Shown here: positions 1 through 64,000 of the stretch, in pieces
How positions within the stretch are numbered: the stretch's first letter is position 1
How the letters are laid out: each line of letters begins with the position of its first letter
Source of the DNA: Acidimicrobiia bacterium
GTDB lineage: Bacteria > Actinomycetota > Acidimicrobiia > Acidimicrobiales > SHLQ01
Length of the DNA stretch: 64,000 bases
Direction of reading: 5' to 3'
Assembly: GCA_033344795.1 (NCBI GenBank)
Contig: JAWPMS010000001.1
Coordinates: 2,147,645-2,211,644 of the forward strand
Position numbers and translations under genes: made by a program
Notes under the pieces: generated by a model
The model's input: only the letters and a program-made list of their open reading frames with translations
Told to the model about the DNA's origin: nothing
Database searches by the model: none

Positions 1-581
1 CGTCCGATCTCCTCAGCGTCGGCGATCCCTCCGGCGAACGTGACTCGGGCGTCACCTGCTGCTTCGAGGTAGCGCTGCAATGTGTCCGAGTCCGTTCCCG
101 TCATTCGCCCTTCGCGCTCGACGAACGTCAGGAGGAACCCGGACGTCAAGCCACGCAGCTCGGCCAGTTTGTCTTCGACTCGAGTTCCGGTTCCCTTGGT
201 CCATCCATGGGTGACCACTTCGCCATCGAAGCTGTCGAGCGCGACCACGGTGCGGTCGGGTGGGAGCGCTCGGAGAACCTCGGGCGTTGCCGCCGTACCG
301 AGGACGACCTTGTGCGCTCCAGCGTCGAGCCATTCGATGGCGGCCTCGACCGATCGGATGCCACCGCCGACGCGCACGGGGGCCAGGGGAAGGAGCTCGT
401 TGATCAGCGCGGTGTTGTTGCCGGTTCCGAGTGCTGCATCGAGATCGACGACGGCGATCTCTCCGATGCGTCCGAATTTCTCCGCGAGCGGTCGGGGGTC
501 ACCGGCAGAGAGTGCATGTTCCTTGCCTCCGATGAGTTGTACGGCTTGCCCGCCCATGAGGTCGATCGGTGGAATCAGCAT
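1..581 (-). CDS. HisA/HisF-family (beta/alpha)8 barrel protein, 3' end cut by window edge
   Basis: Absent from the ORF track because it runs off the window. Reverse complement from ATG at 581 reads MLIPPIDLMGGQAVQLIGGKEH...VRVGGGIRS...HKVVLGTAA, the ProFAR-isomerase (HisA/PriA-like) pattern. Confidence 0.6.
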   Translation of the reverse strand, partial: MLIPPIDLMGGQAVQLIGGKEHALSAGDPRPLAEKFGRIGEIAVVDLDAALGTGNNTALINELLPLAPVRVGGGIRSVEAAIEWLDAGAHKVVLGTAATPEVLRALPPDRTVVALDSFDGEVVTHGWTKGTGTRVEDKLAELRGLTSGFLLTFVEREGRMTGTDSDTLQRYLEAAGDARVTFAGGIADAEEIG

Positions 582-667
582 TGAACCAGCATGAGGGGTC
601 GATCCATCATCCCCAACATCGGTCCACCGGTTTGGGGTCACCAGCCCCGCGTCATAACGTGACCGCG

Positions 668-1777
668 ATGGATGCAATGCACCCCGATACCTGGCTCATC
701 TCGCAAGGCAGACCAACAGAGCTCGGCGACCCGCTCAACTGGCCCCCGGTCATGGCGTCGAACTTTCGACTGCCCAGCGAGCGGTACTACAACCGCACCG
801 AGGGCACCGAGACGCAGAATGCGCTCGAAGATCTTGTCGGCGGGCTCGAGTCGGGGAGGGCACTCGTTTTCTCGAGCGGGATGGCGGCCGTGGCCTGCGT
901 ATTTCACGGCTTGCCAGTCGGATCCACCCTGGTCATTCCCGAAGACCCGTACCACGCGGTGAACGGACTTGCCGTCGAAGGCGAACAACAGGGTCGCTGG
1001 ACCGTCCGTCGTCTCGACCTCGCCGATACGCAGGGTTGGGTCGATGCGGCGCTGGAGGCCGATCTCTTGTGGATCGAAACCCCCGCCAATCCACTGATGA
1101 CGGTGGCGGATCTGCCTGCGATCTGCAGTGCGCCTCGCAAGCCCGGTTGCCTCGTCGCCGTTGATGGCACTTTTGCCACACCGCTGCTCCAACGACCGCT
1201 CGAGCTTGGCGCCGACATCAGCATGCACTCGGTCACGAAGTTCATCGGGGGCCACTCCGACCTGATGGGCGGCTCGCTCGCCGTGCGCGATGACTCGCTG
1301 TACGACGAGCTCTGGGATCGTCGAGTTCGCAACGGCGGCACGATTGGGGGGCTCGAGGCGTTCCTGTCCATCCGGGGTGCGAGAACGCTTGGCCTGCGTA
1401 TGGAACGGGCCGCGTCGAACGCCCACGTTCTCGCCGAGCGGCTTGCGGAACACCGCGAGGTGGCGGTGGTTCGTTATCCCGGTCTCAGCAGTCATCCCAC
1501 GCATTCGAACGCGGCGTCGTTCATGGACGGGTTCGGAGCGATGATGAGCTTCGACGTGACCGGTGCGGGCGAACGTGCCAGTGCCGTCGTCGAGCACACC
1601 AAAATCGTCAACAACGCGACGAGTCTCGGAGGCATCGAGTCCACGTGGGAGCGGCGAGCGCTCATCCCCGGCCAGGAGTCGATGCCTGCCACGCTCATCC
1701 GATTCTCCGTGGGCTGCGAACATGTCGAGGACCTCTGGCTCGACATCTCAAATGCGCTCGAGTCGACGGCTCCATAA
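668..1777 (+). CDS. Cys/Met-metabolism PLP-dependent enzyme (cystathionine gamma-synthase/lyase family)
   Basis: ORF 569..1777. PLP-lysine motif SVTKFIGGHSDLMGG. ATG at 668 (MDAMHPDTW) chosen as start because upstream residues look non-coding. Confidence 0.8.
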   Translation: MDAMHPDTWLISQGRPTELGDPLNWPPVMASNFRLPSERYYNRTEGTETQNALEDLVGGLESGRALVFSSGMAAVACVFHGLPVGSTLVIPEDPYHAVNGLAVEGEQQGRWTVRRLDLADTQGWVDAALEADLLWIETPANPLMTVADLPAICSAPRKPGCLVAVDGTFATPLLQRPLELGADISMHSVTKFIGGHSDLMGGSLAVRDDSLYDELWDRRVRNGGTIGGLEAFLSIRGARTLGLRMERAASNAHVLAERLAEHREVAVVRYPGLSSHPTHSNAASFMDGFGAMMSFDVTGAGERASAVVEHTKIVNNATSLGGIESTWERRALIPGQESMPATLIRFSVGCEHVEDLWLDISNALESTAP

Positions 1778-2616
1778 TGTCCGTGCCGATCGATCCGACC
1801 GCTGATTGGTTGGACGATCTCCCCCTCGTTCCGGGTCCGCCGGACCTTCGCATGGGCACCCACGCACTCGACATCCGCGAGTGGTTCCCGGTAGACGCAC
1901 ACACCGCGACGGAACTGGAGCTCCGTCGCCGGCTTTTAGAGGAAGACGACAGTCTCGTCCGATTGGTGCCAGGTCACGAAGATGCGGTTGAAGAGCTGAT
2001 GGCCCTCGCCGGAATTCACCTCGGTCGGCGGCTCGCTCCAACGGGCGTCGCGTCGCTCGAGCAACTCGCGGTATCCGTTCCCGATGATGTGCTGTTGCTC
2101 TGGCGCGATCACGCGCACTGGCGCCTCATCGGTGGGGCGCTGCTGTTTCCCAACCAATGGACTCTCGAAGAGAAGATTGGGCGCACCGTGGCCAACATTC
2201 ATGCTCCGGTCGACGGCTATGACGAGCTGCTCGAAACCAAGGTCGACACGTTCTTCGACAAACTCACCGCTGCTCGGCCGGCATGGCGTCGGAACTGGTT
2301 CGTGCATGACGATCCGACGTTTCACCTGCCAGACCGGACGAGCCATCGCGCGATCTCTGACCCCGAGGAAGTGGCTTCATTGTGGATTCGCTCGGAGTGG
2401 CAGACCCTGAGGCGCCTTGCCTTCAGCGGTCGTATCGTCTTCACCGTCAAGACGCAGGTGGCTTCGATGGATCAGCTGGCAGCGAGGCCATTGGCGGCAG
2501 CGCAGATGGTGGCGTATCTCGAATCGGCTTCGGAGCGAGCACTGCGTAACACGGACACCATGGGCCGAAGCGATGCGATCATCGAGTTCTTGCGTCGGTC
2601 CTCATCGATGCGCTGA
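1777..2616 (+). CDS. DUF3445-family protein (heme-dependent oxidative N-demethylase alpha-subunit-like)
   Basis: ORF 1645..2616. Internal ATG at 1777 overlaps the upstream stop (TAATG). Family call from overall resemblance only (…LLFPNQWTLEEKIG…RRNWFVHDD…). Confidence 0.5.
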   Translation: MSVPIDPTADWLDDLPLVPGPPDLRMGTHALDIREWFPVDAHTATELELRRRLLEEDDSLVRLVPGHEDAVEELMALAGIHLGRRLAPTGVASLEQLAVSVPDDVLLLWRDHAHWRLIGGALLFPNQWTLEEKIGRTVANIHAPVDGYDELLETKVDTFFDKLTAARPAWRRNWFVHDDPTFHLPDRTSHRAISDPEEVASLWIRSEWQTLRRLAFSGRIVFTVKTQVASMDQLAARPLAAAQMVAYLESASERALRNTDTMGRSDAIIEFLRRSSSMR

Positions 2617-3378
2617 TCAGGCCGTCCAGGTGGGCGGGCGCTTCTCGAGGTACGCCGCCATCCCCTCGGCGGCTTCATCCGAGGCGAAGAGCTGCGCTGA
2701 GCGCGCAGCAGCCCACACAAAGGCGTCGTCCGGGTGCATCTGGGGGATGCGCTGAAGGACATCCTTCGCCGCCGCGAGAGCGTTCGGGCCGCCGAGCAGG
2801 AGATCATCGACGATTGCGTCGACTTCATCGTCCAGCTGCTCGGGTTCGACAGCCTTGGTGATCAGCCCGAGTCGGGCCGCCTCGGCTCCATCGAATCTCT
2901 GGCCGCGCAAGAAGGCCGAGCGAGCGTCGCCAAGACGCATCTTTGGCAGACAGATCACCGAGATGATCGCTGGAGCGACACCGAGGCGAACTTCGGTGAA
3001 GCCAAACTTGGCGTCGACATGCGCGACCGAGATGTCGAGCGCGGCGGCAAGTCCGGTCCCTCCAGCCACCGCATGTCCTGCGATCCGTCCGACCCAAGGT
3101 TTTGGTGAGTCCTGAATTCGTCGGAACAAGGCAAGCGGGTCCACCGCTGCGCTGTCACCCGAGGAGGTGGATCGTTCACTGAGGTCGGCGCCAGCACAAA
3201 AGACCGATCCGGTGTTTGTGATCACCGCGACTCGAACCGCTGGGTCGGTGTCCACACGATCCATGGCCGCCACCAATTCCGTGGTCAGACCCTGGCTCAA
3301 GGCGTTTCGTTTGGCCGGGTCGTCGAGTGTGATCGTGTACACCCCTCGGCTGTCGAGACGTGTGTCGACGACGGTCAT
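2617..3378 (-). CDS. enoyl-CoA hydratase/isomerase (crotonase) family protein
   Basis: 253-aa ORF. Typical crotonase N-terminus ITLDDPAKRNAL and oxyanion-hole segment FCAGADLSE. Confidence 0.85.
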   Translation of the reverse strand: MTVVDTRLDSRGVYTITLDDPAKRNALSQGLTTELVAAMDRVDTDPAVRVAVITNTGSVFCAGADLSERSTSSGDSAAVDPLALFRRIQDSPKPWVGRIAGHAVAGGTGLAAALDISVAHVDAKFGFTEVRLGVAPAIISVICLPKMRLGDARSAFLRGQRFDGAEAARLGLITKAVEPEQLDDEVDAIVDDLLLGGPNALAAAKDVLQRIPQMHPDDAFVWAAARSAQLFASDEAAEGMAAYLEKRPPTWTA

Positions 3379-3479
3379 GCTGATCCTCTCGAGTCGTGTG
3401 CGGTACTGAAGTGGCCCCGTCAGTACCCTTCCAAACTACTATGAGCAACGCCTTGCCACGGCGCCCAGGAGGATTGCTC

Positions 3480-4718
3480 ATGGACTTCGACATGCCACAA
3501 GCCGATGATGAGCGTCGCGTGGCCGTCCGTGCGTGGATAGAAGCCAATCCGAATCCGAGCGACCGCGACATTGCAGAAGCTGGCTGGAACGTGCCCCATT
3601 GGCCCGCTCCCTTTGGCATCGATGCCGACCCGATGCACCAACTGGTCATCGCTGAAGAATTCGCGGCCGCCGACATTCGTATGCCCCTCAACCTCATTGG
3701 GATCGGCTGGGCGGCGCCGGTCATCTATCTGTACGGAACCGAAGAACAGAAGGAGACGTACCTGCCTGGGATCTTCAGCGATGAAGACCACTGGTGCCAG
3801 CTGTTCAGTGAGCCCGACGCTGGTTCGGATCTTGCGAGCTTGTCGACCCGCGCAGTCCGCGATGGCGATGAGTATGTGATCACCGGATCCAAGATCTGGT
3901 CGACCGGCGCTCATCACTCCGACTACGGAATATTGCTCGCACGTACGGATCCTGATGCCCCCAAACACCGTGGGATCTCCTACTTCATCTATCCGATGGA
4001 CACTCCAGGAACCACGTTGTCTCCGATCGTCGACATGACAACGGCGCACTCCTTCAACCAGGTGTTCTTCGACGAGGCTCGAATCCCTGCTGCGATGTTG
4101 GTGGGTGAGGAAGGTGAAGGCTGGCGGCTCGCAAAGGCCACCTTGGCAAACGAACGCGTCGGACTCTCGTCCGGCGGGGCGATATGGGGGCAGGGTCCAA
4201 GCATGGACGATCTGCTCGAGCTGATCCGAGCGAACGGTGGCGTCGCCGACCCGATCCTGCGGAATCGGACTGCTCAACTTCACATCGAGGCCGAAGTTCT
4301 ACGGCTCAACCAACTTCGCACGTTGAGCGCGCAACTTGCAGGAGAGACCCCTGGACCGGAAGCGTCCATTCAAAAGATCATGGCCGACGAACTTGGTCAG
4401 GAGATCATGGCCCTGGCCAAGGACTTGTCCGGACCGGCCGGAATGATCGAGGGTTCTGGACCGGCAGGCGCGATTCCACGGACGCGTCAGTCTGGCGCCA
4501 CCGAGATCAATTTCCCGCGTGGCCCCGACAGTGCATTTCCCGACGTTGATCCCGTTTGGCACTACGGCTTCATGTTCGGCCCGGCGCTGACCATCGGCGG
4601 GGGTACGTTCGCCATCCAGCGCAACATCGTGGCCGAACAGGTCCTCGGGTTGCCACGGGAGCCAAACGTCGAGCAAGGCCTCACCTGGTCTGAGACGAGA
4701 GCATTGAGCAGTCCGTGA
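3480..4718 (+). CDS. acyl-CoA dehydrogenase
   Basis: ORF 3396..4718. ACAD motifs FSEPDAGSDLASLSTRAVRDGDEYVITGSKIWST. Start set at ATG 3480 (MDFDMPQ). Confidence 0.85.
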   Translation: MDFDMPQADDERRVAVRAWIEANPNPSDRDIAEAGWNVPHWPAPFGIDADPMHQLVIAEEFAAADIRMPLNLIGIGWAAPVIYLYGTEEQKETYLPGIFSDEDHWCQLFSEPDAGSDLASLSTRAVRDGDEYVITGSKIWSTGAHHSDYGILLARTDPDAPKHRGISYFIYPMDTPGTTLSPIVDMTTAHSFNQVFFDEARIPAAMLVGEEGEGWRLAKATLANERVGLSSGGAIWGQGPSMDDLLELIRANGGVADPILRNRTAQLHIEAEVLRLNQLRTLSAQLAGETPGPEASIQKIMADELGQEIMALAKDLSGPAGMIEGSGPAGAIPRTRQSGATEINFPRGPDSAFPDVDPVWHYGFMFGPALTIGGGTFAIQRNIVAEQVLGLPREPNVEQGLTWSETRALSSP

Positions 4719-4767
4719 ATTTCCAACTCGAGCCGACCGGAAGCGTTCAGAGAAAGCAGCGACCGAC

Positions 4768-5904
4768 ATGAAAACTGCCATCACAGAGATGTTCGACCTC
4801 GACATTCCGATCTTGGCGTTCAGCCATTGTCGCGACGTTGTCGCGGCCGTGAGCAAAGCCGGTGGGATGGGGGTGTTGGGTGCGGTTGCCCACACGCCGG
4901 AGAGCCTCGAGATCGATTTGGCGTGGATCGAGGCTGAAATTGGTGACCGGCCCTATGGCGTCGACTTGATCGTGCCTGCGAAGTACGAGGGCTCGGATAG
5001 CGGCGGCGTGACGACCAAACAGATCGTCGATGCGATTCCCGAAGAGCATCGCCGATTCGTCGATGAAATCCTGGCGCGGTACGAGGTGCCACCGATGCCC
5101 GACGGTGAGCGAGGCGGCGCCTTGACCAACACCGAAGACGCGCTGTTCTCGGCCAACAATGCTGCTCCGCAGCTCGAAATCTCGCTCGCGTTCTCCTCCG
5201 CGCTGATCGTCAACGCCCTCGGACCACCGACCACAGAGATGATCGAGAGGTCCAAAGCAGCAGGGAAGAAGGTCGGAGCGTTGGCCGGCAGGCCGCAACA
5301 CGCAGAGCGCCACGTGAACGCCGGCGTCGACATGATCATCGCTCAGGGCTCGGAGGCGGGTGGTCATACGGGCGAGATCGGATCGATGGTCTTGATCCCG
5401 GAGATCGTCGACGCGGTCGGTGAAACCCCCGTTCTCGGTGCGGGAGGAATCGGACGTGGACGCCAGATGGCAGCAGCCATGGCTCTCGGTGCCCAAGGCG
5501 TGTGGTGTGGCTCCGTTTGGTTGACCACCGATGAGGCCGAGACCCATCCGACCGTGAAGCAGAAGTTTCTCCGGGCATCGTCGGCCGACACGATTCGCAG
5601 TCGATCGCGCACCGGCAAGCCAGCCCGTCAGCTCACATCTGCATGGACGCAGGAGTGGGAGAATCCCGAGACTCCCATGCCCTTGGGCATGCCAGCACAG
5701 CCGATCCTCGTCGACCAAGCGCTCGCTCGAATCGATCGTGCCGCATTCGCCGAAGACAGCGGCGCAGCGAAGCTCGCCAACTACTTCGTCGGACAGGTGG
5801 TGGGCACCATGAACGAGTCGAAGCCGGCCGCTCAGGTGGTCTTTGAGATGGTCGATGAGTTCATAGATGCCACGCAGGCGTTAGGACGGCTCCTCGACAG
5901 CTGA
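4768..5904 (+). CDS. nitronate monooxygenase (2-nitropropane dioxygenase) family protein
   Basis: 378-aa ORF. N-terminus MFDLDIPILAFSH…AGGMGVLGA and IIAQGSEAGGHTG are typical of the NMO/NPD family. Confidence 0.8.
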   Translation: MKTAITEMFDLDIPILAFSHCRDVVAAVSKAGGMGVLGAVAHTPESLEIDLAWIEAEIGDRPYGVDLIVPAKYEGSDSGGVTTKQIVDAIPEEHRRFVDEILARYEVPPMPDGERGGALTNTEDALFSANNAAPQLEISLAFSSALIVNALGPPTTEMIERSKAAGKKVGALAGRPQHAERHVNAGVDMIIAQGSEAGGHTGEIGSMVLIPEIVDAVGETPVLGAGGIGRGRQMAAAMALGAQGVWCGSVWLTTDEAETHPTVKQKFLRASSADTIRSRSRTGKPARQLTSAWTQEWENPETPMPLGMPAQPILVDQALARIDRAAFAEDSGAAKLANYFVGQVVGTMNESKPAAQVVFEMVDEFIDATQALGRLLDS

Positions 5905-5917
5905 GAGGTGATGACTC

Positions 5918-8638
5918 ATGACGGGAGAGCGTGAAAGCAGCGCAACAGCCACCCTCCCGTCTGGTGTTTTGACGGTGATGTTCACCGACCTCGAAGAGTC
6001 GGCCCTTCGATGGGAGCTCGATGCCGCGGAGATGCGGCGGGTGATGAACGTCCACGATGACGTTCTCGATCGCGCGGTGCTGGCTCACGGCGGGGTGGTG
6101 TTCAAGAGCACGGGTGATGGCATCGGCGCGGTGTTCTCCTCACCGGGTCAGGCCGTCGAGGCAGCAGTGACGGTACAGCGACAGTTACAGGGCGTTCCTT
6201 GGCGAAGCGAACGTCCCCGAGTTCGCATCGGAATGCACCTCGGCGACATCAGCCCGACGCGCGGCGACTACTACGGCGCAGACGTGAATCGAGCGGCCCG
6301 GATCATGGATGTTGCGAACGGTGATCAGATTGCTGTTTCCGCCGCGCTCGCCGAGTTCATCGCTCCCGAGCGTCGAACTGCATGCGGCGAGCACGAGCTT
6401 CGAGGTATCGGCAACGAATCGATTCACCTGGTCCGCGAGCCCGACCTGATCGATGACACCAGACCGCTTCGAGCCGTCGCCGTTCGGAGAACTCCTTCGC
6501 TGCCACCCGGGTTGGCTCGATCGGTCGGACGGACCCTCGAGGTCGACGAGATTGCTGAGCTCGTTCGCACGAACCGACTGGTCACCGTGGTCGGCGTGGG
6601 AGGGGTGGGCAAGACCCACGTTGGCCTCGCCGTTGGTCGTCGACTCGAACCGTCCTTTGCTGACGGCGCCGTGTTCGTGGAGCTCGGTTCAGTTCGCCAT
6701 GGCGACGACGTCGCGCCAGCTGTTGCGGCCGCTCTCGGAGCTCGGCTGCAGCCCGGACTCGACCTTCTCGACAGCATCGCCGACTACGTCAACGGTCGAG
6801 AGCTTCTGGTGCTCATAGACAATTGCGAACATGTGCTGGATTCGGCTCGGGCGGTCATTTCGTGCCTTCTGGAGTCGACCAATGTTGTGGTGCTCTCAAC
6901 CTCGAGATCATCATTTGGTGACTCCTACGAGCAGGTTTATCCTCTCGCACCGCTGGCTTCTCGGGATGGATCGGAGCTGTTCGCCGATCGTTCGGCCAGC
7001 CGAGATCCTCGCCTCGTTCCGACCACCGACGAGCGCGAGGTCGTCGCTCGAATCTGCGCCGCGGTCGGAGGCATTCCTCTTGGTATCGAGCTTGCCGCCG
7101 CCTGGGTTCGCGTCTTGCCGCTCGGTGACATCGCAGATCGACTCGAGCGGTCGCTCGACGTTGCTCGTTTGCAGCGAATCGCCACCGCCGGAGGGCGTCG
7201 CCAGGGTGCTCGGCAAGAGACTCTTCGATCAACGATCGAGTGGTCGTATCTCCAACTCACTGAACGCGAAGCGTTGTTGTTCGATCGGCTCTCGGTCTTT
7301 GTTGGCGGGTTCTCGATCGACGCTGCCCAGGCCGTTTGTGCTGGCGACGAACTTGAACCGGATGAGATCACCGCGCTCTTGATGGCGCTCGTAGATGCGT
7401 CCATGGTCACGGTCGAACGTGCGGTACACGATCGACGCTTTTCTACCTTGCGGCCGTTGCAGCTGTTCGGACGCGACAACCTCTCGAGCCGAGGTGAGGT
7501 CGAAGTGATGGCGCGGCGCCATGCGCGGTTCTTCGCCACCGCGGTTTCAGAGGCAAGTGCCCGCCTGGTGACCGACGACGAGCACGAGGTTTGGGACTGG
7601 CTCGCCGTCGAGTGGGCGAACGTTCGTGAAACGTTCGCGCGACTCCGACTCGATGGACAGCTCAATGACGCGGCACAGCTGCTCGTCGATCTCGGTTGGC
7701 ATGCGACCTTGTCTGTTCGCTCCGAGGTGTTTGCGTGGGCGGATGAGCTTCTGGCTGCGGATCGGTCGGACGACCTCGATGCCAAGGCATCACTACTGGG
7801 ACTTCGTGCGTTGCACAAATATTTCGTCGTCGATCCGGATAGTCGCTCCGACGCCGAACTCGGCTTGAGGCTCGACGGTGCCGATCCCGACGGATACTGC
7901 CGCATCGCCCTTGGCGCCGTGTGGGTCAACAACCAACACGCTGCGCACGAAAGCGAGCTCTGGACCAACGAGTGGCTCGCTTCCCTGACACCGAATTCTC
8001 CGGCGATGTCGAAACTGTGGGCGCATGGAATGCGCGCCTTTCATCTCTGTGTTCACGACCCCTTGTCGCCGAGCGCCCGAGAACACGTCGAGGCGATCGA
8101 GACGATGGCGGTGGAGAGTGGCAGCACGTCCGCTCGAGTACTCGCGCACTGGGCGAGGGGTATGTACGCAGTGTCGACCACTCTCGAGCACTCCGACGAT
8201 GTGCACGCGAGCACTGCCCTGGATGAGTGGCGAGCAGGACGAGAACTTGCGGAGTCGTTGTCCGAGGTCCACCTGCTTGCACACCTGATAACGAGCCTCG
8301 AATTGCACTTCACGGCCGCCGATGGCTCGGAAGGTGACGCCGTCCGCCTGGCGCGAGACGCACTTCGCCGAGCGCACAACCACCACTACCTGGCGGGGAC
8401 GAGTCATCTCTTTGGAGTGACCGCAATCGTGTTGGCACAGATGGGCAACGTCGATGTGGCGCGCCGCCTCCTGCCCGTCATGGTCGCGAACGGCCATCCG
8501 CCGCGTCAGAACGCTCTCGACGCGGTCGCGCCTGCTGACGGAGATGGACTTCTCCGCGAGCCGCCCACACTCTCGATTCACGAGGCAGCGCAATTGGCAG
8601 ATATTGCCCTGTCCCAAGCGCTGAGGGATCCAGCTTGA
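5918..8638 (+). CDS. class III adenylate/guanylate cyclase fused to P-loop STAND NTPase and helical-repeat C-terminus
   Basis: 906-aa ORF. Cyclase motifs VMFTDLEES…FKSTGDGIGAVF…YYGADVNRAARI. Walker A VVGVGGVGKTHV. Long alpha-helical TPR-like tail with no LuxR HTH. Confidence 0.8.
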   Translation: MTGERESSATATLPSGVLTVMFTDLEESALRWELDAAEMRRVMNVHDDVLDRAVLAHGGVVFKSTGDGIGAVFSSPGQAVEAAVTVQRQLQGVPWRSERPRVRIGMHLGDISPTRGDYYGADVNRAARIMDVANGDQIAVSAALAEFIAPERRTACGEHELRGIGNESIHLVREPDLIDDTRPLRAVAVRRTPSLPPGLARSVGRTLEVDEIAELVRTNRLVTVVGVGGVGKTHVGLAVGRRLEPSFADGAVFVELGSVRHGDDVAPAVAAALGARLQPGLDLLDSIADYVNGRELLVLIDNCEHVLDSARAVISCLLESTNVVVLSTSRSSFGDSYEQVYPLAPLASRDGSELFADRSASRDPRLVPTTDEREVVARICAAVGGIPLGIELAAAWVRVLPLGDIADRLERSLDVARLQRIATAGGRRQGARQETLRSTIEWSYLQLTEREALLFDRLSVFVGGFSIDAAQAVCAGDELEPDEITALLMALVDASMVTVERAVHDRRFSTLRPLQLFGRDNLSSRGEVEVMARRHARFFATAVSEASARLVTDDEHEVWDWLAVEWANVRETFARLRLDGQLNDAAQLLVDLGWHATLSVRSEVFAWADELLAADRSDDLDAKASLLGLRALHKYFVVDPDSRSDAELGLRLDGADPDGYCRIALGAVWVNNQHAAHESELWTNEWLASLTPNSPAMSKLWAHGMRAFHLCVHDPLSPSAREHVEAIETMAVESGSTSARVLAHWARGMYAVSTTLEHSDDVHASTALDEWRAGRELAESLSEVHLLAHLITSLELHFTAADGSEGDAVRLARDALRRAHNHHYLAGTSHLFGVTAIVLAQMGNVDVARRLLPVMVANGHPPRQNALDAVAPADGDGLLREPPTLSIHEAAQLADIALSQALRDPA

Positions 8639-8728
8639 GCCCCGTGGCTCTACACTTCGTTCATGACAGCTGATGAAGAAATTGACGCCTGGATCGCTGC
8701 GCTGCTGAAGTTCATCCAGGGGAACTGA

Positions 8729-9223
8729 GTGCCGAAACTTCGACCGGTTGACCTCGATTTCGTCGAGCGTGCTGAGAGCGTCCTGTCGACCGAGGTCGAT
8801 CTGCCCGCATCCATCGAGGAAGTCTGGGATGTCATCGTCGACAACAAGTCGTGGACGAACTGGCTCTTGGGTTGTCGTTCGATGCAGGCGTCACAGCCGA
8901 TCTGGAACGCCCCCGGCGACACTCGTCGCGTGCAACTCGGTGTGATAAATATCGACGAAGTCGCCGTGGCGATCGACAGACCGGGTCGATGGGCGATGTC
9001 GCTGACGAAGTCGAGCCTGCCGATCGCGTCGGCGATGCTCGAAATGCTGGAGCTGACGGACACCTCTCGTCACGGTGAGACGCGCACCGAGGTTCGATGG
9101 ACCGGAGCGCTCGATCACCTTCGATACCTCAGGCCGATGTCGACCGTGATCGAGACTCGCTTGATCGATCTCTGGGGTCGAAGCCTCGAAGCGTTGCACG
9201 ACGAAGTGGTGTCGAGGCGGTGA
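8729..9223 (+). CDS. SRPBCC (START/polyketide-cyclase-like) family protein
   Basis: 164-aa ORF with GTG start. Motif LPASIEEVWDVIVDNKSWTNW is typical of SRPBCC ligand-binding proteins. Confidence 0.6.
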   Translation: MPKLRPVDLDFVERAESVLSTEVDLPASIEEVWDVIVDNKSWTNWLLGCRSMQASQPIWNAPGDTRRVQLGVINIDEVAVAIDRPGRWAMSLTKSSLPIASAMLEMLELTDTSRHGETRTEVRWTGALDHLRYLRPMSTVIETRLIDLWGRSLEALHDEVVSRR

Positions 9224-10200
9224 GCGACGCTCCCCTCGCACGCCGATCGATTCGGCCGATGAAGGCAGCGCCGGGTGAGATGCCCGTCTCCAATGAAGGA
9301 TGGGGGTACGAGCTCAAGTGGGACGGCATGCGTGTGGTGTCCTTCATCGACTCAGCCGGACTTCGGTTGCAGAGCGCGAACTTGAAGGACGCCACAACGT
9401 CGTTTCCGGAACTGGCTGGGTTGGGCGAGGCGTTCGAGGGTCTTGACTCGGTCATCCTTGACGGCGAAGTCGTGGCGATCGGTGAGGACGGGTCGCCCAG
9501 CTTTTCTCTGCTGCAACATCGCATGCACGTCTCGGACGAGCGCGAAGCCTGGCGACGCGCCAGCGAGGTCCCGGTGAGTTACGCGATCTTCGATCTGTTG
9601 CACTTGGACGGTCACGACACGATGGCGCTGCCGTTTCAGGACCGTCGGCGACTCCTCGAGACATTGGTGGACGCAGGGTCACATTGGCGACTGACCGACC
9701 TGCACGTTGGTAGTCCGGCTGACCTGTTGGAGACGGTCACCAATCGTGGGCTGGAGGGCCTCGTCGCAAAACGTTTGACCTCCGTCTACGTCGAGGGCAA
9801 GCGTCCGAGCACCTGGCGCAAGATCAAGCCGCGCCGACGCCAAGAATTCGTGGTCGGGGGCTGGAGCGAGGGTCGAGATGGCCTGTCCGGCACCGTCGGC
9901 TCCCTACTCCTTGGTGTCATCGTGGATGGGCACCTCGAGCACTGCGGGAGCGTCGGCTCCGGGCTCAACACCGTTGCACGAGAGGAGTGGCGGCAACGAC
10001 TTGAAAAGGCCGAACTCGAGGAATCTCCGTTTCATCAACGCGTGCCGCCAACGATGGGACGCTCGTATCGGTGGACCGAACCAAGCTTCGTCGTCGAAGT
10101 GGCGTTTGGAGAATGGACTCCAGATGGTCACCTCAGACACCCGGTGTACCTCGGCATGAGGACCGACAAGGACCCGTTCGAGGTCGTTCGAGAGCCCTGA
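9220..10200 (+). CDS. ATP-dependent DNA ligase (LigC-like, ligase domain only)
   Basis: ORF 9097..10200. Adenylation motif I ELKWDGMR, motif III ILDGEVVA, motif IV AIFDLLHLDG, motif V LEGLVAKRL…WRKIK. GTG at 9220 overlaps the upstream stop (GTGA). Confidence 0.85.
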   Translation: MSDAPLARRSIRPMKAAPGEMPVSNEGWGYELKWDGMRVVSFIDSAGLRLQSANLKDATTSFPELAGLGEAFEGLDSVILDGEVVAIGEDGSPSFSLLQHRMHVSDEREAWRRASEVPVSYAIFDLLHLDGHDTMALPFQDRRRLLETLVDAGSHWRLTDLHVGSPADLLETVTNRGLEGLVAKRLTSVYVEGKRPSTWRKIKPRRRQEFVVGGWSEGRDGLSGTVGSLLLGVIVDGHLEHCGSVGSGLNTVAREEWRQRLEKAELEESPFHQRVPPTMGRSYRWTEPSFVVEVAFGEWTPDGHLRHPVYLGMRTDKDPFEVVREP

Positions 10201-10357
10201 CGTCATGACGAATTCACCTCTCGTTCATTGTCGACTTGGCGTCCGTCACATGTGACCGTTGTTGGTGCCGTTTTTCGTTGCGTGCACCGGCGTGGTGCGT
10301 ACCATTTTGTGCAGAACACAAATCCCCCCTTGTGTGTTCGAAGAGAAGGAAATTTCC

Positions 10358-10777
10358 ATGTACAAACAAATCGTTGTTGGTTATGACGGATCTGACCGTG
10401 CGCTTCGCGCCGTCGAAGAAGCCGCTGACCTCTCCACTGCAGTCGGCTCGGTTCTGAACATCGTGACCGCAGTCGACAAGGCTGACGAGATCCACGAGTT
10501 CGGCGAGTCGTCCGACAAGATGTACCTCAGCAACAAGCAGATCGCCCAAGAACAGCTCGCGAACGTCGCAAGCAAGTTCGGGCACCTCGATGTGCGGACC
10601 TCAGCCGTTGCCGGCGCCCCAGCCCGCGTGCTTCTGGAAGAGGCATCGCGCATCGACGCCGATCTCATCCTCGTCGGAAACCGTCACGTCCAGGGCATCA
10701 GCCGTGTACTTGGCAGCGTGGCCGAAGACGTTGCGCACAAAGCGCCTTGCGCGGTGCTGATCGCGAAGACTGCCTGA
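10358..10777 (+). CDS. universal stress protein (UspA family)
   Basis: ORF 10259..10777. ATG 10358 is preceded by GAAGAGAAGGA. Sequence MYKQIVVGYDGSDRA…LILVGNRHVQGISRVLGSVAEDVAHKAPCAVLI. Confidence 0.85.
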   Translation: MYKQIVVGYDGSDRALRAVEEAADLSTAVGSVLNIVTAVDKADEIHEFGESSDKMYLSNKQIAQEQLANVASKFGHLDVRTSAVAGAPARVLLEEASRIDADLILVGNRHVQGISRVLGSVAEDVAHKAPCAVLIAKTA

Positions 10778-10983
10778 GTTTGCCCGGGCGAACGGCGCCC
10801 GGCAGCCCCAGCCGGTCTTCGCCTCGTGCGCACGTCGCTTCGCTCGTTGCGCAATGTCGGCTTGACCGACCGCTGCTCCCGACGCCGTTCACCCACCCAG
10901 TCAGGCAAGAGGTCGGCTCGACTTGCCGTCGAGATCGCCGCCTGGGTCCCTCTTTGAGTTTGGGGTGGTCGGAGTAGGTTCGG

Positions 10984-11637
10984 GTGATGGACTTTGACCT
11001 GGCGCAGACCGACCACCTTCTTCTGACTACCAAGCAGGTTCGCAAACGCCTCGATTTCGATCGTGCGGTGCCGCGCCACGTCCTTCTCGACTGCATCGAC
11101 ATCGCCAGCCGGGCACCGATGGGCGGCAACCTGCAGCGCAACAGATGGCTGATCGTGGAAGATCCCGACCTCAAGACCGCGGTAGCCGAGTTGTACCGGA
11201 AGAACTCTGAGCCATACTTCGCCGAGAGCGAAAAGGTCGAAAGTGATGCTCGTGGGAATCGGGTCCAGAGTTCGGCTCGGTATCTGTCGGATCGCATGCA
11301 CGAGGTCCCGGCGATGGTGATTCCCCTGCGCCTCGACCGGTTCGAGAACGCCGACCAGGGAAGCCAGGCAGGGGAGTACGGATCGGTGCTCCCCGGGGTG
11401 TGGAGCTTTCAAATGGCGCTTCGATCACGTGGGATCGGGTCGTGTTGGACCACGCTGCACCTTGGTTCCGAAGCCGAGGTTGGAGAGCTGCTCGGCATTC
11501 CGAACACGGTGACACAGGTGGCGATGCTGCCCGTCGGCTATTACACGGGAGGCAGCTTCTCGGTGACGCCGCGACGTCCGGCCGCAGAGATCACCTTCAT
11601 CGACCGCTGGGGTCAGAAGGCGTCTGACACCGTCTGA
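10984..11637 (+). CDS. nitroreductase family protein
   Basis: 217-aa ORF. RKRLDFDRAVPRHVLLDCIDIASRAPMGGNLQ is a typical nitroreductase N-terminal segment. Confidence 0.75.
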   Translation: MMDFDLAQTDHLLLTTKQVRKRLDFDRAVPRHVLLDCIDIASRAPMGGNLQRNRWLIVEDPDLKTAVAELYRKNSEPYFAESEKVESDARGNRVQSSARYLSDRMHEVPAMVIPLRLDRFENADQGSQAGEYGSVLPGVWSFQMALRSRGIGSCWTTLHLGSEAEVGELLGIPNTVTQVAMLPVGYYTGGSFSVTPRRPAAEITFIDRWGQKASDTV

Positions 11638-11647
11638 AGGCACGACG

Positions 11648-12838
11648 TCACGAAGCCTCGAACGCACCGCGCAATATCTCGGCGATGAGATCGCACTCGT
11701 CGAGTGACATCGACAACGGAATTCTCATGTCGCACAGCCCGTGCAAGATGGCGCTCGTCTTGCCGAGCGATTGTTCTGCGGCATAACGCCAATGGTCGAA
11801 TCGACTCGTGAAGCCGATTGCCCGGTCACTTCCGAACCACTTCACGTAGACCCCGTGGGCGGCACAGACCTCGATGGCCTTGATGATCTGTGCGCTTGTC
11901 AGCCCTCGCGCAGTGAACTGAATCGAAGAAGCTGCGAATCCCTCTTTCGGATCGCGATTCGGGACATCGATGACGCCGCTGGGCGTCAGCGCATTGGCGA
12001 TTCGTTCGTAGCGCTCGTTCCAGGTGCGTCGTCGTTCGGGAAGTTCTTCTATCTGCGGGTGGGCGACCGCCGCTGCGAGCGCAGACATGCGCATCGACCA
12101 GTTGGGGGTGGTTGCTCGGTGACGCTCGAATACCTCGTTGGGTGGGGCGGCGCCATGTTGTTCATAGAGCATGTAGCTCCCGGAGAGCAGGATGGCCTGC
12201 GCTGCGATGTCCTCGTCATCGGTCACGAGCAACCCGCCCTCGCCCGAGTTGATGTGTTTGAACGTCTGCGTCGAGAAACAACCAACGGAGCCGAACGTGC
12301 CTGTCGGTCTGCCGTCCCAGAACGCCCCCATGGTGTGGGCACAGTCCTCGATGAGCATGACACCCAGTGCGTCGCACAATTCGACGATCTTGTCGAGATC
12401 TGCGATGTGTCCCCGCATGTGCGAGAGCATCAAGAACTTCGCGCCGGTGGATTCGGCTTTTCTGGAGAAGTCGTCGAAGTCGATGAGGTACTCCGAGGTG
12501 ATGCCCACGAAGACGGGCTCGCCGCCAACATGGGCTACCGAACCGGGCACGGGTGCCAGCGTGAACGCGTTCATGAGTACCTTGTCGCCAGGCATGACCC
12601 CTACGGCGCGCAGAGCGACAGCGAGCGACGCACCGCAACTGTTCGTGGCCACACAAAACCGGGCTCCGACCGACGCCGCAAAGTCGCGCTCGAGTGCAGC
12701 GACATCGAGCTCCTCGGCTCCAGCCTCGCCGTAGCGAAAGAGCCGACCAGAGGCCATGAGTTCGTTGGCTCGCGCAATTCCTCGGGGCGGGATCGGCGGC
12801 TGCTCGGTGAAGTCGAGCTCAACAGTGGGCAGGTTCAT
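11648..12838 (-). CDS. DegT/DnrJ/EryC1/StrS-family PLP-dependent aminotransferase
   Basis: 396-aa ORF. PLP-lysine context FSTQTFKHINSGEGGLLVTDD. Start overlaps the upstream HisD-like stop (ATGA at 12835-12838). Confidence 0.8.
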   Translation of the reverse strand: MNLPTVELDFTEQPPIPPRGIARANELMASGRLFRYGEAGAEELDVAALERDFAASVGARFCVATNSCGASLAVALRAVGVMPGDKVLMNAFTLAPVPGSVAHVGGEPVFVGITSEYLIDFDDFSRKAESTGAKFLMLSHMRGHIADLDKIVELCDALGVMLIEDCAHTMGAFWDGRPTGTFGSVGCFSTQTFKHINSGEGGLLVTDDEDIAAQAILLSGSYMLYEQHGAAPPNEVFERHRATTPNWSMRMSALAAAVAHPQIEELPERRRTWNERYERIANALTPSGVIDVPNRDPKEGFAASSIQFTARGLTSAQIIKAIEVCAAHGVYVKWFGSDRAIGFTSRFDHWRYAAEQSLGKTSAILHGLCDMRIPLSMSLDECDLIAEILRGAFEAS

Positions 12839-14100
12839 GTTCTCATTCTCACATCGGCGCTTCGTGCGTGTCCCTCCATGCCCTCATAGCGGGAGATGCG
12901 AGCTGCGTACGGTGCTTCGCGTCTGCTGGCCTCGTCGGTCATCCGCTGCCAGGTCAGTTGTTTGGTGAAACGAAGTGCGTTCAAGCCGCCCGAGTATCGT
13001 GCCGCTCTGCCAGTCGGGAGAATGTGGTTCGGACCCGTCGTCTTGTCACCAAAGGTGACCGTGGTTTGTTCTCCGAGAAACAATGAGCCGTAGTTTCGGA
13101 GTCGACCAAGCCACCAATCCAGGTCTTCGGCCATCACTTGCAGATGTTCGGGGGCGTACGAATCGCAGATGCTGGCTGCATCCTCGACCGAATCGGCCAC
13201 GATGATTTCGCCGTAGTCCCGCCACGCCGCAACCGCAGATGTTCGCGCCGGGTCAGGCAGTGCTTCAGCGACATCATCGATGAGTTCCGACACCGCGTTT
13301 GCGAGCAGGTCGGAGGTGGTCACGAGCCACACCGGTGAGTCAGGGCCGTGCTCGGCCTGGCCAATGAGGTCGGTGGCGACCGTGTGTGCGTCGGCGGTGT
13401 GGTCAGCAGCGATCATGGATTCGGTCGGACCGGCGATGACATCGATTCCCACTCGACCGAAGAGCTGTCGTTTGGCTTCGGCGACAAAGCTGTTGCCCGG
13501 TCCGACGATCACGTCAGCTTCGAGTCCGGTGAACAAACCGAAGGCCATGGCCCCGATCGCCTGCACCCCTCCCAGGCCGAGGACGTGGTCGGCTCCGGCA
13601 ACTCGAGCTGCGTGCAGGATGGCTGGGTGGACCCCGCCGCGGTCTGGTCGAGCGGGGCTCGCCACGACGATGTCGCGAACACCGGCCACCGAAGCGGTGG
13701 TCACGCTCATGAGCGCCGACGCGATGTGGGCGAAACGACCTGCTGGCACGTAACAACCGGCGACGTCGACAGGGATCGTGCGTTGTCCGGTGAGGAGTCC
13801 CTCCTCGAGCTCGAGTTCGAAGTCCGTGATCGAAGCGAGCTGTGCCTCGGCAAAGGCGCGAATGTGGCGGTGCGCGTGTTCGATGTCGGCGATGAGTTGT
13901 GCGTCGAGTTGGGAGGTGGCGGCGGCGATCGTGGACTCGTCGATCAGCACGGGCTCCATCCAGTCATCGAACTCCGCTGCCAGGGCAGCGGCGGCCTCTT
14001 CCCGATCGCTTTCGAGGCGGGTCAACAGGTCTCGAACTCGAATGCCGACACCGGGATCCGCTTCGTTCAGAGGACGGGGAGCCTGCTTGACATATCTCAT
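12835..14100 (-). CDS. histidinol-dehydrogenase-family oxidoreductase (HisD paralogue; HpsN-like candidate)
   Basis: 421-aa ORF. HisD family motifs VGPGNSFVAEAK, IAGPTES, IGQAEHGPDS, APEHL, GPNHILPT. Sits outside any his operon, next to sulfonate genes. Confidence 0.8.
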   Translation of the reverse strand: MRYVKQAPRPLNEADPGVGIRVRDLLTRLESDREEAAAALAAEFDDWMEPVLIDESTIAAATSQLDAQLIADIEHAHRHIRAFAEAQLASITDFELELEEGLLTGQRTIPVDVAGCYVPAGRFAHIASALMSVTTASVAGVRDIVVASPARPDRGGVHPAILHAARVAGADHVLGLGGVQAIGAMAFGLFTGLEADVIVGPGNSFVAEAKRQLFGRVGIDVIAGPTESMIAADHTADAHTVATDLIGQAEHGPDSPVWLVTTSDLLANAVSELIDDVAEALPDPARTSAVAAWRDYGEIIVADSVEDAASICDSYAPEHLQVMAEDLDWWLGRLRNYGSLFLGEQTTVTFGDKTTGPNHILPTGRAARYSGGLNALRFTKQLTWQRMTDEASRREAPYAARISRYEGMEGHARSADVRMRT

Positions 14101-14141
14101 CTATAGATCCTGTCTTATTGGTTAGAGATCTTCACTTGCGA

Positions 14142-14156
14142 GTTAGAGGATCTAAC
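14142..14156. promoter_or_regulatory. perfect palindrome GTTAGA-GGA-TCTAAC (candidate operator) in the hisD-like/tpa divergent intergenic region
   Basis: Read directly from sequence. A GTTAGA half-site also occurs at 14121-14126. The same palindrome occurs at 23943-23957 upstream of xsc. Confidence 0.55.
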
Positions 14157-14232
14157 AGTACCGTGTGCGTGTCTATCGTCACATGAGAGACGTGTGCGCG
14201 TTTTTGAAGAGCCCACGAGGAGGTCGGCAGGG

Positions 14233-15609
14233 ATGTCAGCTACTACGGATCATGAATTGGCAAAGGCACACTTGCTGCCGCACTACACCAAAGGCGCAGC
14301 CTGGCGACAAGAGACCCCGATCATGGTGAGCGGTCGAGGGTGTTATGTAAAGGATGACGAAGGAAACGAATACCTCGATGGCCTCGCCGGGCTGTTTTGC
14401 TCGAACATAGGCCACGGGCGACTCGATCTCGCGGCGGCGGCTGGCAAACAAGCTGAGAAGTTGGCGTTCTTCCCGAACTGGGGTTTTGCGACACCGCCGA
14501 CCATCGAGGCAGCAGCTCTCATCGCCGAACTCGCCCCAGGTGATGACCTGAGCGAGGTCTTCTTCGTCAGTTCTGGCTCGGAGGCGGTTGAGTCCGCCGT
14601 GAAGTTTGCTCGGAACTATCACGTCAGCCGCGGCGACGAGTCGCGTTACAAGGTGATCGCTCGCGACTGGGCCTACCACGGCACCACTCTCGGAGCGCTG
14701 TCGGTCACGGGCATTCCAAAGTTCCGCAAACAGTTCCTTCCGATGCTCTGGGACGGCGTTCGCCATGTGCCGAACACGCTCGATGGAGCCAGCGCGGAGG
14801 GCGTGCCCGTCGAGGACTGGCCATGTGTCACCGTGCTCGAACAAACCATCATCGACGAGGGCCCCGAGACCGTCGCCATGGTCATCGCCGAGCCGGTACA
14901 GAACGGACGTGGCGCTCTCGTTCCGCCGGATGGATACTGGCAAGAGCTCCGACGTATTTGCGACAAGTACGGCATCTTGCTTTGTGCCGACGAAGTCATC
15001 AGCGGGTTTGGTCGGATGGGCTCTTGGTTCGCAAGCGAACGTTTCGACATTCAGCCAGACATGATCACCTTTGCCAAGGGCGTGACTTCGGCGTATCAGC
15101 CTCTCGGTGGGGTGGTCATCAAACGTTCGCTGGTCGAGCAGACCTGGGATTCCGATCTCGCCATGTTCAACCATGGCTCGACGTTTGGTGGTCACCCGGT
15201 CGCGTGTGCGGTGGCCGTTGCGAACATCACCGCCTTGCGTGACGAGGGCGTCCTCGACAACGTCAACAACAATGAAGCGTATTTCCAGGAGCACTTGACG
15301 AAGCTCGTGGACCGGTTCGACATCTTGAAGGAATGGCGCGGTTGTGGATATTTCTATGCGGTCGAGTTCGTCGAGAGCAGAGAGGCCGGCATTGAACTGA
15401 GCGAGGAGGATCGCGCGGCGTTGCAAGGTGGAGTGCTGGGATCATTCGTGCGTGACTCGAAGCTGCTGATCCGCCCAGATGATCGTGGCTGCACGATGTT
15501 GGTGCTCTCCCCGCCGTTGATCGCCGACCGAGATGTGCTAGACGATCTCATGGAAAGATTGTTCCAAATATGTGAACGAACCGAGGCGTGGCTACGCGAG
15601 GACCGTTAA
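14233..15609 (+). CDS. tpa: class III (omega) aminotransferase, taurine:pyruvate aminotransferase-like
   Basis: ORF 14194..15609. ATG 14233 is preceded by GAGGAGG. Class III fold motifs (…VSSGSEAVESAVKFAR…ADEVISGFGRMG…). Substrate inferred from tauABC/xsc/pta context. Confidence 0.7.
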   Translation: MSATTDHELAKAHLLPHYTKGAAWRQETPIMVSGRGCYVKDDEGNEYLDGLAGLFCSNIGHGRLDLAAAAGKQAEKLAFFPNWGFATPPTIEAAALIAELAPGDDLSEVFFVSSGSEAVESAVKFARNYHVSRGDESRYKVIARDWAYHGTTLGALSVTGIPKFRKQFLPMLWDGVRHVPNTLDGASAEGVPVEDWPCVTVLEQTIIDEGPETVAMVIAEPVQNGRGALVPPDGYWQELRRICDKYGILLCADEVISGFGRMGSWFASERFDIQPDMITFAKGVTSAYQPLGGVVIKRSLVEQTWDSDLAMFNHGSTFGGHPVACAVAVANITALRDEGVLDNVNNNEAYFQEHLTKLVDRFDILKEWRGCGYFYAVEFVESREAGIELSEEDRAALQGGVLGSFVRDSKLLIRPDDRGCTMLVLSPPLIADRDVLDDLMERLFQICERTEAWLREDR

Positions 15610-15717
15610 GGCGGCTACTCTCTGCGCTGGCCTCGGCCAACGAATCGCCGCACCCGAAGTCGTGTGCAGCGGTCGTCTCAAACGACTGAGGCGGAAAAAC
15701 TCCCGGAGGGGGATTTT

Positions 15718-16734
15718 ATGAAGATGAGAATGAAGATGATTATGGCGACGATGCTCGCCGGAATTGCGCTCGCTGCTGCAGCATGTGGCGGAGACAGCGT
15801 AGACACGTTGAACGTTGCGTATTTCTCCGGCTGGCCGCTGCCACCGCAGATCGGACAAGACGATGGCAGCTTTGCTGATGCCGTCGGTGTCGATGAGATC
15901 AACTGGGTTGCACTTCCCGACGGTGGGTCCATGGCTGACGGCATGATCGCTGGCGACATCGATATCGCCTATTCGATTGGTCTCACCCCGTTTGCCGTGA
16001 AGGCAACCAACGGTGCTCCCATCTCGATGGTCGGTATCGCAGTTGCGTATGCCGACGCCGACAACTGCATGGTGCAGGGCGATCTTGGGTACAACCGTGA
16101 CAACGCTGCAGAAACGCTCAGCGGTGCCACGATCCTCACCCCGATTGGCAACATCACGCACTACAAGCTCCTCAACACGCTCGAGTTCTTGGGTGTCGAC
16201 CAGGGCGACGTCGAGGTGCTTCCACACGAGAGCGGCGACGCCACGGCTGCAGCTTTTGCTGCCGGTGACATCGAGGTCGGCTGTGCATTCGGCGGGCCTC
16301 TCGTGACCATGGCCGACGCTGGCGGCGTGCCCCTGCTGACGGGCGAGGAGACGTCGAACGAGGTCGGAATCAAGACCTACGACGTGACCGCTGTTCGCAA
16401 CGACTTCGCTGACGAGAACCCAGGTGTTGTCACCGACTTCTTGAAGGCCAACGAGGAGTTCAACCAGAAGTGGGCTGCTGATCCGGCGACGAACAATCCA
16501 ATCATCGCCACCGCTGCTGGTATGGATGAGGTCGGCAACTTCCTCAGCGGACCGACATGGTTCACCTTCCCAAGCGTCGACGAGCAACTCAGTGATGCGT
16601 GGCTCGGAAGCAGTGTTGCTGACGTCATGCTCGAGCAGCTGACGTTCTTCAGGGATCAGGGTGAAATCGACAGCATTGCCGATGACTACGCACAGTTCAT
16701 CGACACCAGCTTCCTCGAGGACGCCAAGGGTTGA
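15718..16734 (+). CDS. tauA: taurine/sulfonate ABC transporter substrate-binding protein (TauA/NMT1-like), Cys-containing signal peptide
   Basis: ORF 15664..16734. ATG 15718 follows GGAGGGGG. Signal MKMRMKMIMATMLAGIALAAAAC. Mature part follows the TauA pattern (…THYKLLNTLEFLGV…AAAFAAGDIEVGCAFGGPL…VTAVRNDFADENPGVVTDFLKA). Confidence 0.75.
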   Translation: MKMRMKMIMATMLAGIALAAAACGGDSVDTLNVAYFSGWPLPPQIGQDDGSFADAVGVDEINWVALPDGGSMADGMIAGDIDIAYSIGLTPFAVKATNGAPISMVGIAVAYADADNCMVQGDLGYNRDNAAETLSGATILTPIGNITHYKLLNTLEFLGVDQGDVEVLPHESGDATAAAFAAGDIEVGCAFGGPLVTMADAGGVPLLTGEETSNEVGIKTYDVTAVRNDFADENPGVVTDFLKANEEFNQKWAADPATNNPIIATAAGMDEVGNFLSGPTWFTFPSVDEQLSDAWLGSSVADVMLEQLTFFRDQGEIDSIADDYAQFIDTSFLEDAKG

Positions 16735-16741
16735 GCTGGTT

Positions 16742-16796
16742 CTCACCTCAGGTGAGCAGTTAGCTTGAGAGCCGGCGGCGTTTGCCGCCGGCTCTC
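16742..16796 (+). terminator. two stem-loops directly after tauA (CTCACC-TCA-GGTGAG; GAGAGCCGGCGGC-GTTT-GCCGCCGGCTCTC)
   Basis: Inverted repeats read from sequence. Located inside the operon between the SBP gene and the ATPase gene. Confidence 0.5.
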
Positions 16797-16828
16797 TGAT
16801 TATCGGGGATAAATAGGGGGAGTGGGCG

Positions 16829-17629
16829 ATGAAGCCGCTGAGCGTACAAAACATTGAGATGGTCTACGAGATTCCGAAAGGAGACTCGGTCCATGCGCTC
16901 AGCGATGTGTCATTTGACCTTGAGGCTGGGCGTTTGCTGACACTTCTTGGCCCGAGCGGTTGTGGCAAGACCACGCTGTTGAACATCCTTGCGGGTTTCT
17001 TGGCGCCAACCTCGGGCAGCGTCATGCTCGGCGGTGAGCCGGTGACGGGCCCCAGCAAAGAACGGGGCATGGTCTTTCAACAAGGCGCGCTGTTCGAATG
17101 GCAGTCCGTTGCGAAGAACATTTCGTTCGGCCCTCGGATGGGTGGGCAGAAGCACAACGACTTCCTCCCAGAGGTCGAGCGCCTGCTCGGTGTCGTGGGT
17201 CTGACCGGCTTCGGCGACAAGCAGATCTATGAACTTTCCGGCGGCATGCAGCAGCGAGTGGCGCTGGCTCGTTGTTTGGCCAATGACCCCGAGATGATGC
17301 TGATGGACGAGCCGCTCGGCGCGCTCGACGCCCTCACTCGCGAGAAGATGCAGAGTCTGATTCTCAACCTGTGGGATGAGACCGGCAAGAGCATCGTGCT
17401 TGTGACGCACAGCGTGGAGGAAGCGCTGATCTTGGGCGACATGGTCTTCGTCATGGCTCCCCGCCCTGGCCGAATCGAAAAGGTCTATGAGCTTCCCTTC
17501 GCACGACGTGCCCTCACCGAGGACCCGCGTGAGTTGAAAGCCACAACTGAATTCCAGGAAGTGAAGGAAGAAATCCTCAGCTTCATCTGGGAAATGGAAG
17601 AAGAGATCATGGGTCGGGAGGCAGGATGA
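16829..17629 (+). CDS. tauB: ABC transporter ATP-binding protein (TauB/NitT family)
   Basis: 266-aa ORF. Walker A GPSGCGKTT, signature LSGGMQQR, Walker B MLMDEP. Confidence 0.85.
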   Translation: MKPLSVQNIEMVYEIPKGDSVHALSDVSFDLEAGRLLTLLGPSGCGKTTLLNILAGFLAPTSGSVMLGGEPVTGPSKERGMVFQQGALFEWQSVAKNISFGPRMGGQKHNDFLPEVERLLGVVGLTGFGDKQIYELSGGMQQRVALARCLANDPEMMLMDEPLGALDALTREKMQSLILNLWDETGKSIVLVTHSVEEALILGDMVFVMAPRPGRIEKVYELPFARRALTEDPRELKATTEFQEVKEEILSFIWEMEEEIMGREAG

Positions 17630-18621
17630 GCGCATTCATGAACGGAGGGGTCTCCGACGAGAAGACGCTGGAGGTCAAAGACCCGTCCAAATCACCTCGC
17701 TCGAGACGATCTGACAACAAGACTGTGGCCTTCGGCGACGCAAGCGCGGTTCGCAGCGTGCCGGCGTGGAGCGTGTTTTCCTTCATCCTGCTGATGCTGC
17801 TCTGGTGGTCGATCACCAAGGCCTGGGGGTATCCCGAGGACTTCAAAGCAACGCTCGACTCCGGACTTCGCGATCGTGAACTGTTCGAGCAGTGTCAGCG
17901 CGCCGACAATTGCGACACGAACAGCTACACGCAGATCGTCAGCCCCCTGACCTTCCCAAGTCTTCGCGACACGACAACTGCCGCTGGCACCCTGTTCTCT
18001 GATGGCTTTCGCAACATCTCCTTGTGGACACACACATGGGCGAGCCTTTGGCGAGTCTTGAAGGGCATGTTCTGGGGCACGGTCATCGGTGTACCGGTCG
18101 GCCTCTCCATGGGCCTGTCCAGCAGAGCCCGCGGCTTTTTCGACACGATCGTCGAAGCGTTCCGACCAATTCCACCGCTTGCACTTCTGCCGTTGTTCAC
18201 GCTCAGCTTCGGTTTGGGTGAAAAGGCTGCCGTGCCTCTGCTCGTCTTCGCGTCGGTCTGGATCATGATCATCGCCAGCCGTGCCGGTATCCGCAATGCA
18301 CAACTCTCGAAGGTCCGGGCTGCCTATTCGCTGGGAGCATCCAAACGGCAGCTTCTGCTGAAGGTCCTCATCCCAAATGCGCTGCCCGAGATGTTCACCG
18401 GACTGCGAGTGGCCCTTGGGGTGAGCTGGGGAACCCTCGTGGCTGCAGAGCTGTCAGGTGTGCAAGAAGGACTTGGTGCCATGATCTCCATCGCCAAGAA
18501 CTTCTCCCGTCTGGACGTCATCGTGGTGGGCATCGTCATCATCGCCGCCCTCGGTGTCTTGATGGACGTGCTGTTGCGGTTCCTCGAGTCGGTCCTCATC
18601 CCGTGGCAGGGCAAGGGCTGA
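17626..18621 (+). CDS. tauC: ABC transporter permease (TauC/NitT family)
   Basis: 331-aa ORF with multiple TM segments. ATGA overlap with tauB. Confidence 0.8.
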   Translation: MSAFMNGGVSDEKTLEVKDPSKSPRSRRSDNKTVAFGDASAVRSVPAWSVFSFILLMLLWWSITKAWGYPEDFKATLDSGLRDRELFEQCQRADNCDTNSYTQIVSPLTFPSLRDTTTAAGTLFSDGFRNISLWTHTWASLWRVLKGMFWGTVIGVPVGLSMGLSSRARGFFDTIVEAFRPIPPLALLPLFTLSFGLGEKAAVPLLVFASVWIMIIASRAGIRNAQLSKVRAAYSLGASKRQLLLKVLIPNALPEMFTGLRVALGVSWGTLVAAELSGVQEGLGAMISIAKNFSRLDVIVVGIVIIAALGVLMDVLLRFLESVLIPWQGKG

Positions 18622-20123
18622 TGGCCCAAGCGGGCTCGCGAGATGCAACGTCGATCGAGGCTCTCGCGTCCGCCGCGACCGACTTCTTGCTCAACGGTCC
18701 GCATGGCGACGACCCGGTTCTCAACTTTCTGAGTCCAGCCGAGCTGGCGGCGGCGTTCGATGACGTGATCCCGCTCGAGTTGGCAGATGAACTGCCCGCC
18801 CGGTCAGCAGAAGAACTACGCGCTGCGGTCGATCTGGTCATCCGGCACTCCGTGCAGACGAGCCACCCGCGGTTTTTCAACCAGAACTTCGCGGGCCCGG
18901 ACCCCATCGCCGTCGTGGGGGATTGGTTGGGAGCCGCGTTGAATACGACCAACGCCACGTTCGAGGCCGCTCCCGTGTTCACGCTGATGGAGGGGGCTGT
19001 ACTTCGCAAGCTCGCTGCTGTTGCCGGCATCGATCACGACAGTCGCTTCGACGCTCCACCGCCGGGCATGTTTGCACCTGGCGGATCGACTGCCACGTTG
19101 TACGCAATGCAGCTGGCTCGTCATCGGCGTCAACCAAACATGGTCGACGAGGGCGCTGGTTCCGAGCGACTCGTACTCTTCGTGTCCGACGCAGGGCACT
19201 ACGCGGCCGTGAAGTCGGCCGCCTTGCTCGGACTCGGCCGCAACAGTGTGATCGAGGTGGCCACCGACGACGTGGGTGTCATGGACGTCGACGCGCTTCG
19301 AGATGCGATCGACGCGGCGCGTACTGCGGGCGACTCGCCTTTCATGGTCATTGCGACGGCCGGCACAACGGTCACGTCGGCATTCGATCCGATCGACTCG
19401 ATCGCCGACGTGTGCCAGGCCGAGAGCCTCTGGCTCCACGTCGACGGATGTTACGGAGGCTCGGCACTTTTCAGCGCTGGCGAACGTCACCGTCTGGCCG
19501 GCGTCGAGCGTTCCGACTCGTTCGTCTGGAACCTTCACAAGATGATGGGCGTGACGCAGCAGTGCACGGCACTGCTTCTCGCCGATCCGGCGCAGCTCGG
19601 ACCGTGTTTTGCGACGGGAGCGGACTACATCTTTCAGCCCGACAAGCTCTATGGCGAGTTCGACTCGGGCGACAAACACTTTCAGTGCGCTCGCCGAGTG
19701 GATTCGTTGAAGCTGTGGCTTCTCTGGCAGGCGCGCGGCGATGCAGGGTTCGAGGCGCGGATCGACCACTCGGTCGCGATGGCGAATCGGGTGCGGCAGC
19801 TCGTCGACGACTCCGATGGAGAGTTCGCCTTCGTGGTTCGCGGCGATTTCACCAACGTCACGTTCCTGTGGGTCCCGCCCGAGTTTCGGCCGTTCGATCT
19901 GGCCGCGCTGTCCGAAGCAGACCACGCTGCGCTCCACGCGTTGTCACCGGTGATGAAGTCCAAGATGCAAGCTGAGGGAACGAGTCTGCTCGGGTTCCAA
20001 CCCGTGCTCGGCATCAACTGCCTGCGGTGGCTCTTCATGAACGACGCTGTAGGTGTTGACGACGTCGATGCGGTCTTCGCGCACCTCGGTCGGTATGGAC
20101 GTGAGGCCTGGGCCGAGCGATGA
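18621..20123 (+). CDS. group II PLP-dependent decarboxylase (glutamate / cysteine-sulfinate decarboxylase-like)
   Basis: ORF 18603..20123. ATG 18621 overlaps the tauC stop (TGATG). PLP-lysine motif [17 protein letters not shown] resembles the NPHKMMGVPLQCSA motif of GAD/CSAD enzymes. Confidence 0.8.
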
Positions 20124-21013
20124 GCAAGCTCCAGACGGAGTGGTTCGAACGCGCACGACGCCACCCGAAACGAATTGTGCTCGCAGACGCTGGCGACGAA
20201 CGAGCCCTCGACGCAGCGGAACGGTTGGCGCGCGAGGGCCTCGTCGTGCCAATCCTCACCGATGACCTCGATGTGGTTCGCACAAGGGCGGTGGTCGCTG
20301 CTGCCGCAGAAGTAGGCGATCGAGCAGACTTGGATGATCCTTTGCACGTGGCGGTGCTGATGGTGCGCGCCGGGGAGGCTGACGGATGTGTGGCAGGAGC
20401 CAGCAGGCCGACGGCTGATGTACTTCGCGCCGGGATCCATCTACTCGGTGTCGCTCCCGATGCGACGACGATCAGCAGCTGCATGTTGATGTTGCTGCCC
20501 GACGGCAATCCAATCGTTTTTGGCGACTGTGCGGTGCTTCCCGATCCTGATATCGAACAGCTCGCATCGGTTGCGGTTTCGTCCGCGCGAACGTTCAGGC
20601 AACTCACGGGTCATGAGCCAGCTGTGGCGATGCTGTCGTTCTCCACAAAAGGCAGCGCTGATCACCCCCGCGTCGACAAGGTCCGCGAGGCCACCTACCT
20701 TGCGCAGCGCCAGGCGCCCCATCTGCGCCTCGATGGCGAGTTGCAGTTCGACGCAGCGTGGGTCCCCGCGGTCGGCGCTGCGAAGGCGCCGGACTCTGAG
20801 GTCGCAGGTTCGGCGAACGTCTTCGTCTTCCCTGATCTCGACTCCGGCAACATCGCGTACAAGATTGCCGAGCGCCTCGGTGGTGCTGCAGCTTTTGGGC
20901 CGCTCCTTCAAGGTGTGGACGGAGTCTTACACGATCTCTCTCGGGGTTGTTCGGTCGAGGACATCGTCAACGTGGCGGTGATCTCCGCACTCCAAGCGCA
21001 ACACGACGGCTAA
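20120..21013 (+). CDS. pta: phosphate acetyltransferase
   Basis: 297-aa ORF with ATGA overlap to the decarboxylase gene. Phosphate acetyl/butyryl transferase pattern (…[14 protein letters not shown]…[24 protein letters not shown]). Confidence 0.75.
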
Positions 21014-21046
21014 CGGTATGGTGAAAGTCGCAAACTGAAGGACCTT

Positions 21047-21634
21047 GTGGCAACCACCGACAGCGATAGTCGCCCCCAACTCGACACAGAAGTCGTTCTT
21101 TCCATCGCGGGCAAGATCGCCGACGAAGAGGGCCTCGACGCTCTGACGCTCACCCGTGTCGCACGCGATCTGGGGATCAGTCAGCCTGCGTTGTATCGCC
21201 ATGTCGACGGGTACGACGATCTGATGCGAAGTCTCAGTCTCGAGGGTCGCCAACTGCTCGAAGAGCGACTTCGCGAGGCAGCGGTGGGGGTCTCTGCCGA
21301 TGATGCCGTACGGGCCATGGGCCGTGCCTGGCGCGAGGTTGTTCGAGAGCGGCCTGGTCTTCTTGCGGCAACGGATCGTTACCCATGTGCAGGAGATGCC
21401 GAACTCGAGGAGGCCGTCGAGAACATCGTCGAGACTCTCGGATTGGCACTCGTGGGGTATGGCCTCGATGAGGTCGACCGAGTCCACGCGGCGCGAGCGC
21501 TCCGGAGCGCGTTTCATGGGTTTGCTCATCTCGAGGCCGGTGACGGTCACCCCTTGCCCCATGACCTCGATGACACGTTCGAACACATCGTCGAGATCCT
21601 GTGCGCCGGAATCCAACGGTTGGCCGACGCGTAA
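21047..21634 (+). CDS. TetR-family transcriptional regulator
   Basis: 195-aa ORF (GTG start). HTH LTLTRVARDLGISQPALYRHV. Confidence 0.85.
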   Translation: MATTDSDSRPQLDTEVVLSIAGKIADEEGLDALTLTRVARDLGISQPALYRHVDGYDDLMRSLSLEGRQLLEERLREAAVGVSADDAVRAMGRAWREVVRERPGLLAATDRYPCAGDAELEEAVENIVETLGLALVGYGLDEVDRVHAARALRSAFHGFAHLEAGDGHPLPHDLDDTFEHIVEILCAGIQRLADA

Positions 21635-21664
21635 CGAGAGCTGCGAGCGTCTGGGGGAATCGTC

Positions 21665-22972
21665 ATGAGCTGTCGTCACTACGAGTTGGGGATGGACGGC
21701 GCTGACACGGCGTTCAGCGTCGACACTTCAAACATCACGTTTGGTGCAGGGAGTCTTTCCGAGGCGGGCGACGTTGCACGCAGTCTCGGGATCGGTCGGG
21801 TGGCCGTGTTCACCGATGAAGTCTTGGCGGCGAGCCCACATGTGGCGCGTGTGTTGGAGTCGCTCGCCGGTGCGGGTGTCGAGATCGCGTTGTATGCCGA
21901 CGTCCGTGTCGAACCGACCGATGAGTCCTTTCGAGAGGCAACCAGATTCGCCACCGAGGCGAAGGTCGACGGTTTCGTCTCTGTCGGCGGTGGTTCCGTG
22001 ATCGATACCGCGAAGGCCGCGAACCTCTATTCCACCCACCCCGCCGACTTCCTCGCATATGTGAACGCCCCGATTGGTAGCGGTCTGTCCGTACCCGGCC
22101 CGCTGAAACCGCACATTGCCTGCCCCACGACGTCGGGAACTGGCAGTGAGTGCACGGGTATCGCGGTATTCGACCTGCTCGAGATGAGAGCCAAGACCGG
22201 AATCGCGTCGAAGATGCTTCGTCCAACGCAAGCCCTCATCGATCCGGAGACCACACGTACCCTTCCGCCAAACGTCGTTGCCTCGACCGCATTCGACGTG
22301 CTGAGCCATGCGCTCGAGTCGTATACGGCTCGGCCATATTCCAAACGCCCGGCGGCCGCCGCCCCTTCACTTCGGCCGTCGAGCCAAGGTTCGAACCCGT
22401 GGAGTGACCTTGGGTGCGCCGAGGCACTCCGTCTCCTCGGTTTGTATCTGGTTCGGGCAGTCGACAGCGCAGACGATGTCGAGGCTCGGCATCAGCTGAT
22501 GTGGGCGGCGACCCTGGCTGGTATCGCCTTCGGCAACGCTGGCTGCCATGCTCCGCACGGGATGTCCTATTCGGTTTCTGGCCTCGTGGGTGACTTTCGA
22601 CCGGACGGCTATCCGATCGCTGCGCCAATCATCCCGCACGGTATGTCGGTCATCGTGAACGCACCTTCCGTCTTTCGCCACACCGCCGCAGTAACGCCTG
22701 AGCGGCATCTCGATGGTGCGCGTTGGTTGGGCGCGGACGCGAGTGATGCGGCGATATCGGAGGCTGGCGAGGTCCTCTCGGAACGAATCATCGAACTCAT
22801 GAGGCGCACGGGCATGCCAAACGGGCTGCATGGGGTTGGCTTCGGCACCGACGACATCGATGCGCTCGTTGATGGATCGATGAAACAACGTCGGCTTCTC
22901 GACAACGCTCCCATCGAGATCGACCGCGAGGTTCTCTCCGACCTCTATGTGGGCGCAGCTTCGTACTGGTAG
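21665..22972 (+). CDS. iron-containing alcohol dehydrogenase, hydroxyacid-oxoacid transhydrogenase (ADHFE1)-like
   Basis: 435-aa [13 protein letters not shown]…[18 protein letters not shown]…YVNAPIGSG…[17 protein letters not shown]…[13 protein letters not shown] closely follows the HOT subfamily pattern as I recall it. Confidence 0.75.
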
Positions 22973-22988
22973 ATCCCGCGCCCTGTCG

Positions 22989-23789
22989 TCAGCCGAGCTG
23001 AAGGGCGGACAACTTGTCGAGGCCGAGGGCCTCCCGGATTTCCTCGGCTGCAGCGATCGCCCTCTCGCCGATGACATTGAGGCGATCGCCGGCCATGCGA
23101 ATCGTCGGTGCCTGGATTGCGATCGCCGCGACGGCCAATCCGTCTGCATTGAGAATCGGTGCGCCGACGCAGCTGACGCCCTCGATGCTCTCTTGATTGT
23201 CGACGCTGTACCCGCGTGAGCGTGTGCGTCGCAGCTCCTCTTCGAACACCTCGCGAGAGGTGATGGTCATTGGCGTGACCGCGCGGTAGTTGAGTTCGGG
23301 GAGGTCCGCCCCCGAGAAGGCCAGAAGTGCCTTGCCCATCGAGGAGCAATGCATCGATATCCGGCTGCCAGCCGGTTGATCGAACCGCAACGGCTGCACG
23401 GACTCGACGCGGAGAATCACGACGACCTCGTTGCCGTCGGCCACGCCCATGTTCACGGACTCGCCAGTTATCCCGCCGATTCGCTCCAGTATTGGAAGTG
23501 CTCGATCGAAGCCCCATGAGTCTCGGGCGCTTTGTCCAAGCACGTGTGCCGCGTGACCGAGGTGGTACCGGTCGGTCTCTGGACTCTGCTCGAGGTAGCC
23601 ACTTCGGACCAGTGCTTGCACCAGCCGATGCACCGTGCTCGGGCTGAGCGATGAACGTTTGGCGATATCGGTGATGCCCTGTTCGGGCGAGTCCACGAAA
23701 CTCGAGAGTACCTCGAGAGCGCGATCGATCGACTTGGTGCCGGCAACGGTCTTGTTGCCAGAAGCAGCGTCGGTGATTTTCGCACTCAT
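22989..23789 (-). CDS. IclR-family transcriptional regulator
   Basis: 266-aa ORF. N-terminal wHTH SIDRALEVLSSFVDSPEQGITDIAKRSSLSPSTVHRLVQAL plus an IclR effector domain. Confidence 0.85.
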   Translation of the reverse strand: MSAKITDAASGNKTVAGTKSIDRALEVLSSFVDSPEQGITDIAKRSSLSPSTVHRLVQALVRSGYLEQSPETDRYHLGHAAHVLGQSARDSWGFDRALPILERIGGITGESVNMGVADGNEVVVILRVESVQPLRFDQPAGSRISMHCSSMGKALLAFSGADLPELNYRAVTPMTITSREVFEEELRRTRSRGYSVDNQESIEGVSCVGAPILNADGLAVAAIAIQAPTIRMAGDRLNVIGERAIAAAEEIREALGLDKLSALQLG

Positions 23790-23942
23790 CTGATACGCCC
23801 AAGATAGCCGTCCAACGTGCGCTCACCAGTAGTCGGCGTCACGCGCCCAGTAGGAGTTAGAACGTAGATTCCACTATATGGAACAGCTGAAACGGGTCTA
23901 GTATGGTGAGCGATTATGACTGATGTTCTCTCTTACTGATGT

Positions 23943-23957
23943 GTTAGAGCTTCTAAC
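23943..23957. promoter_or_regulatory. perfect palindrome GTTAGA-GCT-TCTAAC (candidate operator) upstream of xsc
   Basis: Read from sequence. Same arms as the site at 14142-14156. The same intergenic region also holds TTCCA-N5-TGGAA (23869-23883) and GGTGA-N6-TCACC (23970-23985). Confidence 0.55.
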
Positions 23958-24030
23958 ATGGCAGGCTGTGGTGAGATATGTCACCAGCGGGATCCAACCG
24001 CCAACTTCGTACTGAAACGGGGAAGTACCA

Positions 24031-25800
24031 ATGACACGAATGACGCCCAGTGAGGCATTTGTCGAGACGATGGTTGCCAATGGTGTCGATACCACCTTCG
24101 GCATCATGGGTTCGGCGTTCATGGACGCGATGGACATCTTCGCTCCGGCCGGAATTCGCCTCGTACCCGTCGTGCATGAGCAGGGCGCAGCCCACATGGC
24201 AGACGGGTATGCGCGCGTCTCGGGCCGTCACGGTGTCGTGATCGGTCAGAACGGGCCGGGTATCTCCAACTGTGTCACGGCGATTGCGGCAGCCTTCTGG
24301 GCTCACACTCCGGTCGTGATCGTGACCCCACAGACGGGCTCGGGCGGCATTGGTTTGGGCGGCTTTCAAGAAGCCAACCAGCTGCCGATGTTCGAGGAGT
24401 TCTGCAAGTACCAAGGCCAGGTCGACAACGAGAGCCGGATGGCCGAGATCACCGCACGGGCCTTCGACCGTGCAATTTCCGACATGGGGCCAACTCAGAT
24501 CAACATTCCTCGCGATCGTTTCTATGGCGACATCGACGTCGAGATTCCACAGCCAAAACGCCTCGATCGTGGTCCCGGCGGATCACGGACCCTGGATGAA
24601 GCAGCGGCCCTGCTCGCAGAAGCCACCTTCCCCGTCATGGTCAGCGGTGGTGGCGTCGTGCAGGGCGATGCGATGGACGAAGCAGTGGCCCTCGCAGAAC
24701 GTCTCGGATGCCCGGTGGTCAACAGCTACCTCCACAACGACTCGTTCCCAGCCAGCCACCCGCAGTGGACGGGCCCGCTTGGGTATCAGGGTTCAAAGGC
24801 CGCAATGAAGCTGGTCAACAAGGCCGACGTCGTGCTTGCACTCGGGACGCGCCTTGGTCCGTTCGGAACACTGCCACAACACGACATGGACTACTGGCCC
24901 AAGGACGCCAAGATCATCCAGGTCGACGCAGACCACAAGATGCTTGGCCTGGTGAAGCCTGTTTCGGTCGCCATTCATGGTGATGCGGGCGAAGCCGCAG
25001 TTGCGCTCCTCGACCGCCTCAACGACGGTCGCACCCTCGCCTGTGACGCAACCAAAGATGAGCGCGCCGCCACGACACAAGCGGAAAAGGACGCATGGGA
25101 AGCCGAGCTCGACGAGTGGATTCACGAGAAGGATGACTTCTCACTCGAGATGATCGAGGAAGCCAAGAACGAAGAAGGCAACTGGCTGCACCCGCGTCAA
25201 GTACTTCGTGAACTGGAGAAGGCGATGCCTCCCCGAGTCATGGTCTCGACCGACATCGGCAACATCAACTCCGTGGCGAACAGCTACCTGCGCTTCGAGG
25301 AGCCGAGAAGTTTCTTTGCCGCTATGAGCTGGGGCAACTGTGGCTACGCTCTGCCGACGATCATCGGAGCCAAGGCGGCCGCTCCCGATCGTCCAGCCAT
25401 CTCCTACGCAGGCGACGGCGCGTGGGCTATGAGCATGACCGAGATTCTCACGGCAGTGCGCCACGACATCCCGGTCACCGCAATCGTCTTCCACAACCGC
25501 CATTGGGGCGCCGAGAAGAAGAACCAGGTCGACTTCTACGGTCGTCGCTTCGTCGCAGGCGAACTCAACGGTGGCGAGAACTTCGCAGAGATCGCCGAGA
25601 CATTTGGCGCTGTTGGCGTGCGCGTCGACGACATCGACAACGTCGGTCCGGCGCTCAAGGCCGCAATCGATGCGCAGATGAACGAAGGCAAGACCACCGT
25701 GATCGAGATCATGTGCACCAAGGAGTTGGGCGACCCGTTCCGCAAGGATGCGCTCTCGAAGCCTGTGCGCCACTTGCCCAAGTACAAAGACTACGTCTGA
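24031..25800 (+). CDS. xsc: sulfoacetaldehyde acetyltransferase (ThDP-dependent)
   Basis: 589-aa ORF. N-terminus MTPSEAFVETMVANGV…GIMGSAF and ThDP motif GDGAWAMSMTEILTAVRHDIPVTAIVFHNRHWGAEKKNQVDFY match my memory of Xsc. Length is typical (about 590 aa). Confidence 0.8.
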   Translation: MTRMTPSEAFVETMVANGVDTTFGIMGSAFMDAMDIFAPAGIRLVPVVHEQGAAHMADGYARVSGRHGVVIGQNGPGISNCVTAIAAAFWAHTPVVIVTPQTGSGGIGLGGFQEANQLPMFEEFCKYQGQVDNESRMAEITARAFDRAISDMGPTQINIPRDRFYGDIDVEIPQPKRLDRGPGGSRTLDEAAALLAEATFPVMVSGGGVVQGDAMDEAVALAERLGCPVVNSYLHNDSFPASHPQWTGPLGYQGSKAAMKLVNKADVVLALGTRLGPFGTLPQHDMDYWPKDAKIIQVDADHKMLGLVKPVSVAIHGDAGEAAVALLDRLNDGRTLACDATKDERAATTQAEKDAWEAELDEWIHEKDDFSLEMIEEAKNEEGNWLHPRQVLRELEKAMPPRVMVSTDIGNINSVANSYLRFEEPRSFFAAMSWGNCGYALPTIIGAKAAAPDRPAISYAGDGAWAMSMTEILTAVRHDIPVTAIVFHNRHWGAEKKNQVDFYGRRFVAGELNGGENFAEIAETFGAVGVRVDDIDNVGPALKAAIDAQMNEGKTTVIEIMCTKELGDPFRKDALSKPVRHLPKYKDYV

Positions 25801-25850
25801 CCAGCGCCTTCGATGTGTGCCCACCGAGCCCGCTCTCGGGCGATCGGTTG

Positions 25851-25897
25851 AAAAAGGGGTCTGACCCCTTTTTCAAAAATGGGGTCAGACCCCTTTC
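25851..25897. terminator. pair of mutually inverted hairpins A5-GGGGTCTGACCCC-T5 / A5T-GGGGTCAGACCCC-T3 (bidirectional terminator-like)
   Basis: Read from sequence, between xsc and cobS. Confidence 0.6.
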
Positions 25898-25920
25898 TTC
25901 CCAGAAGGTAGATTTGCGCC

Positions 25921-26844
25921 GTGAATGAACAGCCGACGGAACTGGTTGATGTTGAAGAGGTCTTCGGATTTCGGTCCGATCTGAAGGTGCAGGCGTTTGT
26001 CGAGCCCACCGAGTGGACGCCCCAGATCGATGATGCCTACCAGTTCGATCCAGAGGTAACGCTCGCCATCTTGTCGGGTTTCGTGCACAACCGCCGAGTG
26101 CTCGTTCAGGGTGCGCATGGCACAGGAAAGTCGACCCACATCGAACAGGTAGCGGCCCGGCTCAATTGGCCAGCCGTGCGCGTGAATCTCGATGGCCACA
26201 TCAGTCGCATGGACCTGGTTGGTCGCGACACCATCGTTGTGCGCGACGGTTTGCAGGTCACCGAATTCGCAGAAGGCATGTTGCCATGGGCGCTGCAGAA
26301 CCCCGTTGCGTTGATCTTCGACGAGTTCGATGCAGGGCGCCCGGACGTCATGTTCGTCATTCAGCGAGTTCTCGAAAAGGACGGCCGGCTGACACTGCTG
26401 GACCAGAATCGGGTCATCACCCCGCATCCAGCGTTTCGCCTTTTCGCCACAGCGAACACGGTTGGTCTGGGCAACCTGACGGGCCTGTATCACGGGACGC
26501 AGGTGCTCAATCAAGCACAGATCGACCGTTTCAACGTCGTTGCGACCCTCAACTACCTCTCTCCGGAATCGGAGATCGACATCGTGCTCGCCCAAGTGCC
26601 TGACGCGAACCGCGAAACCGTTGCGAAGATGGTGGCGGTGGCCGGACTCAGCCGTGACGGCTTCGCGGCTGGCGATCTGTCGACGGTGATGTCTCCACGA
26701 ACGGTGATCAGCTGGGCGGAGAACGACGTCATCTTCGACGATGTCGGAGCGGCGTTCCGTCTTGCGTTCGTCAACAAGTGTGACGAGGCCGAACAACCGA
26801 TCGTCGGCGAGTACTTCCAACGAGCGTTCTCACAAGAACTCTGA
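25921..26844 (+). CDS. cobS: cobaltochelatase subunit CobS (MoxR-type AAA+ ATPase)
   Basis: 307-aa ORF (GTG start). …[33 protein letters not shown]…[41 protein letters not shown] follows the CobS pattern. Confidence 0.8.
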
Positions 26845-26854
26845 GGACCACTGC

Positions 26855-28540
26855 ATGGATGCGGAGAGTCGACGCCTCGAACGCAGCGGTGCCGCTGTCG
26901 TGCGCGCACTGGGTCGGTCTCCTCGCGCCGAGTATCGAGCTCGGGTCCTCGAGGTGGACGACCGTCCAGTCGCCGTGTCCACTCCGTACCTCACGGATGA
27001 CCAAGCGGGCGAGTCGCCGGCGCGCGGAATCTACGATGCCCTTGGTGCCCGGCTTCGCTACAGCGAACGAGCGCTGCATGAATCCCTGCAACCTGATGAC
27101 ATCGTTGCTCGGGTCGTGTTCGACATGGTCGAACAGCTGCGCTGCGAGTCGCAGATTCCGGACGAACTCGTCGGGGCGCGAGAGAACATCGAGGTGGCGT
27201 TTCGTCGCTGGTGCGCCGGCCAGGAACTCACTCGGACTGCCATCGGATTGTTGCTCTTCACCGTGCTGCAGATGGCGCGGGCACGCCTCATCCGCCCCAT
27301 TCACGACGAGTTGATCGAGGATCAGATCGAAGCGACGAGAGCGAACATCTCACCGATCATCGGGGTCGCTCTGAAAGGACTCAAGGAGCACCGGACCGAT
27401 CAGCGCCAGTTCGCTGTGCCGGCGCTCTCGCTGGCGAACGCCATTGCCGAGATGGTGTCAAGCGAGACAGAGCTGGACCCCGGCGACACCGAGGCCAGCA
27501 TCGGTGCGCTCTTCATCCCGCCGGAGTGGGGTGCGGATGATCCGAAGGAGGGCGATGCGGCTATCGGAGCTACAGCGAGATCGGCCGACCGAGCAGACGC
27601 GGCTTCATTGGATCGGGTTGGTGGGTACCACGTGTTCACTCGTGAGTACGACCAAGAGCTTCGCGCGGAGTCGCTCTACCCTCGTGACGCGCGCCGCGAA
27701 CTTCGTGCATCCCTCGACGACCAGATTGCCGCACAATCGGTGAGTCCGTTCACGCTCGCTCGACGATTGCAACGGCTCTTTCTCGGGTTTGAGCGCGATG
27801 GGTGGCGATCGGGCGAGGAGCACGGCCTTCTCGATGCCGCCCGCCTGGGTCAGATCGTCGCCAACCCGGCCAACCGGACCGTCTTTCGACAGGAACGCTT
27901 TCGCCCCGTGGCTCCTGCGGTGGTCTCGTTTCTGATCGACAACAGCGGCTCGATGAAGCGGCAGCGACATGAGACGGTGACGGTACTCGTCGACACGCTC
28001 AGTCGGGCGCTCGATCTCGCCGGAGCCCGCAGCGAAATTCTCGGCTTCACAACGGCCAGCTGGAACGGCGGCGAAGCACTTCGTGAATGGCGTCGGGCGG
28101 GTGAACCCGATGCTCCAGGAAGGCTGGCCGAAACGAGTCATCTGATCTACAAGGACGCCGACACGTCGTGGAAGCGGAGCCGGCTCGCCGTGGCGTCGAT
28201 GATGAAGACGCACCACTTTCGCGAAGGCATCGACGGCGAGGCGATCGTGTGGGCCTACCGACGCCTGCTCGGCCGTCCTGAGCCGCGCAAACTTCTCGTG
28301 GTCATCAGTGATGGCGCCCCGATGGAAGCAGCGACGATGAACGCCAACGGCGAGTCGTTCCTCGAGGCACACCTTCGTAGCGTGGTGCACTCCATCGAGC
28401 GGGAGGGTGAGGTCGAGATCGGGGCGGTGAGCATCGACCAGCCGGTGGACTCGCTGTTCGGTCGATCGGTCGAGATGGATCTGTCCGGCACCCTCACGCT
28501 TGGCGAATATGGCCTGCTGGAGCGCCTCTTCCGCCGATAA
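26855..28540 (+). CDS. cobT: cobaltochelatase subunit CobT (VWA-domain protein)
   Basis: ORF 26741..28540. ATG 26855 chosen because it lies downstream of the cobS stop. C-terminal VWA/MIDAS segment VSFLIDNSGSM. Confidence 0.7.
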   Translation: MDAESRRLERSGAAVVRALGRSPRAEYRARVLEVDDRPVAVSTPYLTDDQAGESPARGIYDALGARLRYSERALHESLQPDDIVARVVFDMVEQLRCESQIPDELVGARENIEVAFRRWCAGQELTRTAIGLLLFTVLQMARARLIRPIHDELIEDQIEATRANISPIIGVALKGLKEHRTDQRQFAVPALSLANAIAEMVSSETELDPGDTEASIGALFIPPEWGADDPKEGDAAIGATARSADRADAASLDRVGGYHVFTREYDQELRAESLYPRDARRELRASLDDQIAAQSVSPFTLARRLQRLFLGFERDGWRSGEEHGLLDAARLGQIVANPANRTVFRQERFRPVAPAVVSFLIDNSGSMKRQRHETVTVLVDTLSRALDLAGARSEILGFTTASWNGGEALREWRRAGEPDAPGRLAETSHLIYKDADTSWKRSRLAVASMMKTHHFREGIDGEAIVWAYRRLLGRPEPRKLLVVISDGAPMEAATMNANGESFLEAHLRSVVHSIEREGEVEIGAVSIDQPVDSLFGRSVEMDLSGTLTLGEYGLLERLFRR

Positions 28541-28658
28541 GCACGGTCAGCTGCCCGGACACCCAAAGTCCATGTGATTGGTTGTACGGACCAAAAACTC
28601 GCGTGCTCTTCACGTTGGTCGGTGCTACGCCACGGCAGAGCTTCCTACGGTGCTCGGC

Positions 28659-29345
28659 GTGACCAAGAGTGCATTTCCAGTAGCGAGGCCGTATCCGGTC
28701 AATCTCCGACTTGCCGGCAAACCGGTCCTTGTCGTCGGCGCGGGGAATGTCGCCGTGCGCAAGGTGGGGCAGCTCCTCGCATCGGGCGCCGCCGTCACGG
28801 TCGTCGGTTTGCAGGTGGATCCCCGACTCTTCGGTCTCGCAGCTGAATCCCGTGGCCCGGGATCGGGTTCGGTGAGTATCGAACAGCGGGCCTACGAGGT
28901 GGGCGAGGTTGCCGCTTACATGCTCGCGATCACCTGCACCGACGACGGAGCCGTAAACAGTCGAGTGCACGATGACGGACTCGTGGCGGGTGTGTGGGTC
29001 AACTCCGCTGACGATCCGACGAACTGTGAATTCACGTTGCCGTCTGTTGTACGAACTGGTGATCTGCAGATTGCGATTTCGACAGAGGGGCGCTCACCAG
29101 CCCTTGCCATGTGGTTGCGACAGCGTTTCGAGCACGAGTTCGGCGGTGAGTGGGGAGAACTGCTCGATGTGCTGTCCGACGTCCGAGATGAGGCAAGACG
29201 CGAATTGGGAACCTCTGAGTTGGCCGGGTGGATCGGTGCCCTCGATTCGGTCATTCCCCGTTGGCTCGAGCGGGCGAATCCCGACGAGGCCCGTGAAACA
29301 CTTCGTCACCACCTTGGGCTGAAAGATCTGGAGCAGGTTCGATGA
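28659..29345 (+). CDS. precorrin-2 dehydrogenase / sirohydrochlorin ferrochelatase (SirC/CysG N-terminal-like)
   Basis: ORF 28578..29345. Rossmann motif LAGKPVLVVGAGNVAVRKV. Start uncertain: TTG 28578 or GTG 28659. Confidence 0.7.
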   Translation: MTKSAFPVARPYPVNLRLAGKPVLVVGAGNVAVRKVGQLLASGAAVTVVGLQVDPRLFGLAAESRGPGSGSVSIEQRAYEVGEVAAYMLAITCTDDGAVNSRVHDDGLVAGVWVNSADDPTNCEFTLPSVVRTGDLQIAISTEGRSPALAMWLRQRFEHEFGGEWGELLDVLSDVRDEARRELGTSELAGWIGALDSVIPRWLERANPDEARETLRHHLGLKDLEQVR

Positions 29346-30130
29346 CCGTTCACCTCGTTGGCGCTGGACCGGGCGATCCCGAACTGTTGACGATCCGCGC
29401 GGCTCGTTTGCTTGGTTCCGCGGACGTGGTTGTTCACGACAGACTCATCGGCGACGGAATCATGGAGATGATCGCTCCCTGGGCCGAACGAATCGACGTG
29501 GGCAAAGACCCGAATGGACACTCGGTGCCACAGTCTGTGATCAACGAGCTTCTCGTCGGCTACGGACGTAGCGACCTTCTCGTGGTGCGGCTCAAGGGAG
29601 GCGATCCATTCGTCTTCGGGCGCGGCGGCGAGGAAGCAATCGCGCTCGCTGCGGCCGGTATCGCCTGCGAGGTTGTTCCTGGGATCACCTCTGCGCTCGC
29701 CGGTCCGGCAGCCGCCGGGATACCGGTGACACATCGAGGGCTCTCGAGTGGTTTCACCGTCATCACCGGTCACCAGAATCCAGACAATCCGCAGCGCCTC
29801 GATTGGGATGCGGTGGCCAGACTTGGAACGACGCTCGTGGTGCTCATGGGCGCAGCTCGGGCGTCGCAGATCCGCGCTCGCCTGCTCGAGGGCGGGGCTC
29901 CTCCGGATACGCCGGTCGCCATCGTGACCCGGGCGACCTGGCCGGATCAATCGACGGGGCGATGTGTGTTGAGCGACCTCGGAAACGCGGCCGTGGAAAA
30001 CCCATCGATCATCGTGATCGGGCCAGCCGCGGCCCTCGAGCTGACCTCGCTCGCCACCACGGTGGCAAACCTCGAACAAACCGACCGTTCTCCCGTACTT
30101 GTATCTGAAGGAGCAAAACCATGGCAGTGA
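29342..30130 (+). CDS. cobA: uroporphyrinogen-III C-methyltransferase (SUMT)
   Basis: 262-aa ORF. VHLVGAGPGDPELLTIRAARLL…VVRLKGGDPFVFGRGGEE. ATGA overlap with the upstream gene. Confidence 0.85.
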   Translation: MTVHLVGAGPGDPELLTIRAARLLGSADVVVHDRLIGDGIMEMIAPWAERIDVGKDPNGHSVPQSVINELLVGYGRSDLLVVRLKGGDPFVFGRGGEEAIALAAAGIACEVVPGITSALAGPAAAGIPVTHRGLSSGFTVITGHQNPDNPQRLDWDAVARLGTTLVVLMGAARASQIRARLLEGGAPPDTPVAIVTRATWPDQSTGRCVLSDLGNAAVENPSIIVIGPAAALELTSLATTVANLEQTDRSPVLVSEGAKPWQ

Positions 30131-31926
30131 TCAACCCGCCGACCACGACCATCGATCTACGTCCTCGCCCGGTGACCGACCCCGACATCTTGGGTGACAT
30201 CGCGAAGTTCGACGAGATGCTCGCCAAGTACTTGGCAGGCGATGTCGATGAGGACGTCTTCCGAGTCTTTCGGCTGACCAATGGCATCTACGGTCAGCGG
30301 CAAGGTGGTCGAAACCAAATGATCCGGGTGCGTATGCCGTACGGCTCGATCACCGCCGACCAACTGGACATGCTTGGATTCGTCGCGCAGCACTACTCGC
30401 GACAGTGGGGCCACATCACGACCCGCCAGAACATCCAGATGCACTTCGTCCAGTTGGAAAAGATTCCCGAAGTGCTCCGACACCTGGGTTCTGTTGGACT
30501 TACAACCCGGGAGGCGTGTGGTGACACCATTCGCAACGTCCAAGGGTGTCACCTGGCGGGCGCGTGCCCGTATGAAGTCCTCGATGTGAGCGCATGGGCC
30601 GAGGCAGCGAACGATCACTTCATTCGCAACCCCCTCGGTCAGCGCTTGCCGCGCAAATTCAAGATCAACTTCTCCGGCTGCGAGACGGACTGCGGGCAGG
30701 CGATGTTCAACGATGCTGGGGTCATCGCGGTCACTCGCACCCGCCCTGATGGAACGATCGAAGCAGGATTTCGAGTCTTCGTTGCAGGCGGGCTCGGAGC
30801 AAACCCGCACGCTGCCTTGGCCGTCGAAGAGTTCACGACAAAAGAAGATCTGCTCCCGACGGTCGAAGCAATCTTGCGGGTGTTCGAACAAACGGGCAAC
30901 AGGAAGAACAAGCTGCGGGCCCGGATGAAGTGGGTTGTCGACGAGCTGGGCTGGGAGGAGACCCAACAACGCATTCTCGACAGCCGACGCCTGTTGGTCG
31001 CCTCGTCGAGTTGGCCTGGAGGGATTCCCATGGCCGTACAAGAGTCGGGCGACGCGCCCGCTGGCCGTGGGGTTGGCGAAAGTACCGCCATCGGACAGGG
31101 CATCAACGTGTCGTTCGGGGCCCGAACGGGGTTCGATCGGTGGGAAGCGGCGAACGTCGTGCGCGGCGCAGCGAACGGCACCGTCTCCGCATATGCGTGG
31201 TGCAGGCTCGGCGACATCACCGTCGAGCAGTTCCACGGCATGGCCGCAATCGTGCGTGACTTCGATGTTGAGGTGCGAGCGACGAATCGGCAGAACTTCA
31301 TTCTTCGAGGCCTGCGAGATGATCAGCTCGCCGCGCTGTACAAGCGCCTGACCGAGCTGGACATGGCACAGCCCGGGGCTGAGCTGGTGCGAGATGTCGT
31401 GTCGTGCCCCGGAGCCGACACCTGTGGGCTCGCAGTCACACAATCTCGTGGCTTGGCCTCGGCAATCGGCGATGAGTTGGAAGCCCATGGTCTGGCGGAG
31501 GTCTCTGGCGTCCGGATCAACATCAGTGGATGTACAAATTCGTGTGGGCACCACCACACCGCCGACATTGGATTCTTCGGTGTGGAACGACGAGCGCACG
31601 GCCAGTCGGCCCCCGGTTATCAAATGTTGCTCGGAGGCCATGTCGGTCAGGAACAGATCGCGTTTGGGGAGAAGGCGCTTCGTGTACCTGCAAAGGCTGC
31701 GCCGGAGGCGGCCATCCGTGTGCTCCGCCGCTACGTGGAGGAGCGATCGGTGAGCGAGCGCTTCAGCGATTGGATGAATCGAGTAGGTGGGGCATCCGCG
31801 ATAGCCGACGACCTGCGCGATCTCGGGGCCTTTCCTGAACCGCTCGACCGCCCTGACTTCTACATCGACTACGGCGAGACAAGTCCGTACATAAAGGAAG
31901 TTGGAGCCTCCGAATGCGCCACATGA
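30121..31926 (+). CDS. ferredoxin-type sulfite (nitrite/sulfite) reductase hemoprotein
   Basis: 601-aa ORF with duplicated NiR/SiR modules. Cys cluster SCPGADTCGLA…SGCTNSCGHHH for siroheme-[4Fe-4S]. Overlaps the cobA end by 10 nt. Confidence 0.8.
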   Translation: MAVINPPTTTIDLRPRPVTDPDILGDIAKFDEMLAKYLAGDVDEDVFRVFRLTNGIYGQRQGGRNQMIRVRMPYGSITADQLDMLGFVAQHYSRQWGHITTRQNIQMHFVQLEKIPEVLRHLGSVGLTTREACGDTIRNVQGCHLAGACPYEVLDVSAWAEAANDHFIRNPLGQRLPRKFKINFSGCETDCGQAMFNDAGVIAVTRTRPDGTIEAGFRVFVAGGLGANPHAALAVEEFTTKEDLLPTVEAILRVFEQTGNRKNKLRARMKWVVDELGWEETQQRILDSRRLLVASSSWPGGIPMAVQESGDAPAGRGVGESTAIGQGINVSFGARTGFDRWEAANVVRGAANGTVSAYAWCRLGDITVEQFHGMAAIVRDFDVEVRATNRQNFILRGLRDDQLAALYKRLTELDMAQPGAELVRDVVSCPGADTCGLAVTQSRGLASAIGDELEAHGLAEVSGVRINISGCTNSCGHHHTADIGFFGVERRAHGQSAPGYQMLLGGHVGQEQIAFGEKALRVPAKAAPEAAIRVLRRYVEERSVSERFSDWMNRVGGASAIADDLRDLGAFPEPLDRPDFYIDYGETSPYIKEVGASECAT

Positions 31927-31965
31927 GTTGGCCATACAAATCAAACACTTTGTAAGGTTGTAGCT

Positions 31966-32724
31966 GTGACATTGCAGCTTGACCGAAGTAGCCCCATGCC
32001 CCTCTGGGCGCAGCTCGAAGCCGAGCTTCGCCGACGCCTCGACGCAGGTGAATTCGACGACGGGTTCCCGACCGACGCGCAATTGGTCAATCGATACGAG
32101 GTCAGTCGCCACACGGTGCGTGAGGCGATTCGGCAACTCAACAAGACGGGGGTGCTACGACGCGAGCGGGGCCGCGGGACGGTCGTCAATCGAGCGGAGT
32201 TCGAGCAACCGCTCGGCGGTTTGTACAGCCTCTTCAAGTCGATCGAATCGGCAGGTGTCGTGCAGACCAGCACCGTGCTCGAAGTGGGTGCGGTGCAAAA
32301 TGCGGAAGCAGCAATGCATCTCGGGCTCCACGAAGAGGTCGAATTGTTCTTTCTCGAACGGATTCGGTTCGCGGGTGATCTGCCGTTGGCCGTCGATCGG
32401 GCGTGGCTTCCCTTGAGCTTGGCGGCGCCGCTGCTCGACGCCGACTTCTCGCACACGGCGCTCTACGACGAACTCGAACGATCGTGCGGGATTCGTCCGA
32501 ACCGAGGTTGGGAACGCCTGATGCCCGTTCTGCCAAGCTTCGCTGATCGGGATCGCCTTGGACTGAAACGCAATGACGCAGCCTTCTTCCTGGAAAGGCT
32601 TGGTCAGCACAACAATGAGACGATCGAGTGGCGAACGACGACGATCCGGGGAGACCGCTACCGCTTCGTCGCGGACTGGTCGTCGAACGACGGTGGAGGT
32701 CTCCAACTCCACGCGCAGGTCTGA
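31966..32724 (+). CDS. GntR-family (HutC/UTRA subfamily) transcriptional regulator
   Basis: 252-aa ORF. wHTH FPTDAQLVNRYEVSRHTVREAIRQLNKTGVLRRERGRGTVV. An alternative ATG start lies at 31996. Confidence 0.8.
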   Translation: MTLQLDRSSPMPLWAQLEAELRRRLDAGEFDDGFPTDAQLVNRYEVSRHTVREAIRQLNKTGVLRRERGRGTVVNRAEFEQPLGGLYSLFKSIESAGVVQTSTVLEVGAVQNAEAAMHLGLHEEVELFFLERIRFAGDLPLAVDRAWLPLSLAAPLLDADFSHTALYDELERSCGIRPNRGWERLMPVLPSFADRDRLGLKRNDAAFFLERLGQHNNETIEWRTTTIRGDRYRFVADWSSNDGGGLQLHAQV

Positions 32725-32835
32725 GGGTTATCCACAGAACTCGTTGCCAACAGGGACCTGTTGAGGCTTGGTGCCAGAGGTCACCAGTTGGCCGCGTGGG
32801 ATTCTCGTGAATCCGCCTTAACATTTCGCCCCGAT

Positions 32836-33513
32836 ATGAAAAGTTACAATTCTGTTACGTCCCAGCGTCGTTCCGTCGTACTTGCGATCCTCGCCGCAAC
32901 TGCGCTGGTGACCATCTTCGGCATGTCCATCAGTGGAGCCCAAGATCTCGAGCCAGAGGTCATCGAGGTCGTCGAAGCTCCTCCGGTAGTCGAAGAGCCG
33001 GCGGTCGTCGAAGCAGCTGCGCCGCCGGCCCCAGAAGTGGCAGAACTCATCCTCCAGCTGGAGGAGCGCGATGCGCGTATCGCGGTACTGCACGAACAGC
33101 TGATCTTCCTTCAGCAGGCAGCACTTTCGAGCGAATTGCAGGCTGACGCCGAACGTGACACCTTCCTCGAAGAACAACAGGATCTGCGTGTGACCGAGCA
33201 GTTCCAGGAGCAGGCGATGGCAGAGTGGCGGATGGGTTACTCGCTCGCTGGCGGCAAAAACCTACGGTCCTTCGAAACGATCATTCTCCCGTGCGAATCG
33301 GGTGGCGAAGCCGATCCGGACGCAGCCGTTGGCCCGACCGACGACTGGGGTCGAGCGCAGATCAATCGTCCGACATGGTCGGTTCGGTTCACCGAACTCA
33401 CCGGAGCGTCGTTCGAAGAAAACATCGGCACGCCGATTCTGAACGGCTACATGGCTGCTCATGTCGAAAGTGAACAAGGCCTCAGCGCCTGGACGTGCTG
33501 GCGCAAGCGGTAG
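32836..33513 (+). CDS. secreted protein with coiled-coil region and C-terminal Rpf/transglycosylase-like domain
   Basis: ORF 32761..33513. ATG 32836 gives a TM/signal segment VVLAILAATALVTIFG. C-terminus CESGGEADP…WGRAQINRPTW…LSAWTCW resembles the Rpf lysozyme-like fold. Confidence 0.55.
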   Translation: MKSYNSVTSQRRSVVLAILAATALVTIFGMSISGAQDLEPEVIEVVEAPPVVEEPAVVEAAAPPAPEVAELILQLEERDARIAVLHEQLIFLQQAALSSELQADAERDTFLEEQQDLRVTEQFQEQAMAEWRMGYSLAGGKNLRSFETIILPCESGGEADPDAAVGPTDDWGRAQINRPTWSVRFTELTGASFEENIGTPILNGYMAAHVESEQGLSAWTCWRKR

Positions 33514-33577
33514 CTTGCGCTCCGAGATCTCGTCCGGAACCGGCACACAGCTTTCCTCTCCAGCTTCGCAACGTCGA

Positions 33578-33787
33578 GGAAATCAGGCGCCGTTCCCAAC
33601 CAGATCTCTCAACCCGTATCGCTTGTGTGGGGATCTGTCACCGTCCCTCTCGATTCACGTCAACCCGTATCGCTTGTGTGTCGGAAATCAGGCGCCGTTC
33701 CCAACGAGATCTCTCAACCCGTATCGCTTGTGTGGGGATCTGTCATCGTCCCTCTCGATTCACGTCAACCCGTATCGCTTGTGTGTT
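33578..33787. repeat. nested direct repeat: 2 x 105-bp tandem units, each holding two copies of the 21-mer TCAACCCGTATCGCTTGTGTG
   Basis: 21-mer copies at 33609-33629, 33660-33680, 33714-33734 and 33765-33785 (spacing 51/54/51). Units start at 33578 and 33683 and differ by only a few substitutions. Confidence 0.9.
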
Positions 33788-34446
33788 CAGACGCCGAGCA
33801 TCGGCGGTAGGTCTCGGAGATCACTGAGGAGGTGTGATCCGGGCACTCGTTCTTTCAGGAGTTGCTCGTCTCGCTGGATGCCGTAGGCGTCGAGGCCCAG
33901 GGTCAACGCCAAGGTCACATCGTGTGTCGTGTCCCCGACGAAGGCGATTCGAACATCATTGAGAGATCGGCCATCGAAATGGTGTCGCAAGATTCGCTGC
34001 ACGTGCGCTGCGCCCTTTTCTCCGATGTTTGGGTCATCGGAGCCCAGCGCAATTGGTATAGAGCGAGCGAGCCCAGAGTCATGAAGCTTTTTCTCGACCG
34101 ACGCGCACGAGGATCCGCTGGAGATGCCAAGGGGGACTCGACTCGCGACGAGTTGCGCCACACAGTCATCGGCGTCTGCGAACGCCGCGAACGTCGAACC
34201 TTCAACGTGCTTCCAAAAATCTGTTTCGAGCGCGTCGAGCGTGCTGAGATCAGAAGTAGAGATCGCTTCGCTGAATTGTTGTCGGAGGGGCGCTCCCGCA
34301 GTGGCGTGGTACACGCGCTCAGCCTCGGCATAGGTGGTCGACGTCGCCTTCGAGATCTCGACGGCAGTGGCAAAGGCTGTGGCTTGTGTCCCCATGCTGT
34401 CGATGAGCGTGCCGTCGAGGTCGAAGATCACGAGGTCGGGCGTCAT
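33787..34446 (-). CDS. HAD-superfamily hydrolase (phosphoglycolate-phosphatase-like)
   Basis: 219-aa ORF. Motif I VIFDLDGTLIDS. ATGA overlap with the upstream LysR gene. Confidence 0.8.
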   Translation of the reverse strand: MTPDLVIFDLDGTLIDSMGTQATAFATAVEISKATSTTYAEAERVYHATAGAPLRQQFSEAISTSDLSTLDALETDFWKHVEGSTFAAFADADDCVAQLVASRVPLGISSGSSCASVEKKLHDSGLARSIPIALGSDDPNIGEKGAAHVQRILRHHFDGRSLNDVRIAFVGDTTHDVTLALTLGLDAYGIQRDEQLLKERVPGSHLLSDLRDLPPMLGV

Positions 34447-35357
34447 GTGTTGAGCTGTTGCGACACCAGATCGGCCAGGAGCGCAGCGGCCAGCTTCGGA
34501 AGAGGCTTCCCGCTCGGCCAGACCGCGCGCAGATCTCGGTTGATCTGCAGTCCTTGGACGTTGACCTCGATGAGCTGGCCATCCCGCAGCTCGCTGGCTA
34601 CCGCGAGCTGACTGATGACGGTGGGGGAGTTGCCGCCGAGAACTGCACTGCGAACCGCCGAGGTCGAACCGAGTTCGAACACCGAGACCGGGGGTCCGTG
34701 ACCGGCTTCGAGAAGCGCCTGCTCCAATGCTTCACGCGTGCCGGATCCCTTTTCGCGCATGACGAGGGGTGTCTCGGCGAGTTCGACCATGGTCACCGAC
34801 TCTTGTGCGGCCCATGGATGGTCGGGCCGTACAACGGTGACCAGTCGATCATGCGCGATGATCGCCTCCTGCATCGACGGAGTCTCCAAGGGCGTCTCGA
34901 TGAAACCGATGTCTGCCTCACCGCGCTCGAGCTCGGCGAGCACGTGTGTCGAATTAGCCACATCGAGCGCGACCGTGTCCCGCGGGTGTTCCCGGACGAA
35001 GCGGCCCAGCCAACCCGGGAGCAGGTACTCCGCAATGGTGTAGCTCGCCGAGATTCGAAGCCGGCCAACTTGCTCCGCCTTGAGCGCCTCGAGGCCGGCC
35101 TCGAGATCGTGCGCCGCACGCAGAATTGCATCGGTCCAGCCCGAGACGACGATTCCCTCTGATGTTGGCGAGGACCCAGTGGGAGACCTCTCGAGCAATG
35201 TCACGCCGAGTTGGCGTTCGAGATTGCGAATTCGGCTACTCGCCGACGGCTGCGCGATGCCATGGATCTTCGCGGCGCGACCGAGGCTTCCGAGCTCGAC
35301 GACCGACGCATACAAGTCGAGTGCGGTGAGATCGGGAAAGCTTGCGGAGAGTGGCAT
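34443..35357 (-). CDS. LysR-family transcriptional regulator
   Basis: 304-aa ORF. HTH LDLYASVVELGSLGRAAKIHGIAQPSASSRIRNLERQLGV. Confidence 0.85.
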   Translation of the reverse strand: MPLSASFPDLTALDLYASVVELGSLGRAAKIHGIAQPSASSRIRNLERQLGVTLLERSPTGSSPTSEGIVVSGWTDAILRAAHDLEAGLEALKAEQVGRLRISASYTIAEYLLPGWLGRFVREHPRDTVALDVANSTHVLAELERGEADIGFIETPLETPSMQEAIIAHDRLVTVVRPDHPWAAQESVTMVELAETPLVMREKGSGTREALEQALLEAGHGPPVSVFELGSTSAVRSAVLGGNSPTVISQLAVASELRDGQLIEVNVQGLQINRDLRAVWPSGKPLPKLAAALLADLVSQQLNT

Positions 35358-35358
35358 G

Positions 35359-35377
35359 CCATAGATGATAGCTATGG
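35359..35377. promoter_or_regulatory. inverted repeat CCATAG-N7-CTATGG (LysR-box-like T-N11-A geometry) at the lysR / FeS-NrfD divergent junction
   Basis: Read from sequence immediately upstream of the lysR start codon. Confidence 0.4.
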
Positions 35378-35433
35378 GGCCATTGGTCAGAGGTGCCTTC
35401 TATGAGGTGTGCCCGATCACACATGATGTCAGA

Positions 35434-36978
35434 GTGACAAAACTGGGCTTTCTTCTCGACAGTGACAACTGCATTGGTTGTCACGCATGCACGGTTGCGT
35501 GCAAGAGCGAACACGACGTACCGCTCGGTGTGAATCGAACATGGGTGAAATACATCGAAACGGGAACCTTCCCCGATGTTGCTCGCAAGTTCAACGTGAT
35601 GCGCTGCAACCAATGTGAGGATGCGCCATGTATGACGATCTGCCCGACCTCGGCCCTCTTCCGTGCCGACAACGGCGTGGTCGACTTTCAAGATGATGAC
35701 TGCATCGGGTGCAAGTCGTGCATGAACGCATGCCCGTACGACGCGCTGTACATCAACCCGGAAACCAACACGGCGCACAAGTGCAACATGTGCAACCACC
35801 GGTTGGAGCAGAACCTCGAACCGTCGTGCCAGATCGTGTGTCCCACCGAGGCCATTATCATCGGTGACCTCGACGACCCGACGTCAAAGATCAGCCAGAT
35901 GATCGCCAGAAACGACGTCTCCGTGAGGTCGCCAGAACAGAACACGAAACCCAAGGTGTTCTACAAGGGCGCCGACCAGGCGTCGCTTGATCCAACCCGC
36001 ACAGCGATCGCAAACGACGGCATGATCTGGGCCGATACCACACCAGATCACCCATCCGTTGCCGTCACGATTGGCAAGAAACCCCTCGACATGGACGGTG
36101 TCGTCGCACGCACGGCCTACACCACCAAACACAAGCCGACCTGGGGTCAGATGGTCTCCGGATATCTCGTCACCAAGGCGATTGCCGGTGGCGCGATGCT
36201 CATCGCGGCGCTGATGGTTTTGCTCGGACATTCCAACCAGCAAGGCGCTGTTGGCATCATGGCTCCGCTCGTCGGGCTCGTCTTCCTCGGCATCACCAGC
36301 GCACTGTTGGTTCTCGACCTGAAGCAGCCGACCCGCTTCTATTACCTGCTGACCAAGGGCAACTTCTCCTCGTGGCTGGTGAAGGGCGCCTACGTGCTGA
36401 TGGCGTTCGGCGCCGTGAGCGGCGCGTGGTTGCTTGCCGGCATCCTCGAGGCAGATGGTCTGATCAAGGTGCTGGCGATACCTGCGGCGCTCGCCGGTAT
36501 GGCGACCGCTGGATACACGGCATTTCTCTTTGCGCAGTGTGAGGGGCGAGATCTTTGGCAGACGCCGCTGCTGTTGCCGATGTTGTTGGCCAGGGCCGTT
36601 ACCGCTGGGGCCGCGGCGTGGATGATCGCCGACGTCTTCATGGACGTTCGTGACCCCGACGCTGTTCGATACGCACTTATCGGCGGTGTTGTTGGCGTGC
36701 TCGCTCTCAGCTGGATGGAGACGGTCAGTCACGGTTCCCGGCACGTTGAACTTGCTGTCCACAACATGGTGAAGGGCGAGAATGCCTCGCTGTTCTGGGG
36801 AGGCATCCTCGTTGGGGCTGTCGTCCCGCTCGTCCTTGCCATCGTCGCGGTGACCGTCGGCGGGTCCGCGGGCTCAGCGGTTTCACTCAGCGCCTTTGCC
36901 GGGATCTTTGCTCTGATCGGCATGTTCCTTTCCGAAACCGCCTTCGTTCGCGCAGGCCAGTCCGTTCCTCTCTCCTGA
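35434..36978 (+). CDS. fused 4x[4Fe-4S] ferredoxin subunit (PsrB/DmsB-like) and NrfD/PsrC-like integral membrane subunit
   Basis: ORF 35365..36978. Four Cys clusters (CIGCHACTVAC, CNQCEDAPC, CIGCKSCMNAC, CNMCNHR…C) followed by about 8 hydrophobic helices. GTG 35434 (VTKLGFLLD) preferred as start, since ATG 35365 lies only 7 nt beyond the lysR start codon and inside its candidate LysR box. Confidence 0.75.
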   Translation: MTKLGFLLDSDNCIGCHACTVACKSEHDVPLGVNRTWVKYIETGTFPDVARKFNVMRCNQCEDAPCMTICPTSALFRADNGVVDFQDDDCIGCKSCMNACPYDALYINPETNTAHKCNMCNHRLEQNLEPSCQIVCPTEAIIIGDLDDPTSKISQMIARNDVSVRSPEQNTKPKVFYKGADQASLDPTRTAIANDGMIWADTTPDHPSVAVTIGKKPLDMDGVVARTAYTTKHKPTWGQMVSGYLVTKAIAGGAMLIAALMVLLGHSNQQGAVGIMAPLVGLVFLGITSALLVLDLKQPTRFYYLLTKGNFSSWLVKGAYVLMAFGAVSGAWLLAGILEADGLIKVLAIPAALAGMATAGYTAFLFAQCEGRDLWQTPLLLPMLLARAVTAGAAAWMIADVFMDVRDPDAVRYALIGGVVGVLALSWMETVSHGSRHVELAVHNMVKGENASLFWGGILVGAVVPLVLAIVAVTVGGSAGSAVSLSAFAGIFALIGMFLSETAFVRAGQSVPLS

Positions 36979-36988
36979 AAGCCTTGCG

Positions 36989-39853
36989 ATGACTGACCTA
37001 GACAAGTATCCGCCGCTCGAAGACTGGCATGACGTCACGAGCCTCGATGCCAAGGCATGGCCGACCAAGGTCGAAAAGCACCACACCCTGGTGCCAACGA
37101 GCTGCTTCAACTGCGAAGCCGGATGCGGGCTCACCGCGTGGTTCAACAAGGACACCGGCGAGATAGAGAAGGTCGAGGGCAACCCGGAGCATCCCGCCAG
37201 CCGTGGTCGCAACTGCGCCAAGGGCCCGGCAACGTTGAACCAGATCTATGACCCCGAGCGGATCATGTTCCCGATGAAACGTGTCGGCGAGCGGGGTTCA
37301 GGCGGTTGGGAGCGCATCAGCTGGGACCAGGCACTACAGGAGCTTGGTGCGCGGCTGCGAAAAGCGATGCAGGAAGAGCGTCACAACGAGATCATGTATC
37401 ACGTTGGCCGTCCCGGAGAAGAGGGTTACACCGACCGCGTGCTCAAGGCGTGGGGCGTAGATGGCCACAACAGCCACACAAACATCTGTTCATCGAATGC
37501 TCGCATTGGCTACCAGAGCTGGATGGGCCACGATCGCCCGTCCGCCGACTACGCGAACGCCGAGGTTATCTTCTTGATCTCGGCTCACCTCGAGTCGGGT
37601 CACTACTTCAACCCGCACGCACAACGAATCATCGAAGCCCAACAAAACGGTGCCACGGTCATCGTCTGCGACCCGCGTCTGTCGAATACCGGATCCAAGG
37701 CAGACCACTGGCTTCCCACCTGGCCGGGCACCGAACCGTTCCTGTGCCTCTCGATCATTCATCAGATGCTTGAGGACGACACCTGGAACAAGGAGTTCGT
37801 CGAACGTTGGGTGAACTGGGACACCTTTCTGGCAGAAGAGTTCCCCGACATGCCCAACGAGTTCGCCTCGCTTGGTCCCGCGCTCAAGGCGCATTACGCC
37901 GAGTACACCCCGGAAAAGGCTGAGTACATCACCGGGATTCCCGCCGAGCAGATCCGTGAGATCGCCAGCATCATCGGCAAACACCCAACCAAGTTCGCCT
38001 CACACAACTGGCGTGCCGCGGGCGCGGGAAACATGGGTGGCTGGCAGGTCGCTCGATGTCTCTTCTTCATCGCCGTGATGACTGGATCGGTGGCCACTGA
38101 AGGTGGCACCTCGGGCAACGGATGGAACAAGTTCGCTCCGGCTGCGCCGCTCGGCGCACCCGGTATCGAACGCTGGAACGATCTCGAATGGCCGAAGGAG
38201 TTTCCGCTCGCCTATCACGAAATGTCGATCCTCCTTCCGCACTTTCTCAACGAGGGACGAGGCAAACTCGACACCTACTTCTCTCGGGTCTACAACCCCA
38301 TCTGGACCAACCCGGACGGCTTCAGCTGGATGGAAGCGCTCACCGACCCCGACAAGGTCGAGTGCCACGTAGCGCTCACGCCAACCTGGAGCGAGACCGC
38401 TTGGTTCGCCGACTACGTCCTGCCAATGGGAGTTGGCGCGGAACGCCACGATGTCGTCAGCTATGAAACACATCAGGGCCGGTGGATCGCCTTTCGCCAG
38501 AGCGTGTTCCGTCGGTTTGCCGAGATAGAAGGCAAAGAGGTCAACGCCGATTCTCGCACCCACGAGTTCAACCCGGGCGAGGTCTGGGAAGAGAACGAAT
38601 TCTGGATCGACCTTTCGTGGGCGATCGACCCCGATGGCGAGATGGGCATCCGGCAGTACTTCGAGAGCGAAGAGAACCCGGGCAAGCCGATCGGCGTGGA
38701 CGAGTACTACGGCAAGATGTTCGCGGAGAACGTTCCGGGGCTGGCCGAAGACGCGGCAGCCGCTGGCGAAACCCCGCTCGAGTACATGCGCAACCGAGGC
38801 GCATACGCGCTCGAGGGCGATCAGCGCACGCCATACGAGCGCGATGTCGATCCGTCGGCAGTGGAAGGCTGCGTCAAGGACGAGGGCGGTGTCTTTCGCA
38901 AGCCCGGCACATCCGCCATGTGGGACGGCACGCCGGAAGGTTTGCAGGACATCAAACTCGCGCGACTCGGCGACGGATCTCCCGCAATCGAGATCGACGG
39001 CGAGATCAAAGAAGGTTTCGTCACCCCATCGAAGAAGCTCGAACTCTTCTCGACGACGCTCAAGGACTGGGGCTGGCCCGAGTACGCCACGCCGAAGTGG
39101 ATTCCGAGCCATGTGCACTGGGAAGACCTCGATATGGAGCCCGATGCCGAAGGTTCGCTCGGCAATGAACGAATCCTTCTGCCGACCTTCCGCATCCCCA
39201 CGCTCATCCACACCCGTTCGGCAAACAGCAAGTGGTTGAGCGAGATCAGTCACCGTCACCCGCTCTGGTTGCATCCCGAGGACGCCGAGAAGCTGAACAT
39301 CGCAGAGAACGGCCTCGTGCGGGTCACGACCCGAATTGGCCACTTCGTGATCAGCGCGTGGCAGACCGAGGGCATTCGTCCTGGCATCGTGGCGGCTTCG
39401 CACCACATGGGCCGCTGGCGTCTGGAAGAAGACAAGGCCCGCAGCTGGGGCGCTGGTAAGGCTGATATCAAGTTTCCAGAGCGCAAGCCTGACGAGCGTG
39501 GCGTATGGCAACTCAAGCGTACCGACGGGATTCGTACGTGGGATTCCGAGGACGACGACACGAACCGCATCTGGTGGACCGACACCGGTGTGCACCAGAA
39601 CCTCACGTTCGCCGTACAGCCCGACCCGATCTCCGGCATGCAGTGCTGGCATCAGCGTGTCCGAGTCACTCCGGCTGAGGCGGGGGATCAATACGGCGAT
39701 GTCGTCGTCGACACGAACAAGTCTCGCGAGGCCTACCTCGAGTGGCTAGCAAAGACCCGTCCGGCCCCCGGTCCCAATGGCTTGCGTCGCCCGCTCTGGT
39801 ATGCCCGCCCGCTCAAACCAACTGCGCCGACCTACCTCAGCCCCGACGCCTAA
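36989..39853 (+). CDS. molybdopterin (Mo-bisPGD) oxidoreductase catalytic subunit without Tat signal
   Basis: 954-aa ORF. N-terminal FS0 motif CFNCEAGCG…C(AKG). No RR twin-arginine leader in the first 45 residues. Confidence 0.8.
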   Translation: MTDLDKYPPLEDWHDVTSLDAKAWPTKVEKHHTLVPTSCFNCEAGCGLTAWFNKDTGEIEKVEGNPEHPASRGRNCAKGPATLNQIYDPERIMFPMKRVGERGSGGWERISWDQALQELGARLRKAMQEERHNEIMYHVGRPGEEGYTDRVLKAWGVDGHNSHTNICSSNARIGYQSWMGHDRPSADYANAEVIFLISAHLESGHYFNPHAQRIIEAQQNGATVIVCDPRLSNTGSKADHWLPTWPGTEPFLCLSIIHQMLEDDTWNKEFVERWVNWDTFLAEEFPDMPNEFASLGPALKAHYAEYTPEKAEYITGIPAEQIREIASIIGKHPTKFASHNWRAAGAGNMGGWQVARCLFFIAVMTGSVATEGGTSGNGWNKFAPAAPLGAPGIERWNDLEWPKEFPLAYHEMSILLPHFLNEGRGKLDTYFSRVYNPIWTNPDGFSWMEALTDPDKVECHVALTPTWSETAWFADYVLPMGVGAERHDVVSYETHQGRWIAFRQSVFRRFAEIEGKEVNADSRTHEFNPGEVWEENEFWIDLSWAIDPDGEMGIRQYFESEENPGKPIGVDEYYGKMFAENVPGLAEDAAAAGETPLEYMRNRGAYALEGDQRTPYERDVDPSAVEGCVKDEGGVFRKPGTSAMWDGTPEGLQDIKLARLGDGSPAIEIDGEIKEGFVTPSKKLELFSTTLKDWGWPEYATPKWIPSHVHWEDLDMEPDAEGSLGNERILLPTFRIPTLIHTRSANSKWLSEISHRHPLWLHPEDAEKLNIAENGLVRVTTRIGHFVISAWQTEGIRPGIVAASHHMGRWRLEEDKARSWGAGKADIKFPERKPDERGVWQLKRTDGIRTWDSEDDDTNRIWWTDTGVHQNLTFAVQPDPISGMQCWHQRVRVTPAEAGDQYGDVVVDTNKSREAYLEWLAKTRPAPGPNGLRRPLWYARPLKPTAPTYLSPDA

Positions 39854-40770
39854 CCTTCCGCTGAGCTGCGACAGGTGGTTCCGAGGCCCGGGTTGCCCAT
39901 CGTCGCGAAAGCCTGGGCTTGCGTTATTTCGGTGTTCGTCTCGGCTAGCTCAGTGGTCATCACGTCTTCGACAAGTCGATGATCGGTGACGGCGTACTCC
40001 CACGTGGCCGTATCGATCAATCCCGCTCTCCAGTCATCGAGCTGATCGTCAGCGACTGCTGCGACGTGATGCCGAATGAAGCTTCCTGTCTCGTCCGTTC
40101 GGCACTCTGTGTGCTCGAGAGTCCCGAAGCATCCGGCGCTGCTGCACCAGTTGCCGTAGAACGCCGTGTCCGTACGTTCGGTCGACAGTGCGAGCCGAAC
40201 TTCGCAGGCTGATAGGTCGGCGACCTCGATTCCGCCGTAGTTGTTCCCATTGCGTTGGAGGAGAAGCTCGTCGTCGCCGTCGTTGTCGAGGTCGGCAACA
40301 TCGGCGAGTTCGTAGCTCACATAGGCAGGCATAAGCGTTGTCCACCCCGCATCGCCGAGATCGATCTGGATGTCGCCATTTTCGTGCACGACGACGCGGT
40401 CGGGGGATCCGTCGCCATTCACGTCGACCTCGCTGAGACTGACCTGTGGGAGGTCGCTGCTTTGCCGGCTCGGCGGGATCTCGGTGAAGCCGTCGCGCCA
40501 TGCCGGCCCGGCGTAACAGCCGTCCTGGAGCTGTACGAACTCGGGCTCGGGTCTGGTACTTGTGAGCGGACTCGACGAGGCTGTCGCGGTACTCGTGGGC
40601 GGAGCTTCGGTCGGGTCGGGAGCGGTCGACGTCGTCGATGGGGGCTGCGTCGTGCTCGCCGTCGAGGGCGGCGGTGTCTGTTGAGAGGCTGCCTGTGGTT
40701 CAGACGAGCACGCGGCCGCGATGATTGCGAGCACGAAGATCAGTTGTCGCAGGGTGCGCGGCGCCGCCAT
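39850..40770 (-). CDS. lipoprotein with S/T/P-rich linker and FG-GAP/DxDxDG-type repeats
   Basis: ORF 39850..40827. ATG 40770 gives MAAPRTLRQLIFVLAIIAAAC (lipobox). Repeats DVNGDGSPDRVVV and DLDNDGDDELLL. Confidence 0.6.
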   Translation of the reverse strand: MAAPRTLRQLIFVLAIIAAACSSEPQAASQQTPPPSTASTTQPPSTTSTAPDPTEAPPTSTATASSSPLTSTRPEPEFVQLQDGCYAGPAWRDGFTEIPPSRQSSDLPQVSLSEVDVNGDGSPDRVVVHENGDIQIDLGDAGWTTLMPAYVSYELADVADLDNDGDDELLLQRNGNNYGGIEVADLSACEVRLALSTERTDTAFYGNWCSSAGCFGTLEHTECRTDETGSFIRHHVAAVADDQLDDWRAGLIDTATWEYAVTDHRLVEDVMTTELAETNTEITQAQAFATMGNPGLGTTCRSSAEG

Positions 40771-40833
40771 GATCTCACCGTACGTGCGCACCCGTCGTCG
40801 GTGAATGGGTGTTGCACCCGCCCGCAATCCCCG

Positions 40834-41232
40834 TCAGCGGGTCGCGTCGAGTTCAGCCGTCAGCTTCTTGGTAGCGGTGTTGCGAAACGAGTCTTCGACG
40901 AGTTCGGCGACTTCGGTCCAGTCGGTCTTCGCAGGAGCGAGGTCGTACCCGAGCCACCCGTGCGGTCCCCAGTAGGCAGGGGTGAAGACACGGTCATGCT
41001 GCTCGAGCGCCAATCGTTCGTCGGGGTCCGGCAAGAAGACGAGCGCCTGATCGAATCGGCCCGAGTGGTGGTCGCCCTTCGTCACCGCGCCATAGATGGC
41101 GAAGATCTTCTTGGTGTAAAAGGCAGGTCGGCCGTGCGAAACCTTCTCGGCAGCGCCTGGTAGCGCGAGGCAAATCTCGCGCAACGAAACCAGCACGGGG
41201 TCGTCATCATCGAACTGCGGTGGGTGCGCCAT
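40834..41232 (-). CDS. MmcQ/YjbR-family protein
   Basis: 132-aa ORF. LREICLALPGAAEKVSHGRPAFY is typical of the YjbR fold family. Confidence 0.6.
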   Translation of the reverse strand: MAHPPQFDDDDPVLVSLREICLALPGAAEKVSHGRPAFYTKKIFAIYGAVTKGDHHSGRFDQALVFLPDPDERLALEQHDRVFTPAYWGPHGWLGYDLAPAKTDWTEVAELVEDSFRNTATKKLTAELDATR

Positions 41233-41265
41233 CGATCGAGCCTATGTGTTTCGTAGTGTGGGTTC

Positions 41266-42054
41266 ATGAACCTGTCGACGAATGGGCCAGAGTTGTGGTC
41301 ATCGGCCTTACCTCGCCCAGGCGTCGATGACCACAAGTACCGACGAGGTCACGCGGTCGTCGTCGGTGCCCCCGACCTGACTGGCGCCAGTCGCCTCGCC
41401 GCGAGCGCCTGTTCGCGGATCGGAGCTGGGTTGGTGACCCTGGTGGCCGAGGAGCGCGGCGACGTCTACCGCACCAGTTTGCCCGCCGACATCATGGTCA
41501 GCGACGACGCTGTTGCACAACGTCGGTCGGTCACCGCGCTTCTCTTGGGGCCAGGCGGGTTGCCAAGCGGAGCGTTGGCCATCGCGACGGCGACGTCAGC
41601 TGAGGCGTCGGTCGTGCTTGACGCTGGAGCCCTTACCTCACACGTGTCGCTCGGCTCGCGGTTTGCGCACCGTGTGCTGACACCCCACGAGGGGGAGTTC
41701 GCGGTGACGTTTCCCGACATCACGGGAGAACGGGAAGACCGAGCGCTCGCAGCGGCACAGCGCGCCAATGCCGTCGTCGTGCTGAAAGGCGCCGAGACCC
41801 TGATCTCCGAGCCGGGTGGGCGAGTCGTACGCAACACGCACGCCAGCCCCTATCTGGCGAAAGCAGGTTCGGGTGATGTGTTGGCGGGGATGATCACCGG
41901 GTTGATCGCTCAGGGCATGGACCCATTCGCTGCGAGCTGCGCGGCCGTATGGATGCACGGCGATGCTGCGAGACGTTTCGGCCCCGGACTGATTCCGGAT
42001 GACCTCATCGACGGGTTTCCAGCGGTTCTGGCCGATCTTCTCGGAGAGGCGTGA
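41266..42054 (+). CDS. nnrD: ADP-dependent NAD(P)H-hydrate dehydratase (YjeF C-terminal family)
   Basis: 262-aa ORF. HKYRRGHAVVVGA…LTPHEGEF…VVLKGAETLI…GSGDVLAGMITGL. Confidence 0.8.
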   Translation: MNLSTNGPELWSSALPRPGVDDHKYRRGHAVVVGAPDLTGASRLAASACSRIGAGLVTLVAEERGDVYRTSLPADIMVSDDAVAQRRSVTALLLGPGGLPSGALAIATATSAEASVVLDAGALTSHVSLGSRFAHRVLTPHEGEFAVTFPDITGEREDRALAAAQRANAVVVLKGAETLISEPGGRVVRNTHASPYLAKAGSGDVLAGMITGLIAQGMDPFAASCAAVWMHGDAARRFGPGLIPDDLIDGFPAVLADLLGEA

Positions 42055-42056
42055 GA

Positions 42057-43190
42057 TCAGTCGAGCTCGACCTGCTCGCGTATCCACTGGGCTGCTCGCA
42101 CGCCGCCGGAGAGCTCGACCACCCCCCGGCCAGCGGCTCGAATGACCCCTGCGGTGATCAACCGCGACCGGTAGACGGAAACCCACGAGCTGGTCTTGTC
42201 GAGTTCCTCTCGGATCTGCTTGACCGTGGCACGACCTTCGGGATCGCTGGCGAGAACTGCCAGGACTCTTCGCGATGAGGGTGACAGCTGGCGCCAGGTG
42301 GGTTGCAGCACGTCGAGGATCGATTGTTCATTCGCGGCCTCGTACGACTCCTCGATGACAGAGGCCCCGATCGGTTGGCCTTCGTCGAGTCGGTGCCAGA
42401 TCTCGTATCCCAACAACTGCACCAAATACGGATAGCCCAGGGTCTGGTCGGCAGCCTTGGTCATCTGTGGGCGTTCGTAGGACACGTCGGCCTCGTCGAA
42501 GGGGGTGCAGAGCGCCTCGACCGATTCGGCTGTAGTGAGTGGCTCGAGTTCAAAGCGGGCAATTCGGCTGAAGAAGGTTGCACCGCGTTCGTTGAAGATC
42601 ATGTCGACGATGCTCGGAAGCGCTGCACCGGCAAATGCGACGTCCTGCACATGCTGCAAGTCGTTGCCGAGCCGTTCGAGTTCACGAGGAATCGCAGCGT
42701 GCATCTCGTCGACGGTCAGCAACAAACCGGCACCTCCACCGGCGACTACACGCGCCGTGACGCGTTCGAGCAGCGGTTTGAGCATGGTCATCGGGTCGGT
42801 GGTCAGCGGGTCACCACCGTCGGCCTTGGTGAAGTCGAGGTGTCCGCGCACGACGCCGACGCTCGCCCCAGCTTGGGCCTTGGTGGCCCGCCAGCCCGGC
42901 TTTTGCTCGAGCTCTTCTTCGAGAAGAAGGAGGTCTCGCACGATTCTGCGGAGCATGCCGTCGTTCGCATCGACGGCGACGGTGAGGTACCCCTCGGCCT
43001 CTGCGATGTCTCGAAATGACGCGAGGAGAACGGTCTTGCCGAGGCCTCGTGCGCCGGTGACAAGCGAGTTGTGGTATCGACTACCGGGACCGTTGGCCAG
43101 ACCTTCACCGAAGAGCAGTTCCACATGCTCGCGTCCGACGAATGCAGGTGGCCACGACCCAAAGCCGGGTCGGAAAGGGTTGTTCAGCAT
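42057..43190 (-). CDS. orphan P-loop ATPase (ORC/Cdc6-like AAA) with C-terminal winged-helix
   Basis: ORF 42057..43235. ATG 43190 (MLNNPFRPGFG). FVGRE…Walker A TGARGLGKT, Walker B LLLTVDEMH. C-terminal wHTH-like segment. Confidence 0.6.
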   Translation of the reverse strand: MLNNPFRPGFGSWPPAFVGREHVELLFGEGLANGPGSRYHNSLVTGARGLGKTVLLASFRDIAEAEGYLTVAVDANDGMLRRIVRDLLLLEEELEQKPGWRATKAQAGASVGVVRGHLDFTKADGGDPLTTDPMTMLKPLLERVTARVVAGGGAGLLLTVDEMHAAIPRELERLGNDLQHVQDVAFAGAALPSIVDMIFNERGATFFSRIARFELEPLTTAESVEALCTPFDEADVSYERPQMTKAADQTLGYPYLVQLLGYEIWHRLDEGQPIGASVIEESYEAANEQSILDVLQPTWRQLSPSSRRVLAVLASDPEGRATVKQIREELDKTSSWVSVYRSRLITAGVIRAAGRGVVELSGGVRAAQWIREQVELD

Positions 43191-43336
43191 TGGGTCTTCC
43201 CTGCCGGATTCGTCAAGACTCTCTAACGAATCCAATTGATCTTGTTATAAACATAACAAACGGGTGTGACACTGTTAGTGAAGAGGACACTGCTCTGCGG
43301 AAGACACGGCTCTGCAAAAGGCATAGGGTCGCCGCC

Positions 43337-44389
43337 ATGATTTCGATGCCGGTTGACGAGATGATCGATCCACACATGCACCTCTTCGACCTCAAAGGCA
43401 CACCACGGCCCATGCAGCCGCTGGGAAAACTGTTCGGGTGGAATGACCGGGTGTTGCGGTTCATGGCCGCCAGGTTGATGCCAAAGGAGACGGTTGCGTA
43501 CTTCGGCCGCGACACCGACCTGCTCTCGGATTATCTCCCGGCGGACTTTCGAGCCGATGCCACATCGTGCAAGGTCGACCGCTATGTCCACGTACAGGCG
43601 GGCTGGAAAGACAAGACGCCGCTCGATCCCGTTGGTGAAACCCGCTGGCTCGAAGGTCTCGACGACGGACCAGCCGCGATCGTGGCGCACGCCGACCTGG
43701 CGTTGGGCGTCGATGTCGGTCAGGTGCTCGCAGCTCACAAAGCGGCAAGCAGCAAAGTCCGGGGAGTGCGCCACATGCTCTCGTGGCACAAGCATGACAT
43801 GGTCATGAACTTCAGCGAAACGCCCCAACTGAGCCGGACGTTGGCCTTCCGCCGCGGCTTTGATCAGCTCGCAGAGCATGATCTGTCGTTCGACGCCTGG
43901 TGCTACAGCGGGCAGATCGACGAGGTCTCCGAACTCGCGGCGCACAACCCCGAGGTACCCCTCGTGCTCTGCCATGCCGGAAGCCCGGTGGGCGTCGGTG
44001 GCGACTTCTACGGAGTGGGGGTGTCCGATCAAGAACGGGCGCGGATCGGCTCTCAATGGCGTGACTCGATCAGTGGCTTGGCGGAGCACGCACACGTCAC
44101 GTGCAAACTCTCGGGCCTACTGATGCCAGCGCTTGGATTCGGATTCGAGAACTCGAGCCCTCCGGCGCGAGTTGACGAGCTCGTCGACCGCCTGAGTCCG
44201 CTGGTCGAGCATTGCATCGACGCGTTCGGGCCAGAGCGATGCATGGTCGCTTCCAACTTTCCGGTGGATCGGGTGGCCGTGAGTTACGAAACGCTCATCT
44301 CGGCAATGCTCGAGATGACACATCGATATGGCCTCGATGCCCAGAAGGCGATGTTCGCGGGCACCGCCGAGAGGTTCTATCGGATCTAG
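43337..44389 (+). CDS. amidohydrolase-2 (metal-dependent TIM-barrel hydrolase) family protein
   Basis: ORF 43142..44389. ATG 43337. N-terminal metal motif IDPHMHLFDL. Confidence 0.7.
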   Translation: MISMPVDEMIDPHMHLFDLKGTPRPMQPLGKLFGWNDRVLRFMAARLMPKETVAYFGRDTDLLSDYLPADFRADATSCKVDRYVHVQAGWKDKTPLDPVGETRWLEGLDDGPAAIVAHADLALGVDVGQVLAAHKAASSKVRGVRHMLSWHKHDMVMNFSETPQLSRTLAFRRGFDQLAEHDLSFDAWCYSGQIDEVSELAAHNPEVPLVLCHAGSPVGVGGDFYGVGVSDQERARIGSQWRDSISGLAEHAHVTCKLSGLLMPALGFGFENSSPPARVDELVDRLSPLVEHCIDAFGPERCMVASNFPVDRVAVSYETLISAMLEMTHRYGLDAQKAMFAGTAERFYRI

Positions 44390-44484
44390 CTGAGTTCGCG
44401 GTTTGCCTCTTCGCTGACGAGGATCGCAGCCAGGGCTGCGACGCTCACGACGAAGGATCCGACCGTTGTGGCGACAATCTTCAT
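44386..44484 (-). CDS. possible 32-aa hydrophobic small protein (MKIVATTVGSFVVSVAALAAILVSEEANRELS)
   Basis: Below the ORF-track size cut-off. ATG 44484 is preceded by AAGGGA. One predicted TM helix. No other support. Confidence 0.25.
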   Translation of the reverse strand: MKIVATTVGSFVVSVAALAAILVSEEANRELS

Positions 44485-44604
44485 GACAAGTCCCTTGGTT
44501 CTCGATCAGACCGTTGCTGTCGAGCTACGAACCACACTGGACGATGCACACACTTCGATCATCGGGGATTGCCCCCATCGCGACCCCTATGACCAGAAGT
44601 GCCG

Positions 44605-45135
44605 CTACGAGGAAAGGGCGTCTCGTACTGCGCCGATGACCTCGTCAGCGGACGGGTAGTCACCAATACGGGCGCCAACGCGGGACCAGCGCAGGTTGAG
44701 GTCTCGATCGATCAGGACAAGACCGGGTCGTTGTGTCGCTTCGGTCCAGATGGGATCGAAACGTTTCGCCTGGCGGACGGCCTGTACATAGGCCTTGGCC
44801 CCGATTGGATGGAACAACCTCCACCACTCGAACCGCTCTGCCGATCCAAGCAGTCGTCGTATCTGGTCATCGGGGTCAAGGAACAGCTCAACCCCGAAAC
44901 CATCCTCGGTCAACTTCTGCGCTTGGTACGCCTCGCGCGTCGCCACGCCGAGGAGCCGCACGTTGAATTGGTCGAGCTCGTCTTGACGCTCACGCAACTG
45001 CGAGAGCAATTCGAGGCAAGGCAGTCAGCCGTAGTAGCGGAGTACCTGCAGCAGGATCGGTCTGTCACCGAGCTCTGTCAGAGGTTGGAGCGTGCCATCG
45101 TGAGCCTGGAGGGTGATGTTCGCGAACGATGGCAT
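44605..45135 (-). CDS. peroxiredoxin-like (AhpC/TSA, PRX_like2-type) protein with in-frame TGA at the first redox position (UxxC): candidate selenoprotein, alternatively a nonsense pseudogene
   Basis: Track ORF 44605..45009 continues in frame upstream to ATG 45135. Reads MPSFANITLQAHDGTLQPLTELGDRPILLQVLRYYG-TGA-LPC-LELLSQLRE. TGA at 45025-45027 sits where this family has CxxC. Confidence 0.55.
44988..45007 (-). other. candidate bacterial SECIS hairpin GCUCUCGC-AGUU-GCGUGAGC
   Basis: Seven Watson-Crick pairs plus one U.U mismatch. Apical loop AGUU starts 25 nt after the UGA, with G at loop position 2. Confidence 0.4.
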
Positions 45136-45272
45136 GTGAAAGAAACCCTTCGAGTGGGCATGAACTTCCCGACTCTTGTTGCCTCGGTCTCAGCAACTCC
45201 TTTTGGTTGGGAAATCGCACGCGAGTTCATTCGGCTCATGACGCGAGTCGTAAGCGTGTTAACAATCATGCG

Positions 45273-46436
45273 ATGGCACTAGAGCGCACCGACACGATTG
45301 ACGACGATATGTCACGACTAGCGCCTTTGCCGGCGACACGTTCGCAATCGCGTGTACACGAGCGAAGACACGACCTCGATGCTCTGCGAGCCTTTGCAAT
45401 GTTGGCTGGTGTCGCGCTTCACGCCGCTATCGCCTTTGTGCCGTATAGCGCCACAGAAGGCGAGGCGTTCGCCTGGGGATTCTTCGAGTTCATACACGGA
45501 TTTCGCATGCCGATCTTCTTCATGTTGAGCGGGTACTTCACGGCCATGTTGTGGCGCTCTCGAGGGCTGCGTGGGCTTCTGTCGCATCGCATCCGGCGCA
45601 TCGGCATCCCGTTTGTGGTTGGGGTGTTCACAATCGTGCCCCTCGTACGTCTGTCGTATGTGGCCGCCGACGGACTCGTCGACGGGGCCGGTAGCCATGT
45701 TCCGGCGGCGATTACCCTCTCGCACCTATGGTTCCTGTGGTTTCTCGTCTGGATGATCGCTGGTTTCGCGGTCGCCGCTGCAGCGATCGATGCGGCAACC
45801 AGCGCTGGCTGGTTTCAGAAGTTGCTGTCCTCGCCGAAGCTGGTCCTGCTTGGCCTGGTTGCGCTGCCGCTACTGACGATCGTCCCGTCAACTCGAATGG
45901 CCGACGACGTCTTTGGTGCAGACTTCTCTGACACGTTCATACCAAACGACGGAGTGCTCGCCTTCTATACGGGTTTCTTTGTCTTTGGGGCCTTGCTCTT
46001 CGGCCGGGCGACGGCCTCTGGCGACGAGTTCATCGACGTGCTGGGTAGATGGTGGGGACTGCAGTTGCTGGTTGGTTCGCTTGTGTTGTTCCCGCTCGGG
46101 CAGTGGTTGATGCAGGACAATTGGAACGCTTCCGCGGTCGTTCAGGTTGCCTTTGCTTGGACCATGAGTTTTGGCCTTCTCGGACTGTTCCGCACGGTTC
46201 TGAACAGACAGCGCGCGTGGGTCAGCTGGCTCTCGGATGCGTCATATTGGATGTATCTGGTCCACCTTCCGCTGGTTATCGTGGGCCAGGGGGCTGCAAG
46301 CAGCCTCGGACTCGCGCCGATAGTCGCCTTCCCGGCGATTTTTGCTCTGACGACTGTTCTGTTGTTGATCTCGTATCAATACGCCGTCCGGTACTCACCG
46401 ATTGGCACGATGTTGAATGGCGCTCGGACTCGATAG
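45273..46436 (+). CDS. acyltransferase-3 family integral membrane protein
   Basis: ORF 45129..46436. ATG 45273. RRHDLDALRAFAMLAGVALH followed by about 10 TM helices. Confidence 0.75.
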   Translation: MALERTDTIDDDMSRLAPLPATRSQSRVHERRHDLDALRAFAMLAGVALHAAIAFVPYSATEGEAFAWGFFEFIHGFRMPIFFMLSGYFTAMLWRSRGLRGLLSHRIRRIGIPFVVGVFTIVPLVRLSYVAADGLVDGAGSHVPAAITLSHLWFLWFLVWMIAGFAVAAAAIDAATSAGWFQKLLSSPKLVLLGLVALPLLTIVPSTRMADDVFGADFSDTFIPNDGVLAFYTGFFVFGALLFGRATASGDEFIDVLGRWWGLQLLVGSLVLFPLGQWLMQDNWNASAVVQVAFAWTMSFGLLGLFRTVLNRQRAWVSWLSDASYWMYLVHLPLVIVGQGAASSLGLAPIVAFPAIFALTTVLLLISYQYAVRYSPIGTMLNGARTR

Positions 46437-46472
46437 ACGCCGACCTGCTGGTCCGCCGGCACGTACACTCTC

Positions 46473-46913
46473 GTGATGACAGCCGTTGTTGGGTTGCAGA
46501 CCGCTCTTGCCGCGCGGATGGACATGCGAAGCGCGGAGTCGGTCGAGATCCGCGATGGGCATGGGATCACCGGCGATCGTTATGAGAATGCTCGCCATCG
46601 TCAGGTGACCGTGCAATCGCTCGAAGAGATCGCGCGGGCTGAGGAAGAGATCGGTCGGCCGCTCGAGGCGATTCACACCCGACGCAACATCACCATCGAT
46701 TCCGGACTGCTCGATCGGACTCCTGGATCCAGACTGATGATCGGTGAGGTTGAGCTCGAGGTCGTACGAGATGCTGCTCCCTGCAAGTTGCTCGAGGACA
46801 ACCTGGGTCGAGACGCAAAACTCGCTCTGCACAAGCGTGCCGGCGTCGTGTATCGCACGATCGTCGGTGGAACGATCGCGCTCGGCGATCCGGTCGTCAT
46901 CGGCCCGATCTAG
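46473..46913 (+). CDS. MOSC-domain protein
   Basis: 146-aa ORF. GITGDRY…RQVTVQS…RRNITI…C(KLL) pattern of MOSC beta-barrel proteins. Confidence 0.65.
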   Translation: MMTAVVGLQTALAARMDMRSAESVEIRDGHGITGDRYENARHRQVTVQSLEEIARAEEEIGRPLEAIHTRRNITIDSGLLDRTPGSRLMIGEVELEVVRDAAPCKLLEDNLGRDAKLALHKRAGVVYRTIVGGTIALGDPVVIGPI

Positions 46914-46924
46914 CGCTGCCGGGG

Positions 46925-47920
46925 TCAGCGAACCTCGACGACGACCTTGCCCTTTGCGCGACGCTCCGCGAGTTCGCGAATCGCCTCGGCGCCCTCGGAG
47001 AGTGGGTACCTGCTGGTCACATGCGGCTTGATCTTCCCGGCCGCGTACATGGTGAAGAGTTCCTCGACGTTGGCGCGATGGATGTCTGGGCTGACCATCG
47101 TGAACGCACCCCAGAACACTCCGACGATCTGGCACGATTTCAGCAACGCAAGATTCAGCGGGATCTTCGGGATTCCGGCGGGAAAGCCGATCACGAGAAA
47201 CCGCCCTTCCCAATTCATGGCGCGAAGTGCGGGTTCAGCGAAGTCGCCGCCAACCGCGTCGTACACGATGTCGACGCCACCACCACCCGCTGCTTTGATC
47301 TCTGAGGACAACGCCTTCTGTGCGTCACGATCGAGCGGACCGTGTGGATAGACGATGCCGCTATCGGCTCCATTCTCGATGCATAGATCGACCTTTTCCT
47401 GGCTCGAACACCCGGCGATCACGGTCAGACCCATGGCCTTGCCGAGCTGAACGGCAGCGAGACCGACGCCTCCCGCGGCTCCGAGGATGAACAACGTTTC
47501 ACCCTCTTTGGCGATGGCCCGCTGGCGAAGCGCGTGATGGCTGGTGCCGTAGGTCAAGAGGAACGACGCTGCCTCATCGTGTGGCATGCCGTCGGGGATG
47601 GGTATGACGGTCGCAGCAGGGACCGCGATCTGCTCGGTCATGCCCCCGTGTCCTGGGGCAGACAACACCCGGTCGCCAATGGCGAACGACTCGACTCCCT
47701 CTCCGACAGACGAGATGACTCCAGAAACCTCTGCGCCCGGTGCGAAGGGGCGAGGTGGCTTTAACTGGTAGAGATCTTCGATGATCAAAACGTCGGGGAA
47801 GTTCACCGACGCAGCGTGGACGTCGATGACGACCTCACCTGGTCCAGCCGTTGGAGCATCGATGTCGGACAGAACGAGTGTGTCGGGGCCGCCGACCTCG
47901 ACGGAGAGAAGTGACTTCAT
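46925..47920 (-). CDS. NADPH:quinone oxidoreductase (MDR/zeta-crystallin family)
   Basis: 331-aa ORF. GEVVIDVHAASVNFPD… and LFILGAAGGVGLAAVQLGKAMG. Confidence 0.85.
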   Translation of the reverse strand: MKSLLSVEVGGPDTLVLSDIDAPTAGPGEVVIDVHAASVNFPDVLIIEDLYQLKPPRPFAPGAEVSGVISSVGEGVESFAIGDRVLSAPGHGGMTEQIAVPAATVIPIPDGMPHDEAASFLLTYGTSHHALRQRAIAKEGETLFILGAAGGVGLAAVQLGKAMGLTVIAGCSSQEKVDLCIENGADSGIVYPHGPLDRDAQKALSSEIKAAGGGGVDIVYDAVGGDFAEPALRAMNWEGRFLVIGFPAGIPKIPLNLALLKSCQIVGVFWGAFTMVSPDIHRANVEELFTMYAAGKIKPHVTSRYPLSEGAEAIRELAERRAKGKVVVEVR

Positions 47921-47961
47921 GCCCCATCTCTAGCCGTCGAAGCTCGACGAGTACGAATCGT

Positions 47962-48489
47962 TCAGGTCTCGCCGGGGAGCACGATGGTGTTGAGGAGGAG
48001 CCGCCGTCTTCCGGGAGCTGGTTCGTTGGACAGCCGATTCTCCACCAGTTCTCGCAGCTCCTCGGCAAACTCGTCGAACTCTTCGGTAGAAAGCCAGAGC
48101 GGCACCTGGGTGTAGCCAACGCGATCCTTCTCGAGGTCGAAGTCATCCCGCTCGAGATATCTCGAATAGTCCGTGAGCAACATGCCAACGAAGGTCGCAA
48201 AGAATCGGAAATGTTCCTCGGCGCCGACGTCGGCCATGTCGTCGTAGTTCAACATGACCGCGGCTTCAATGGTTGCGTATGTGCGCTCGACGCCGCCGCG
48301 GATCGGCCGCTCGTCGACCACCTTCAACAACCCGCCATCGACAAGTGCTTTCAGATGTCGATACAGACTTGCCTGCGAGACGTCTCGCAGAACCTCGAGC
48401 ACCTCGCTCGCCGTCATGGGCTGCTTGACGAGTAGCTGGACCACCTTGAGCCGGACCGGGTGAAGAAGAAGATCGCGCTTGACTCTCAT
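47962..48489 (-). CDS. ArsR-like winged-helix transcriptional regulator
   Basis: ORF 47962..48537. ATG 48489. LLHPVRLKVVQLLVKQPMTASEVLEVLRDVSQASLYRHLKALVDGGLL. Confidence 0.75.
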   Translation of the reverse strand: MRVKRDLLLHPVRLKVVQLLVKQPMTASEVLEVLRDVSQASLYRHLKALVDGGLLKVVDERPIRGGVERTYATIEAAVMLNYDDMADVGAEEHFRFFATFVGMLLTDYSRYLERDDFDLEKDRVGYTQVPLWLSTEEFDEFAEELRELVENRLSNEPAPGRRRLLLNTIVLPGET

Positions 48490-48567
48490 AATTGAGAATG
48501 TTATCACTATTGAGAACGCTAGTAAAGGACCGGGCACGTTCGCCGGCGAAGAAACTTGGTACGCAAC

Positions 48568-49506
48568 ATGCAGACGACAGAAATCTCCTTTCGCTCGGGT
48601 GTGACGAAGCTGGTTGGCACACTCACCGAACCGACGCCGAGAGGCCGCGGCCCGATCGCATTGCTCATCAGCGGGTCAGGAAAGATCGATCGAGACTCCA
48701 ACATGAAACGGATGCCGATCGACGTCATGGGACAGGTGGCCGCGCATCTCGAGGGCGCCGGAGTCAGCTCGTTTCGTTATGACAAACGCGGAGTGGGTGC
48801 CAGCGAGGGTGACTTCTCGACCACCGGATTTCACGACAACGTGACCGATGCGAAGGCAGCGATTGCATCGCTCCGGGACCGACTGCAGGTTCAGGAACGG
48901 CCGATGTTCGTCGTCGGACACAGTGAAGGTGCACTCATCGCCGCCGAACTCGTTGCTGCTGACAGCACCTTGGCTGGAGCCGTCCTGCTCGCCGGCACGG
49001 CGACATCGGGTGAAGACGTCCTTCGTTGGCAGGCCGAAGGCCTCGCCAAGACGTTGCCGAAACCGGTCAAGTTGATCATGGGCCTTCTCCGACAGGACCT
49101 TGCGAAGACGCAAAGCAAACGTCTTGCTCAGATCAAGGCGAGTACCGATGACGTCATTCGTATGCAGTTCGTGAAAGTGAATGCGAAGTGGATGCGCGAG
49201 TTCATGGCACACGACCCCCAAGAGACACTGCTTAGGATCGATCTGCCTCTTCTGGCGATTACCGGATCGAAAGACGTCCAGGTGAATCCTGCCGACGTGG
49301 AGCGAATCGTCGAGCTCGCGGGAGAAGACAGCTCGGGTCACGTGCTTGAAGACGTCACCCATCTTCTTCGAAGCGACGACGGCCCAGCCACCGTGCGCAC
49401 CTACAAGAAACAGATCAAGCGGCCCGTCGATGTGCGAGTGTTGAACATGATCTCGACTTGGATCACTGATGTTGCCGCTGAGGTGGCTGTTGAGAGCGCC
49501 TCGTGA
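48568..49506 (+). CDS. alpha/beta hydrolase
   Basis: ORF 48556..49506. Nucleophile elbow VVGHSEGA. Confidence 0.75.
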   Translation: MQTTEISFRSGVTKLVGTLTEPTPRGRGPIALLISGSGKIDRDSNMKRMPIDVMGQVAAHLEGAGVSSFRYDKRGVGASEGDFSTTGFHDNVTDAKAAIASLRDRLQVQERPMFVVGHSEGALIAAELVAADSTLAGAVLLAGTATSGEDVLRWQAEGLAKTLPKPVKLIMGLLRQDLAKTQSKRLAQIKASTDDVIRMQFVKVNAKWMREFMAHDPQETLLRIDLPLLAITGSKDVQVNPADVERIVELAGEDSSGHVLEDVTHLLRSDDGPATVRTYKKQIKRPVDVRVLNMISTWITDVAAEVAVESAS

Positions 49507-50414
49507 GTGCGGCGATCACGTCTCGTTCGCTCACGTACGAGTACGCCCCCGGGGTGGGCGCGGTCGAACTGGACCTCGAAGTGCCGACCGGGCAGGTGTA
49601 CGGATTCCTCGGCCCAAACGGGGCTGGGAAATCGACGGCGATCCGGATGCTGACATCGCTCATCCGAGCACAGCGCGGCTCGGTTTCCGTGCTCGATCTC
49701 GATCCATGGAGGGACGCCACGGCGCTGCACCGGCGGATCGGCGTGCTCGCATCAGACCAGCCCGCACCACGTCACCACAACGGGGAATCGCTGCTCCGGC
49801 TCTTGGCAAGTCTGCGAAAACAACCGGACGTGGTTCAACGTGGCCATCAGTTCGCCGAGCGATTGAGCCTCGACCTGTCGAAGAAAGGCCACGAGCTTTC
49901 GCTGGGTAACAGGCAGAAGCTCGGTTTGGTCACCGCTCTGGCACACGAACCGGAACTCATCATTCTCGACGAACCCACCAATGGGCTCGACCCGCTGCTG
50001 CAACGCGAGATTGGGGTCCTGCTGCGCGAGATCGCCGACGAGGGGAGGACCGTGTTGCTTTCGTCGCATTCGCTTCACGACGTCGAGGCGGTGGCCGATC
50101 ACGTGGGGTTCATCCGAGACGCCCGATTGGTTGAGCAGTTGCCCCTTGCCTCCCTCGCCCAACGTGCGGTTCGTCGAGTGCGTTTCAGATTCGGGAGTGA
50201 CGCGGTGGCCGCTGCGGACTTCGACTCGGTACCAAACACCGAGGGCATCACCGTTGCAGACGACGGTGAGGTCACCGTGCAATATCGCGGACCTGTCGCT
50301 GCATTGCTCACCCGTGCGGGGGAGCTCGGCGCTGTCACGATCGAAGCACATCCCGTCGAACTCGAGGAGACCTTTCTGGCCCTGTATCGCGGCGACGAGG
50401 AGGTGGGCTCATGA
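49503..50414 (+). CDS. ABC transporter ATP-binding protein (ABC-2 type)
   Basis: 303-aa ORF. Walker A GPNGAGKST, signature LSLGNRQK, Walker B IILDEP. GTGA overlap with the hydrolase gene. Confidence 0.85.
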   Translation: MSAAITSRSLTYEYAPGVGAVELDLEVPTGQVYGFLGPNGAGKSTAIRMLTSLIRAQRGSVSVLDLDPWRDATALHRRIGVLASDQPAPRHHNGESLLRLLASLRKQPDVVQRGHQFAERLSLDLSKKGHELSLGNRQKLGLVTALAHEPELIILDEPTNGLDPLLQREIGVLLREIADEGRTVLLSSHSLHDVEAVADHVGFIRDARLVEQLPLASLAQRAVRRVRFRFGSDAVAAADFDSVPNTEGITVADDGEVTVQYRGPVAALLTRAGELGAVTIEAHPVELEETFLALYRGDEEVGS

Positions 50415-51193
50415 TCACGCTGACGATCGATCTGCTTCGCTCTCGAAGGATCCTCGTTCTCGGAATCTGCGCTGGACTGTTGTTCACCTCGATCGGCTAC
50501 CTTGCGCTTTACCCGAGCTTCGATGACCAGCTGCAAGGACTTGCGGACGATCTACCCGACGCATACAAAGCCTTCATCGGCGATGCCGATATCGCAAGCC
50601 CCGAGGGGTACATCCGCAGTCAGGTGTACAGCCTGATCGCCCCACTCCTCGTCGCTGGAGCCGCGATCGCGGCCGGTTCGAGTCTTGCTCGGGCGGAGCG
50701 AGATCAGACACTTGTCGTCTTCGCCGTTCAGCCGCTCAGCCGACGCGCCCTGGCCGGGGCGTGGTGGGCTTTCGTGGCGATTGTTGCGACCATCGGCGGA
50801 CTGGCATCGTTCATCGGCGTGCTCATCGGTGGGCCGCTCGCCGGCGCGGAGGTCGGCGTTGATCGAGTGCTTCTTGCGACGCTGCCCATGCTGATTTTTG
50901 GCTTGCTCATCGGCAGCGTTGCACTACTGGTCTCGACCCTGACAGGTGCACCAGGCATGGCGACCGGTCTCGGCTGGATGACGATTCTGATCGCGTTCTT
51001 GGCGAACTCACTCGCCGAGTTGATCGATGGGCTCAGCTGGCTCTCGAACATCAACCCCTGGTCCTGGCACGGAGCAGGGGAGGCCCTCACCGGCGAGTTC
51101 AATTCGGGCCACTTCGTCCTGCTGTTGGTGACCACGATGGTTGTGACGGTCGCGGCGATCACGGCCTTCGAGCGTCGAAACCTTCACCTCTGA
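50411..51193 (+). CDS. ABC-2 type transporter permease
   Basis: 260-aa ORF with 6 predicted TM segments. ATGA overlap with the ATPase gene. Confidence 0.75.
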   Translation: MITLTIDLLRSRRILVLGICAGLLFTSIGYLALYPSFDDQLQGLADDLPDAYKAFIGDADIASPEGYIRSQVYSLIAPLLVAGAAIAAGSSLARAERDQTLVVFAVQPLSRRALAGAWWAFVAIVATIGGLASFIGVLIGGPLAGAEVGVDRVLLATLPMLIFGLLIGSVALLVSTLTGAPGMATGLGWMTILIAFLANSLAELIDGLSWLSNINPWSWHGAGEALTGEFNSGHFVLLLVTTMVVTVAAITAFERRNLHL

Positions 51194-51196
51194 AGT

Positions 51197-51805
51197 TCAC
51201 CGCAGGTCGAGCGTGAAGATACCTCTCTCGTTGGTGTTGGGGTCTGACCGAAAAAAGCGGGCGAGGTCTGGTTCGCCATCACCATCGGTCAGGGTTTGAA
51301 ATTTCAGCCGAAACTGGACGCGTGCAGCACTGTCGTCAATGGCGCTCCTAACCGCTTCGGTGACATCACATTCGACACTGCCCGCAGTGGGACGAACGCA
51401 CTCAACGGCCTCGCCAATCGCCGCAAGGTCGAAGTTCTCGCGGTCGAAACTGTCATAAGCGATCGGCTCCGCGAGCAAGGTTCCCAGGTCGGTGAAGGGA
51501 CTCCCACGTGGATCGAGCAATTCTGACCTGAGCATCGCCTCCTCGGGTGCGGGCAGGACGAACGGCAGTTGAAATGTCAACCAGATCTGGATTCCATCGT
51601 CGGGCGGGAAATTTGGGTTCAAATCGTCCCCCGCGAACAGGCCAGTGCCACTACCAGCAAATCCACGTGGCGTGTGTCCTTCCATTCCGCCGCCCTGATT
51701 GGATATCTGGTGCGGAAGATTCGGGCCGACCGCGAGATCTGCGAGCGGTCCCGTCGAGGCACATGCCGTGAGAACCACGATGACAAGACCGAGAACGATA
51801 CGCAC
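51197..51805 (-). CDS. hypothetical lipoprotein
   Basis: 202-aa ORF. Signal/lipobox MRIVLGLVIVVLTAC. Confidence 0.55.
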   Translation of the reverse strand: MRIVLGLVIVVLTACASTGPLADLAVGPNLPHQISNQGGGMEGHTPRGFAGSGTGLFAGDDLNPNFPPDDGIQIWLTFQLPFVLPAPEEAMLRSELLDPRGSPFTDLGTLLAEPIAYDSFDRENFDLAAIGEAVECVRPTAGSVECDVTEAVRSAIDDSAARVQFRLKFQTLTDGDGEPDLARFFRSDPNTNERGIFTLDLR

Positions 51806-51927
51806 TTCTAAGCAACCCGAGCGGTCGTGCCTCTGTTCCCCGGGGCCGTCCGGAAACGCTGTTGCCCGCCTGCGGCAGCGGAACCTCCGCGGTTGTAGAA
51901 TGCATTTCGTCGACGACAGGGCGAGAT

Positions 51928-53163
51928 GTGACAGTGGCTCCAGCAGTTCTTGCAGGCGACGTGATCGTGGTGGGGAACGCCTCCGACGACCCGTTCGCGA
52001 TCGACATCGCGTATGCCTTGGGACAATCCGAAGACATCGCTGACATGATCAGCATGAAGGAGTTTGCGAACAGCGAGTTCTGCCCGCGCTTCATCTCCGA
52101 CGAGAGTGACCTGACGGCGATCGGTCATCGCCTTGTTGGCAAGACGATCGTGATCGTCAGTACGACGAGTTTGACCCTGACTCGCAACGCGCTTGCGATG
52201 CGCAACCTGCTGATCGCCCGCGCAGCCAAAGACAACGGTGCCGAGGCGGTCGTGCTGGTCGAACCAGATCTGTTCTTCAGCGCGCAAGACCGGGGGCCGC
52301 GTCACGACCAGGGGGCAACGCACTTCGAGCGAGACATCGCCGACCTGAAGAAGTTCGATGGCCAGCCATTCTCGTCGCGGCTCTATGCCCAGATGCTGCG
52401 ACTCGCCGGTGTCGACCGCGTGGTAACCGTCCACAATCACTCGGTTGCAGTGCAAGCCGAGTTCACCGAAGTCTTCGAAGGACGGTTTCACAACCTCATC
52501 CCGTACGACGTCTACGGCGACTATCTGCACAACTCGAACATCGTTGATTTCGAGGGAGACGGTGATGGGCTCGTGTTGTGTGCGCCCGACAAAGGTGCTC
52601 GAGAATTCGTTCGCGAGATGTTCAACACCTTGTCGCTCCCAAAGGCCAAGTTCGTGCTTCTCGACAAGGAGCGCAGCGGCGAACGCGATGTCGAAATCAC
52701 CCTGCATGCCGAGAGCGACAACGGCATCGATGAGATCGCTGGACATGACCTGGTGCTCTTCGATGACATGGTGCGAACCGGTTCGACGGTGGTCAAGTCG
52801 TGTGAGTTCCTCAAGACGGCGAAACTGCATCGGACCGTGTTTGCCGTCTCGCACTTCTACGCGAGCTCCGAGGGTCGAGAGAAGATGGCGAGTCCGGCCA
52901 TCGATGAGATTCTCACCCTGAACACGCTGCCGACAGTGTTGAATCGCGACGTCCAGGGCCGACTCCGCAAGAAACTCGTCGTGCTCAAGATCGAACAATG
53001 GCTGGCGCGAAATCTCGCCGACATTCTCGAGTTTCCTGCGCCAGAAAACGACAGTCTCTATCTGATTGACATGTCGTCGAAGAACCCTCGCTTCAAGCAC
53101 AAGATCTGGTCCAATGATCAGCTTGCAAGCCTCAAGGGCGAAGTCCCGCTCCCGTTCGTCTGA
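51928..53163 (+). CDS. divergent ribose-phosphate pyrophosphokinase (PRPP synthetase)-like protein with C-terminal extension
   Basis: ORF 51862..53163. Prs-like N-half (VIVVGNASDDPFAIDIAYALG…NSEF…VLVEPDLFFSAQDR) and PRPP-binding loop LVLFDDMVRTGSTV. Start uncertain (TTG 51862, GTG 51928 or 51934). Confidence 0.6.
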   Translation: MTVAPAVLAGDVIVVGNASDDPFAIDIAYALGQSEDIADMISMKEFANSEFCPRFISDESDLTAIGHRLVGKTIVIVSTTSLTLTRNALAMRNLLIARAAKDNGAEAVVLVEPDLFFSAQDRGPRHDQGATHFERDIADLKKFDGQPFSSRLYAQMLRLAGVDRVVTVHNHSVAVQAEFTEVFEGRFHNLIPYDVYGDYLHNSNIVDFEGDGDGLVLCAPDKGAREFVREMFNTLSLPKAKFVLLDKERSGERDVEITLHAESDNGIDEIAGHDLVLFDDMVRTGSTVVKSCEFLKTAKLHRTVFAVSHFYASSEGREKMASPAIDEILTLNTLPTVLNRDVQGRLRKKLVVLKIEQWLARNLADILEFPAPENDSLYLIDMSSKNPRFKHKIWSNDQLASLKGEVPLPFV

Positions 53164-53382
53164 CAGCACACGGCGGGCGAGCAGGAAGCCATCGGCGGTC
53201 ACCATTCGGGCTGCCTTCAGCAAGCTTTGGGTTTGTTGAATCACGCAACGTGGTGATATGTTCCTCTTCAGCGGACGAAGAGTGGGCGTGCCTTGGGGTG
53301 GGGGCGACGAGATGAGCGGGCATTTTGGGCGAATGCAGCTGCTGGTGAGTTGGGTGGCTGGGGCGAAGAGTGAGGCGGTGCC

Positions 53383-54690
53383 ATGCGACTCCTGACTGAA
53401 TCGCGTCTGGCCGAGTGGCTTCGAAGGCCGTTGGCGCAGTTTTCGGCGATCATGCTCTTCGGCCTTGTAGTCATCGGTAGCGGCACCGTCGTCGCCTCTG
53501 AGCGGGCTGGCCACAGCGAAGCACTCAGCGAAGCTCGGTCGCTGACGGAACAATCCGCTCGCAGCATCGTGCCCAACCTCACGGCAGAGTTGCTTGCCGG
53601 GGACCCCGACGCGCTCGACCGGCTCGACCGCGACGTTCGTGAGCATCTCCTCGGCGACCGTATGGTCCGGGTGAAACTCTGGGCCGCCGACGGCACGATC
53701 ATTTACTCCGATGTCCCCGACCTGATCGGCGAGGTGTACGACCTGGACCCCGCTCGTCTCGAGGCACAGGAGCGCGCCATCGCCGTTGCCGAAGTTGGCC
53801 ATCACGAAGGTCCCGAGAATCGATTCGAAACCAGTCTCGGCGAGCTGCTCGAGGTGTACCTGCCAATAGAAAGCCCCGACGGCGAGTCCGTCTTGTTCGA
53901 GACCTACTTCGACTCGCAGTCCATCGAACGCTCGAGCGAACGTATTGCAGCAACCGTGTTGCCGATCATCTTCCTCAGTCTCACGACCGTCGGGCTGCTC
54001 GCCCTGACGATGGCGCGACGCATGAACCGTCGCATGAACGCAGATCGAATTGAACGGGAACGACTCTTGGCTCGCGCTGCCGATGCATCATCCGATGAGC
54101 GTCGTCAGATCGCGGCCGACCTCCACGATGGGGTGATTCAAGACCTGACCGGCACAGCTCTGCTTCTGAACTCGGCGCAGGCGAAGGCGAAGGGTGATCC
54201 GAAACTCGCGGAGACGCTCGATGCCACATCACAGGCGCTTCGACAGAGTTTGACCTCACTGCGGACTCTGGCGATCGAGATTCATCCTCCCAATATCGCT
54301 TCTGCCAATCTGGAGCTCACTCTTGAGGATCAACTGAGCAAAGCAGAGGCAAGACACGGTCTGAAGACCACGATGGATTTCAGCCCGACGGTCGTCATTC
54401 GAGACGAACAGCAGAAGCGCTTCATCTACCGGTTCGTGATGGAAGGTCTGCGCAACGTCATCAAACACTCGAAGGCGACCTCGGTTGGCCTCTCGATTCG
54501 TGAGTCTGATCCGGAAGGGCTGGTCATCGAGCTTTCTGACGACGGTTCCGGATTCGACGAGCAAGCTCCGCGTACGGGCATGGGAATCCCGCTGCTGCAG
54601 GACCTGTCGGCTGACATCGGCGGAGTCGTCACGGTGACGGGAAGAAACGAACTCGGTGGGACGACGTTGGAGCTGGAGATCTCCGCATGA
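53383..54690 (+). CDS. sensor histidine kinase (HisKA_3 / NarX-DesK type)
   Basis: 435-aa ORF. TM-flanked sensor region, H-box RRQIAADLHDGVIQDL, HATPase_c. Confidence 0.85.
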   Translation: MRLLTESRLAEWLRRPLAQFSAIMLFGLVVIGSGTVVASERAGHSEALSEARSLTEQSARSIVPNLTAELLAGDPDALDRLDRDVREHLLGDRMVRVKLWAADGTIIYSDVPDLIGEVYDLDPARLEAQERAIAVAEVGHHEGPENRFETSLGELLEVYLPIESPDGESVLFETYFDSQSIERSSERIAATVLPIIFLSLTTVGLLALTMARRMNRRMNADRIERERLLARAADASSDERRQIAADLHDGVIQDLTGTALLLNSAQAKAKGDPKLAETLDATSQALRQSLTSLRTLAIEIHPPNIASANLELTLEDQLSKAEARHGLKTTMDFSPTVVIRDEQQKRFIYRFVMEGLRNVIKHSKATSVGLSIRESDPEGLVIELSDDGSGFDEQAPRTGMGIPLLQDLSADIGGVVTVTGRNELGGTTLELEISA

Positions 54691-55298
54691 TCCGCGTCGC
54701 GATTGCCGATGATCATCACCTCGTTCGTGCAGGACTGGAGGCCTTCTTCAGCGATATCGAAGACATCGAGCTCGTCGGTCTGGCCGTAGATGCCGACGAG
54801 GCCGCGCAGCTTGCACAAACGGAGCTCCCCGACGTCTTGTTGCTCGATCTCAACATGGGGGCCACGAGTGGCATAGAGGCTGCTCGCAGAATCCGGGCCC
54901 AGTCACCGGAGGTGGCGATGGTCGCCCTCACGGCACACCGTGAGGGCAAAGACGTTCGCGCATGCCTCGAGGCCGGCATGATCGGGTTCGTCGTCAAGGA
55001 TGCACCACCCGAAGACTTGTTGCGCGCGGTTCGAGACGCTGCGTCAGGGGCGTCGTTTCTCGACAGCGTTGCGGCGCGAACGCTGGTCGACGCGTTCGAA
55101 ACCTCCGTGTCGCTCAGTGACCGAGAGCTCGACGTGCTCCGGCTGCTCTCGTTCGGACTCACGAATCGCCAGATCTCCGATCGACTCCAAATCGCCGAGA
55201 AGACGGTGAAAGCTCACCTGACGAGCGTGTATGCACAACTCGGCGTCGGCGATCGGACCGGAGCTGCGCTCTGGGCCAGGGACAACATCGCGTCCTAG
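54687..55298 (+). CDS. NarL/LuxR-family response regulator
   Basis: 203-aa ORF. Receiver IRVAIADDHHLVR…LLDLNM, C-terminal HTH LSDRELDVLRLLSFGLTNRQISDRLQIAEKTVKAHL. ATGA overlap with the kinase gene. Confidence 0.9.
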   Translation: MIRVAIADDHHLVRAGLEAFFSDIEDIELVGLAVDADEAAQLAQTELPDVLLLDLNMGATSGIEAARRIRAQSPEVAMVALTAHREGKDVRACLEAGMIGFVVKDAPPEDLLRAVRDAASGASFLDSVAARTLVDAFETSVSLSDRELDVLRLLSFGLTNRQISDRLQIAEKTVKAHLTSVYAQLGVGDRTGAALWARDNIAS

Positions 55299-55329
55299 GC
55301 GTCGTGCGTTCAGGCCGGCGTGTCCCTCC

Positions 55330-55355
55330 GGACATAGGTCTTAAGACCTATGTCC
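55330..55355. other. 26-bp perfect palindrome GGACATAGGTCTT/AAGACCTATGTCC
   Basis: Read from sequence, in the convergent gap between the response-regulator gene and coxE. AT-richer than its surroundings. Confidence 0.8.
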
Positions 55356-55519
55356 CATTGTGATTCGGTCAAACGATGAGCAAGATGTGGATATAACGAT
55401 CGTTCGCCCGCAACGATCGCGCAAAGCATCCGGACGATCCCGCCCGCTCGTCCGGATCGCTTCGCGTTTTGGCGGCATCGCGTTATTGGCGGTGTTGCGT
55501 TTTTGGTCAGATGGGACCG

Positions 55520-56737
55520 CTACGTCGCAGATGATGAGCCGAGCGCGAGGAGGACCTCGCGCATCGCCCGGAGGCTGTGCCCAGACAGCATGGTGGTGCA
55601 GTGGGGTAGGGCAGCGGCCATTCCGCCGACGAGCGGTTCGAAGTCGTCGACGGCTGCACGTGGATTGACCCACACGATTCGATGGGTGAGCCTGGCCAAG
55701 CGAGCCATGGCCCGATCGAGATCTTCGGGATCGTCGGTGTCCCAGCCGTCTGACGCGATCAATACGACTGCGCCACGCACGCTTGTCGACCAGGTCGGGT
55801 GTGCCATCAGTGTCTTGACGCTCGTAGCGATCTTCGTGCCAGAGAACCGGTCGTCCACCAGCTCGGACGCTGCCGTGATAGCGATCTGTGGGTCTTGGTG
55901 ACGCAACGCCGGGGTGATTCGCGTCAACGTTGTGGAGAAGGCGAGTGTCTCAGCGTCGACATGTCGAGTCAACGCTCTCATCACGTGCATGTACGGCCGG
56001 ACGAACGTCTGCATCGACCCGGAAACGTCCGCGAGCATCAGCACCTTGCGCGGGCGCCTCATCTGTCGGTGCCAGACCAGCTCTACGGGATCGCCGCCAG
56101 TGCGGCGAGCTGCAGAAAGCGTGCGTCGGCGATCGAGCTGTGTTCCGTTCGTGCTCCGACGAGTTCGACGCACCCGCCGCGTGGGCCACGACACCACCGC
56201 CTGCTCCAACCATGAACCGATCTCGGCAAGCTCGACGTCGCTGAGCTGATCGAAGGGGGTGTCAGCAATGGTGGCCAACTCGGACGGCAGAAGTTCGGGC
56301 AGGATGATGTCGTCTTCATCTTCTGGGCTCTGCGCGTCGTCGGGGGCCGCCGATGGGGCGCTCGACCACGGCACGCCGCCCGAACCATCCGCGACCTGGT
56401 TGCGTGCTGCGAGCTTCACCTGCTGTTCTGAGGCCAGAGCAGGCGGCTGGTGTTTGTTCGATTTCCGTGCGTTCCGGCCCACGTCGAGCGCTCCGCCCTC
56501 GAACACCACGTCGAACACTCTGTCGAAGAGCTCGATCATGCGAACGTCCTGGACCAAAGTCACGCGACAGAGCCAGTAGAGCTCGGTGCGAGCGGTGGGT
56601 TTCACCGCGTCAAGTGCTTTGGCTAGACGCTCGGCCGAGTGGATTGAGACAGGCAAGCCAGCGTGTCGTAGCCGGTCGACGAACGCAGCGCTGAATATCG
56701 CCTTGTCGATGCCATCGAGTAGGACGCTGGAACTCAT
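55520..56737 (-). CDS. coxE: VWA-domain protein CoxE-like
   Basis: ORF 55520..56812. ATG 56737. MIDAS segment VLMLADVSGSM. Sits in the cox accessory position after coxD. Confidence 0.7.
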   Translation of the reverse strand: MSSSVLLDGIDKAIFSAAFVDRLRHAGLPVSIHSAERLAKALDAVKPTARTELYWLCRVTLVQDVRMIELFDRVFDVVFEGGALDVGRNARKSNKHQPPALASEQQVKLAARNQVADGSGGVPWSSAPSAAPDDAQSPEDEDDIILPELLPSELATIADTPFDQLSDVELAEIGSWLEQAVVSWPTRRVRRTRRSTNGTQLDRRRTLSAARRTGGDPVELVWHRQMRRPRKVLMLADVSGSMQTFVRPYMHVMRALTRHVDAETLAFSTTLTRITPALRHQDPQIAITAASELVDDRFSGTKIATSVKTLMAHPTWSTSVRGAVVLIASDGWDTDDPEDLDRAMARLARLTHRIVWVNPRAAVDDFEPLVGGMAAALPHCTTMLSGHSLRAMREVLLALGSSSAT

Positions 56738-56872
56738 GGGAGGTCCCGCACTACTTGTCTCGGTACCTGCGAACCCATGACGAGATCGCCCATAACACGC
56801 TTCCACCCGCAAAGACCGAGTATTCCACTGCGATCAGGACCTCGTGATGGGCCAGGATCGCCGGGCTGAAAC

Positions 56873-57742
56873 TCACGTGCTCGCCGCTTCGGCTAGAGCG
56901 CTTCGGACCTGGATCAAGTCGTCGGGGGTTTTGGCCAACATGCCGAGCGTGCGTTCGGCGGTCTGGTCGATGGTCGATACGCCGAGTACCGACAGCGCGC
57001 TGACCCAGTCGATCGTCTCAGCCAAGCCTGGCGGCTTGTCGAGGTCGTGACCACGGACGCGGCCGACAAAAGCGGTTGCCGCTTCGACGAGGTTCTCGTC
57101 GGCGTGGGCCACATTGCGGCGTACGATTTCGGCCGCACGAGCAGTCTCTGGATAATCGATCCAGTGATAGAGACAACGCCTCTTCAATGCGTCGTGGAGT
57201 TCACGGCTTCGATTCGATGTGAGGACCACCACCGGCTTCGTCGCCGCGTGAATCGTTCCCAGCTCGGGAACCGTGACGGACTGTTCGCCGAGAAACTCGA
57301 ACAGCAGCGCTTCGAACTCGTCATCCGCGCGGTCGACCTCGTCGATGAGAACAACGGGCGGTACAGGACCCTGGTGACGAACGGCGGCCAGGAGCGGCCG
57401 TTCGACGAGGAAATCGGTGGTGAACAGATCTGCATCGGAAAGGCGCGTGCCGTCCGCTTCGGAAAGGCGAATCGAGAGGAGCTGTCTTGGGTAGTTCCAC
57501 TCGTACAACGCCTCGTTGGCAGCGATGCCTTCGTAACACTGCAGTCGAAGGAGTGTCGTCTCGAGTACGGCTGCCATTGCCTTGGCAGCGGTCGTCTTGC
57601 CGACGCCCGGTTCCCCTTCGAGCAGGAGCGGCTGACCAAGGGCTTGTGCGAGGAACAACGCGGTGGCAAGACCCTCGTCGACGATGTATGCCTGGGAGTC
57701 GAGCGCTCGTTGCAGACCGTCGACCGAATCGAACTGGCTCAT
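56873..57742 (-). CDS. coxD: MoxR-type AAA+ ATPase CoxD-like
   Basis: ORF 56873..58114. ATG 57742 overlaps the upstream stop (ATGA). Walker A GEPGVGKT, Walker B VVLIDEVDR. Confidence 0.75.
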   Translation of the reverse strand: MSQFDSVDGLQRALDSQAYIVDEGLATALFLAQALGQPLLLEGEPGVGKTTAAKAMAAVLETTLLRLQCYEGIAANEALYEWNYPRQLLSIRLSEADGTRLSDADLFTTDFLVERPLLAAVRHQGPVPPVVLIDEVDRADDEFEALLFEFLGEQSVTVPELGTIHAATKPVVVLTSNRSRELHDALKRRCLYHWIDYPETARAAEIVRRNVAHADENLVEAATAFVGRVRGHDLDKPPGLAETIDWVSALSVLGVSTIDQTAERTLGMLAKTPDDLIQVRSALAEAAST

Positions 57743-58344
57743 GAGGAGGCTTTCTCTCGTTGCAGGAGGTTTTCGTAGTCGTCCCAGGTGTCGACATCGA
57801 GGGGAATCGTCCCCGCGACGCGAACCTCGGTGACTTGGTACTCGTCCGACTCGATCAGTTTCCACACAGCCTTGTCGCCATGGAGCTGTGCGAGGTCTTC
57901 GAAAACCTCGCGTCCGAACCAAAACGGATGACCGATGCCATCGTCGTAACGAGTGACGGCCAGGGCTGCGGTGGGGCCGTCGACCGGCGCGGCGACGTTC
58001 ACCATCTCCTCGATGGCGTGCACGCGTATGTCCGGTTGGTCTCCTAGCAGCATCACGACGCCAACTGCGGTCTCCGCAACCTGAGCCAAAGCCGAAACGA
58101 TCGACGACGAACAACCCTGTGTGTGGTGGACGGCGTCTACGACCTCGAAGCCTGACAGCTCAACCTCTTTGTGCACCTCTGCGGCCGCTCCACCTGTGGT
58201 CAACAGTCGTTGATCGAACGGTGCGGCTCTCGCGACCTCGAGTGTGGCATCGAGCAGCGTGCGCCCCTTGTACGGCAATAGCTGTTTGGGTTGGCCCAGG
58301 CGTCTCGACGATCCAGCTGCCAGAACGAGTCCGGTGATCGTCAT
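57739..58344 (-). CDS. MobA-like NTP transferase (molybdenum cofactor cytidylyltransferase, MocA-like)
   Basis: ORF 57739..58380. ATG 58344 overlaps the upstream stop (ATGA). GLVLAAGSSRRLGQPKQLL. Confidence 0.75.
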   Translation of the reverse strand: MTITGLVLAAGSSRRLGQPKQLLPYKGRTLLDATLEVARAAPFDQRLLTTGGAAAEVHKEVELSGFEVVDAVHHTQGCSSSIVSALAQVAETAVGVVMLLGDQPDIRVHAIEEMVNVAAPVDGPTAALAVTRYDDGIGHPFWFGREVFEDLAQLHGDKAVWKLIESDEYQVTEVRVAGTIPLDVDTWDDYENLLQREKASS

Positions 58345-59240
58345 GCGATGGCGAGTTCTTCGCTGTGCCGAGTTCGACAACCCACGTTGCAGTACCAGTG
58401 ATCCGCGCCGTCGTGATGCAGGTGCGGGGTGTCATCCCCGACGACGACGGTCATGCCGCAGATGGGGTCGATGGCTTCGACGGGTGCCGCTGGCGCTTGG
58501 GTCTTGGGCGCCGTGAGTCCGTCGACACGCACGGCCTGGGTGACTTCGGCGAGGACCGACAGTGCAACCTCTTCGGCTGTGCGTGCTCCGATATCGAGAC
58601 CGACGGGTGAATGGATGACCGCACGCGCGCTTGGGTCGACATCGAGCGAGTCGATCACGGCTGTGCCGCGAACGCTGCTGGCAACCAACCCGATGAAACC
58701 CACCTCTGCATCCAGCGCTGCCCGAATGGTCTCTTCTTCGTGTCGGCCGTGGCTCGAGATGAGCACGGCAAGAGATCCGCTCGCATCTGGCACACCGTTG
58801 GGGACGTGATCGACGCGATACCCAAGCAGGGTCCCGAAGTGGGCCAGCGCCTCGGCGATCGGTGTGTTTCCGACGATCGACAATTGCGCGGCAGGAAGCT
58901 TTGGTTCCAGGAACACTTCGATTGCGCCGCCCGACAAACACGGGTTCACGACGGCTTGTGCTCCGGGACGATCTGGAAACGACTCGCCACCTTCGGGTAA
59001 CACCCGAAGGAGCAGCGCTTCATCGGACTCGAGCACGTTGAGAGCCGCGAGTTTGACCGATCCCTCGGCGCACTGACCGCCGACGAAACCTTCCACCGAA
59101 CCATCCGACTGGATGATCGCCGCGTCGCCCGGCCGAGCTGATGTGGGCATCTCGGCTCGGACGACGGTGGCGAGCACGAACGGGACGCGCTTCTCGACGA
59201 GTTCAGCCACACGTGTGGCCATTCGTCGCGAAGCGGTCAT
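58341..59240 (-). CDS. XdhC/CoxI-family Mo-cofactor insertion chaperone fused to a C-terminal TRASH/YHS metal-binding domain
   Basis: 299-aa ORF. XdhC N-domain FVLATVVRAEMPTSARPGD…GGQCAE and Rossmann-like middle region. C-terminus ICGMTVVVGDDTPHLHHDGADHWYCNVGC equals C-X22-C-X3-C. Confidence 0.75.
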   Translation of the reverse strand: MTASRRMATRVAELVEKRVPFVLATVVRAEMPTSARPGDAAIIQSDGSVEGFVGGQCAEGSVKLAALNVLESDEALLLRVLPEGGESFPDRPGAQAVVNPCLSGGAIEVFLEPKLPAAQLSIVGNTPIAEALAHFGTLLGYRVDHVPNGVPDASGSLAVLISSHGRHEEETIRAALDAEVGFIGLVASSVRGTAVIDSLDVDPSARAVIHSPVGLDIGARTAEEVALSVLAEVTQAVRVDGLTAPKTQAPAAPVEAIDPICGMTVVVGDDTPHLHHDGADHWYCNVGCRTRHSEELAIA

Positions 59241-59297
59241 GTTCGTGTCTCCTGTGCTCGTCGCCTACAACACAATTTATACTCATCCCAGTGTTGT

Positions 59298-61688
59298 CTA
59301 GATGGGCGGGGTTGCGTTGCCCTGCATGGCCTCCCAGACCCGCGAGGGCGTGAGCGGCATGTCTGCGTGGCGGACGCCGAATGGCTTGAGCGCATCGACG
59401 ACAGCGTTGACGACCGCTGGTGGCGATCCAACGGTGGCCGACTCTCCGATGCCCTTGGCGCCGATTGGGTGGTGCGGTGACGGAGTGACCGTGTGACCGG
59501 TCTCCCAATCGGGTGTTTCCATCGCTGTCGGAATGAGGTAATCCATCAGCGAACCGCCGAGGCAGTTGCCGTCTTCGTCGAAAGCGATCATTTCCATGAG
59601 CGCCATACCGACTCCGTCAGCGAGGCCACCATGTACCTGGCCCTCGATGATCAGCGGATTGATCTGGGTACCGCAGTCGTCCACGGCAACGAAACGCCGG
59701 ACCTTGACCTCGGCCGTGCCTGGGTCGATGTCGACGACGCAGATGTAGGCGCCGAATGGATAGGTGAGGTTCGATGGGTTGTAGCAGATCTGGGCATCGA
59801 GACCACCCTCGATTCCCTCGGGAAGATCGCCAGCACCGTGTGCTCGCATGGCGATGTCTTGGATCGTGACCGATTTGGCCGGGTCACCCTTCACGCTGAA
59901 GGAGCCCTTGTCCCATTGGAGGTCGGTGACCGAAACTTCGAGCATGCCCGAGGCGATGATCTGGGCTTTGTCGACGACCTTGCGTGCGACGAGCGCAGCT
60001 GCTGCGCCCGAGACCGGCGTCGAACGCGACCCGTACGTTCCAAGACCGAACGGCGTGTTGTCCGTGTCTCCGTGGACGACGTCGATGTCCTCGGGCGGAA
60101 TTCCCGTCTCCTCTGCGATGATCTGCGCAAAGGTCGTCTCATGGCCTTGACCTTGCGTCTTCACCGATAGCCGGACGACCGCTTTACCCGTGGGGTGGAT
60201 GCGAAGCTCGCAACCGTCGGCCATACCGAGACCCAAGATGTCCATGTCCTTGCGAGGACCAGCACCCACGGCTTCGGTGAAGAACGAGATGCCGATACCC
60301 ATGAGCTCGCCACGTTCGCGCTTTTCGGCTTGCTCCTTGCGAAGCTCGTCGTAGCCAGCCATCTCCATGGCAAGACGCATCGTGGGCTCATAGTCGCCCG
60401 AGTCGTAGACCCAACCGGTCTTGGACTCGTAGGGGAACTGCTCAGGTTGGATGAAGTTCTTGATTCGGAGTTCCGCTGGATCCATGTCGAGCTCGTAAGC
60501 CAAACAGTCGACGAGACGCTCCACCATGTAAACCGCTTCGGTGATCCTGAACGAACAGGCATACGCGACGCCACCAGGCGCCTTGTTTGTGTACACGGCC
60601 TCCATGTCGGAGAACGCAGCGTCCAAGTCATAACTTCCGGTGAAGACGCCAAAGAATCCAGCGGGGTACTTCACCGGTGCTGCGGTGCCGTTGAATGCGC
60701 CGTGGTCAGCGAGCACGTGGCCGCCAACGGCGAGGATCTTGCCTTCCTTGGTGGCGCAGATCTTGCCCTCCATGACGTAGTCGCGGGCAAATCCGGTCGA
60801 GACCAGATTCTCGGTGCGGTCTTCCATCCACTTCACGGGACGGCCGATCAGCAGCGACGCAACGATCGCGCAGACGTAACCCGGGTAGATCGGCACCTTG
60901 TTGCCGAAGCCACCACCGATGTCTGGCGCGATGACCCGAATCTTGTGTTCGGGCAGTCCGGCTACCAACGCGTACACCGTGCGGTGCGCGTGTGGCGCCT
61001 GAGTAGTGCTCCACAACGTGAGCTTGCCCGACACGGGGTCGAGGTCTGCGACTGCTCCGCACGTCTCCATTGGAGCGGGGTGCACGCGTGGGTAGATGAT
61101 CTCCTGTTCGACTTTGACGTCGGCGCTTTCCCAGACAGCGTCAAACTCGGCGCGGTCTCCGGCTTCCCAGTCGAAGACGTGGTTGTCGGTCTTGCCATCG
61201 AGGTCGTTTCGAATAACACCGGTTTCGGCGTCCATCGACTTGCGAACATCGACCACGGGGTCGAGGAAGTCGTATTCGACATCGATCAGCTCGAGAGCAT
61301 CTCGCGCTGAGTACTTGTCCTCGGCGACGACAAAGGCGACCTCTTGATGTTGGAATCGAACCTTGTCGGTCGCAAGCACCGCTTGCACATCGTTCGACAA
61401 GGTCGGCATCCACGCGAGGCCATGTTCCGCGAGGTCGGCGCCCGTAACGACGGCGACGACCTTGGGGTGTGCCTCAGCAGCGCTCTTGTCGATGTTGACG
61501 ATCGTGCCGTGGGCGATAGGGGATCGCAAGATGGCGAGATGCAACATGTTTGGCAGCACGACATCGTCCACAAATTGACCCTTGCCCCGGACGAGGCGGG
61601 CGTCTTCCTTGCGGAGCATCTTGCCGAAGCCAATTGGGTTGCCCTCGGGTGAAAGGCCCTCTGCTTGTGGTTCATCTGTCACGGTCAT
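59298..61688 (-). CDS. coxL: aerobic carbon monoxide dehydrogenase large (Mo-Cu) subunit, form I signature
   Basis: ORF 59298..61733. ATG 61688 overlaps the coxS stop. Active-site loop VAYACSFR (60546-60566) fits the form I consensus AYXCSFR, not the form II AYRGAGR. Confidence 0.85.
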   Translation of the reverse strand: MTVTDEPQAEGLSPEGNPIGFGKMLRKEDARLVRGKGQFVDDVVLPNMLHLAILRSPIAHGTIVNIDKSAAEAHPKVVAVVTGADLAEHGLAWMPTLSNDVQAVLATDKVRFQHQEVAFVVAEDKYSARDALELIDVEYDFLDPVVDVRKSMDAETGVIRNDLDGKTDNHVFDWEAGDRAEFDAVWESADVKVEQEIIYPRVHPAPMETCGAVADLDPVSGKLTLWSTTQAPHAHRTVYALVAGLPEHKIRVIAPDIGGGFGNKVPIYPGYVCAIVASLLIGRPVKWMEDRTENLVSTGFARDYVMEGKICATKEGKILAVGGHVLADHGAFNGTAAPVKYPAGFFGVFTGSYDLDAAFSDMEAVYTNKAPGGVAYACSFRITEAVYMVERLVDCLAYELDMDPAELRIKNFIQPEQFPYESKTGWVYDSGDYEPTMRLAMEMAGYDELRKEQAEKRERGELMGIGISFFTEAVGAGPRKDMDILGLGMADGCELRIHPTGKAVVRLSVKTQGQGHETTFAQIIAEETGIPPEDIDVVHGDTDNTPFGLGTYGSRSTPVSGAAAALVARKVVDKAQIIASGMLEVSVTDLQWDKGSFSVKGDPAKSVTIQDIAMRAHGAGDLPEGIEGGLDAQICYNPSNLTYPFGAYICVVDIDPGTAEVKVRRFVAVDDCGTQINPLIIEGQVHGGLADGVGMALMEMIAFDEDGNCLGGSLMDYLIPTAMETPDWETGHTVTPSPHHPIGAKGIGESATVGSPPAVVNAVVDALKPFGVRHADMPLTPSRVWEAMQGNATPPI

Positions 61689-62170
61689 GATGAGGCTCCT
61701 ACGGAAACGGCGTTCTCGGCGTTGGCGGCCCATTGGATCGAGCGAACGATCATGGAATACCCGGTACAGCGGCAGATCTGACCACTGATTGCTTCTCGGA
61801 TCTCTTCTTCGGAAGGGTCAGGATTCTTGTCGAGCAAGGCCCGTGAGGTCATGAGCATGCCAGGGGTACAGAACCCGCACTGGAGGCCGTGCTCTTGGAT
61901 GAAACCCTGCTGGACGGGGTCGAGGACGCCGCCCTGTTCGAGGTCTTCGACGGTGCGGACACGATGGCCCTCGGCCATCGCTGCGAGCACGGTGCAGCTC
62001 TTTACTGGCTCTTCGTCCATCCACACGACACACGTGCCGCAGTTGGAGGTATCGCAGCCCCAGTGGGTGCCGGTGAGCCCGAGCGAGTCACGAATGAAGT
62101 GCACGAGGAGCAAGCGCCCCTCGATTTCCTTCGTCTGGTCGGTTCCGTTGACGTTGATCGTTACTTCCAT
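61685..62170 (-). CDS. coxS: CO dehydrogenase small [2Fe-2S] subunit
   Basis: ORF 61685..62311. ATG 62170. Cys motifs GCDTSNCGTCVV and CGFCTPG. Confidence 0.85.
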   Translation of the reverse strand: MEVTINVNGTDQTKEIEGRLLLVHFIRDSLGLTGTHWGCDTSNCGTCVVWMDEEPVKSCTVLAAMAEGHRVRTVEDLEQGGVLDPVQQGFIQEHGLQCGFCTPGMLMTSRALLDKNPDPSEEEIREAISGQICRCTGYSMIVRSIQWAANAENAVSVGASS

Positions 62171-62171
62171 T

Positions 62172-63050
62172 TCAGGCCTCCTGACCGGTTGCTCGGGCCA
62201 CGGCGGTGCGCAGCGATCGTTGAGTGAGTTCATTCGCGAGATGCTTCTTGTATTCGGCGCTTCCCCGCATATCGGTGTCGGGTTCGCAGTTGGCGGCGCA
62301 GACCGCACCAACCTGGGCGTACAGCTCCTCCGATGGAGTGGCTCCCCGAAGCAGATCTTGTGCTTCGGTAATCGTGGTGGTGTTCGGCCCTACCGCAGCG
62401 AGACCGACGCGACCTTCGGCGATGAGTGGCCCGTCCATCCAGACCGCCGCACCCGCAGACACGACAGCCCAGTCGCCGGCGCGACGTTCGACCTTGTTGT
62501 AGGCGCTGCTGCCGTTGGGTCGGATCGGGATCCGGACCTCGGTCAACATCTCGGCATCTCCCACGTTGGTTTCATAGGGGCCCTCGTGGAAGTCGTGCAT
62601 GGACACGATTCGTTCGCCGCCTGAACCCTTGATGACACACATGGCGTCCAGTGCGGAGCACACGGCGGAGAGGTCTTCTGAAGGGTCGGCCTGACAGAGG
62701 GAACCGCCGATGGTTCCCCGATTTCGCACGACTGGATCTGCGATGACTTTCTCCGCATCACGGAACATGGGGAAGTGTGCGGCGAGCTCGTCACTTTCGA
62801 GGAGCTGTTGGTGTCGGGTCATCGCACCGATGTGGAGATTGTCGCCCTCGACTCGGATGTATCCGAGTTCGGCGTGGAGATCATTGATGTCGATGATGTA
62901 CTCGGGATTTGCAAGCCGTAGTCGCATCATGGGGATCAGACTGTGACCCCCAGCGACGAGGCGAGCCTCGGAGCCGAGGCGTTCGAGCAGCCCAATGGCG
63001 TGGTCGACACTTGTGGCCCGTTCATATTCGAACGGCGCGGGAACTTGCAT
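62172..63050 (-). CDS. coxM: CO dehydrogenase medium FAD-binding subunit
   Basis: ORF 62172..63110. ATG 63050 (MQVPAPFEYERATS). FAD-binding LVAGGHSLIPMMRLR. Confidence 0.85.
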   Translation of the reverse strand: MQVPAPFEYERATSVDHAIGLLERLGSEARLVAGGHSLIPMMRLRLANPEYIIDINDLHAELGYIRVEGDNLHIGAMTRHQQLLESDELAAHFPMFRDAEKVIADPVVRNRGTIGGSLCQADPSEDLSAVCSALDAMCVIKGSGGERIVSMHDFHEGPYETNVGDAEMLTEVRIPIRPNGSSAYNKVERRAGDWAVVSAGAAVWMDGPLIAEGRVGLAAVGPNTTTITEAQDLLRGATPSEELYAQVGAVCAANCEPDTDMRGSAEYKKHLANELTQRSLRTAVARATGQEA

Positions 63051-63104
63051 GGCGGGACCCCCTGGATGATGCGAAAGACCACCCTCCCAATCGCGAGCCT
63101 CGCG

Positions 63105-63135
63105 CGTCAACGTGACTTAAGCATGGCCTTAATTG
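63105..63135. promoter_or_regulatory. 31-bp motif CGTCAACG-T-GACTTAAG-N6-CTTAATTG upstream of coxM
   Basis: Near-identical copy at 63905-63935 upstream of coxG (CGTCAACG-C-GACTTAAG-N6-CTTAAGTC). Confidence 0.55.
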
Positions 63136-63150
63136 AGTGTGCGGGCCGGT

Positions 63151-63846
63151 TCAGAAGGACAGCACGAGGATCACGATGATGATGAGTACCACGGCGAGGA
63201 TCGCTACGGGAATGAATCGCTTGAAAACGGCGCCGCCGGCGACGTCGAGCAGGTCGAGAACCTCGTCGTCATCATCGACCTCCGCTGCGGCCACACCGGC
63301 CGCTGTGGATGCGGCGGCGGAGGCCGGGGCTGCAGCCGCCTCGTCTTCTGCTTCGATCGCGGCCTCTTCGGCGCCGGCGGACGCGATGGCATCGATCGCC
63401 GCGGGTTCGCCGATCTTTGTCTCGAGGCACTCGGCAAACTGGCCAAGCAGCTTTGTCGAGACATCCTGCATGACGCCTCGGCCGAACTGAGCTACCTTCC
63501 CGGAAACCTTGAGATCGGTGTTGATGTCGACTTGGGTCTGATCACCGACGGGGGTCATCTGCGCCGTGATCAGCGCTTGCGCATTTCCTGCTCCTCGTGT
63601 GTCTCGACCCTTGCCGCTGATGACGGCCTTGTAGTTTTCGTCGTCCTTCTCGACGAACTCCGCCGAACCCTTGTACTCCGACGTCACTGGTCCGACCTTG
63701 ATCTTGACGCCACCGCTGTAGACGCCGTCGGTTTCATCGGTGAGCTTCGCGCCCGGAAGGCACGGGGCGATCTCCGCGATGTTGGTCAGTAGCTCCCAGG
63801 CTTCGGCGATGGGCGCGGCGACGGTGAAACTATTTGTGATCTCCAT
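63151..63846 (-). CDS. coxG: CoxG-like SRPBCC protein with A/E-rich linker and C-terminal transmembrane anchor
   Basis: ORF 63151..63882. ATG 63846. N-domain MEITNSFTVAAPIAEAWELLTNIAEIAPCLPGA. C-terminus FKRFIPVAILAVVLIIIVILVLSF. Confidence 0.7.
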   Translation of the reverse strand: MEITNSFTVAAPIAEAWELLTNIAEIAPCLPGAKLTDETDGVYSGGVKIKVGPVTSEYKGSAEFVEKDDENYKAVISGKGRDTRGAGNAQALITAQMTPVGDQTQVDINTDLKVSGKVAQFGRGVMQDVSTKLLGQFAECLETKIGEPAAIDAIASAGAEEAAIEAEDEAAAAPASAAASTAAGVAAAEVDDDDEVLDLLDVAGGAVFKRFIPVAILAVVLIIIVILVLSF

Positions 63847-63904
63847 GGAGACGGTCCTTCTGGTTCGGAATAGATCTGACACGATTCCAATGCTTCACTT
63901 GCTA

Positions 63905-63935
63905 CGTCAACGCGACTTAAGGGCATGCTTAAGTC
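63905..63935. promoter_or_regulatory. 31-bp motif with perfect inverted repeat GACTTAAG-GGCATG-CTTAAGTC upstream of coxG
   Basis: Read from sequence. Second copy of the motif at 63105-63135. Confidence 0.55.
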
Positions 63936-64000
63936 GGTACCTTCCGAGATCGTGACCTGACACCGTGACCCCGACACAACTTCGAAGTTTTGCAACCGTT

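Follow-up and report, generated by a model that had tools for sequence, protein, structure and literature searches.

Gene organization of the locus

The window analysed here, a 64-kb stretch of DNA from an Acidimicrobiia bacterium, carries on its forward strand one operon composed of a tpa-like gene, tauABC-like genes, a gene encoding a group-II PLP decarboxylase and pta, with xsc located downstream (Table 1). Pfam and NCBIfam profile searches agreed with the first-pass annotation in recognizing TauA-, TauB- and TauC-like proteins and Pta, as well as an aminotransferase upstream and an xsc gene downstream. The three stop/start overlaps proposed in that annotation were also present in the sequence: ATGA at 17626–17629 between tauB and tauC, TGATG at 18619–18623 between tauC and the decarboxylase gene, and ATGA at 20120–20123 between the latter and pta. 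Such overlaps are common in bacterial operons, and thus indicate operon membership while being unremarkable by themselves. The core operon had therefore been described correctly, but the boundary drawn at 14233 cut off two genes of the system at 11648–14100 on the reverse strand, a cuyC-like gene and hpsN, and the sulfite sinks encoded downstream had been missed as well. The cuyC-like start overlaps the hpsN stop (ATGA), and the pair diverges from the operon just upstream of tpa.

A GAGGAGG ribosome-binding site lies ahead of the ATG of the aminotransferase gene, whose product scored 555 bits with its best NCBIfam model (NF005102, a generic class-III model), just below the 574 cut-off, and had omega-transaminases as closest solved structures. 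The TauA-like binding protein gave 97 bits with E. coli TauA (6ssy), and Pta scored 291 with the pta equivalog model TIGR00651, just under its 311 cut-off. For the Fe-dependent alcohol dehydrogenase, NCBIfam scores were far under cut-off (ErcA 197, GbsB 185 and SarD 181 bits); the gene is kept at 77–79% identity in three related loci (L005, L016 and L025). An ORF at 22945–23826 overlapping iclR was discarded as a spurious frame.

The adjacency of xsc and cobS is also found in a close relative, L004. Beyond this pair, genes for siroheme synthesis and a siroheme reductase likely provide a sulfite sink, and a SoeABC-like complex encoded downstream in the window is a second candidate. Both may account for the absence of a TauE/SafE-type exporter, which had been pointed out earlier and was borne out by the lack of PF01925 matches in a scan of about 56 of the larger ORFs of the window.

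Table 1. Features of the locus, with positions in the 64-kb window
Feature	Position	Strand	Basis
cuyC-like DegT/DnrJ/EryC1-family PLP enzyme, putative cysteinolate racemase	11648..12838	-	PF01041 E 3.8e-54
hpsN, histidinol-dehydrogenase-family sulfonate dehydrogenase, putative L-cysteinolate to L-cysteate	12835..14100	-	Homology to HpsN 8v35
Palindrome GTTAGAGGATCTAAC, putative operator, hpsN/tpa divergent promoter region	14142..14156	.	Exact match
tpa-like class-III aminotransferase, putative taurine:pyruvate aminotransferase	14233..15609	+	PF00202 E 1.5e-84; function inferred from context
TauA-like ABC substrate-binding protein, candidate ligand taurine or cysteinolate/cysteate	15664..16734	+	TIGR01729 120 bits, below 304 cut-off
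tauB-like ABC ATPase	16829..17629	+	NF008421 264 bits, below 357 cut-off; PF00005
tauC-like ABC permease	17626..18621	+	NF007545 198 bits, below 342 cut-off; PF00528
CSAD/GAD-like group-II PLP decarboxylase, putative L-cysteate decarboxylase forming taurine	18621..20123	+	PF00282 E 1.7e-77; 500 aa
pta, phosphate acetyltransferase	20120..21013	+	PF01515 E 2.4e-94; NF007233 330 bits, above 310 cut-off
TetR-family regulator, candidate palindrome binder	21047..21634	+	PF13305, PF00440
Fe-dependent alcohol dehydrogenase; candidate isethionate/sulfoacetaldehyde oxidoreductase among options	21665..22972	+	PF00465, PF25137
IclR-family regulator, divergent from xsc	22989..23789	-	PF01614, PF09339
Palindrome GTTAGAGCTTCTAAC, putative operator, iclR/xsc intergenic region	23943..23957	.	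Exact match; 74 bp upstream of xsc start
xsc, sulfoacetaldehyde acetyltransferase	24031..25800	+	TIGR03457 1003.7 bits, above 676.4 cut-off
CobS-like AAA+/CobT-like VWA pair, after xsc	25921..28540	+	TIGR01650 483 bits, TIGR01651 281 bits, both below cut-off
Siroheme synthesis genes and reductase, likely sulfite sink	28578..31926	+	Profile searches
Precorrin-2 dehydrogenase-like, siroheme synthesis	28578-29345	+	
Uroporphyrinogen-III methyltransferase	29342-30130	+	TIGR01469 289 bits, above cut-off
NirA/Sir-type siroheme sulfite/nitrite reductase	30121-31926	+	PF01077, PF03460

Identity and specificity of the decarboxylase

The decarboxylase contains the NLHKMMGV motif, including Lys307, noted earlier along with its designation as GAD/CSAD-like. 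Among solved structures its best relatives were human and mouse CSAD (E 3e-104), followed by GAD65/67 and GADL1, and residues F90, H193, K307, Y336 and R469 align with Phe94, His191, Lys305, Tyr335 and Arg466 of mouse CSAD. The selectivity motif (X1/X2/X3) reads F/T/A, versus F/S/Y in CSAD and S/N/F in GAD. Since Thr and Ala at X2 and X3 differ from the Ser and Tyr of every characterised CSAD, specificity is not simply transferable. The F90/T110/A112 motif is kept in 70 of the 80 loci of the family, which forms a separate clade, almost entirely from Acidimicrobiia, with about eight representatives of at least 46% identity (50% clustering).

Homologues carry the source annotation 'glutamate decarboxylase', and the best NCBIfam matches of the protein are diaminobutyrate (DABA) decarboxylase and PanP, as might be expected of an enzyme that simply decarboxylates glutamate, aspartate or diaminobutyrate and is unconnected with sulfonates, its place in the gene order being coincidental. 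However, both scores are far under cut-off (191 versus 900 and 145 versus 606), Phe90, which stands in place of the Ser of GAD, is predicted to exclude glutamate, and the linkage to hpsN–cuyC and tau genes described below recurs in varied arrangements that chance does not explain. Very little credence can be given to such an enzyme here.

Animal CSAD, GADL1 and the CSAD of Synechococcus PCC 7335 have the fold and PLP chemistry in common with the window decarboxylase (Agnello et al. 2013; Mahootchi et al. 2020 bioRxiv), which also keeps the X1 Phe and the catalytic His, Lys, Tyr and Arg. The window gene has a catabolic operon as its setting, not a cysteine dioxygenase gene as its neighbour. CSAD and GADL1 prefer cysteine sulfinate and take cysteate as a secondary substrate, and Phe at X1 is specifically important in cysteine sulfinate binding.

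The upstream pair and its conservation beside the decarboxylase

The product of hpsN scored 458 bits (E 2.7e-136) with Cupriavidus pinatubonensis HpsN (8v35) versus 236 bits with the best true HisD, is 55% identical to Leisingera HpsN, and conserves the HpsN-specific, sulfonate-recognising His126 motif (GRFAH) together with the catalytic Glu318/His319 and Asp352/Lys353. Its CuyC-like partner showed 46.8% identity over 96% to the gene at the cuyC position of the cuyA-cuyC-cuyB-hpsN-cuyZ plasmid cluster of Leisingera methylohalidivorans, and 53.7% to a Polaromonas homologue; these values (47–54%) refer to cuyC-position genes of proteobacterial cysteinolate clusters. An identity of about 45% is the level by which CuyC orthologues were delimited in the 2025 study that showed biochemically the conversion of D-cysteinolate to L-cysteate by Bilophila CuyC and HpsN, and in which CuyC is treated as a marker for the degradation of cysteinolate specifically (Liu et al., J Biol Chem, PMC12814064).

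Among 80 decarboxylase-family loci, almost all from Acidimicrobiia MAGs, hpsN and cuyC were the most conserved neighbours of the decarboxylase gene. Linkage to hpsN occurred in 25 loci, in 23 of them by direct adjacency, at no more than 456 bp and in two different arrangements; adjacency was seen in 15 of the 49 loci that extend 3 kb or more to each side. In 12 of the 25 linked loci hpsN and cuyC are fused in one ORF directly beside the decarboxylase gene. Genes tpa, tauABC, pta or xsc occur with it in 11 loci, in shuffled order, and TauD-family genes appear near decarboxylase–hpsN–cuyC groups in some loci, consistent with taurine as the decarboxylase product. About two thirds of the loci with full flanks had neither hpsN–cuyC nor tau genes nearby, and many family loci showed the decarboxylase gene, alone or with hpsN–cuyC, with no tpa or xsc in the flank. 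Homologues of CuyB and CuyZ were absent from the window and the 80 loci, and CuyA gave no homologue in the window and a single weak match among the 80 loci, in L079.

Three close relatives (L004, L005 and L083) combine the decarboxylase gene with tau/pta genes and have no cuyC–hpsN within the sequenced flank, so that free cysteate or another precursor may be the usual input. The same loci, and the fact that HpsN enzymes also oxidise R-DHPS, would fit a situation in which DHPS or some other sulfonate is the substrate of hpsN–cuyC and enters a different pathway, the decarboxylase using exogenous L-cysteate only. We consider this very unlikely: a PLP amino-acid decarboxylase cannot decarboxylate sulfolactate, CuyA, whose homologue is missing from the window, is the end lyase of the DHPS–cysteate route, and both CuyC, described by Liu et al. 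as specific to cysteinolate, and the fusions immediately adjoining the decarboxylase gene argue against it.

An FMO-like flavoprotein is encoded nearby in eight family loci lacking hpsN, and hypotaurine is oxidised by an FMO in mammals. Along with the X1 Phe and the substrate preference of the closest characterised relatives, this could suggest a true cysteine sulfinate decarboxylase, forming hypotaurine that would be converted either to taurine or, by the aminotransferase, to sulfinoacetaldehyde with release of sulfite, while the hpsN–cuyC link would reflect a common regulon instead of successive reactions. Such an activity seems unlikely to us, given that the window ORFs scanned included no cysteine dioxygenase, that Ala stands in place of the Tyr of the CSAD motif, and that hypotaurine would need neither Xsc nor Pta. 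Since the neighbours conserved most strongly come from families yielding L-cysteate, the substrate is likely L-cysteate rather than the sulfinate. Of the sulfonate or sulfinate input envisaged in the first-pass annotation, the amino-sulfonate part is thus favoured and the sulfinate part appears less likely.

A palindrome common to the operon and xsc

The 15-bp palindrome upstream of tpa and xsc has only these two matches in the 64 kb, both exact, and ties xsc to the operon. A search of 1.2 Mb from related loci gave 10 matches at no more than one mismatch, all beside pathway genes and distributed over nine loci, versus a mean of 0.57 in permuted controls. The tetR gene is kept in the cluster in five related loci (L004, L005, L016, L025 and L033), and in L005 and L016 the palindrome lies directly upstream of it. 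A single regulator, for which TetR is a candidate, probably controls the gene set through this GTTAGA-N3-TCTAAC operator.

Bacterial CSAD homologues produce taurine biosynthetically, as far as Agnello et al. 2013 is reported in PMC12019592, and the many family loci with neither tpa nor xsc could also point to the synthesis of taurine as compatible solute, with cysteinolate or cysteate imported as precursor, the position in a catabolic operon being incidental or serving pool balancing. This role appears distinctly improbable, because the decarboxylase gene stands in translational coupling with tauC before it and pta after it, its overlap with pta is retained in the closest relative, its operator is common with xsc, and co-expressed taurine synthesis and degradation would be futile. 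Residues, neighbours and operator instead support the earlier proposal of a catabolic role for a CSAD-type decarboxylase, channelling C3 amino-sulfonates into the taurine/Xsc route.

Proposed pathway and its relation to known routes

Taken together, the family-level gene identities, the synteny, the gene fusions and the common palindrome make it fairly probable that the region encodes the catabolism of D-cysteinolate (2-amino-3-hydroxypropanesulfonate, an algal osmolyte) and free L-cysteate, merging into the classical taurine route, with cysteinolate probably being the ultimate growth substrate. After uptake, possibly through the TauABC-like transporter, D-cysteinolate would be converted to L-cysteinolate by the CuyC-like PLP enzyme and oxidised by HpsN, with two NAD+, to L-cysteate, from which the CSAD-like decarboxylase would form taurine and CO2. 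The Tpa-like aminotransferase would then yield sulfoacetaldehyde, Xsc acetyl phosphate and sulfite, and Pta acetyl-CoA, the sulfite being reduced by the siroheme reductase or oxidised by the SoeABC-like complex. The decarboxylase would take the place of two enzymes of the published pathway, CuyB (cysteate racemase) and CuyA (D-cysteate sulfo-lyase), and, as it would act on the L-isomer, no second racemase would be required.

Taurine dissimilation in Rhodococcus, Ruegeria and Bilophila, for example, involves TauABC, Tpa, Xsc and Pta. The window resembles it in that Xsc passes an equivalog model, Pta a subfamily model, and the same cluster encodes a TauABC-type transporter together with an aminotransferase of class III. 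Unlike the classical route, it has a decarboxylase gene between tauC and pta, cuyC–hpsN divergently upstream, a binding protein only weakly TauA-like, and no alanine dehydrogenase in the cluster or TauE/SafE in the window, the siroheme reductase cluster and the SoeABC-like complex being the sinks. In the ComDE route, cysteate or sulfolactate is converted via sulfopyruvate to sulfoacetaldehyde and then processed by Xsc. Both shorten a C3 sulfonate to C2 by decarboxylation before desulfonation by Xsc, but ComDE uses ThDP and takes a 2-oxo acid after transamination, whereas decarboxylation here would be PLP-dependent and occur on the amino acid, before transamination.

The CuyC–HpsN–CuyB–CuyA pathway (Liu et al. 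2025, PMC12814064), likewise from marine bacteria, has the same two upper enzyme families, encoded by a tight gene pair and leading to L-cysteate, and CuyC homologues in Actinomycetota were noted in that paper. The lower half differs, with the decarboxylase and Tpa–Xsc–Pta instead of CuyB, CuyA and the CuyZ exporter, and the route would yield acetyl-CoA and CO2 along with sulfite, where the published one gives pyruvate, NH3 and sulfite. That paper makes no mention of a decarboxylase, a taurine intermediate or xsc, and no description of a cysteinolate–cysteate–taurine route was found in the searchable literature. On genomic evidence, the joining of the known upper cysteinolate pathway to the taurine route is apparently a new combination, by which a marine actinobacterium probably degrades the abundant algal sulfonate cysteinolate via cysteate and taurine.

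Organization of the cluster in the window

Everything that the first-pass annotation had read from the sequence of this stretch (G+C 58–64%) proved correct. The decarboxylase is indeed wedged between tauC and pta, the stop and start codons of tauB-tauC, tauC-decarboxylase and decarboxylase-pta overlap (ATGA at 17626, TGATG at 18619 and ATGA at 20120), and a tpa-like gene and xsc lie upstream and downstream, respectively (see the table). The xsc product passes the Xsc equivalog model, while the best curated model for the aminotransferase, our putative Tpa, is a generic class III one, with a score slightly under its cut-off. Because the binding protein is only weakly TauA-like, its sequence suggests that it may import cysteinolate or cysteate instead of, or besides, taurine; a TauABC-like set is also found with cuyC in Polaromonas. 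The longest ORF in the iclR region (22945–23826, minus strand) was discarded as an arginine-rich wrong-frame artefact typical of high-GC DNA.

Features of the sulfonate gene cluster and its surroundings (window positions)
Feature	Position	Strand	Remarks
CuyC-like protein	11648–12838	−	PF01041
HpsN homologue	12835–14100	−	
Palindrome, copy 1	14142–14156		between hpsN and tpa
Class-III aminotransferase (Tpa-like)	14233–15609	+	PF00202
TauA-like binding protein	15664–16734	+	TIGR01729, 120 bits (cut-off 304); 6ssy match, 97 bits
TauB	16829–17629	+	
TauC	17626–18621	+	
Decarboxylase	18621–20123	+	PF00282
Pta	20120–21013	+	
TetR regulator	21047–21634		after Pta
Fe-dependent alcohol dehydrogenase	21665–22972		after TetR gene
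IclR regulator	22989–23789	−	
Palindrome, copy 2	23943–23957		74 bp before xsc start codon
Xsc	24031–25800		TIGR03457, 1003.7 bits (cut-off 676.4)
LysR regulator	34443–35357	−	
4Fe-4S/NrfD fusion protein	35365–36978		
Molybdopterin oxidoreductase	36989–39853		954 aa

Two genes had been missed, an hpsN and a cuyC-like gene, which are divergent from tpa and translationally coupled through an ATGA overlap at 12835–12838. The product of the former matched Cupriavidus HpsN structures with 458 bits versus 236 bits for the best histidinol dehydrogenase, and contains GRFAH aligned to the GRYAH of CpHpsN (His126 motif) as well as conserved Glu318/His319 and Asp352/Lys353. According to the HpsN structural paper, the His126 motif is the signature of sulfonate recognition in HpsN and sets HpsN apart from HisD. 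A housekeeping hisD, suggested by a score that passes the TIGR00069 cut-off, was rejected, since HpsN structures score double and the His126 motif is present; by homology, the gene is an hpsN.

The second product is a DegT/DnrJ/EryC1-family PLP enzyme. It shares 46.8% identity with the protein encoded between cuyA and cuyB in the textbook cuyA-cuyC-cuyB-hpsN-cuyZ cluster of a Leisingera methylohalidivorans plasmid, and 53.7% with a homologue from Polaromonas, where tauABC-like genes, a racemase gene and a gene of the sulfate-exporter family lie alongside. Liu et al. recognize CuyC by PF01041, about 45% or more identity to CuyC orthologues and co-location with hpsN; all three are found for the window protein, the identities being those to the Leisingera and Polaromonas proteins. 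On the plasmid of Polaromonas sp. P1-6 (CP087967.1; L081:6593–7850), tauC and cuyC flank an hpsN homologue that matched in two overlapping pieces and lacks an annotated CDS. It is probably a pseudogene with a frameshift; the rest of the cluster, which includes tauABC-like transport genes, is a canonical one for cysteinolate.

There are exactly two copies of the palindrome GTTAGA-N3-TCTAAC in the window; neither has a mismatch, and allowing for two mismatches adds no site. In 1.2 Mb of related loci (designated L here), a search allowing for one mismatch gave ten sites, all of them intergenic and adjoining pathway genes: upstream of the decarboxylase gene in L003, upstream of tpa in L004, L006, L008 and L025, beside tetR in L005 and L016, and between hpsN and tauA in L059. 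As a control, 89 permuted palindromes gave a mean of 0.57 matches, the single outlier being codon-like in sequence and scattered over the loci. These counts and positions support a putative single regulon composed of cuyC-hpsN, the tpa-to-pta operon and xsc, to whose candidate operator a regulator would presumably bind.

Downstream of xsc and on the same strand (25921–31926) lie genes for a CobS-like AAA+ protein, a CobT-like VWA protein, two siroheme-synthesis enzymes and a NirA/Sir-type siroheme reductase. The CobS/CobT-like pair is not accompanied by CobN, and the xsc-cobS adjacency is seen again in L004. Further on, behind a LysR gene that presumably controls them, come the genes of the NrfD fusion protein and the molybdopterin oxidoreductase. 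In size and subunit composition these two proteins resemble SoeABC, the cytoplasmic sulfite:quinone oxidoreductase, with its SoeB and SoeC joined in one protein, and such a complex could oxidize the sulfite released by Xsc; no NCBIfam model identifies the 954-aa molybdoenzyme as SoeA. The siroheme reductase cluster and the SoeABC-like complex may account for the lack of a TauE/SafE exporter noted in the first-pass annotation.

Elsewhere in the window, and unrelated to cysteinolate, a molybdenum hydroxylase cluster of the CO-dehydrogenase/xanthine-dehydrogenase type (55520–63110, minus strand) encodes a CoxE-like VWA protein, XdhC, an 811-aa MoCo-binding large subunit and an FAD-binding subunit. 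At the opposite end, the gene of a Cys/Met-metabolism PLP enzyme (569–1777) overlaps the start of a gene resembling the alpha subunit of haem-dependent oxidative N-demethylase (1645–2616). The N-demethylase-like gene is also kept in L083 and L084, where it lies close to the decarboxylase.

The decarboxylase and its selectivity motif

The first-pass annotation had recognized a GAD/CSAD-like protein with the PLP motif NLHKMMGV; sequence searches bore this out and put CSAD nearest. The protein contains a Pyridoxal_deC domain (PF00282, E 1.7e-77), and K307, the PLP-binding lysine of its N-x-H-K motif (NLHKMM), aligns with CSAD Lys305. Human and mouse CSAD are its best solved relatives (PDB matches, E 3e-104 and 6e-103), aligned over nearly the full length, followed by GAD65, GAD67 and GADL1 (E 1e-97 to 1e-94), and all remaining solved decarboxylases gave E 1e-52 or weaker. 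Residues F90, H193, K307, Y336 and R469 align with Phe94, His191, Lys305, Tyr335 and Arg466 of mouse CSAD, and H193, Y336 and R469 are invariant across the family. Domain, PLP lysine, side-chain-binding Arg, catalytic His and Tyr, and nearest relatives (decarboxylases of acidic amino acids) are thus those of the CSAD/GAD clade of group-II PLP decarboxylases. None of the curated NCBIfam models covers the protein, the best ones (DABA decarboxylase and PanP) falling far under their cut-offs.

The CSAD selectivity motif was reportedly given by Agnello in 2013 as X1-x19-X2-x-X3 with Phe/Ser/Tyr; we placed it with the 2jis and 2okk alignments, the CSAD residues being read off 2jis. At these positions the window enzyme has Phe90/Thr110/Ala112 (F/T/A), and therefore agrees with CSAD sensu stricto at X1 only. 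Neither does it have the Ser/Asn/Phe of GAD65/67, where Ser at X1 together with Asn/Phe lets glutamate bind, since Phe90 stands in place of Ser and T110/A112 in place of Asn/Phe. In the mouse CSAD study, Phe94 was found to exclude glutamate and to play a specific part in how the sulfur oxyacid side chain is bound, and cysteine sulfinate, cysteate and aspartate were all accepted by CSAD and GADL1. Both Phe90 and the recurrent synteny described below contradict a role in decarboxylating glutamate, aspartate or DABA. Conversion of cysteine sulfinate to hypotaurine would agree with the preference of the nearest characterized enzymes, but it fits neither the neighbour genes nor the altered motif.

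F/T/A is kept in 70 of the 80 family loci irrespective of genomic context. A search of 1.8 billion representatives retrieved only about eight clusters at least 46% identical to the decarboxylase, beyond which lie groups with FSY (CSAD-type), YNH, YSA and WSY, the FSY proteins forming a separate, more distant group. On its motif and its separate clusters, the family is best described as a distinct sister family of CSAD, neither CSAD sensu stricto nor GAD. Two apparent fusions of the decarboxylase, P0122 (844 aa) and P0123 (686 aa), were set aside as uninformative, the N-terminus being a junk extension in one and Maf-like read-through in the other.

Comparison across related loci

Eighty loci encoding family members were taken from species-representative genomes, nearly all of them marine or soil Acidimicrobiales and Ilumatobacter MAGs, and homologues were located by tblastn with the window proteins, with Pfam for selected ORFs; a GC3-based gene caller with clustering of all ORFs was discarded, as fused and shadow ORFs made it noisy. 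An hpsN (at least 50% identity) is linked to the decarboxylase gene in 25 of the 80, at most 456 bp away in 23 of them, with decarboxylase, hpsN and cuyC in this order on one strand in 14 and divergent in 11. Of the 49 loci in which each of the two flanks spans at least 3 kb, 15 have the decarboxylase and hpsN directly adjacent. In 12 of the 25, all Acidimicrobiia MAGs (L016, L017, L018, L021, L028, L032, L037, L040, L041, L044, L047 and L073), hpsN and cuyC form one uninterrupted ORF of about 800–835 aa with PF00815 and PF01041 (for example L017:11463–13976), a fusion not mentioned in the cysteinolate paper (PMC12814064).

Genes for tpa, tauABC, pta or xsc appear in 11 loci in varied orders, such as tpa-tauABC-pta-tetR-dec-FeADH-iclR-xsc in L005. 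About two thirds of the fully flanked loci have no informative neighbours, and some close relatives have no cuyC-hpsN nearby. The closest relative (decarboxylase 86% identical; L083:8953–12375, also L084) has overlapping decarboxylase and pta genes directly after a DNA ligase gene, without the usp-nitroreductase-cuyC-hpsN-tpa-tauABC block of the window (about 10.2–18.6 kb), which is therefore an insertion or a deletion between close relatives. A biosynthetic decarboxylase with an osmolyte role would agree with the loci that have neither tpa nor xsc, but conflicts with translational coupling inside a catabolic operon.

Leisingera CuyA, CuyB and CuyZ had no tblastn match in the 64-kb window and, in the 80 loci, yielded a single weak CuyA-like match; the canonical D-cysteinolate cluster, with a CuyB of the Asp/Glu-racemase family and a PALP-family D-cysteate sulfo-lyase CuyA, is thus not what the window contains. 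This absence and the hpsN-cuyC linkage place the decarboxylase where CuyB and CuyA canonically stand. Synteny with L-cysteate-forming families and taurine-consuming genes marks the window enzyme as a putative L-cysteate decarboxylase that would form taurine.

Other neighbours recur as well. Eleven loci (for example L017:7458–9974), eight of them with hpsN, have shortly before the decarboxylase a gene for a dimethylglycine/sarcosine-dehydrogenase-like protein of about 830 aa (DAO, FAO_M and GCV_T), and N-methylated sulfonates of the N-methyl-taurine or N-methyl-cysteinolate types may feed the same module. One group of loci (L047:14–1057, L063, L067, L073 and L079), whose flanks have neither tpa nor xsc, combines cuyC-hpsN and the decarboxylase with genes for a TauD/TfdA-family dioxygenase, an MFS transporter and a luciferase-like monooxygenase. 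This suggests that taurine from the decarboxylase would be desulfonated there by oxygenolysis, for sulfur assimilation. In eight loci (L009:13886–15676, L024, L030, L049, L056, L058, L061 and L074), none with hpsN, an FMO-like flavin monooxygenase gene lies a few kb from the decarboxylase, and some family members could act from cysteine sulfinate via hypotaurine to taurine.

Discussion

Bacterial cysteinolate degradation was resolved only in 2025, and solely for the CuyA sulfo-lyase route. According to Liu et al. (J Biol Chem, December 2025; PMC12814064), DegT-family CuyC racemizes D-cysteinolate, HpsN oxidizes L-cysteinolate to L-cysteate, and CuyB and CuyA then release sulfite. In the pathway proposed here, the CuyC-like enzyme would convert D- to L-cysteinolate, HpsN would oxidize the latter to L-cysteate with 2 NAD+, and the decarboxylase would yield taurine and CO2; the Tpa-like aminotransferase would then form sulfoacetaldehyde, Xsc would cleave it to acetyl phosphate and sulfite, and Pta would produce acetyl-CoA. 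No second racemase would be required, because a group-II decarboxylase takes the L-amino acid delivered by HpsN. We infer every substrate assignment from homology and genomic context. The cysteinolate reading has its weak points in the many family loci without informative neighbours, in the close relatives that have no cuyC-hpsN nearby, and in the acceptance of DHPS by HpsN; oxidation of L-cysteinolate to L-cysteate has been demonstrated solely for Bilophila HpsN (PMC12814064).

In this proposal, a distinct CSAD-like family would link a known upper pathway to the known lower taurine pathway, in a catabolic use not yet described. The first-pass annotation, which proposed that a CSAD-type decarboxylase feeds C3 amino-sulfonates or sulfinates into the taurine route, knew of no described operon of this kind; likewise, full-text searches, their scope being literature outside subscription, retrieved no link of cysteinolate or cysteate catabolism to a decarboxylase-to-taurine-to-Xsc route, and the cysteinolate paper never mentions a decarboxylase or xsc. 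We see an even chance that this F/T/A family, nearly confined to marine and soil Acidimicrobiia, comprises unrecognized catabolic L-cysteate decarboxylases and defines a third route of cysteate/cysteinolate mineralization, in which C3 amino-sulfonates would first become taurine and lose their sulfonate group only afterwards, through Xsc or in some lineages through TauD.

Independently of our analysis, Ilumatobacter and other Acidimicrobiia stood out by unusually proficient taurine utilization in the metatranscriptomes of a study of North Sea blooms, and two of our family loci (L056 and L074) come from one MAG of that study. The F/T/A motif offers a natural test of sulfonate versus sulfinate discrimination by CSAD-type enzymes. 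If the proposal is true, numerous genes now bearing the name ‘glutamate decarboxylase’ or ‘pyridoxal-dependent decarboxylase’ would gain a function, the trio of decarboxylase, hpsN and cuyC would be a marker for cysteinolate turnover in metagenomes, and marine taurine-pathway transcripts may partly reflect consumption of C3 sulfonates. Marine Acidimicrobiia would then use a different solution, turning L-cysteate into taurine and reusing the taurine machinery, so that taurine would hold a central place among catabolic intermediates and algal cysteinolate would have important consumers in these abundant Actinomycetota.

Follow-up and report, generated by a model that had tools for sequence, protein, structure and literature searches.

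Cytoplasm-facing, membrane-bound molybdoenzyme with a fused FeS-NrfD subunit, encoded beside a LysR gene in an Acidimicrobiia bacterium: a candidate sulfite:quinone oxidoreductase of a separate clade

The window, i.e. the whole 64,000-nucleotide stretch of the genome of a marine actinobacterium (Acidimicrobiia) that was analysed, contains a gene pair, BC-A, and a divergent LysR-family regulator gene with a palindromic box at the junction (Table 1). Gene A encodes a Mo-bisPGD catalytic subunit. Its FS0 motif is C39-x2-C42-x3-C46...C76 (37103-37216) and Cys167 (37487-37489) stands at the Mo-ligand position, where it aligns with Cys173 of PsrA. No RR (Tat) motif was found in the 38 residues before FS0; the same script detected S/TRRxFL at residues 4-10 of Tat-type relatives. 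The reading frame, the Pfam domains and Cys39/42/46/76 thus agree with the earlier note, which had described a 954-aa catalytic subunit with the FS0 Cys motif and no twin-arginine leader. The top PDB match of subunit A in a sequence search was PsrA (2vpw_A, E 4.5e-36). The top NCBIfam match was PhsA, with 202 bits against a cut-off of 694, and subunit A scored far below all the NCBIfam equivalog cut-offs (PhsA, Fdh, Dms and others). No Shine-Dalgarno sequence was visible before gene A, and a promoter/terminator scan of the locus gave no promoter-like site and nothing informative.

Table 1. Coordinates of the features discussed, numbered from the first nucleotide of the window
Feature	Position	Strand	Evidence or remark
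Xsc, sulfoacetaldehyde acetyltransferase	24031..25800	+	TIGR03457, 1004 bits (cut-off 676)
NirA/SirA-type sirohaem enzyme (sulfite or nitrite reductase)	30121..31926	+	Pfam NIR_SIR, NIR_SIR_ferr
GntR/UTRA regulator	31966..32724	+	Pfam GntR, UTRA
LysR-family regulator, divergent from BC-A	34443..35357	-	Pfam HTH_1, LysR_substrate
CCATAGATGATAGCTATGG, perfect inverted repeat CCATAG-N7-CTATGG (T-N11-A type LysR box)	35359..35377		Between lysR start and BC start
BC-A gene pair, whole	35434-39853	+	
Fused subunit BC, 514 aa	35434..36978	+	Pfam Fer4_11 + NrfD; start from relatives' N-termini
Mo-bisPGD catalytic subunit A, 954 aa	36989..39853	+	Pfam Molybdop_Fe4S4, Molybdopterin, Molydop_binding

The longest open reading frame for subunit BC (35365-36978, + strand) encodes 537 aa. 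Since the N-termini of relatives begin MTRLGFLLD..., translation most likely starts at the GTG at 35434, and the resulting length fits the 'about 515 aa' estimated previously. Pfam placed Fer4_11 and related Fer4 domains at residues 29-168 of the longest frame and NrfD at residues 259-532. A four-[4Fe-4S] ferredoxin domain extends to about 36003 and is followed by a linker and an eight-helix NrfD/PsrC membrane domain (36139-36960). Sixteen Cys, corresponding to four [4Fe-4S] clusters, were invariant across 22 aligned fusions. The single polypeptide joining a four-cluster ferredoxin to an NrfD domain was therefore recovered as first described, and so was its lack of a signal peptide, for which there is no room because the first cluster begins 12 residues past the likely start. 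PsrB was matched in the PDB by sequence (2vpw_B, E 2.7e-45). In an AF2 model of BC, the membrane half (pLDDT ~90) matched PsrC (2vpw_C) with a TM score of 0.73 by target length. The mean pLDDT of the whole model was 69 and its FeS half was poor; confidence is thus limited to the membrane half and the docking of the two domains is not readable.

Membrane orientation was deduced from a count of charged residues in the loops of the anchor. The loops of BC hold 13 K+R on the FeS side and one on the opposite side, a bias that places the FeS domain in the cytoplasm. The same polarity was found in 25 fusions (11-16 K+R on FeS-side loops, 0-2 on the other side) and in the SoeC-type anchor of Azospirillum (12 vs 0). 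Among Tat-type anchors of the sister lineage, that of Sulfurovum was reversed (5 vs 12) and that of locus L007 had scant bias (5 vs 3). Neither A nor BC has a Tat or Sec leader. These topology predictions support an enzyme that faces the cytoplasm, as the earlier note had proposed, with an NrfD anchor inverted relative to the Tat-type Sulfurovum anchor.

For the LysR protein, no NCBIfam model reached its cut-off. The CCATAG-N7-CTATGG box noted earlier at the junction has no further match in the window, even when one mismatch is permitted, and it did not occur in 100 shuffles. No second LysR box was found in the window. Its core, ATAG-N7-CTAT, occurs seven times in the 4.87-Mb genome. One genome of another family of the phylum (G445, locus L117) carries ackA(-), xsc(-), class-III aminotransferase(+), lysR(-), BC(+) and A(+) on one 9,168-bp contig. 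Its LysR protein, 31% identical to that of the window, holds the equivalent position, and its contig has two copies of the core, one between xsc and the aminotransferase gene and the other upstream of lysR (P = 0.0025 for two or more, from shuffles). The core was absent from the other 21 loci scanned. The nearest relative to share the LysR arrangement (G098, locus L102), in which a divergent, 57% identical LysR homologue adjoins the pair, has a CTATG-N6-CATAG palindrome and no ATAG-N7-CTAT; evidence that the box is conserved thus comes from a single further lineage. The BC-A operon is probably under the control of the LysR protein, acting through the ATAG-N7-CTAT box.

The sulfonate pathway of the window (about 11.6-25.8 kb) comprises, around Xsc, a tauABC-like transporter, a class-III aminotransferase, a PLP decarboxylase, Pta, an Fe-ADH and an IclR regulator, and Xsc is its sulfite-releasing step. 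The proximity of a sulfite-generating Xsc had been used to argue for a Soe-like role. The identity of Xsc is firm (Table 1); the link is loose, as Xsc lies 9.5 kb upstream of BC-A, outside the operon and with about ten genes between. Within the window, Xsc has its own IclR neighbour, which also leaves its link to BC-A loose. The NirA/SirA-type gene is preceded by sirohaem-branch genes. Its product was below the NCBIfam cut-offs for the NirA family, nitrite reductase, CysI and CobG; it is a possible second sulfite sink. A 584-aa SUOX-fold protein encoded about 9 kb beyond the window is another possible one. Homologues of the GntR/UTRA regulator (53-55% identity) directly adjoin BC-A in four other loci (L103, L104, L105 and L109). 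The genome has one copy of BC-A and three persulfide-dioxygenase homologues. Sequencing runs of DNA that contain the locus came from seawater, rhizosphere, algae and macroalgae metagenomes and from coded organisms; no RNA run that contains it is listed.

Near-full-length homologues of BC number 7,862, and both domains are present in each of the best 120 of these; 349 short matches to NrfD only lie mostly on contigs of 1-2 kb. Fusion is thus the rule in this family, which has members in Actinomycetota, Thermomicrobium, haloarchaea and Myxococcota. The B-C fusion, earlier called unusual, is so in relation to characterised enzymes and is the norm within its own family. The enzyme is carried by 39 of 401 genomes of the phylum (~1 in 10) and by three of the five that hold Xsc (Fisher one-sided p = 0.007; p = 0.047 without the window's genome), p values that overstate the association because related genomes are not independent. 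In the class, Xsc is missing from 18 of the 21 genomes that carry the enzyme. Public databases name family members 'formate dehydrogenase', 'anaerobic selenocysteine-containing dehydrogenase' or generic oxidoreductase, and the ESM Atlas gave generic names only. No description of the fused family was found in the literature searched, in which it is unnamed and has no characterised member. Surveys based on KEGG may count it as psrA.

BC lies directly upstream of A in all 15 other genomes of the class. In 11 of these 15, persulfide-dioxygenase-type (Lactamase_B+Rhodanese) and/or DsrE and TusA homologues are found within ~8 kb, most commonly in the layout ArsR-DsrE-TusA-BC-A. ArsR-DsrE-TusA directly precedes the pair in seven class genomes and on plasmid pRHL3 of Rhodococcus jostii RHA1, where the pair is RHA1_RS43840/43835; pRHL3 and a Myxococcota contig share the persulfide-dioxygenase/DsrE/TusA context. 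In Thermomicrobium, a gene for a CsoR-family (metal-sensitive) regulator precedes the pair. The frequent DsrE and TusA neighbours would also be compatible with thiosulfate, or sulfane sulfur bound to a protein, as the substrate.

SoeABC is the sulfite:quinone oxidoreductase of Allochromatium vinosum, Aquifex aeolicus and Ruegeria pomeroyi. For the phylogeny of subunit A, an xsc-linked soeABC-type operon of Azospirillum brasilense plasmid p4 stood in for A. vinosum SoeA. It was 61-98% identical to 80 other soeABC loci in a contig scan, a set that does not include A. vinosum, R. pomeroyi or A. aeolicus, and a Rhodobacterales locus (xsc-pta-soeABC) backs its use. Sulfitobacter/Pseudosulfitobacter plasmid matches were also considered as SoeA and were rejected, those sampled being formate dehydrogenases. 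In two free trees, SoeA and the window's clade were apart, each with 100/100 support; SoeA joined PhsA or a Psr-like representative, and the window's clade either stood by itself or grouped with Psr-like representatives that bear a Tat leader. Support for the Psr/Phs-like group to which the window's clade belongs was 97/95, with FdnG and DmsA outside. When the SoeA and window's clades were held together, the AU test did not reject the tree (p = 0.093); an independent origin is thus favoured by the trees, not proven. Some members of the window's clade themselves have a Tat leader, unfused B and C, and a TorD-type chaperone, so that the inward orientation most simply arose within the clade.

Orthology to SoeA has been assigned from >30% similarity and >50% coverage to A. 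vinosum SoeABC together with operon structure (PMC6382920). Compared with the Azospirillum stand-in, subunit A had 21% identity with 22% gaps and fell outside the 100/100 SoeA clade; its function is therefore not transferable by orthology from SoeA. By sequence, the BC-A enzyme is not a SoeABC orthologue. It has the Mo-bisPGD domains, Cys167, 16 Cys and PsrC fold of Psr/Phs-like complex iron-sulfur molybdoenzymes, and within these belongs to a separate, unnamed clade; the Tat motif and a PhsA-level score, which would mark PhsABC/PsrABC, are absent. The 'SoeABC-type' of the earlier note consequently holds for the Soe-like layout and is unsupported as family membership, given the low identity, the other 100/100 clade, the BC-A order and the fusion. 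The phylogeny had been named as a check on the sulfite assignment: the enzyme fell outside the SoeA clade, and it did not group with a clade of different known function, its own having no characterised member.

From the gene context, the most likely function would be that of a sulfite:quinone oxidoreductase, and we rather favour the view that LysR-BC-A specifies a cytoplasm-facing, membrane-bound molybdoenzyme of this SoeABC-like kind, of a separate clade. The Soe-like sulfite-oxidising role suggested earlier appears plausible from the xsc-lysR-BC-A contig of G445 with its shared box, and from the persulfide-dioxygenase, TusA and DsrE neighbours. Sulfite released internally by Xsc of the neighbouring sulfonate pathway and by the genome's persulfide dioxygenases would reach the Mo-bisPGD centre of A and be converted there to sulfate by oxygen-atom transfer. 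Two electrons would pass from FS0 through the four [4Fe-4S] clusters of BC to a quinone site in the NrfD domain, the quinone presumably being menaquinone.

An inward-facing enzyme acting on thiosulfate, polysulfide, tetrathionate or TusA/DsrE sulfane sulfur, oxidised or reduced with the quinone pool, is the less likely reading, although several data fit it: the nearest named and solved relatives by score are PhsA and PsrA (2vpw), ArsR-DsrE-TusA directly precedes BC-A in the seven class genomes and on pRHL3, and the neighbouring dioxygenases carry rhodanese domains. CstB-type dioxygenase-rhodanese fusions yield thiosulfate as well as sulfite. However, quinol-driven reduction of thiosulfate or polysulfide in the cytoplasm would remake sulfide beside sulfide-removing genes, and the PhsA and all other equivalog cut-offs were missed by a wide margin. 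Such substrates also leave unexplained the xsc-aminotransferase-lysR-BC-A cluster of G445, in which sulfite is the sole inorganic sulfur product. A non-sulfur substrate, e.g. formate or an N-/S-oxide, is quite improbable: the sequence does not reveal the substrate and the public names include the two dehydrogenases mentioned, but FdnG and DmsA lie outside the Psr/Phs-like group, the Fdh and Dms models scored far below their cut-offs, and sulfur genes recur beside the pair in relatives whereas formate, DMSO or TMAO genes do not.

It is very improbable that BC-A is a true, divergent SoeABC, sister to proteobacterial SoeA after one ancestral switch to the cytoplasm, with B and C fused later. The lack of a Tat leader, the same subunit content, the SoeC-like membrane polarity and the AU test would all agree with this. 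Against it, both free trees separate SoeA from the window's clade, that clade includes enzymes with a Tat leader and unfused B and C, and the low identity with many gaps goes along with a different gene order (BC-A vs A-B-C).

A wider proposal, for and against which we hold the case to be evenly balanced, is that the two-protein BC-A family is a second sulfite:menaquinone oxidoreductase facing the cytoplasm, which evolved independently. In many Actinomycetota, Thermomicrobia, haloarchaea and Myxococcota it would act as the chief sink for sulfite inside the cell, wired to persulfide detoxification or, here and in G445, to LysR-regulated sulfonate catabolism. The metabolism of sulfonates, cysteine and sulfide yields sulfite, which is toxic, and to our knowledge no cytoplasmic sulfite dehydrogenase has been recognised in many of the aerobic heterotrophs that release it. 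The family, also present in Chloroflexota-like, haloarchaeal and myxobacterial genomes, would fill this gap in the carbon-sulfur cycling of seas and soils. Metagenome inventories, in which generic or formate dehydrogenase labels, and possibly polysulfide reductase, are used, would be corrected once the function has been tested. The hypothesis is testable in R. jostii RHA1, a genetically tractable strain with the pair on pRHL3.

With SoeABC, whose active site is predicted to be cytoplasmic (PMC8076601), the BC-A enzyme shares a ~950-1000-aa Mo-bisPGD subunit with FS0 and no Tat leader, a four-cluster FeS module, an NrfD-type anchor and positive-inside polarity. Occasional genetic linkage to xsc is common to both, as in the Azospirillum and Rhodobacterales loci for canonical SoeABC. 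It differs in that SoeABC is encoded by three genes in the order A-B-C, whereas here BC precedes A and B is fused to C; in addition, the BC-A clade has Tat-bearing members, and the pair usually lies near genes for persulfide dioxygenase, TusA and DsrE. PsrABC (Thermus thermophilus, PDB 2VPW) and PhsABC provide the best solved and NCBIfam matches, the Mo-ligand Cys and the PsrC fold. Unlike BC-A, they are Tat-exported and periplasm-facing with separate subunits, PhsC is a cytochrome b, and the charge polarity of the BC anchor is opposite; the model cut-offs were not reached. Persulfide detoxification clusters of the cst type (CstA/CstB/CstR in Staphylococcus aureus) resemble the surroundings of the pair in most relatives: a regulator, DsrE/TusA-type carriers and dioxygenase-rhodanese fusions. 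We know of no molybdoenzyme in cst-type clusters, and in the present genome each persulfide-dioxygenase gene is at least 370 kb from the pair.

The Tat-bearing sister lineage (Sulfurovum mangrovi plasmid; metagenomic P0249, P0310 and P0289) belongs to the same 100/100 clade, with B and C before A and a YPPxxxWxxW-type motif N-terminal to FS0, but it has a Tat leader on A and separate B and C genes. Campylobacterota-type sister loci (L007 and L012) carry a TorD/NarJ-type chaperone and an extra FeS protein downstream; locus L120, with separate B and C, has neither. As the Tat-bearing members keep B and C separate and the Tat-less ones fuse them, fusion may have become possible once export of a folded FeS subunit was no longer needed.

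The unit under study comprises three genes: a LysR regulator, the fused ferredoxin-NrfD/PsrC anchor subunit BC and the catalytic Mo-bisPGD subunit A (P0002). The pair BC-A is present in a single copy in the window's genome (complete, 4.87 Mb, 61.6% G+C; window at G000:C1:2147645-2211644). Judged by named homologues, this genome belongs with the Acidimicrobiia, or Ilumatobacter-like, Actinomycetota of marine habitats. The earlier note had described the locus correctly: a 954-aa A with FS0 and no Tat leader, a leaderless FeS-NrfD fusion, a divergent LysR and the CCATAG-N7-CTATGG box. Shuffled sequences did not contain this box. The start of BC was placed at the internal GTG as the most likely one because the N-termini of its relatives read MTRLGFLLD..., 11-12 residues ahead of the first CxxCxxC. 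In an alignment of 22 fusions, 16 Cys in four CxxCxxCxxxC-type groups were invariant, corresponding to four [4Fe-4S] clusters in BC. An eight-helix NrfD/PsrC domain makes up the C-terminal half of BC (Pfam NrfD at residues 259-532), modelled by AF2 with a pLDDT of about 90 and matched by Foldseek to Thermus PsrC (2vpw_C, TM 0.73 by target length). The FS0 cysteines of A are Cys39/42/46/76, and Cys167 aligns with Cys173, the Mo ligand of Thermus PsrA. The convergent ORF behind A gave only weak FG-GAP/New_glue matches and none to NCBIfam models, and could be either a genuine gene or a shadow ORF.

Coordinates of the features discussed (window positions unless another replicon or locus is named)
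Feature	Position	Strand	Remarks
Group-II PLP decarboxylase (Pyridoxal_deC)	18603-20123		between tauC-like permease and pta
CobS and CobT, then precorrin-2 dehydrogenase-like and SUMT genes, then the sirohaem protein gene	25921-31926		CobN absent from window
GntR/UTRA regulator	31966-32724		53-55% identical homologues adjoin the pair directly in four genomes
ORF	32761-33513		no family match
LysR	34443-35357	-	three-gene unit
CCATAG-N7-CTATGG	35359-35377		single occurrence within window
BC	35365-36978		longest ORF, 537 aa; likely start GTG 35434, 514 aa
A	36989-39853		954 aa; starts 10 nt past stop of BC
Convergent ORF	39850-40827	-	325 aa; 4-nt overlap with stop of A
SUOX-fold protein	G000:C1:2220449-2222203 (L099 1111-2865)	-	584 aa; about 9 kb past window end
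Catalytic gene, Sulfurovum mangrovi plasmid NZ_CP087125.1	L012 8001-11136		matches in two pieces
Mrp/NBP35 gene, Rhodococcus pRHL3	L009 11799-12968		overlaps end of catalytic gene
Mrp/NBP35 gene, Natrinema	L098 11897-13057		overlaps end of catalytic gene

Orientation in the membrane was assessed from leaders and loop charges. No RR motif was found ahead of FS0 in A with a script that finds S/TRRxFL in controls; this motif lies near residue 5 in PhsA, DmsA, FdnG and twelve Psr-like representatives. BC has no leader at all. Membrane domains were aligned and K+R were then tallied on homologous loops: the window protein has 13 on the FeS side and 1 on the other, all 25 fusions have 11-16 and 0-2, and the SoeC-type anchor of Azospirillum has the same polarity (12 and 0). 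Counts were 5 and 12 for the Tat-type anchor of Sulfurovum, 5 and 3 for that of locus L007, and 4 and 6 for E. coli DmsC. By the positive-inside rule, this bias places the FeS domain, and A docked on it, in the cytoplasm.

The pair lies downstream of a sulfonate region whose genes were assigned at the gene-family level. The order is HisD-like and DegT-like genes, a class-III aminotransferase, a tauABC-like transporter, the PLP decarboxylase, Pta, TetR, Fe-ADH, IclR, Xsc, CobS/CobT, sirohaem-branch genes, a NirA/SirA-type enzyme and the GntR/UTRA regulator, separated from the pair by the unmatched ORF, a HAD gene and LysR. The NirA/SirA/CobG-like sirohaem protein (601 aa, no NCBIfam model above cut-off) has sulfite reduction, nitrite reduction and corrin synthesis as candidate roles. 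The SUOX-fold protein (Oxidored_molyb, a weak Mo-co_dimer match, a 300-residue N-terminal extension) may be an alternative sulfite oxidase, and the genome has two further, shorter genes of this fold elsewhere. Both proteins are possible further sulfite sinks. The genome's persulfide-dioxygenase homologues, three in number, are all 370 kb or more from the pair.

The enzyme was found in 21/151 genomes of the class (18/82 genera) and in 39/401 of the phylum (32/254 genera; 38/400 without the one unpublished genome, G262), and is patchy even inside one genus (g5, 1/4). All three class genomes with Xsc carry it, as do three of the five in the phylum. This association (Fisher one-sided p = 0.007; 0.047 without the window's genome) is only suggestive because related genomes are not independent. 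Using RHA1 probe proteins (by Pfam, Lactamase_B+Rhodanese, DrsE_2 and TusA), dioxygenase-rhodanese fusions and/or DsrE and TusA were found near the pair in 11/15 class genomes, most commonly as ArsR-DsrE-TusA-BC-A. The others had an ArsR homologue alone (1/15), a divergent LysR (1/15, G098) or none of these (2/15).

The most telling of the loci compared is a 9,168-bp contig from another actinobacterial family (G445 C537, L117), with acetate kinase (-), xsc (-), class-III aminotransferase (+), LysR (-), BC (+) and A (+), the last truncated by the contig end. Two near-identical ATAG-N7-CTAT boxes occur there (P = 0.0025 for two or more, from shuffles): at 2756, in the xsc/aminotransferase gap 85 bp upstream of xsc, and at 5536, 54 bp upstream of lysR. 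A scan of 21 further loci, about 378 kb in all, did not find the box again. Its placement before both genes points to one putative regulon for sulfite release and the molybdoenzyme in this lineage. Common descent of the two LysR regulators is uncertain, as the G445 and window proteins share only 31% identity. At L117, lysR and BC are 670 bp apart, and the sequence between them is AT-rich.

Sulfite is the common denominator of the pair's neighbours across lineages, which include Xsc in the window and at the G445 locus and, in most of the remaining lineages, persulfide dioxygenases. On these grounds the pair is probably, with moderate confidence, a sulfite:quinone oxidoreductase. That its substrate is another sulfur compound appears rather unlikely. 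For A, no NCBIfam model reached its cut-off, the top one being PhsA (202 bits vs 694). In the literature searched, the family is unnamed and no functional test was found. Public and Atlas names of homologues are generic or 'formate dehydrogenase'. A paper with an extended discussion of Ilumatobacter (PMC10463870) reported a crab-gill microbiome as enriched in 'psrA (K08352)'; polysulfide reductase counts in such KEGG-based surveys may be this family.

Tat-less members of the clade that contains the window protein, in which BC is fused and precedes A, were found in the window, 15 other class genomes, G445, Rhodococcus jostii RHA1 pRHL3, the Thermomicrobium roseum megaplasmid, Natrinema halophilum and a Myxococcota contig. 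This clade also holds Tat-bearing proteins (P0249, P0310, P0289), and each locus looked at for them and their Sulfurovum relative (L007, L012, L120) encodes B and C separately. A TorD/NarJ-type chaperone is present at L007 and L012, and none was seen at L120. The Sulfurovum mangrovi plasmid relative (L012) has the same split layout, its catalytic gene lying outside the tree and the Tat check. The plasmid table lists no CDS for this gene, which may reflect a pseudogene or gaps in the table. Its neighbours are nrfD and genes for a TorD-family chaperone and an FeS protein of 379 aa. B/C precedes A in all clade members, which also have in common a YPPxxxWxxW-type motif before FS0. As Tat-less members are fused and Tat-bearing loci split, fusion goes along with loss of the Tat leader, plausibly because a folded FeS subunit exported via Tat could not be tethered to a membrane protein. 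The fusion, which the earlier note had thought unusual, dominates the databases (7,862 near-length homologues vs 349 short ones, for the most part contig-end fragments). The Mrp/NBP35 FeS-cluster carrier at two loci may be a dedicated maturation factor; two homologues in the window's genome lie about 0.6 Mb from the pair.

For comparison with SoeABC, the stand-in was an operon from plasmid p4 of Azospirillum brasilense, and not a characterised SoeA protein. Its products are a Tat-less molybdoprotein (998 aa), an FeS protein (251 aa) and a DmsC/NrfD-type anchor (319 aa), with xsc downstream after one small hypothetical gene. Species-representative genomes contain at least 599 relatives; among the best 80 (61-98% identity), xsc lies within 6 kb in four. 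One of these, in Rhodobacterales, has the order xsc-pta-soeABC, as reported for Ruegeria pomeroyi. P0002 shares 21% identity with the stand-in molybdoprotein (22% gaps). In a careful IQ-TREE run (45 rows, 757 columns), nine SoeA-type rows formed one clade (100/100) joined to PhsA and Psr-like representatives, and the window protein fell outside it, in a separate 17-row clade (100/100). The two stayed apart when PhsA and long rows were removed. Their sisterhood is thus disfavoured by the trees, and an AU test of a tree holding them jointly did not reject it (p = 0.093). The label 'SoeABC-type' proposed for the pair fails as family membership and is retained as a working analogy.

Follow-up and report, generated by a model that had tools for sequence, protein, structure and literature searches.

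The window, that is the whole 64 kb stretch of DNA analysed here, very probably carries a genuine selenoprotein gene with a functional SECIS element inside its open reading frame (ORF). The predicted product is a peroxiredoxin-like (Prx-like) oxidoreductase of 176 residues with a thioredoxin fold and the active site U37-L-P-C40, in which the UGA of codon 37 would be decoded as selenocysteine (Sec) during translation. In the sequence, read directly, this codon stands in the context ...PILLQVLRYYG-TGA-LPC-LELLSQLRERQ..., and it is the sole in-frame stop between the ATG at 45135 and the TAG at 44607-44605. The initial annotation had proposed a Prx-like selenoprotein of the UxxC type in a minus-strand frame that runs from ATG 45135 to the stop at 44605, with the TGA at 45027-45025. 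All of these coordinates are correct, and the reading itself is strongly supported by the TGA in 14 of 14 orthologues, by a co-varying hairpin and by the agreement of this hairpin with the model of bacterial SECIS (bSECIS) elements. The features are collected in Table 1; a scan for promoters and terminators gave no match.

Table 1. Positions of the predicted selenoprotein gene, its codons of interest and its putative SECIS hairpin in the window.
Feature	Position	Strand	Remark
Complete CDS, Prx-like selenoprotein (predicted)	44605..45135	minus	176 codons; UGA-Sec at codon 37; stop TAG 44607-44605
Start codon ATG	45133..45135	minus	36 codons 5' of the UGA
N-terminal segment, codons 2-36, including the beta-strand before the redox motif	45028..45132	minus	translated in frame with the rest
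In-frame TGA, predicted selenocysteine codon U37	45025..45027	minus	first position of the U-L-P-C redox motif
Cys40 codon TGC, resolving residue of the UxxC motif	45016..45018	minus	Cys invariant in orthologues
Predicted bacterial SECIS hairpin	44988..45007	minus	within codons 43-50
Hairpin 5' arm GCUCUCGC	45007-45000	minus	
Apical loop AGUU	44996..44999	minus	invariant in 14/14 orthologues; G at position 2, then U
Hairpin 3' arm GCGUGAGC	44995-44988	minus	
Truncated ORF of public gene callers, 130 aa, P0001	44605..44997	minus	start is TTG codon 47, within the SECIS loop

The orthologue set contains 14 non-redundant sequences with 51-77% protein identity, including one MAG labelled Acidimicrobiales, all of which were read as DNA from the encoding contigs and from genome or metagenome loci. 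For the loci on genome contigs, a scan with a single sequence came back empty, and an alignment-based rescan retrieved them. It turned out that every orthologue has TGA at codon 37 (14 of 14), within the motif RY[YF]G-TGA-LPC-LELL, and that the base directly after the TGA is always C (14 of 14). The start codon lies 36 codons 5' of the TGA in 11 of the 14 and 35-40 codons 5' of it in all of them, and a GGGTT motif about 10-14 nt 5' of the start codon is common to nine. Cys40 is invariant and encoded by TGC nine times and by TGT five times, so its synonymous site is free. Other stops or frameshifts were found in none of the 14. The alignment of orthologues called for in the initial annotation thus gives TGA throughout with no broken copies mixed in, and Cys in the distant homologues. 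Orthologues with Cys and no conserved hairpin, which that annotation had named as the outcome speaking against a selenoprotein, are not what we observed.

The hairpin 3' of the TGA was compared in an ungapped alignment of 66 nt from the UGA onward. It is present in all 14 orthologues, with columns 21-28 and 33-40 paired in 87.5% of the cells, whereas in slid controls (3' arm moved by 1-3 columns) only 17-58% of the cells were paired; RNAalifold recovered the same helix independently. Compensatory double changes are seen at two pairs. The first, 25-36, is A-U in eight sequences, G-C in three, G-U in two and a U.U mismatch in one, which is the window copy, and the second, 27-34, is G-C in 11, C-G in two and U-A in one. 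In codon 45, column 27 is the third, synonymous position; column 34 opens codon 48, which encodes Arg, His, Gly or Ser. The silent site of codon 45 therefore follows the amino-acid replacement at codon 48, and the base pair is kept.

Synonymous change is suppressed over the same stretch. Gln46 is always CAG and Leu47 always TTG (14 of 14 for both), while invariant Leu columns elsewhere in the gene use three to five codons. The mean codon entropy of the hairpin codons 44-49 is 0.118 bits against 1.28 in the rest of the gene, the lowest of 121 sliding windows, and their pS among the 14 orthologues is 0.24 against 0.65-0.68 elsewhere. Part of the nucleotide conservation of the hairpin is explained by the conserved peptide LELLxQLxER.

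By stability alone, the window hairpin is not clearly beyond chance for a GC-rich sequence. Its stem of eight positions has one U.U mismatch at position 5 and folds as 4+3 bp, with a minimum free energy (MFE) of -9.7 kcal/mol; z is -2.4 for the bare 20 nt versus -0.55 in a 43-nt context, and the sequence has 61% GC. Relatives with Cys at the motif position fold as stably across the same GC-rich stretch, so folding energy was rejected as a discriminator of Sec and Cys forms. The significance of the hairpin therefore comes from the comparison across orthologues, in which covariation and synonymous constraint are seen, and not from stability.

For bacterial SECIS elements, the bSECIS model (PMC13188914) describes an apical loop of 3-9 nt on a stem of 4-16 bp, a G within the first two loop positions that is usually followed by G or U, a distance of 16-37 nt between UGA and loop, and an MFE no higher than -7.5 kcal/mol. 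The window hairpin agrees with the model on all four points, that is the 4-nt loop and its stem, the loop G followed by U, the spacing of exactly 25 nt and the MFE given above. Rfam, which covers bacterial SECIS poorly, gave no match at the gathering threshold or at a permissive E-value. The initial annotation had described a hairpin with an AGUU loop 25 nt after the UGA and G at position 2 of the loop. This loop stands as described; its stem needs correction for the U.U mismatch, and the SECIS check it proposed gave a hairpin within the bSECIS model that is conserved with compensatory changes. The loop G at position 2 and the following U are presumed to be the SelB contact.

The SECIS of E. 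coli fdhF type is an in-ORF hairpin just 3' of the UGA with a small apical loop that has G and then U, and the window hairpin is alike in all of these features. It differs in the loop distance, which at 25 nt exceeds that of fdhF (while staying within the model range of 16-37 nt), and in an upper stem that has no bulged U; SelB binding is putative. As an example of a SECIS, the element is a clean one: covariation joins synonymous and amino-acid-changing sites, and the stretch of synonymous suppression coincides exactly with the hairpin. bSECIS models are still weak, and elements of this kind can help to train and benchmark them.

We also searched for the Sec machinery in the available sequences. 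ARAGORN predicted no tRNA genes in the 64 kb window, which is part of a contig of 4.87 Mb, and none in 19 related loci. Scans for the SelA PLP-lysine, the SelB G1 box and the SelD active-site motif found none, neither in the window nor in related loci totalling 411 kb. Besides, tblastn with an approximate E. coli SelD sequence gave no match in the sequences scanned, and a naive scan of the window for further U..C or C..U candidates yielded nothing but noise in non-coding frames. For Actinomarinales, an order of the class Acidimicrobiia, a 2026 preprint reports selA, selB, selC and selD from every one of the 84 complete genomes. Since these organisms belong to the same class, the Sec trait exists in the lineage.

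Recoding could also be independent of Sec, if a near-cognate or suppressor tRNA (for Cys, Trp, Arg or Gly) read the UGA or if UGA were reassigned, with the hairpin doing nothing but slow termination. The machinery scans of the window and the 411 kb of related loci, which found no Sec genes, are in line with this explanation. So is the C that follows the UGA in every orthologue, because a C after UGA makes for weak termination. However, of the 57 gene-like ORFs in the window, 40 terminate at TGA, as do five of the 14 orthologues; TGA is thus an ordinary stop there rather than a reassigned codon, and the recoding is local to codon 37. The hairpin fits the SelB-type bSECIS model in both loop sequence and spacing, the pairing of UGA with Cys at the nucleophilic position of UxxC is a classic selenoprotein signature, and relatives in the family are catalogued as selenoproteins in the GOS survey. 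Taken together, we regard Sec-independent recoding as very unlikely. A particular form of it, in which the genome would lack SelA, SelB, SelC and SelD, and UGA and the AGUU hairpin would drive readthrough in which Cys or some other residue is inserted at the active site, is highly improbable in our estimate. If such hairpin-stimulated readthrough were true, it would be a bacterial recoding mechanism that mimics SECIS.

The segments on both sides of the TGA evolve as coding sequence. Among the 14 orthologues, pN/pS is 0.53 for codons 2-36 (pS 0.65; pN 0.345) and 0.375 for codons 51-176 (pS 0.68; pN 0.256). Ten residues 5' of the TGA (L9, G14, L19, L28, Q30, L32, R33, Y34, Y35 and G36) are invariant in five sequences compared, and six invariant ones (L9, G14, L19, L28, L32 and R33) each use three or four different codons in the 14 orthologues. 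Since synonymous change is free in codons 2-36 while the residues are kept, these codons are translated in the same frame as the rest, and the pattern is the signature of protein-level selection on the segment 5' of the TGA.

Public gene calls give another picture. A protein search against 5.8 billion proteins returned 24 homologues, all of 97-138 aa and all covering only the C-terminal ~75% of the query, which is the expected footprint of gene callers that stop at an in-frame TGA. From such calls one could argue that the downstream ORF alone is the product, with the TGA as a true stop and possibly a separate peptide of 36 residues before it. ORFs of 134 aa and 130 aa do exist from TTG 45009 and TTG 44997, respectively, and they are reported by gene callers. 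We consider this highly unlikely. The codon at 45009 is TTG in only seven of the 14 orthologues, and the others have CTG, CTA, CTC or TTA, none of which is a start codon; the downstream ORF contains neither the first core strand of the fold nor any part of its redox motif. Besides, Cys-form homologues are single polypeptides across both parts, and the 36 upstream codons align residue by residue with their N-terminus. The initial annotation had listed a product from TTG 45009 as one alternative and a nonsense pseudogene as the other, and both are contradicted by the conservation of these 36 codons and of the start codon. The 130-aa ORF P0001 is an annotation artefact.

A dead or decaying gene, in which a TGC or TGT codon for Cys has mutated to TGA, is extremely improbable: such a change takes one base, Cys forms exist in the family and every public gene call is truncated, but the TGA stands in every one of the 14 independent orthologues, which have 51-77% protein identity, with no further stop or frameshift, with the start codon kept and with selection on both sides of it, and a pseudogene would not retain a co-varying hairpin with suppressed synonymous change.

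For the genuine selenoprotein, which is the reading we prefer, the family was determined after replacing U by C. The protein scores above the Pfam thresholds of both AhpC-TSA (PF00578; 33.8 bits, cutoff 26) and AhpC-TSA_2 (PF13911; 28.9 bits, cutoff 27), in agreement with the earlier assignment to PRX_like2/AhpC-TSA. The best match in NCBIfam is NF040769, "SelL-related redox protein", which aligns with positions 4-172 of 173 (E = 1.2e-22). The score is 80.4 bits, below the curated cutoff of 120, so the protein is a non-member by the NCBI rule, which probably explains why the UGA is not recovered by annotation pipelines. For the same model, a more distant homologue (L034) scores 150.6 bits and is a member, and a Cys-form actinobacterial homologue scores 93.6 bits, below the cutoff.

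Among solved structures, the nearest by sequence is a prostamide/PGF synthase (9us9; E = 1.2e-6), whose CxxC is aligned on U-L-P-C, followed by TlpA and ResA. The structure model was made for a Cys-form proxy, P0031 (LRYFGCLPCLEF), the closest full-length Cys form with 39% identity, from a family alignment of 35 sequences, and it has a pLDDT of 96.0 and a pTM of 0.91. In this model, a strand at 33-37 is followed by Cys43 immediately before a helix at 44-55, and Cys43 is predicted to stand at the classic thioredoxin-fold place of the attacking residue. The C/UxxC motif was thus found at the N-terminus of the first helix after the core beta-strand on the 39%-identical proxy. Foldseek with the proxy placed PRXL2B first (TM 0.73/0.80, rmsd 2.6 A), and then BCP/PrxQ and AhpC peroxiredoxins.

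The canonical Prx motif is PxxxTxxC, with Pro seven and Thr or Ser three residues before the peroxidatic Cys. This motif is absent from the window protein, which reads R33-Y-Y-G-U37-L-P-C40 and has Arg in place of Pro and Sec in place of Thr. For this reason, we name it a Prx-like UxxC thiol/selenol oxidoreductase and not a peroxiredoxin.

We propose the following mechanism for the gene and its product. The hairpin inside the CDS, with its AGUU loop 25 nt 3' of the UGA, would act as a bacterial SECIS that brings the elongation factor SelB, loaded with Sec-tRNA(Sec), to the ribosome when the UGA arrives in the A site, where SelB would compete with release factor 2. Within the folded protein, Sec37 would be located at the N-terminus of the first helix, right after the first core strand, and would serve as the attacking nucleophile. 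It would react with an oxidised substrate and then form a selenenylsulfide with Cys40, which may be reduced by a thiol reductant such as thioredoxin. A peroxide, an endoperoxide or a disulfide are possible substrates. SelB dependence, selenium incorporation and the reaction cycle and substrate of the window protein are what we infer from these comparisons.

Outside the TGA clade, Cys takes the aligned position. In 20 genomic homologues at 31-38% identity, the aligned codon is TGC or TGT, giving RYYG-C-LPC, and these loci come from Solirubrobacterales, Microthrixaceae, Nitriliruptorales, Nocardioides and others. For the whole family, an exhaustive HMMER scan of 1.84 billion cluster representatives found only 73 members, 70 of which could be scored. 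More than half of them (39 of 70) are short forms, which start 1-23 residues past codon 37, never earlier, and reach the C-terminus. Five of the 39 begin exactly with M-P-C, where the Leu codon after the U position is re-used as a start. The rest of the 70 representatives comprise 12 full-length CxxC forms, one CxxE form, one SxxC form and 17 fragments. The earlier statement that the TGA takes the first Cys position of a CxxC motif agrees with these data, as Cys is aligned there in the 20 loci, in the 12 full-length representatives and in the relative from PDB. TGA returns in L034, a homologue at still lower identity (26%), which reads HRHLH-TGA-LPC. The pairing of UGA and Cys at the first motif position would thus seem to be pervasive within the family, and a crude tree, which carries no support values, suggests that Sec and Cys forms are interleaved. 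Judged by these sequences, most of this small family appears to be Sec-containing and to make up an undescribed selenoprotein subfamily with its own sequence-conserved SECIS, which we hold to be much more likely than Sec-independent recoding.

Prx-like members with a thioredoxin-like UxxC motif have been in the catalogues of selenoproteins since the surveys of the Sargasso Sea and GOS. A current review lists a "Prx-like thiol:disulfide oxidoreductase, PF00578, UxxC" beside cd02970, a "peroxiredoxin-like family protein" with UxxS. The window protein is similar to the known UxxC proteins (the Sargasso Sea "Prx-like protein" and GOS "Prx-like 1") in its AhpC-TSA fold, in the predicted Sec at the first position of UxxC, in the existence of Cys homologues and in the bacterial SECIS directly after the UGA. 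A GOS "Prx-like 1" read (...FHRHLGULPCRRH...) aligns with it over the full length with the motifs in register, at only 25% identity, and the searched part of the GOS sequence set did not contain the motif RYYGULPCLELL. GOS "Prx-like 1" reads with FHRHLGULPC resemble L034. The window clade is distinguished from GOS "Prx-like 1" by its origin from Acidimicrobiales-type Actinomycetota and by its own sequence-conserved SECIS with the AGUU loop.

Three other families or proteins are close to the window protein. NF040769 (SelL-related) gives an end-to-end profile match with U/CxxC in the same place. The cd02970 family, compared by description only, has the same broad PRX_like2/AhpC-TSA_2 fold type and a single Sec at the first motif position, and differs in having UxxS where the window protein has UxxC. 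PRXL2B (PDB 9us9, 9usa) is the closest solved structure by sequence and, for the Cys-form proxy, also by fold; as an enzyme, it belongs to the thioredoxin-like CxxC reductases rather than to the classical peroxidases. It is, however, a eukaryotic Cys enzyme with ~24% identity, and the comparison gives no indication of the same substrate. We place the window clade among the known Prx-like UxxC selenoproteins, as a new member or a new subfamily: it shares the recoding mechanism, the fold and the motif with the catalogued families, and it is below the threshold of the nearest named one.

All public records that the searches returned for this clade are headless fragments that do not contain the active site (24 of 24 close homologues and 39 of 70 representatives). 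As a result, predictions of domain, function and structure for the family are systematically wrong, and they can be corrected. Besides, the gene implies that an Acidimicrobiales-type actinobacterium with a genome of ~4.9 Mb and its relatives decode UGA as selenocysteine, which would extend a trait that in Acidimicrobiia has so far been reported for Actinomarinales with their tiny genomes. This gene leaves the picture of selenoprotein biology as it was, and a specialist would not be surprised by it; its value is for annotation and SECIS modelling.

The gene order around the orthologous loci is conserved, and it points to no particular substrate. On one side there are an ArsR/HTH_20 regulator, a Zn-dependent dehydrogenase, a MOSC protein and usually a DUF2889 gene, followed by the Prx-like gene, a convergent Amidohydro_2 gene, an AAA_16 protein and an NAD(P)HX dehydratase. 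Where the DUF2889 gene is present, it is located directly 5' of the Prx-like gene on the same strand; the window locus is without it and has a divergent Acyl_transf_3 gene in its place.

The public call of the selenoprotein gene (P0001 in the protein search) is truncated: its start codon is the TTG at codon 47, within the apical loop of the predicted SECIS. The database records of all 24 close homologues are cut short in the same way. The features around this gene and in the compared loci are collected in the table.

Features of the window and of homologous loci
Feature	Location	Strand	Remark
P0001, public call	window 44605-44997	-	130 aa
GGGTT motif	window 45144-45148	-	9-13 nt upstream of ATG 45135
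Acyl_transf_3 membrane protein gene	window 45129-46436	+	divergent from selenoprotein gene
Molybdopterin oxidoreductase	window 36989-39853	+	954 aa, Fe4S4 domain; ~5 kb from selenoprotein gene
Similar oxidoreductase	L038:3300-6203		967 aa; adjoins Fer4/NrfD protein; ~1.3 kb from L038 Prx-like gene
DUF2889 comparison	L001:5176-5838		
DUF2889 comparison	L003:4797-5351		
DUF2889 comparison	L036:951-1613		
Distant homologue L034	L034:2336-2830		metagenome contig JAABUZ0100043100.1; in-frame TGA

The selenoprotein gene is preceded in most orthologous loci, at a distance of about 40 nt, by a same-strand DUF2889 gene, possibly its operon partner. Upstream of the selenoprotein gene in the window this gene is missing, and the divergent Acyl_transf_3 gene is found there instead. 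The listed start of the latter ORF overlaps the selenoprotein start codon; with a Pfam domain that sets in only at residue 81, however, this ORF probably has its true start downstream of 45129. Nearer to the selenoprotein ORF, 9 of the 14 Sec-form orthologues share GGGTT at about -13 to -9 relative to the start codon (found at the matching position in loci L001, L002, L003, L008, L029, L030, L035 and L036). The motif may be an atypical ribosome-binding site, or a 5' signal of some other kind.

In many Cys forms from Solirubrobacterales (loci L010, L012, L013, L015, L019, L024, L025 and L027), nt 19-31 past the TGC codon form a small hairpin, ACCUG-CGC-CAGGU. Its offset is close to that of the Sec-form SECIS, with which it also shares an overlap with the homologous Gln codon. 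The structure could be the fossil of an earlier SECIS or a coincidence of coding for Y-L-R-Q-V in GC-rich DNA.

The homologue L034 shares 26% identity with the window protein and has its in-frame TGA within HRHLH-TGA-LPCQER. It scores 150.6 bits against the NF040769 profile (SelL-related redox protein), which is over the cutoff of 120 bits, and is similar to reads placed in “Prx-like 1” of the GOS selenoprotein set. A GC-rich hairpin, different from that of the window clade, occurs about 22 nt past its UGA. Another Sec-form orthologue, L008 (CAXMRH010000148.1; 59% identity to the window protein), belongs to a MAG labelled Chthoniobacterales (Verrucomicrobiota), while the remaining relatives are all from Actinomycetota. 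With a contig as short as 3.8 kb, either mis-binning or horizontal transfer would account for this placement.

Both molybdopterin oxidoreductase genes, in the window and in L038, are intact and contain no in-frame TGA, and therefore they are not Sec-type formate dehydrogenases.

Three long proteins from the representative search show repeated matches to the query in its C-terminal part, at roughly residues 61-128, namely P0038 (3325 aa) in 25 stretches, P0059 (856 aa) in 7 and P0086 (525 aa) in 6, which suggests that giant proteins carry a repeated module akin to part of the Prx-like domain.
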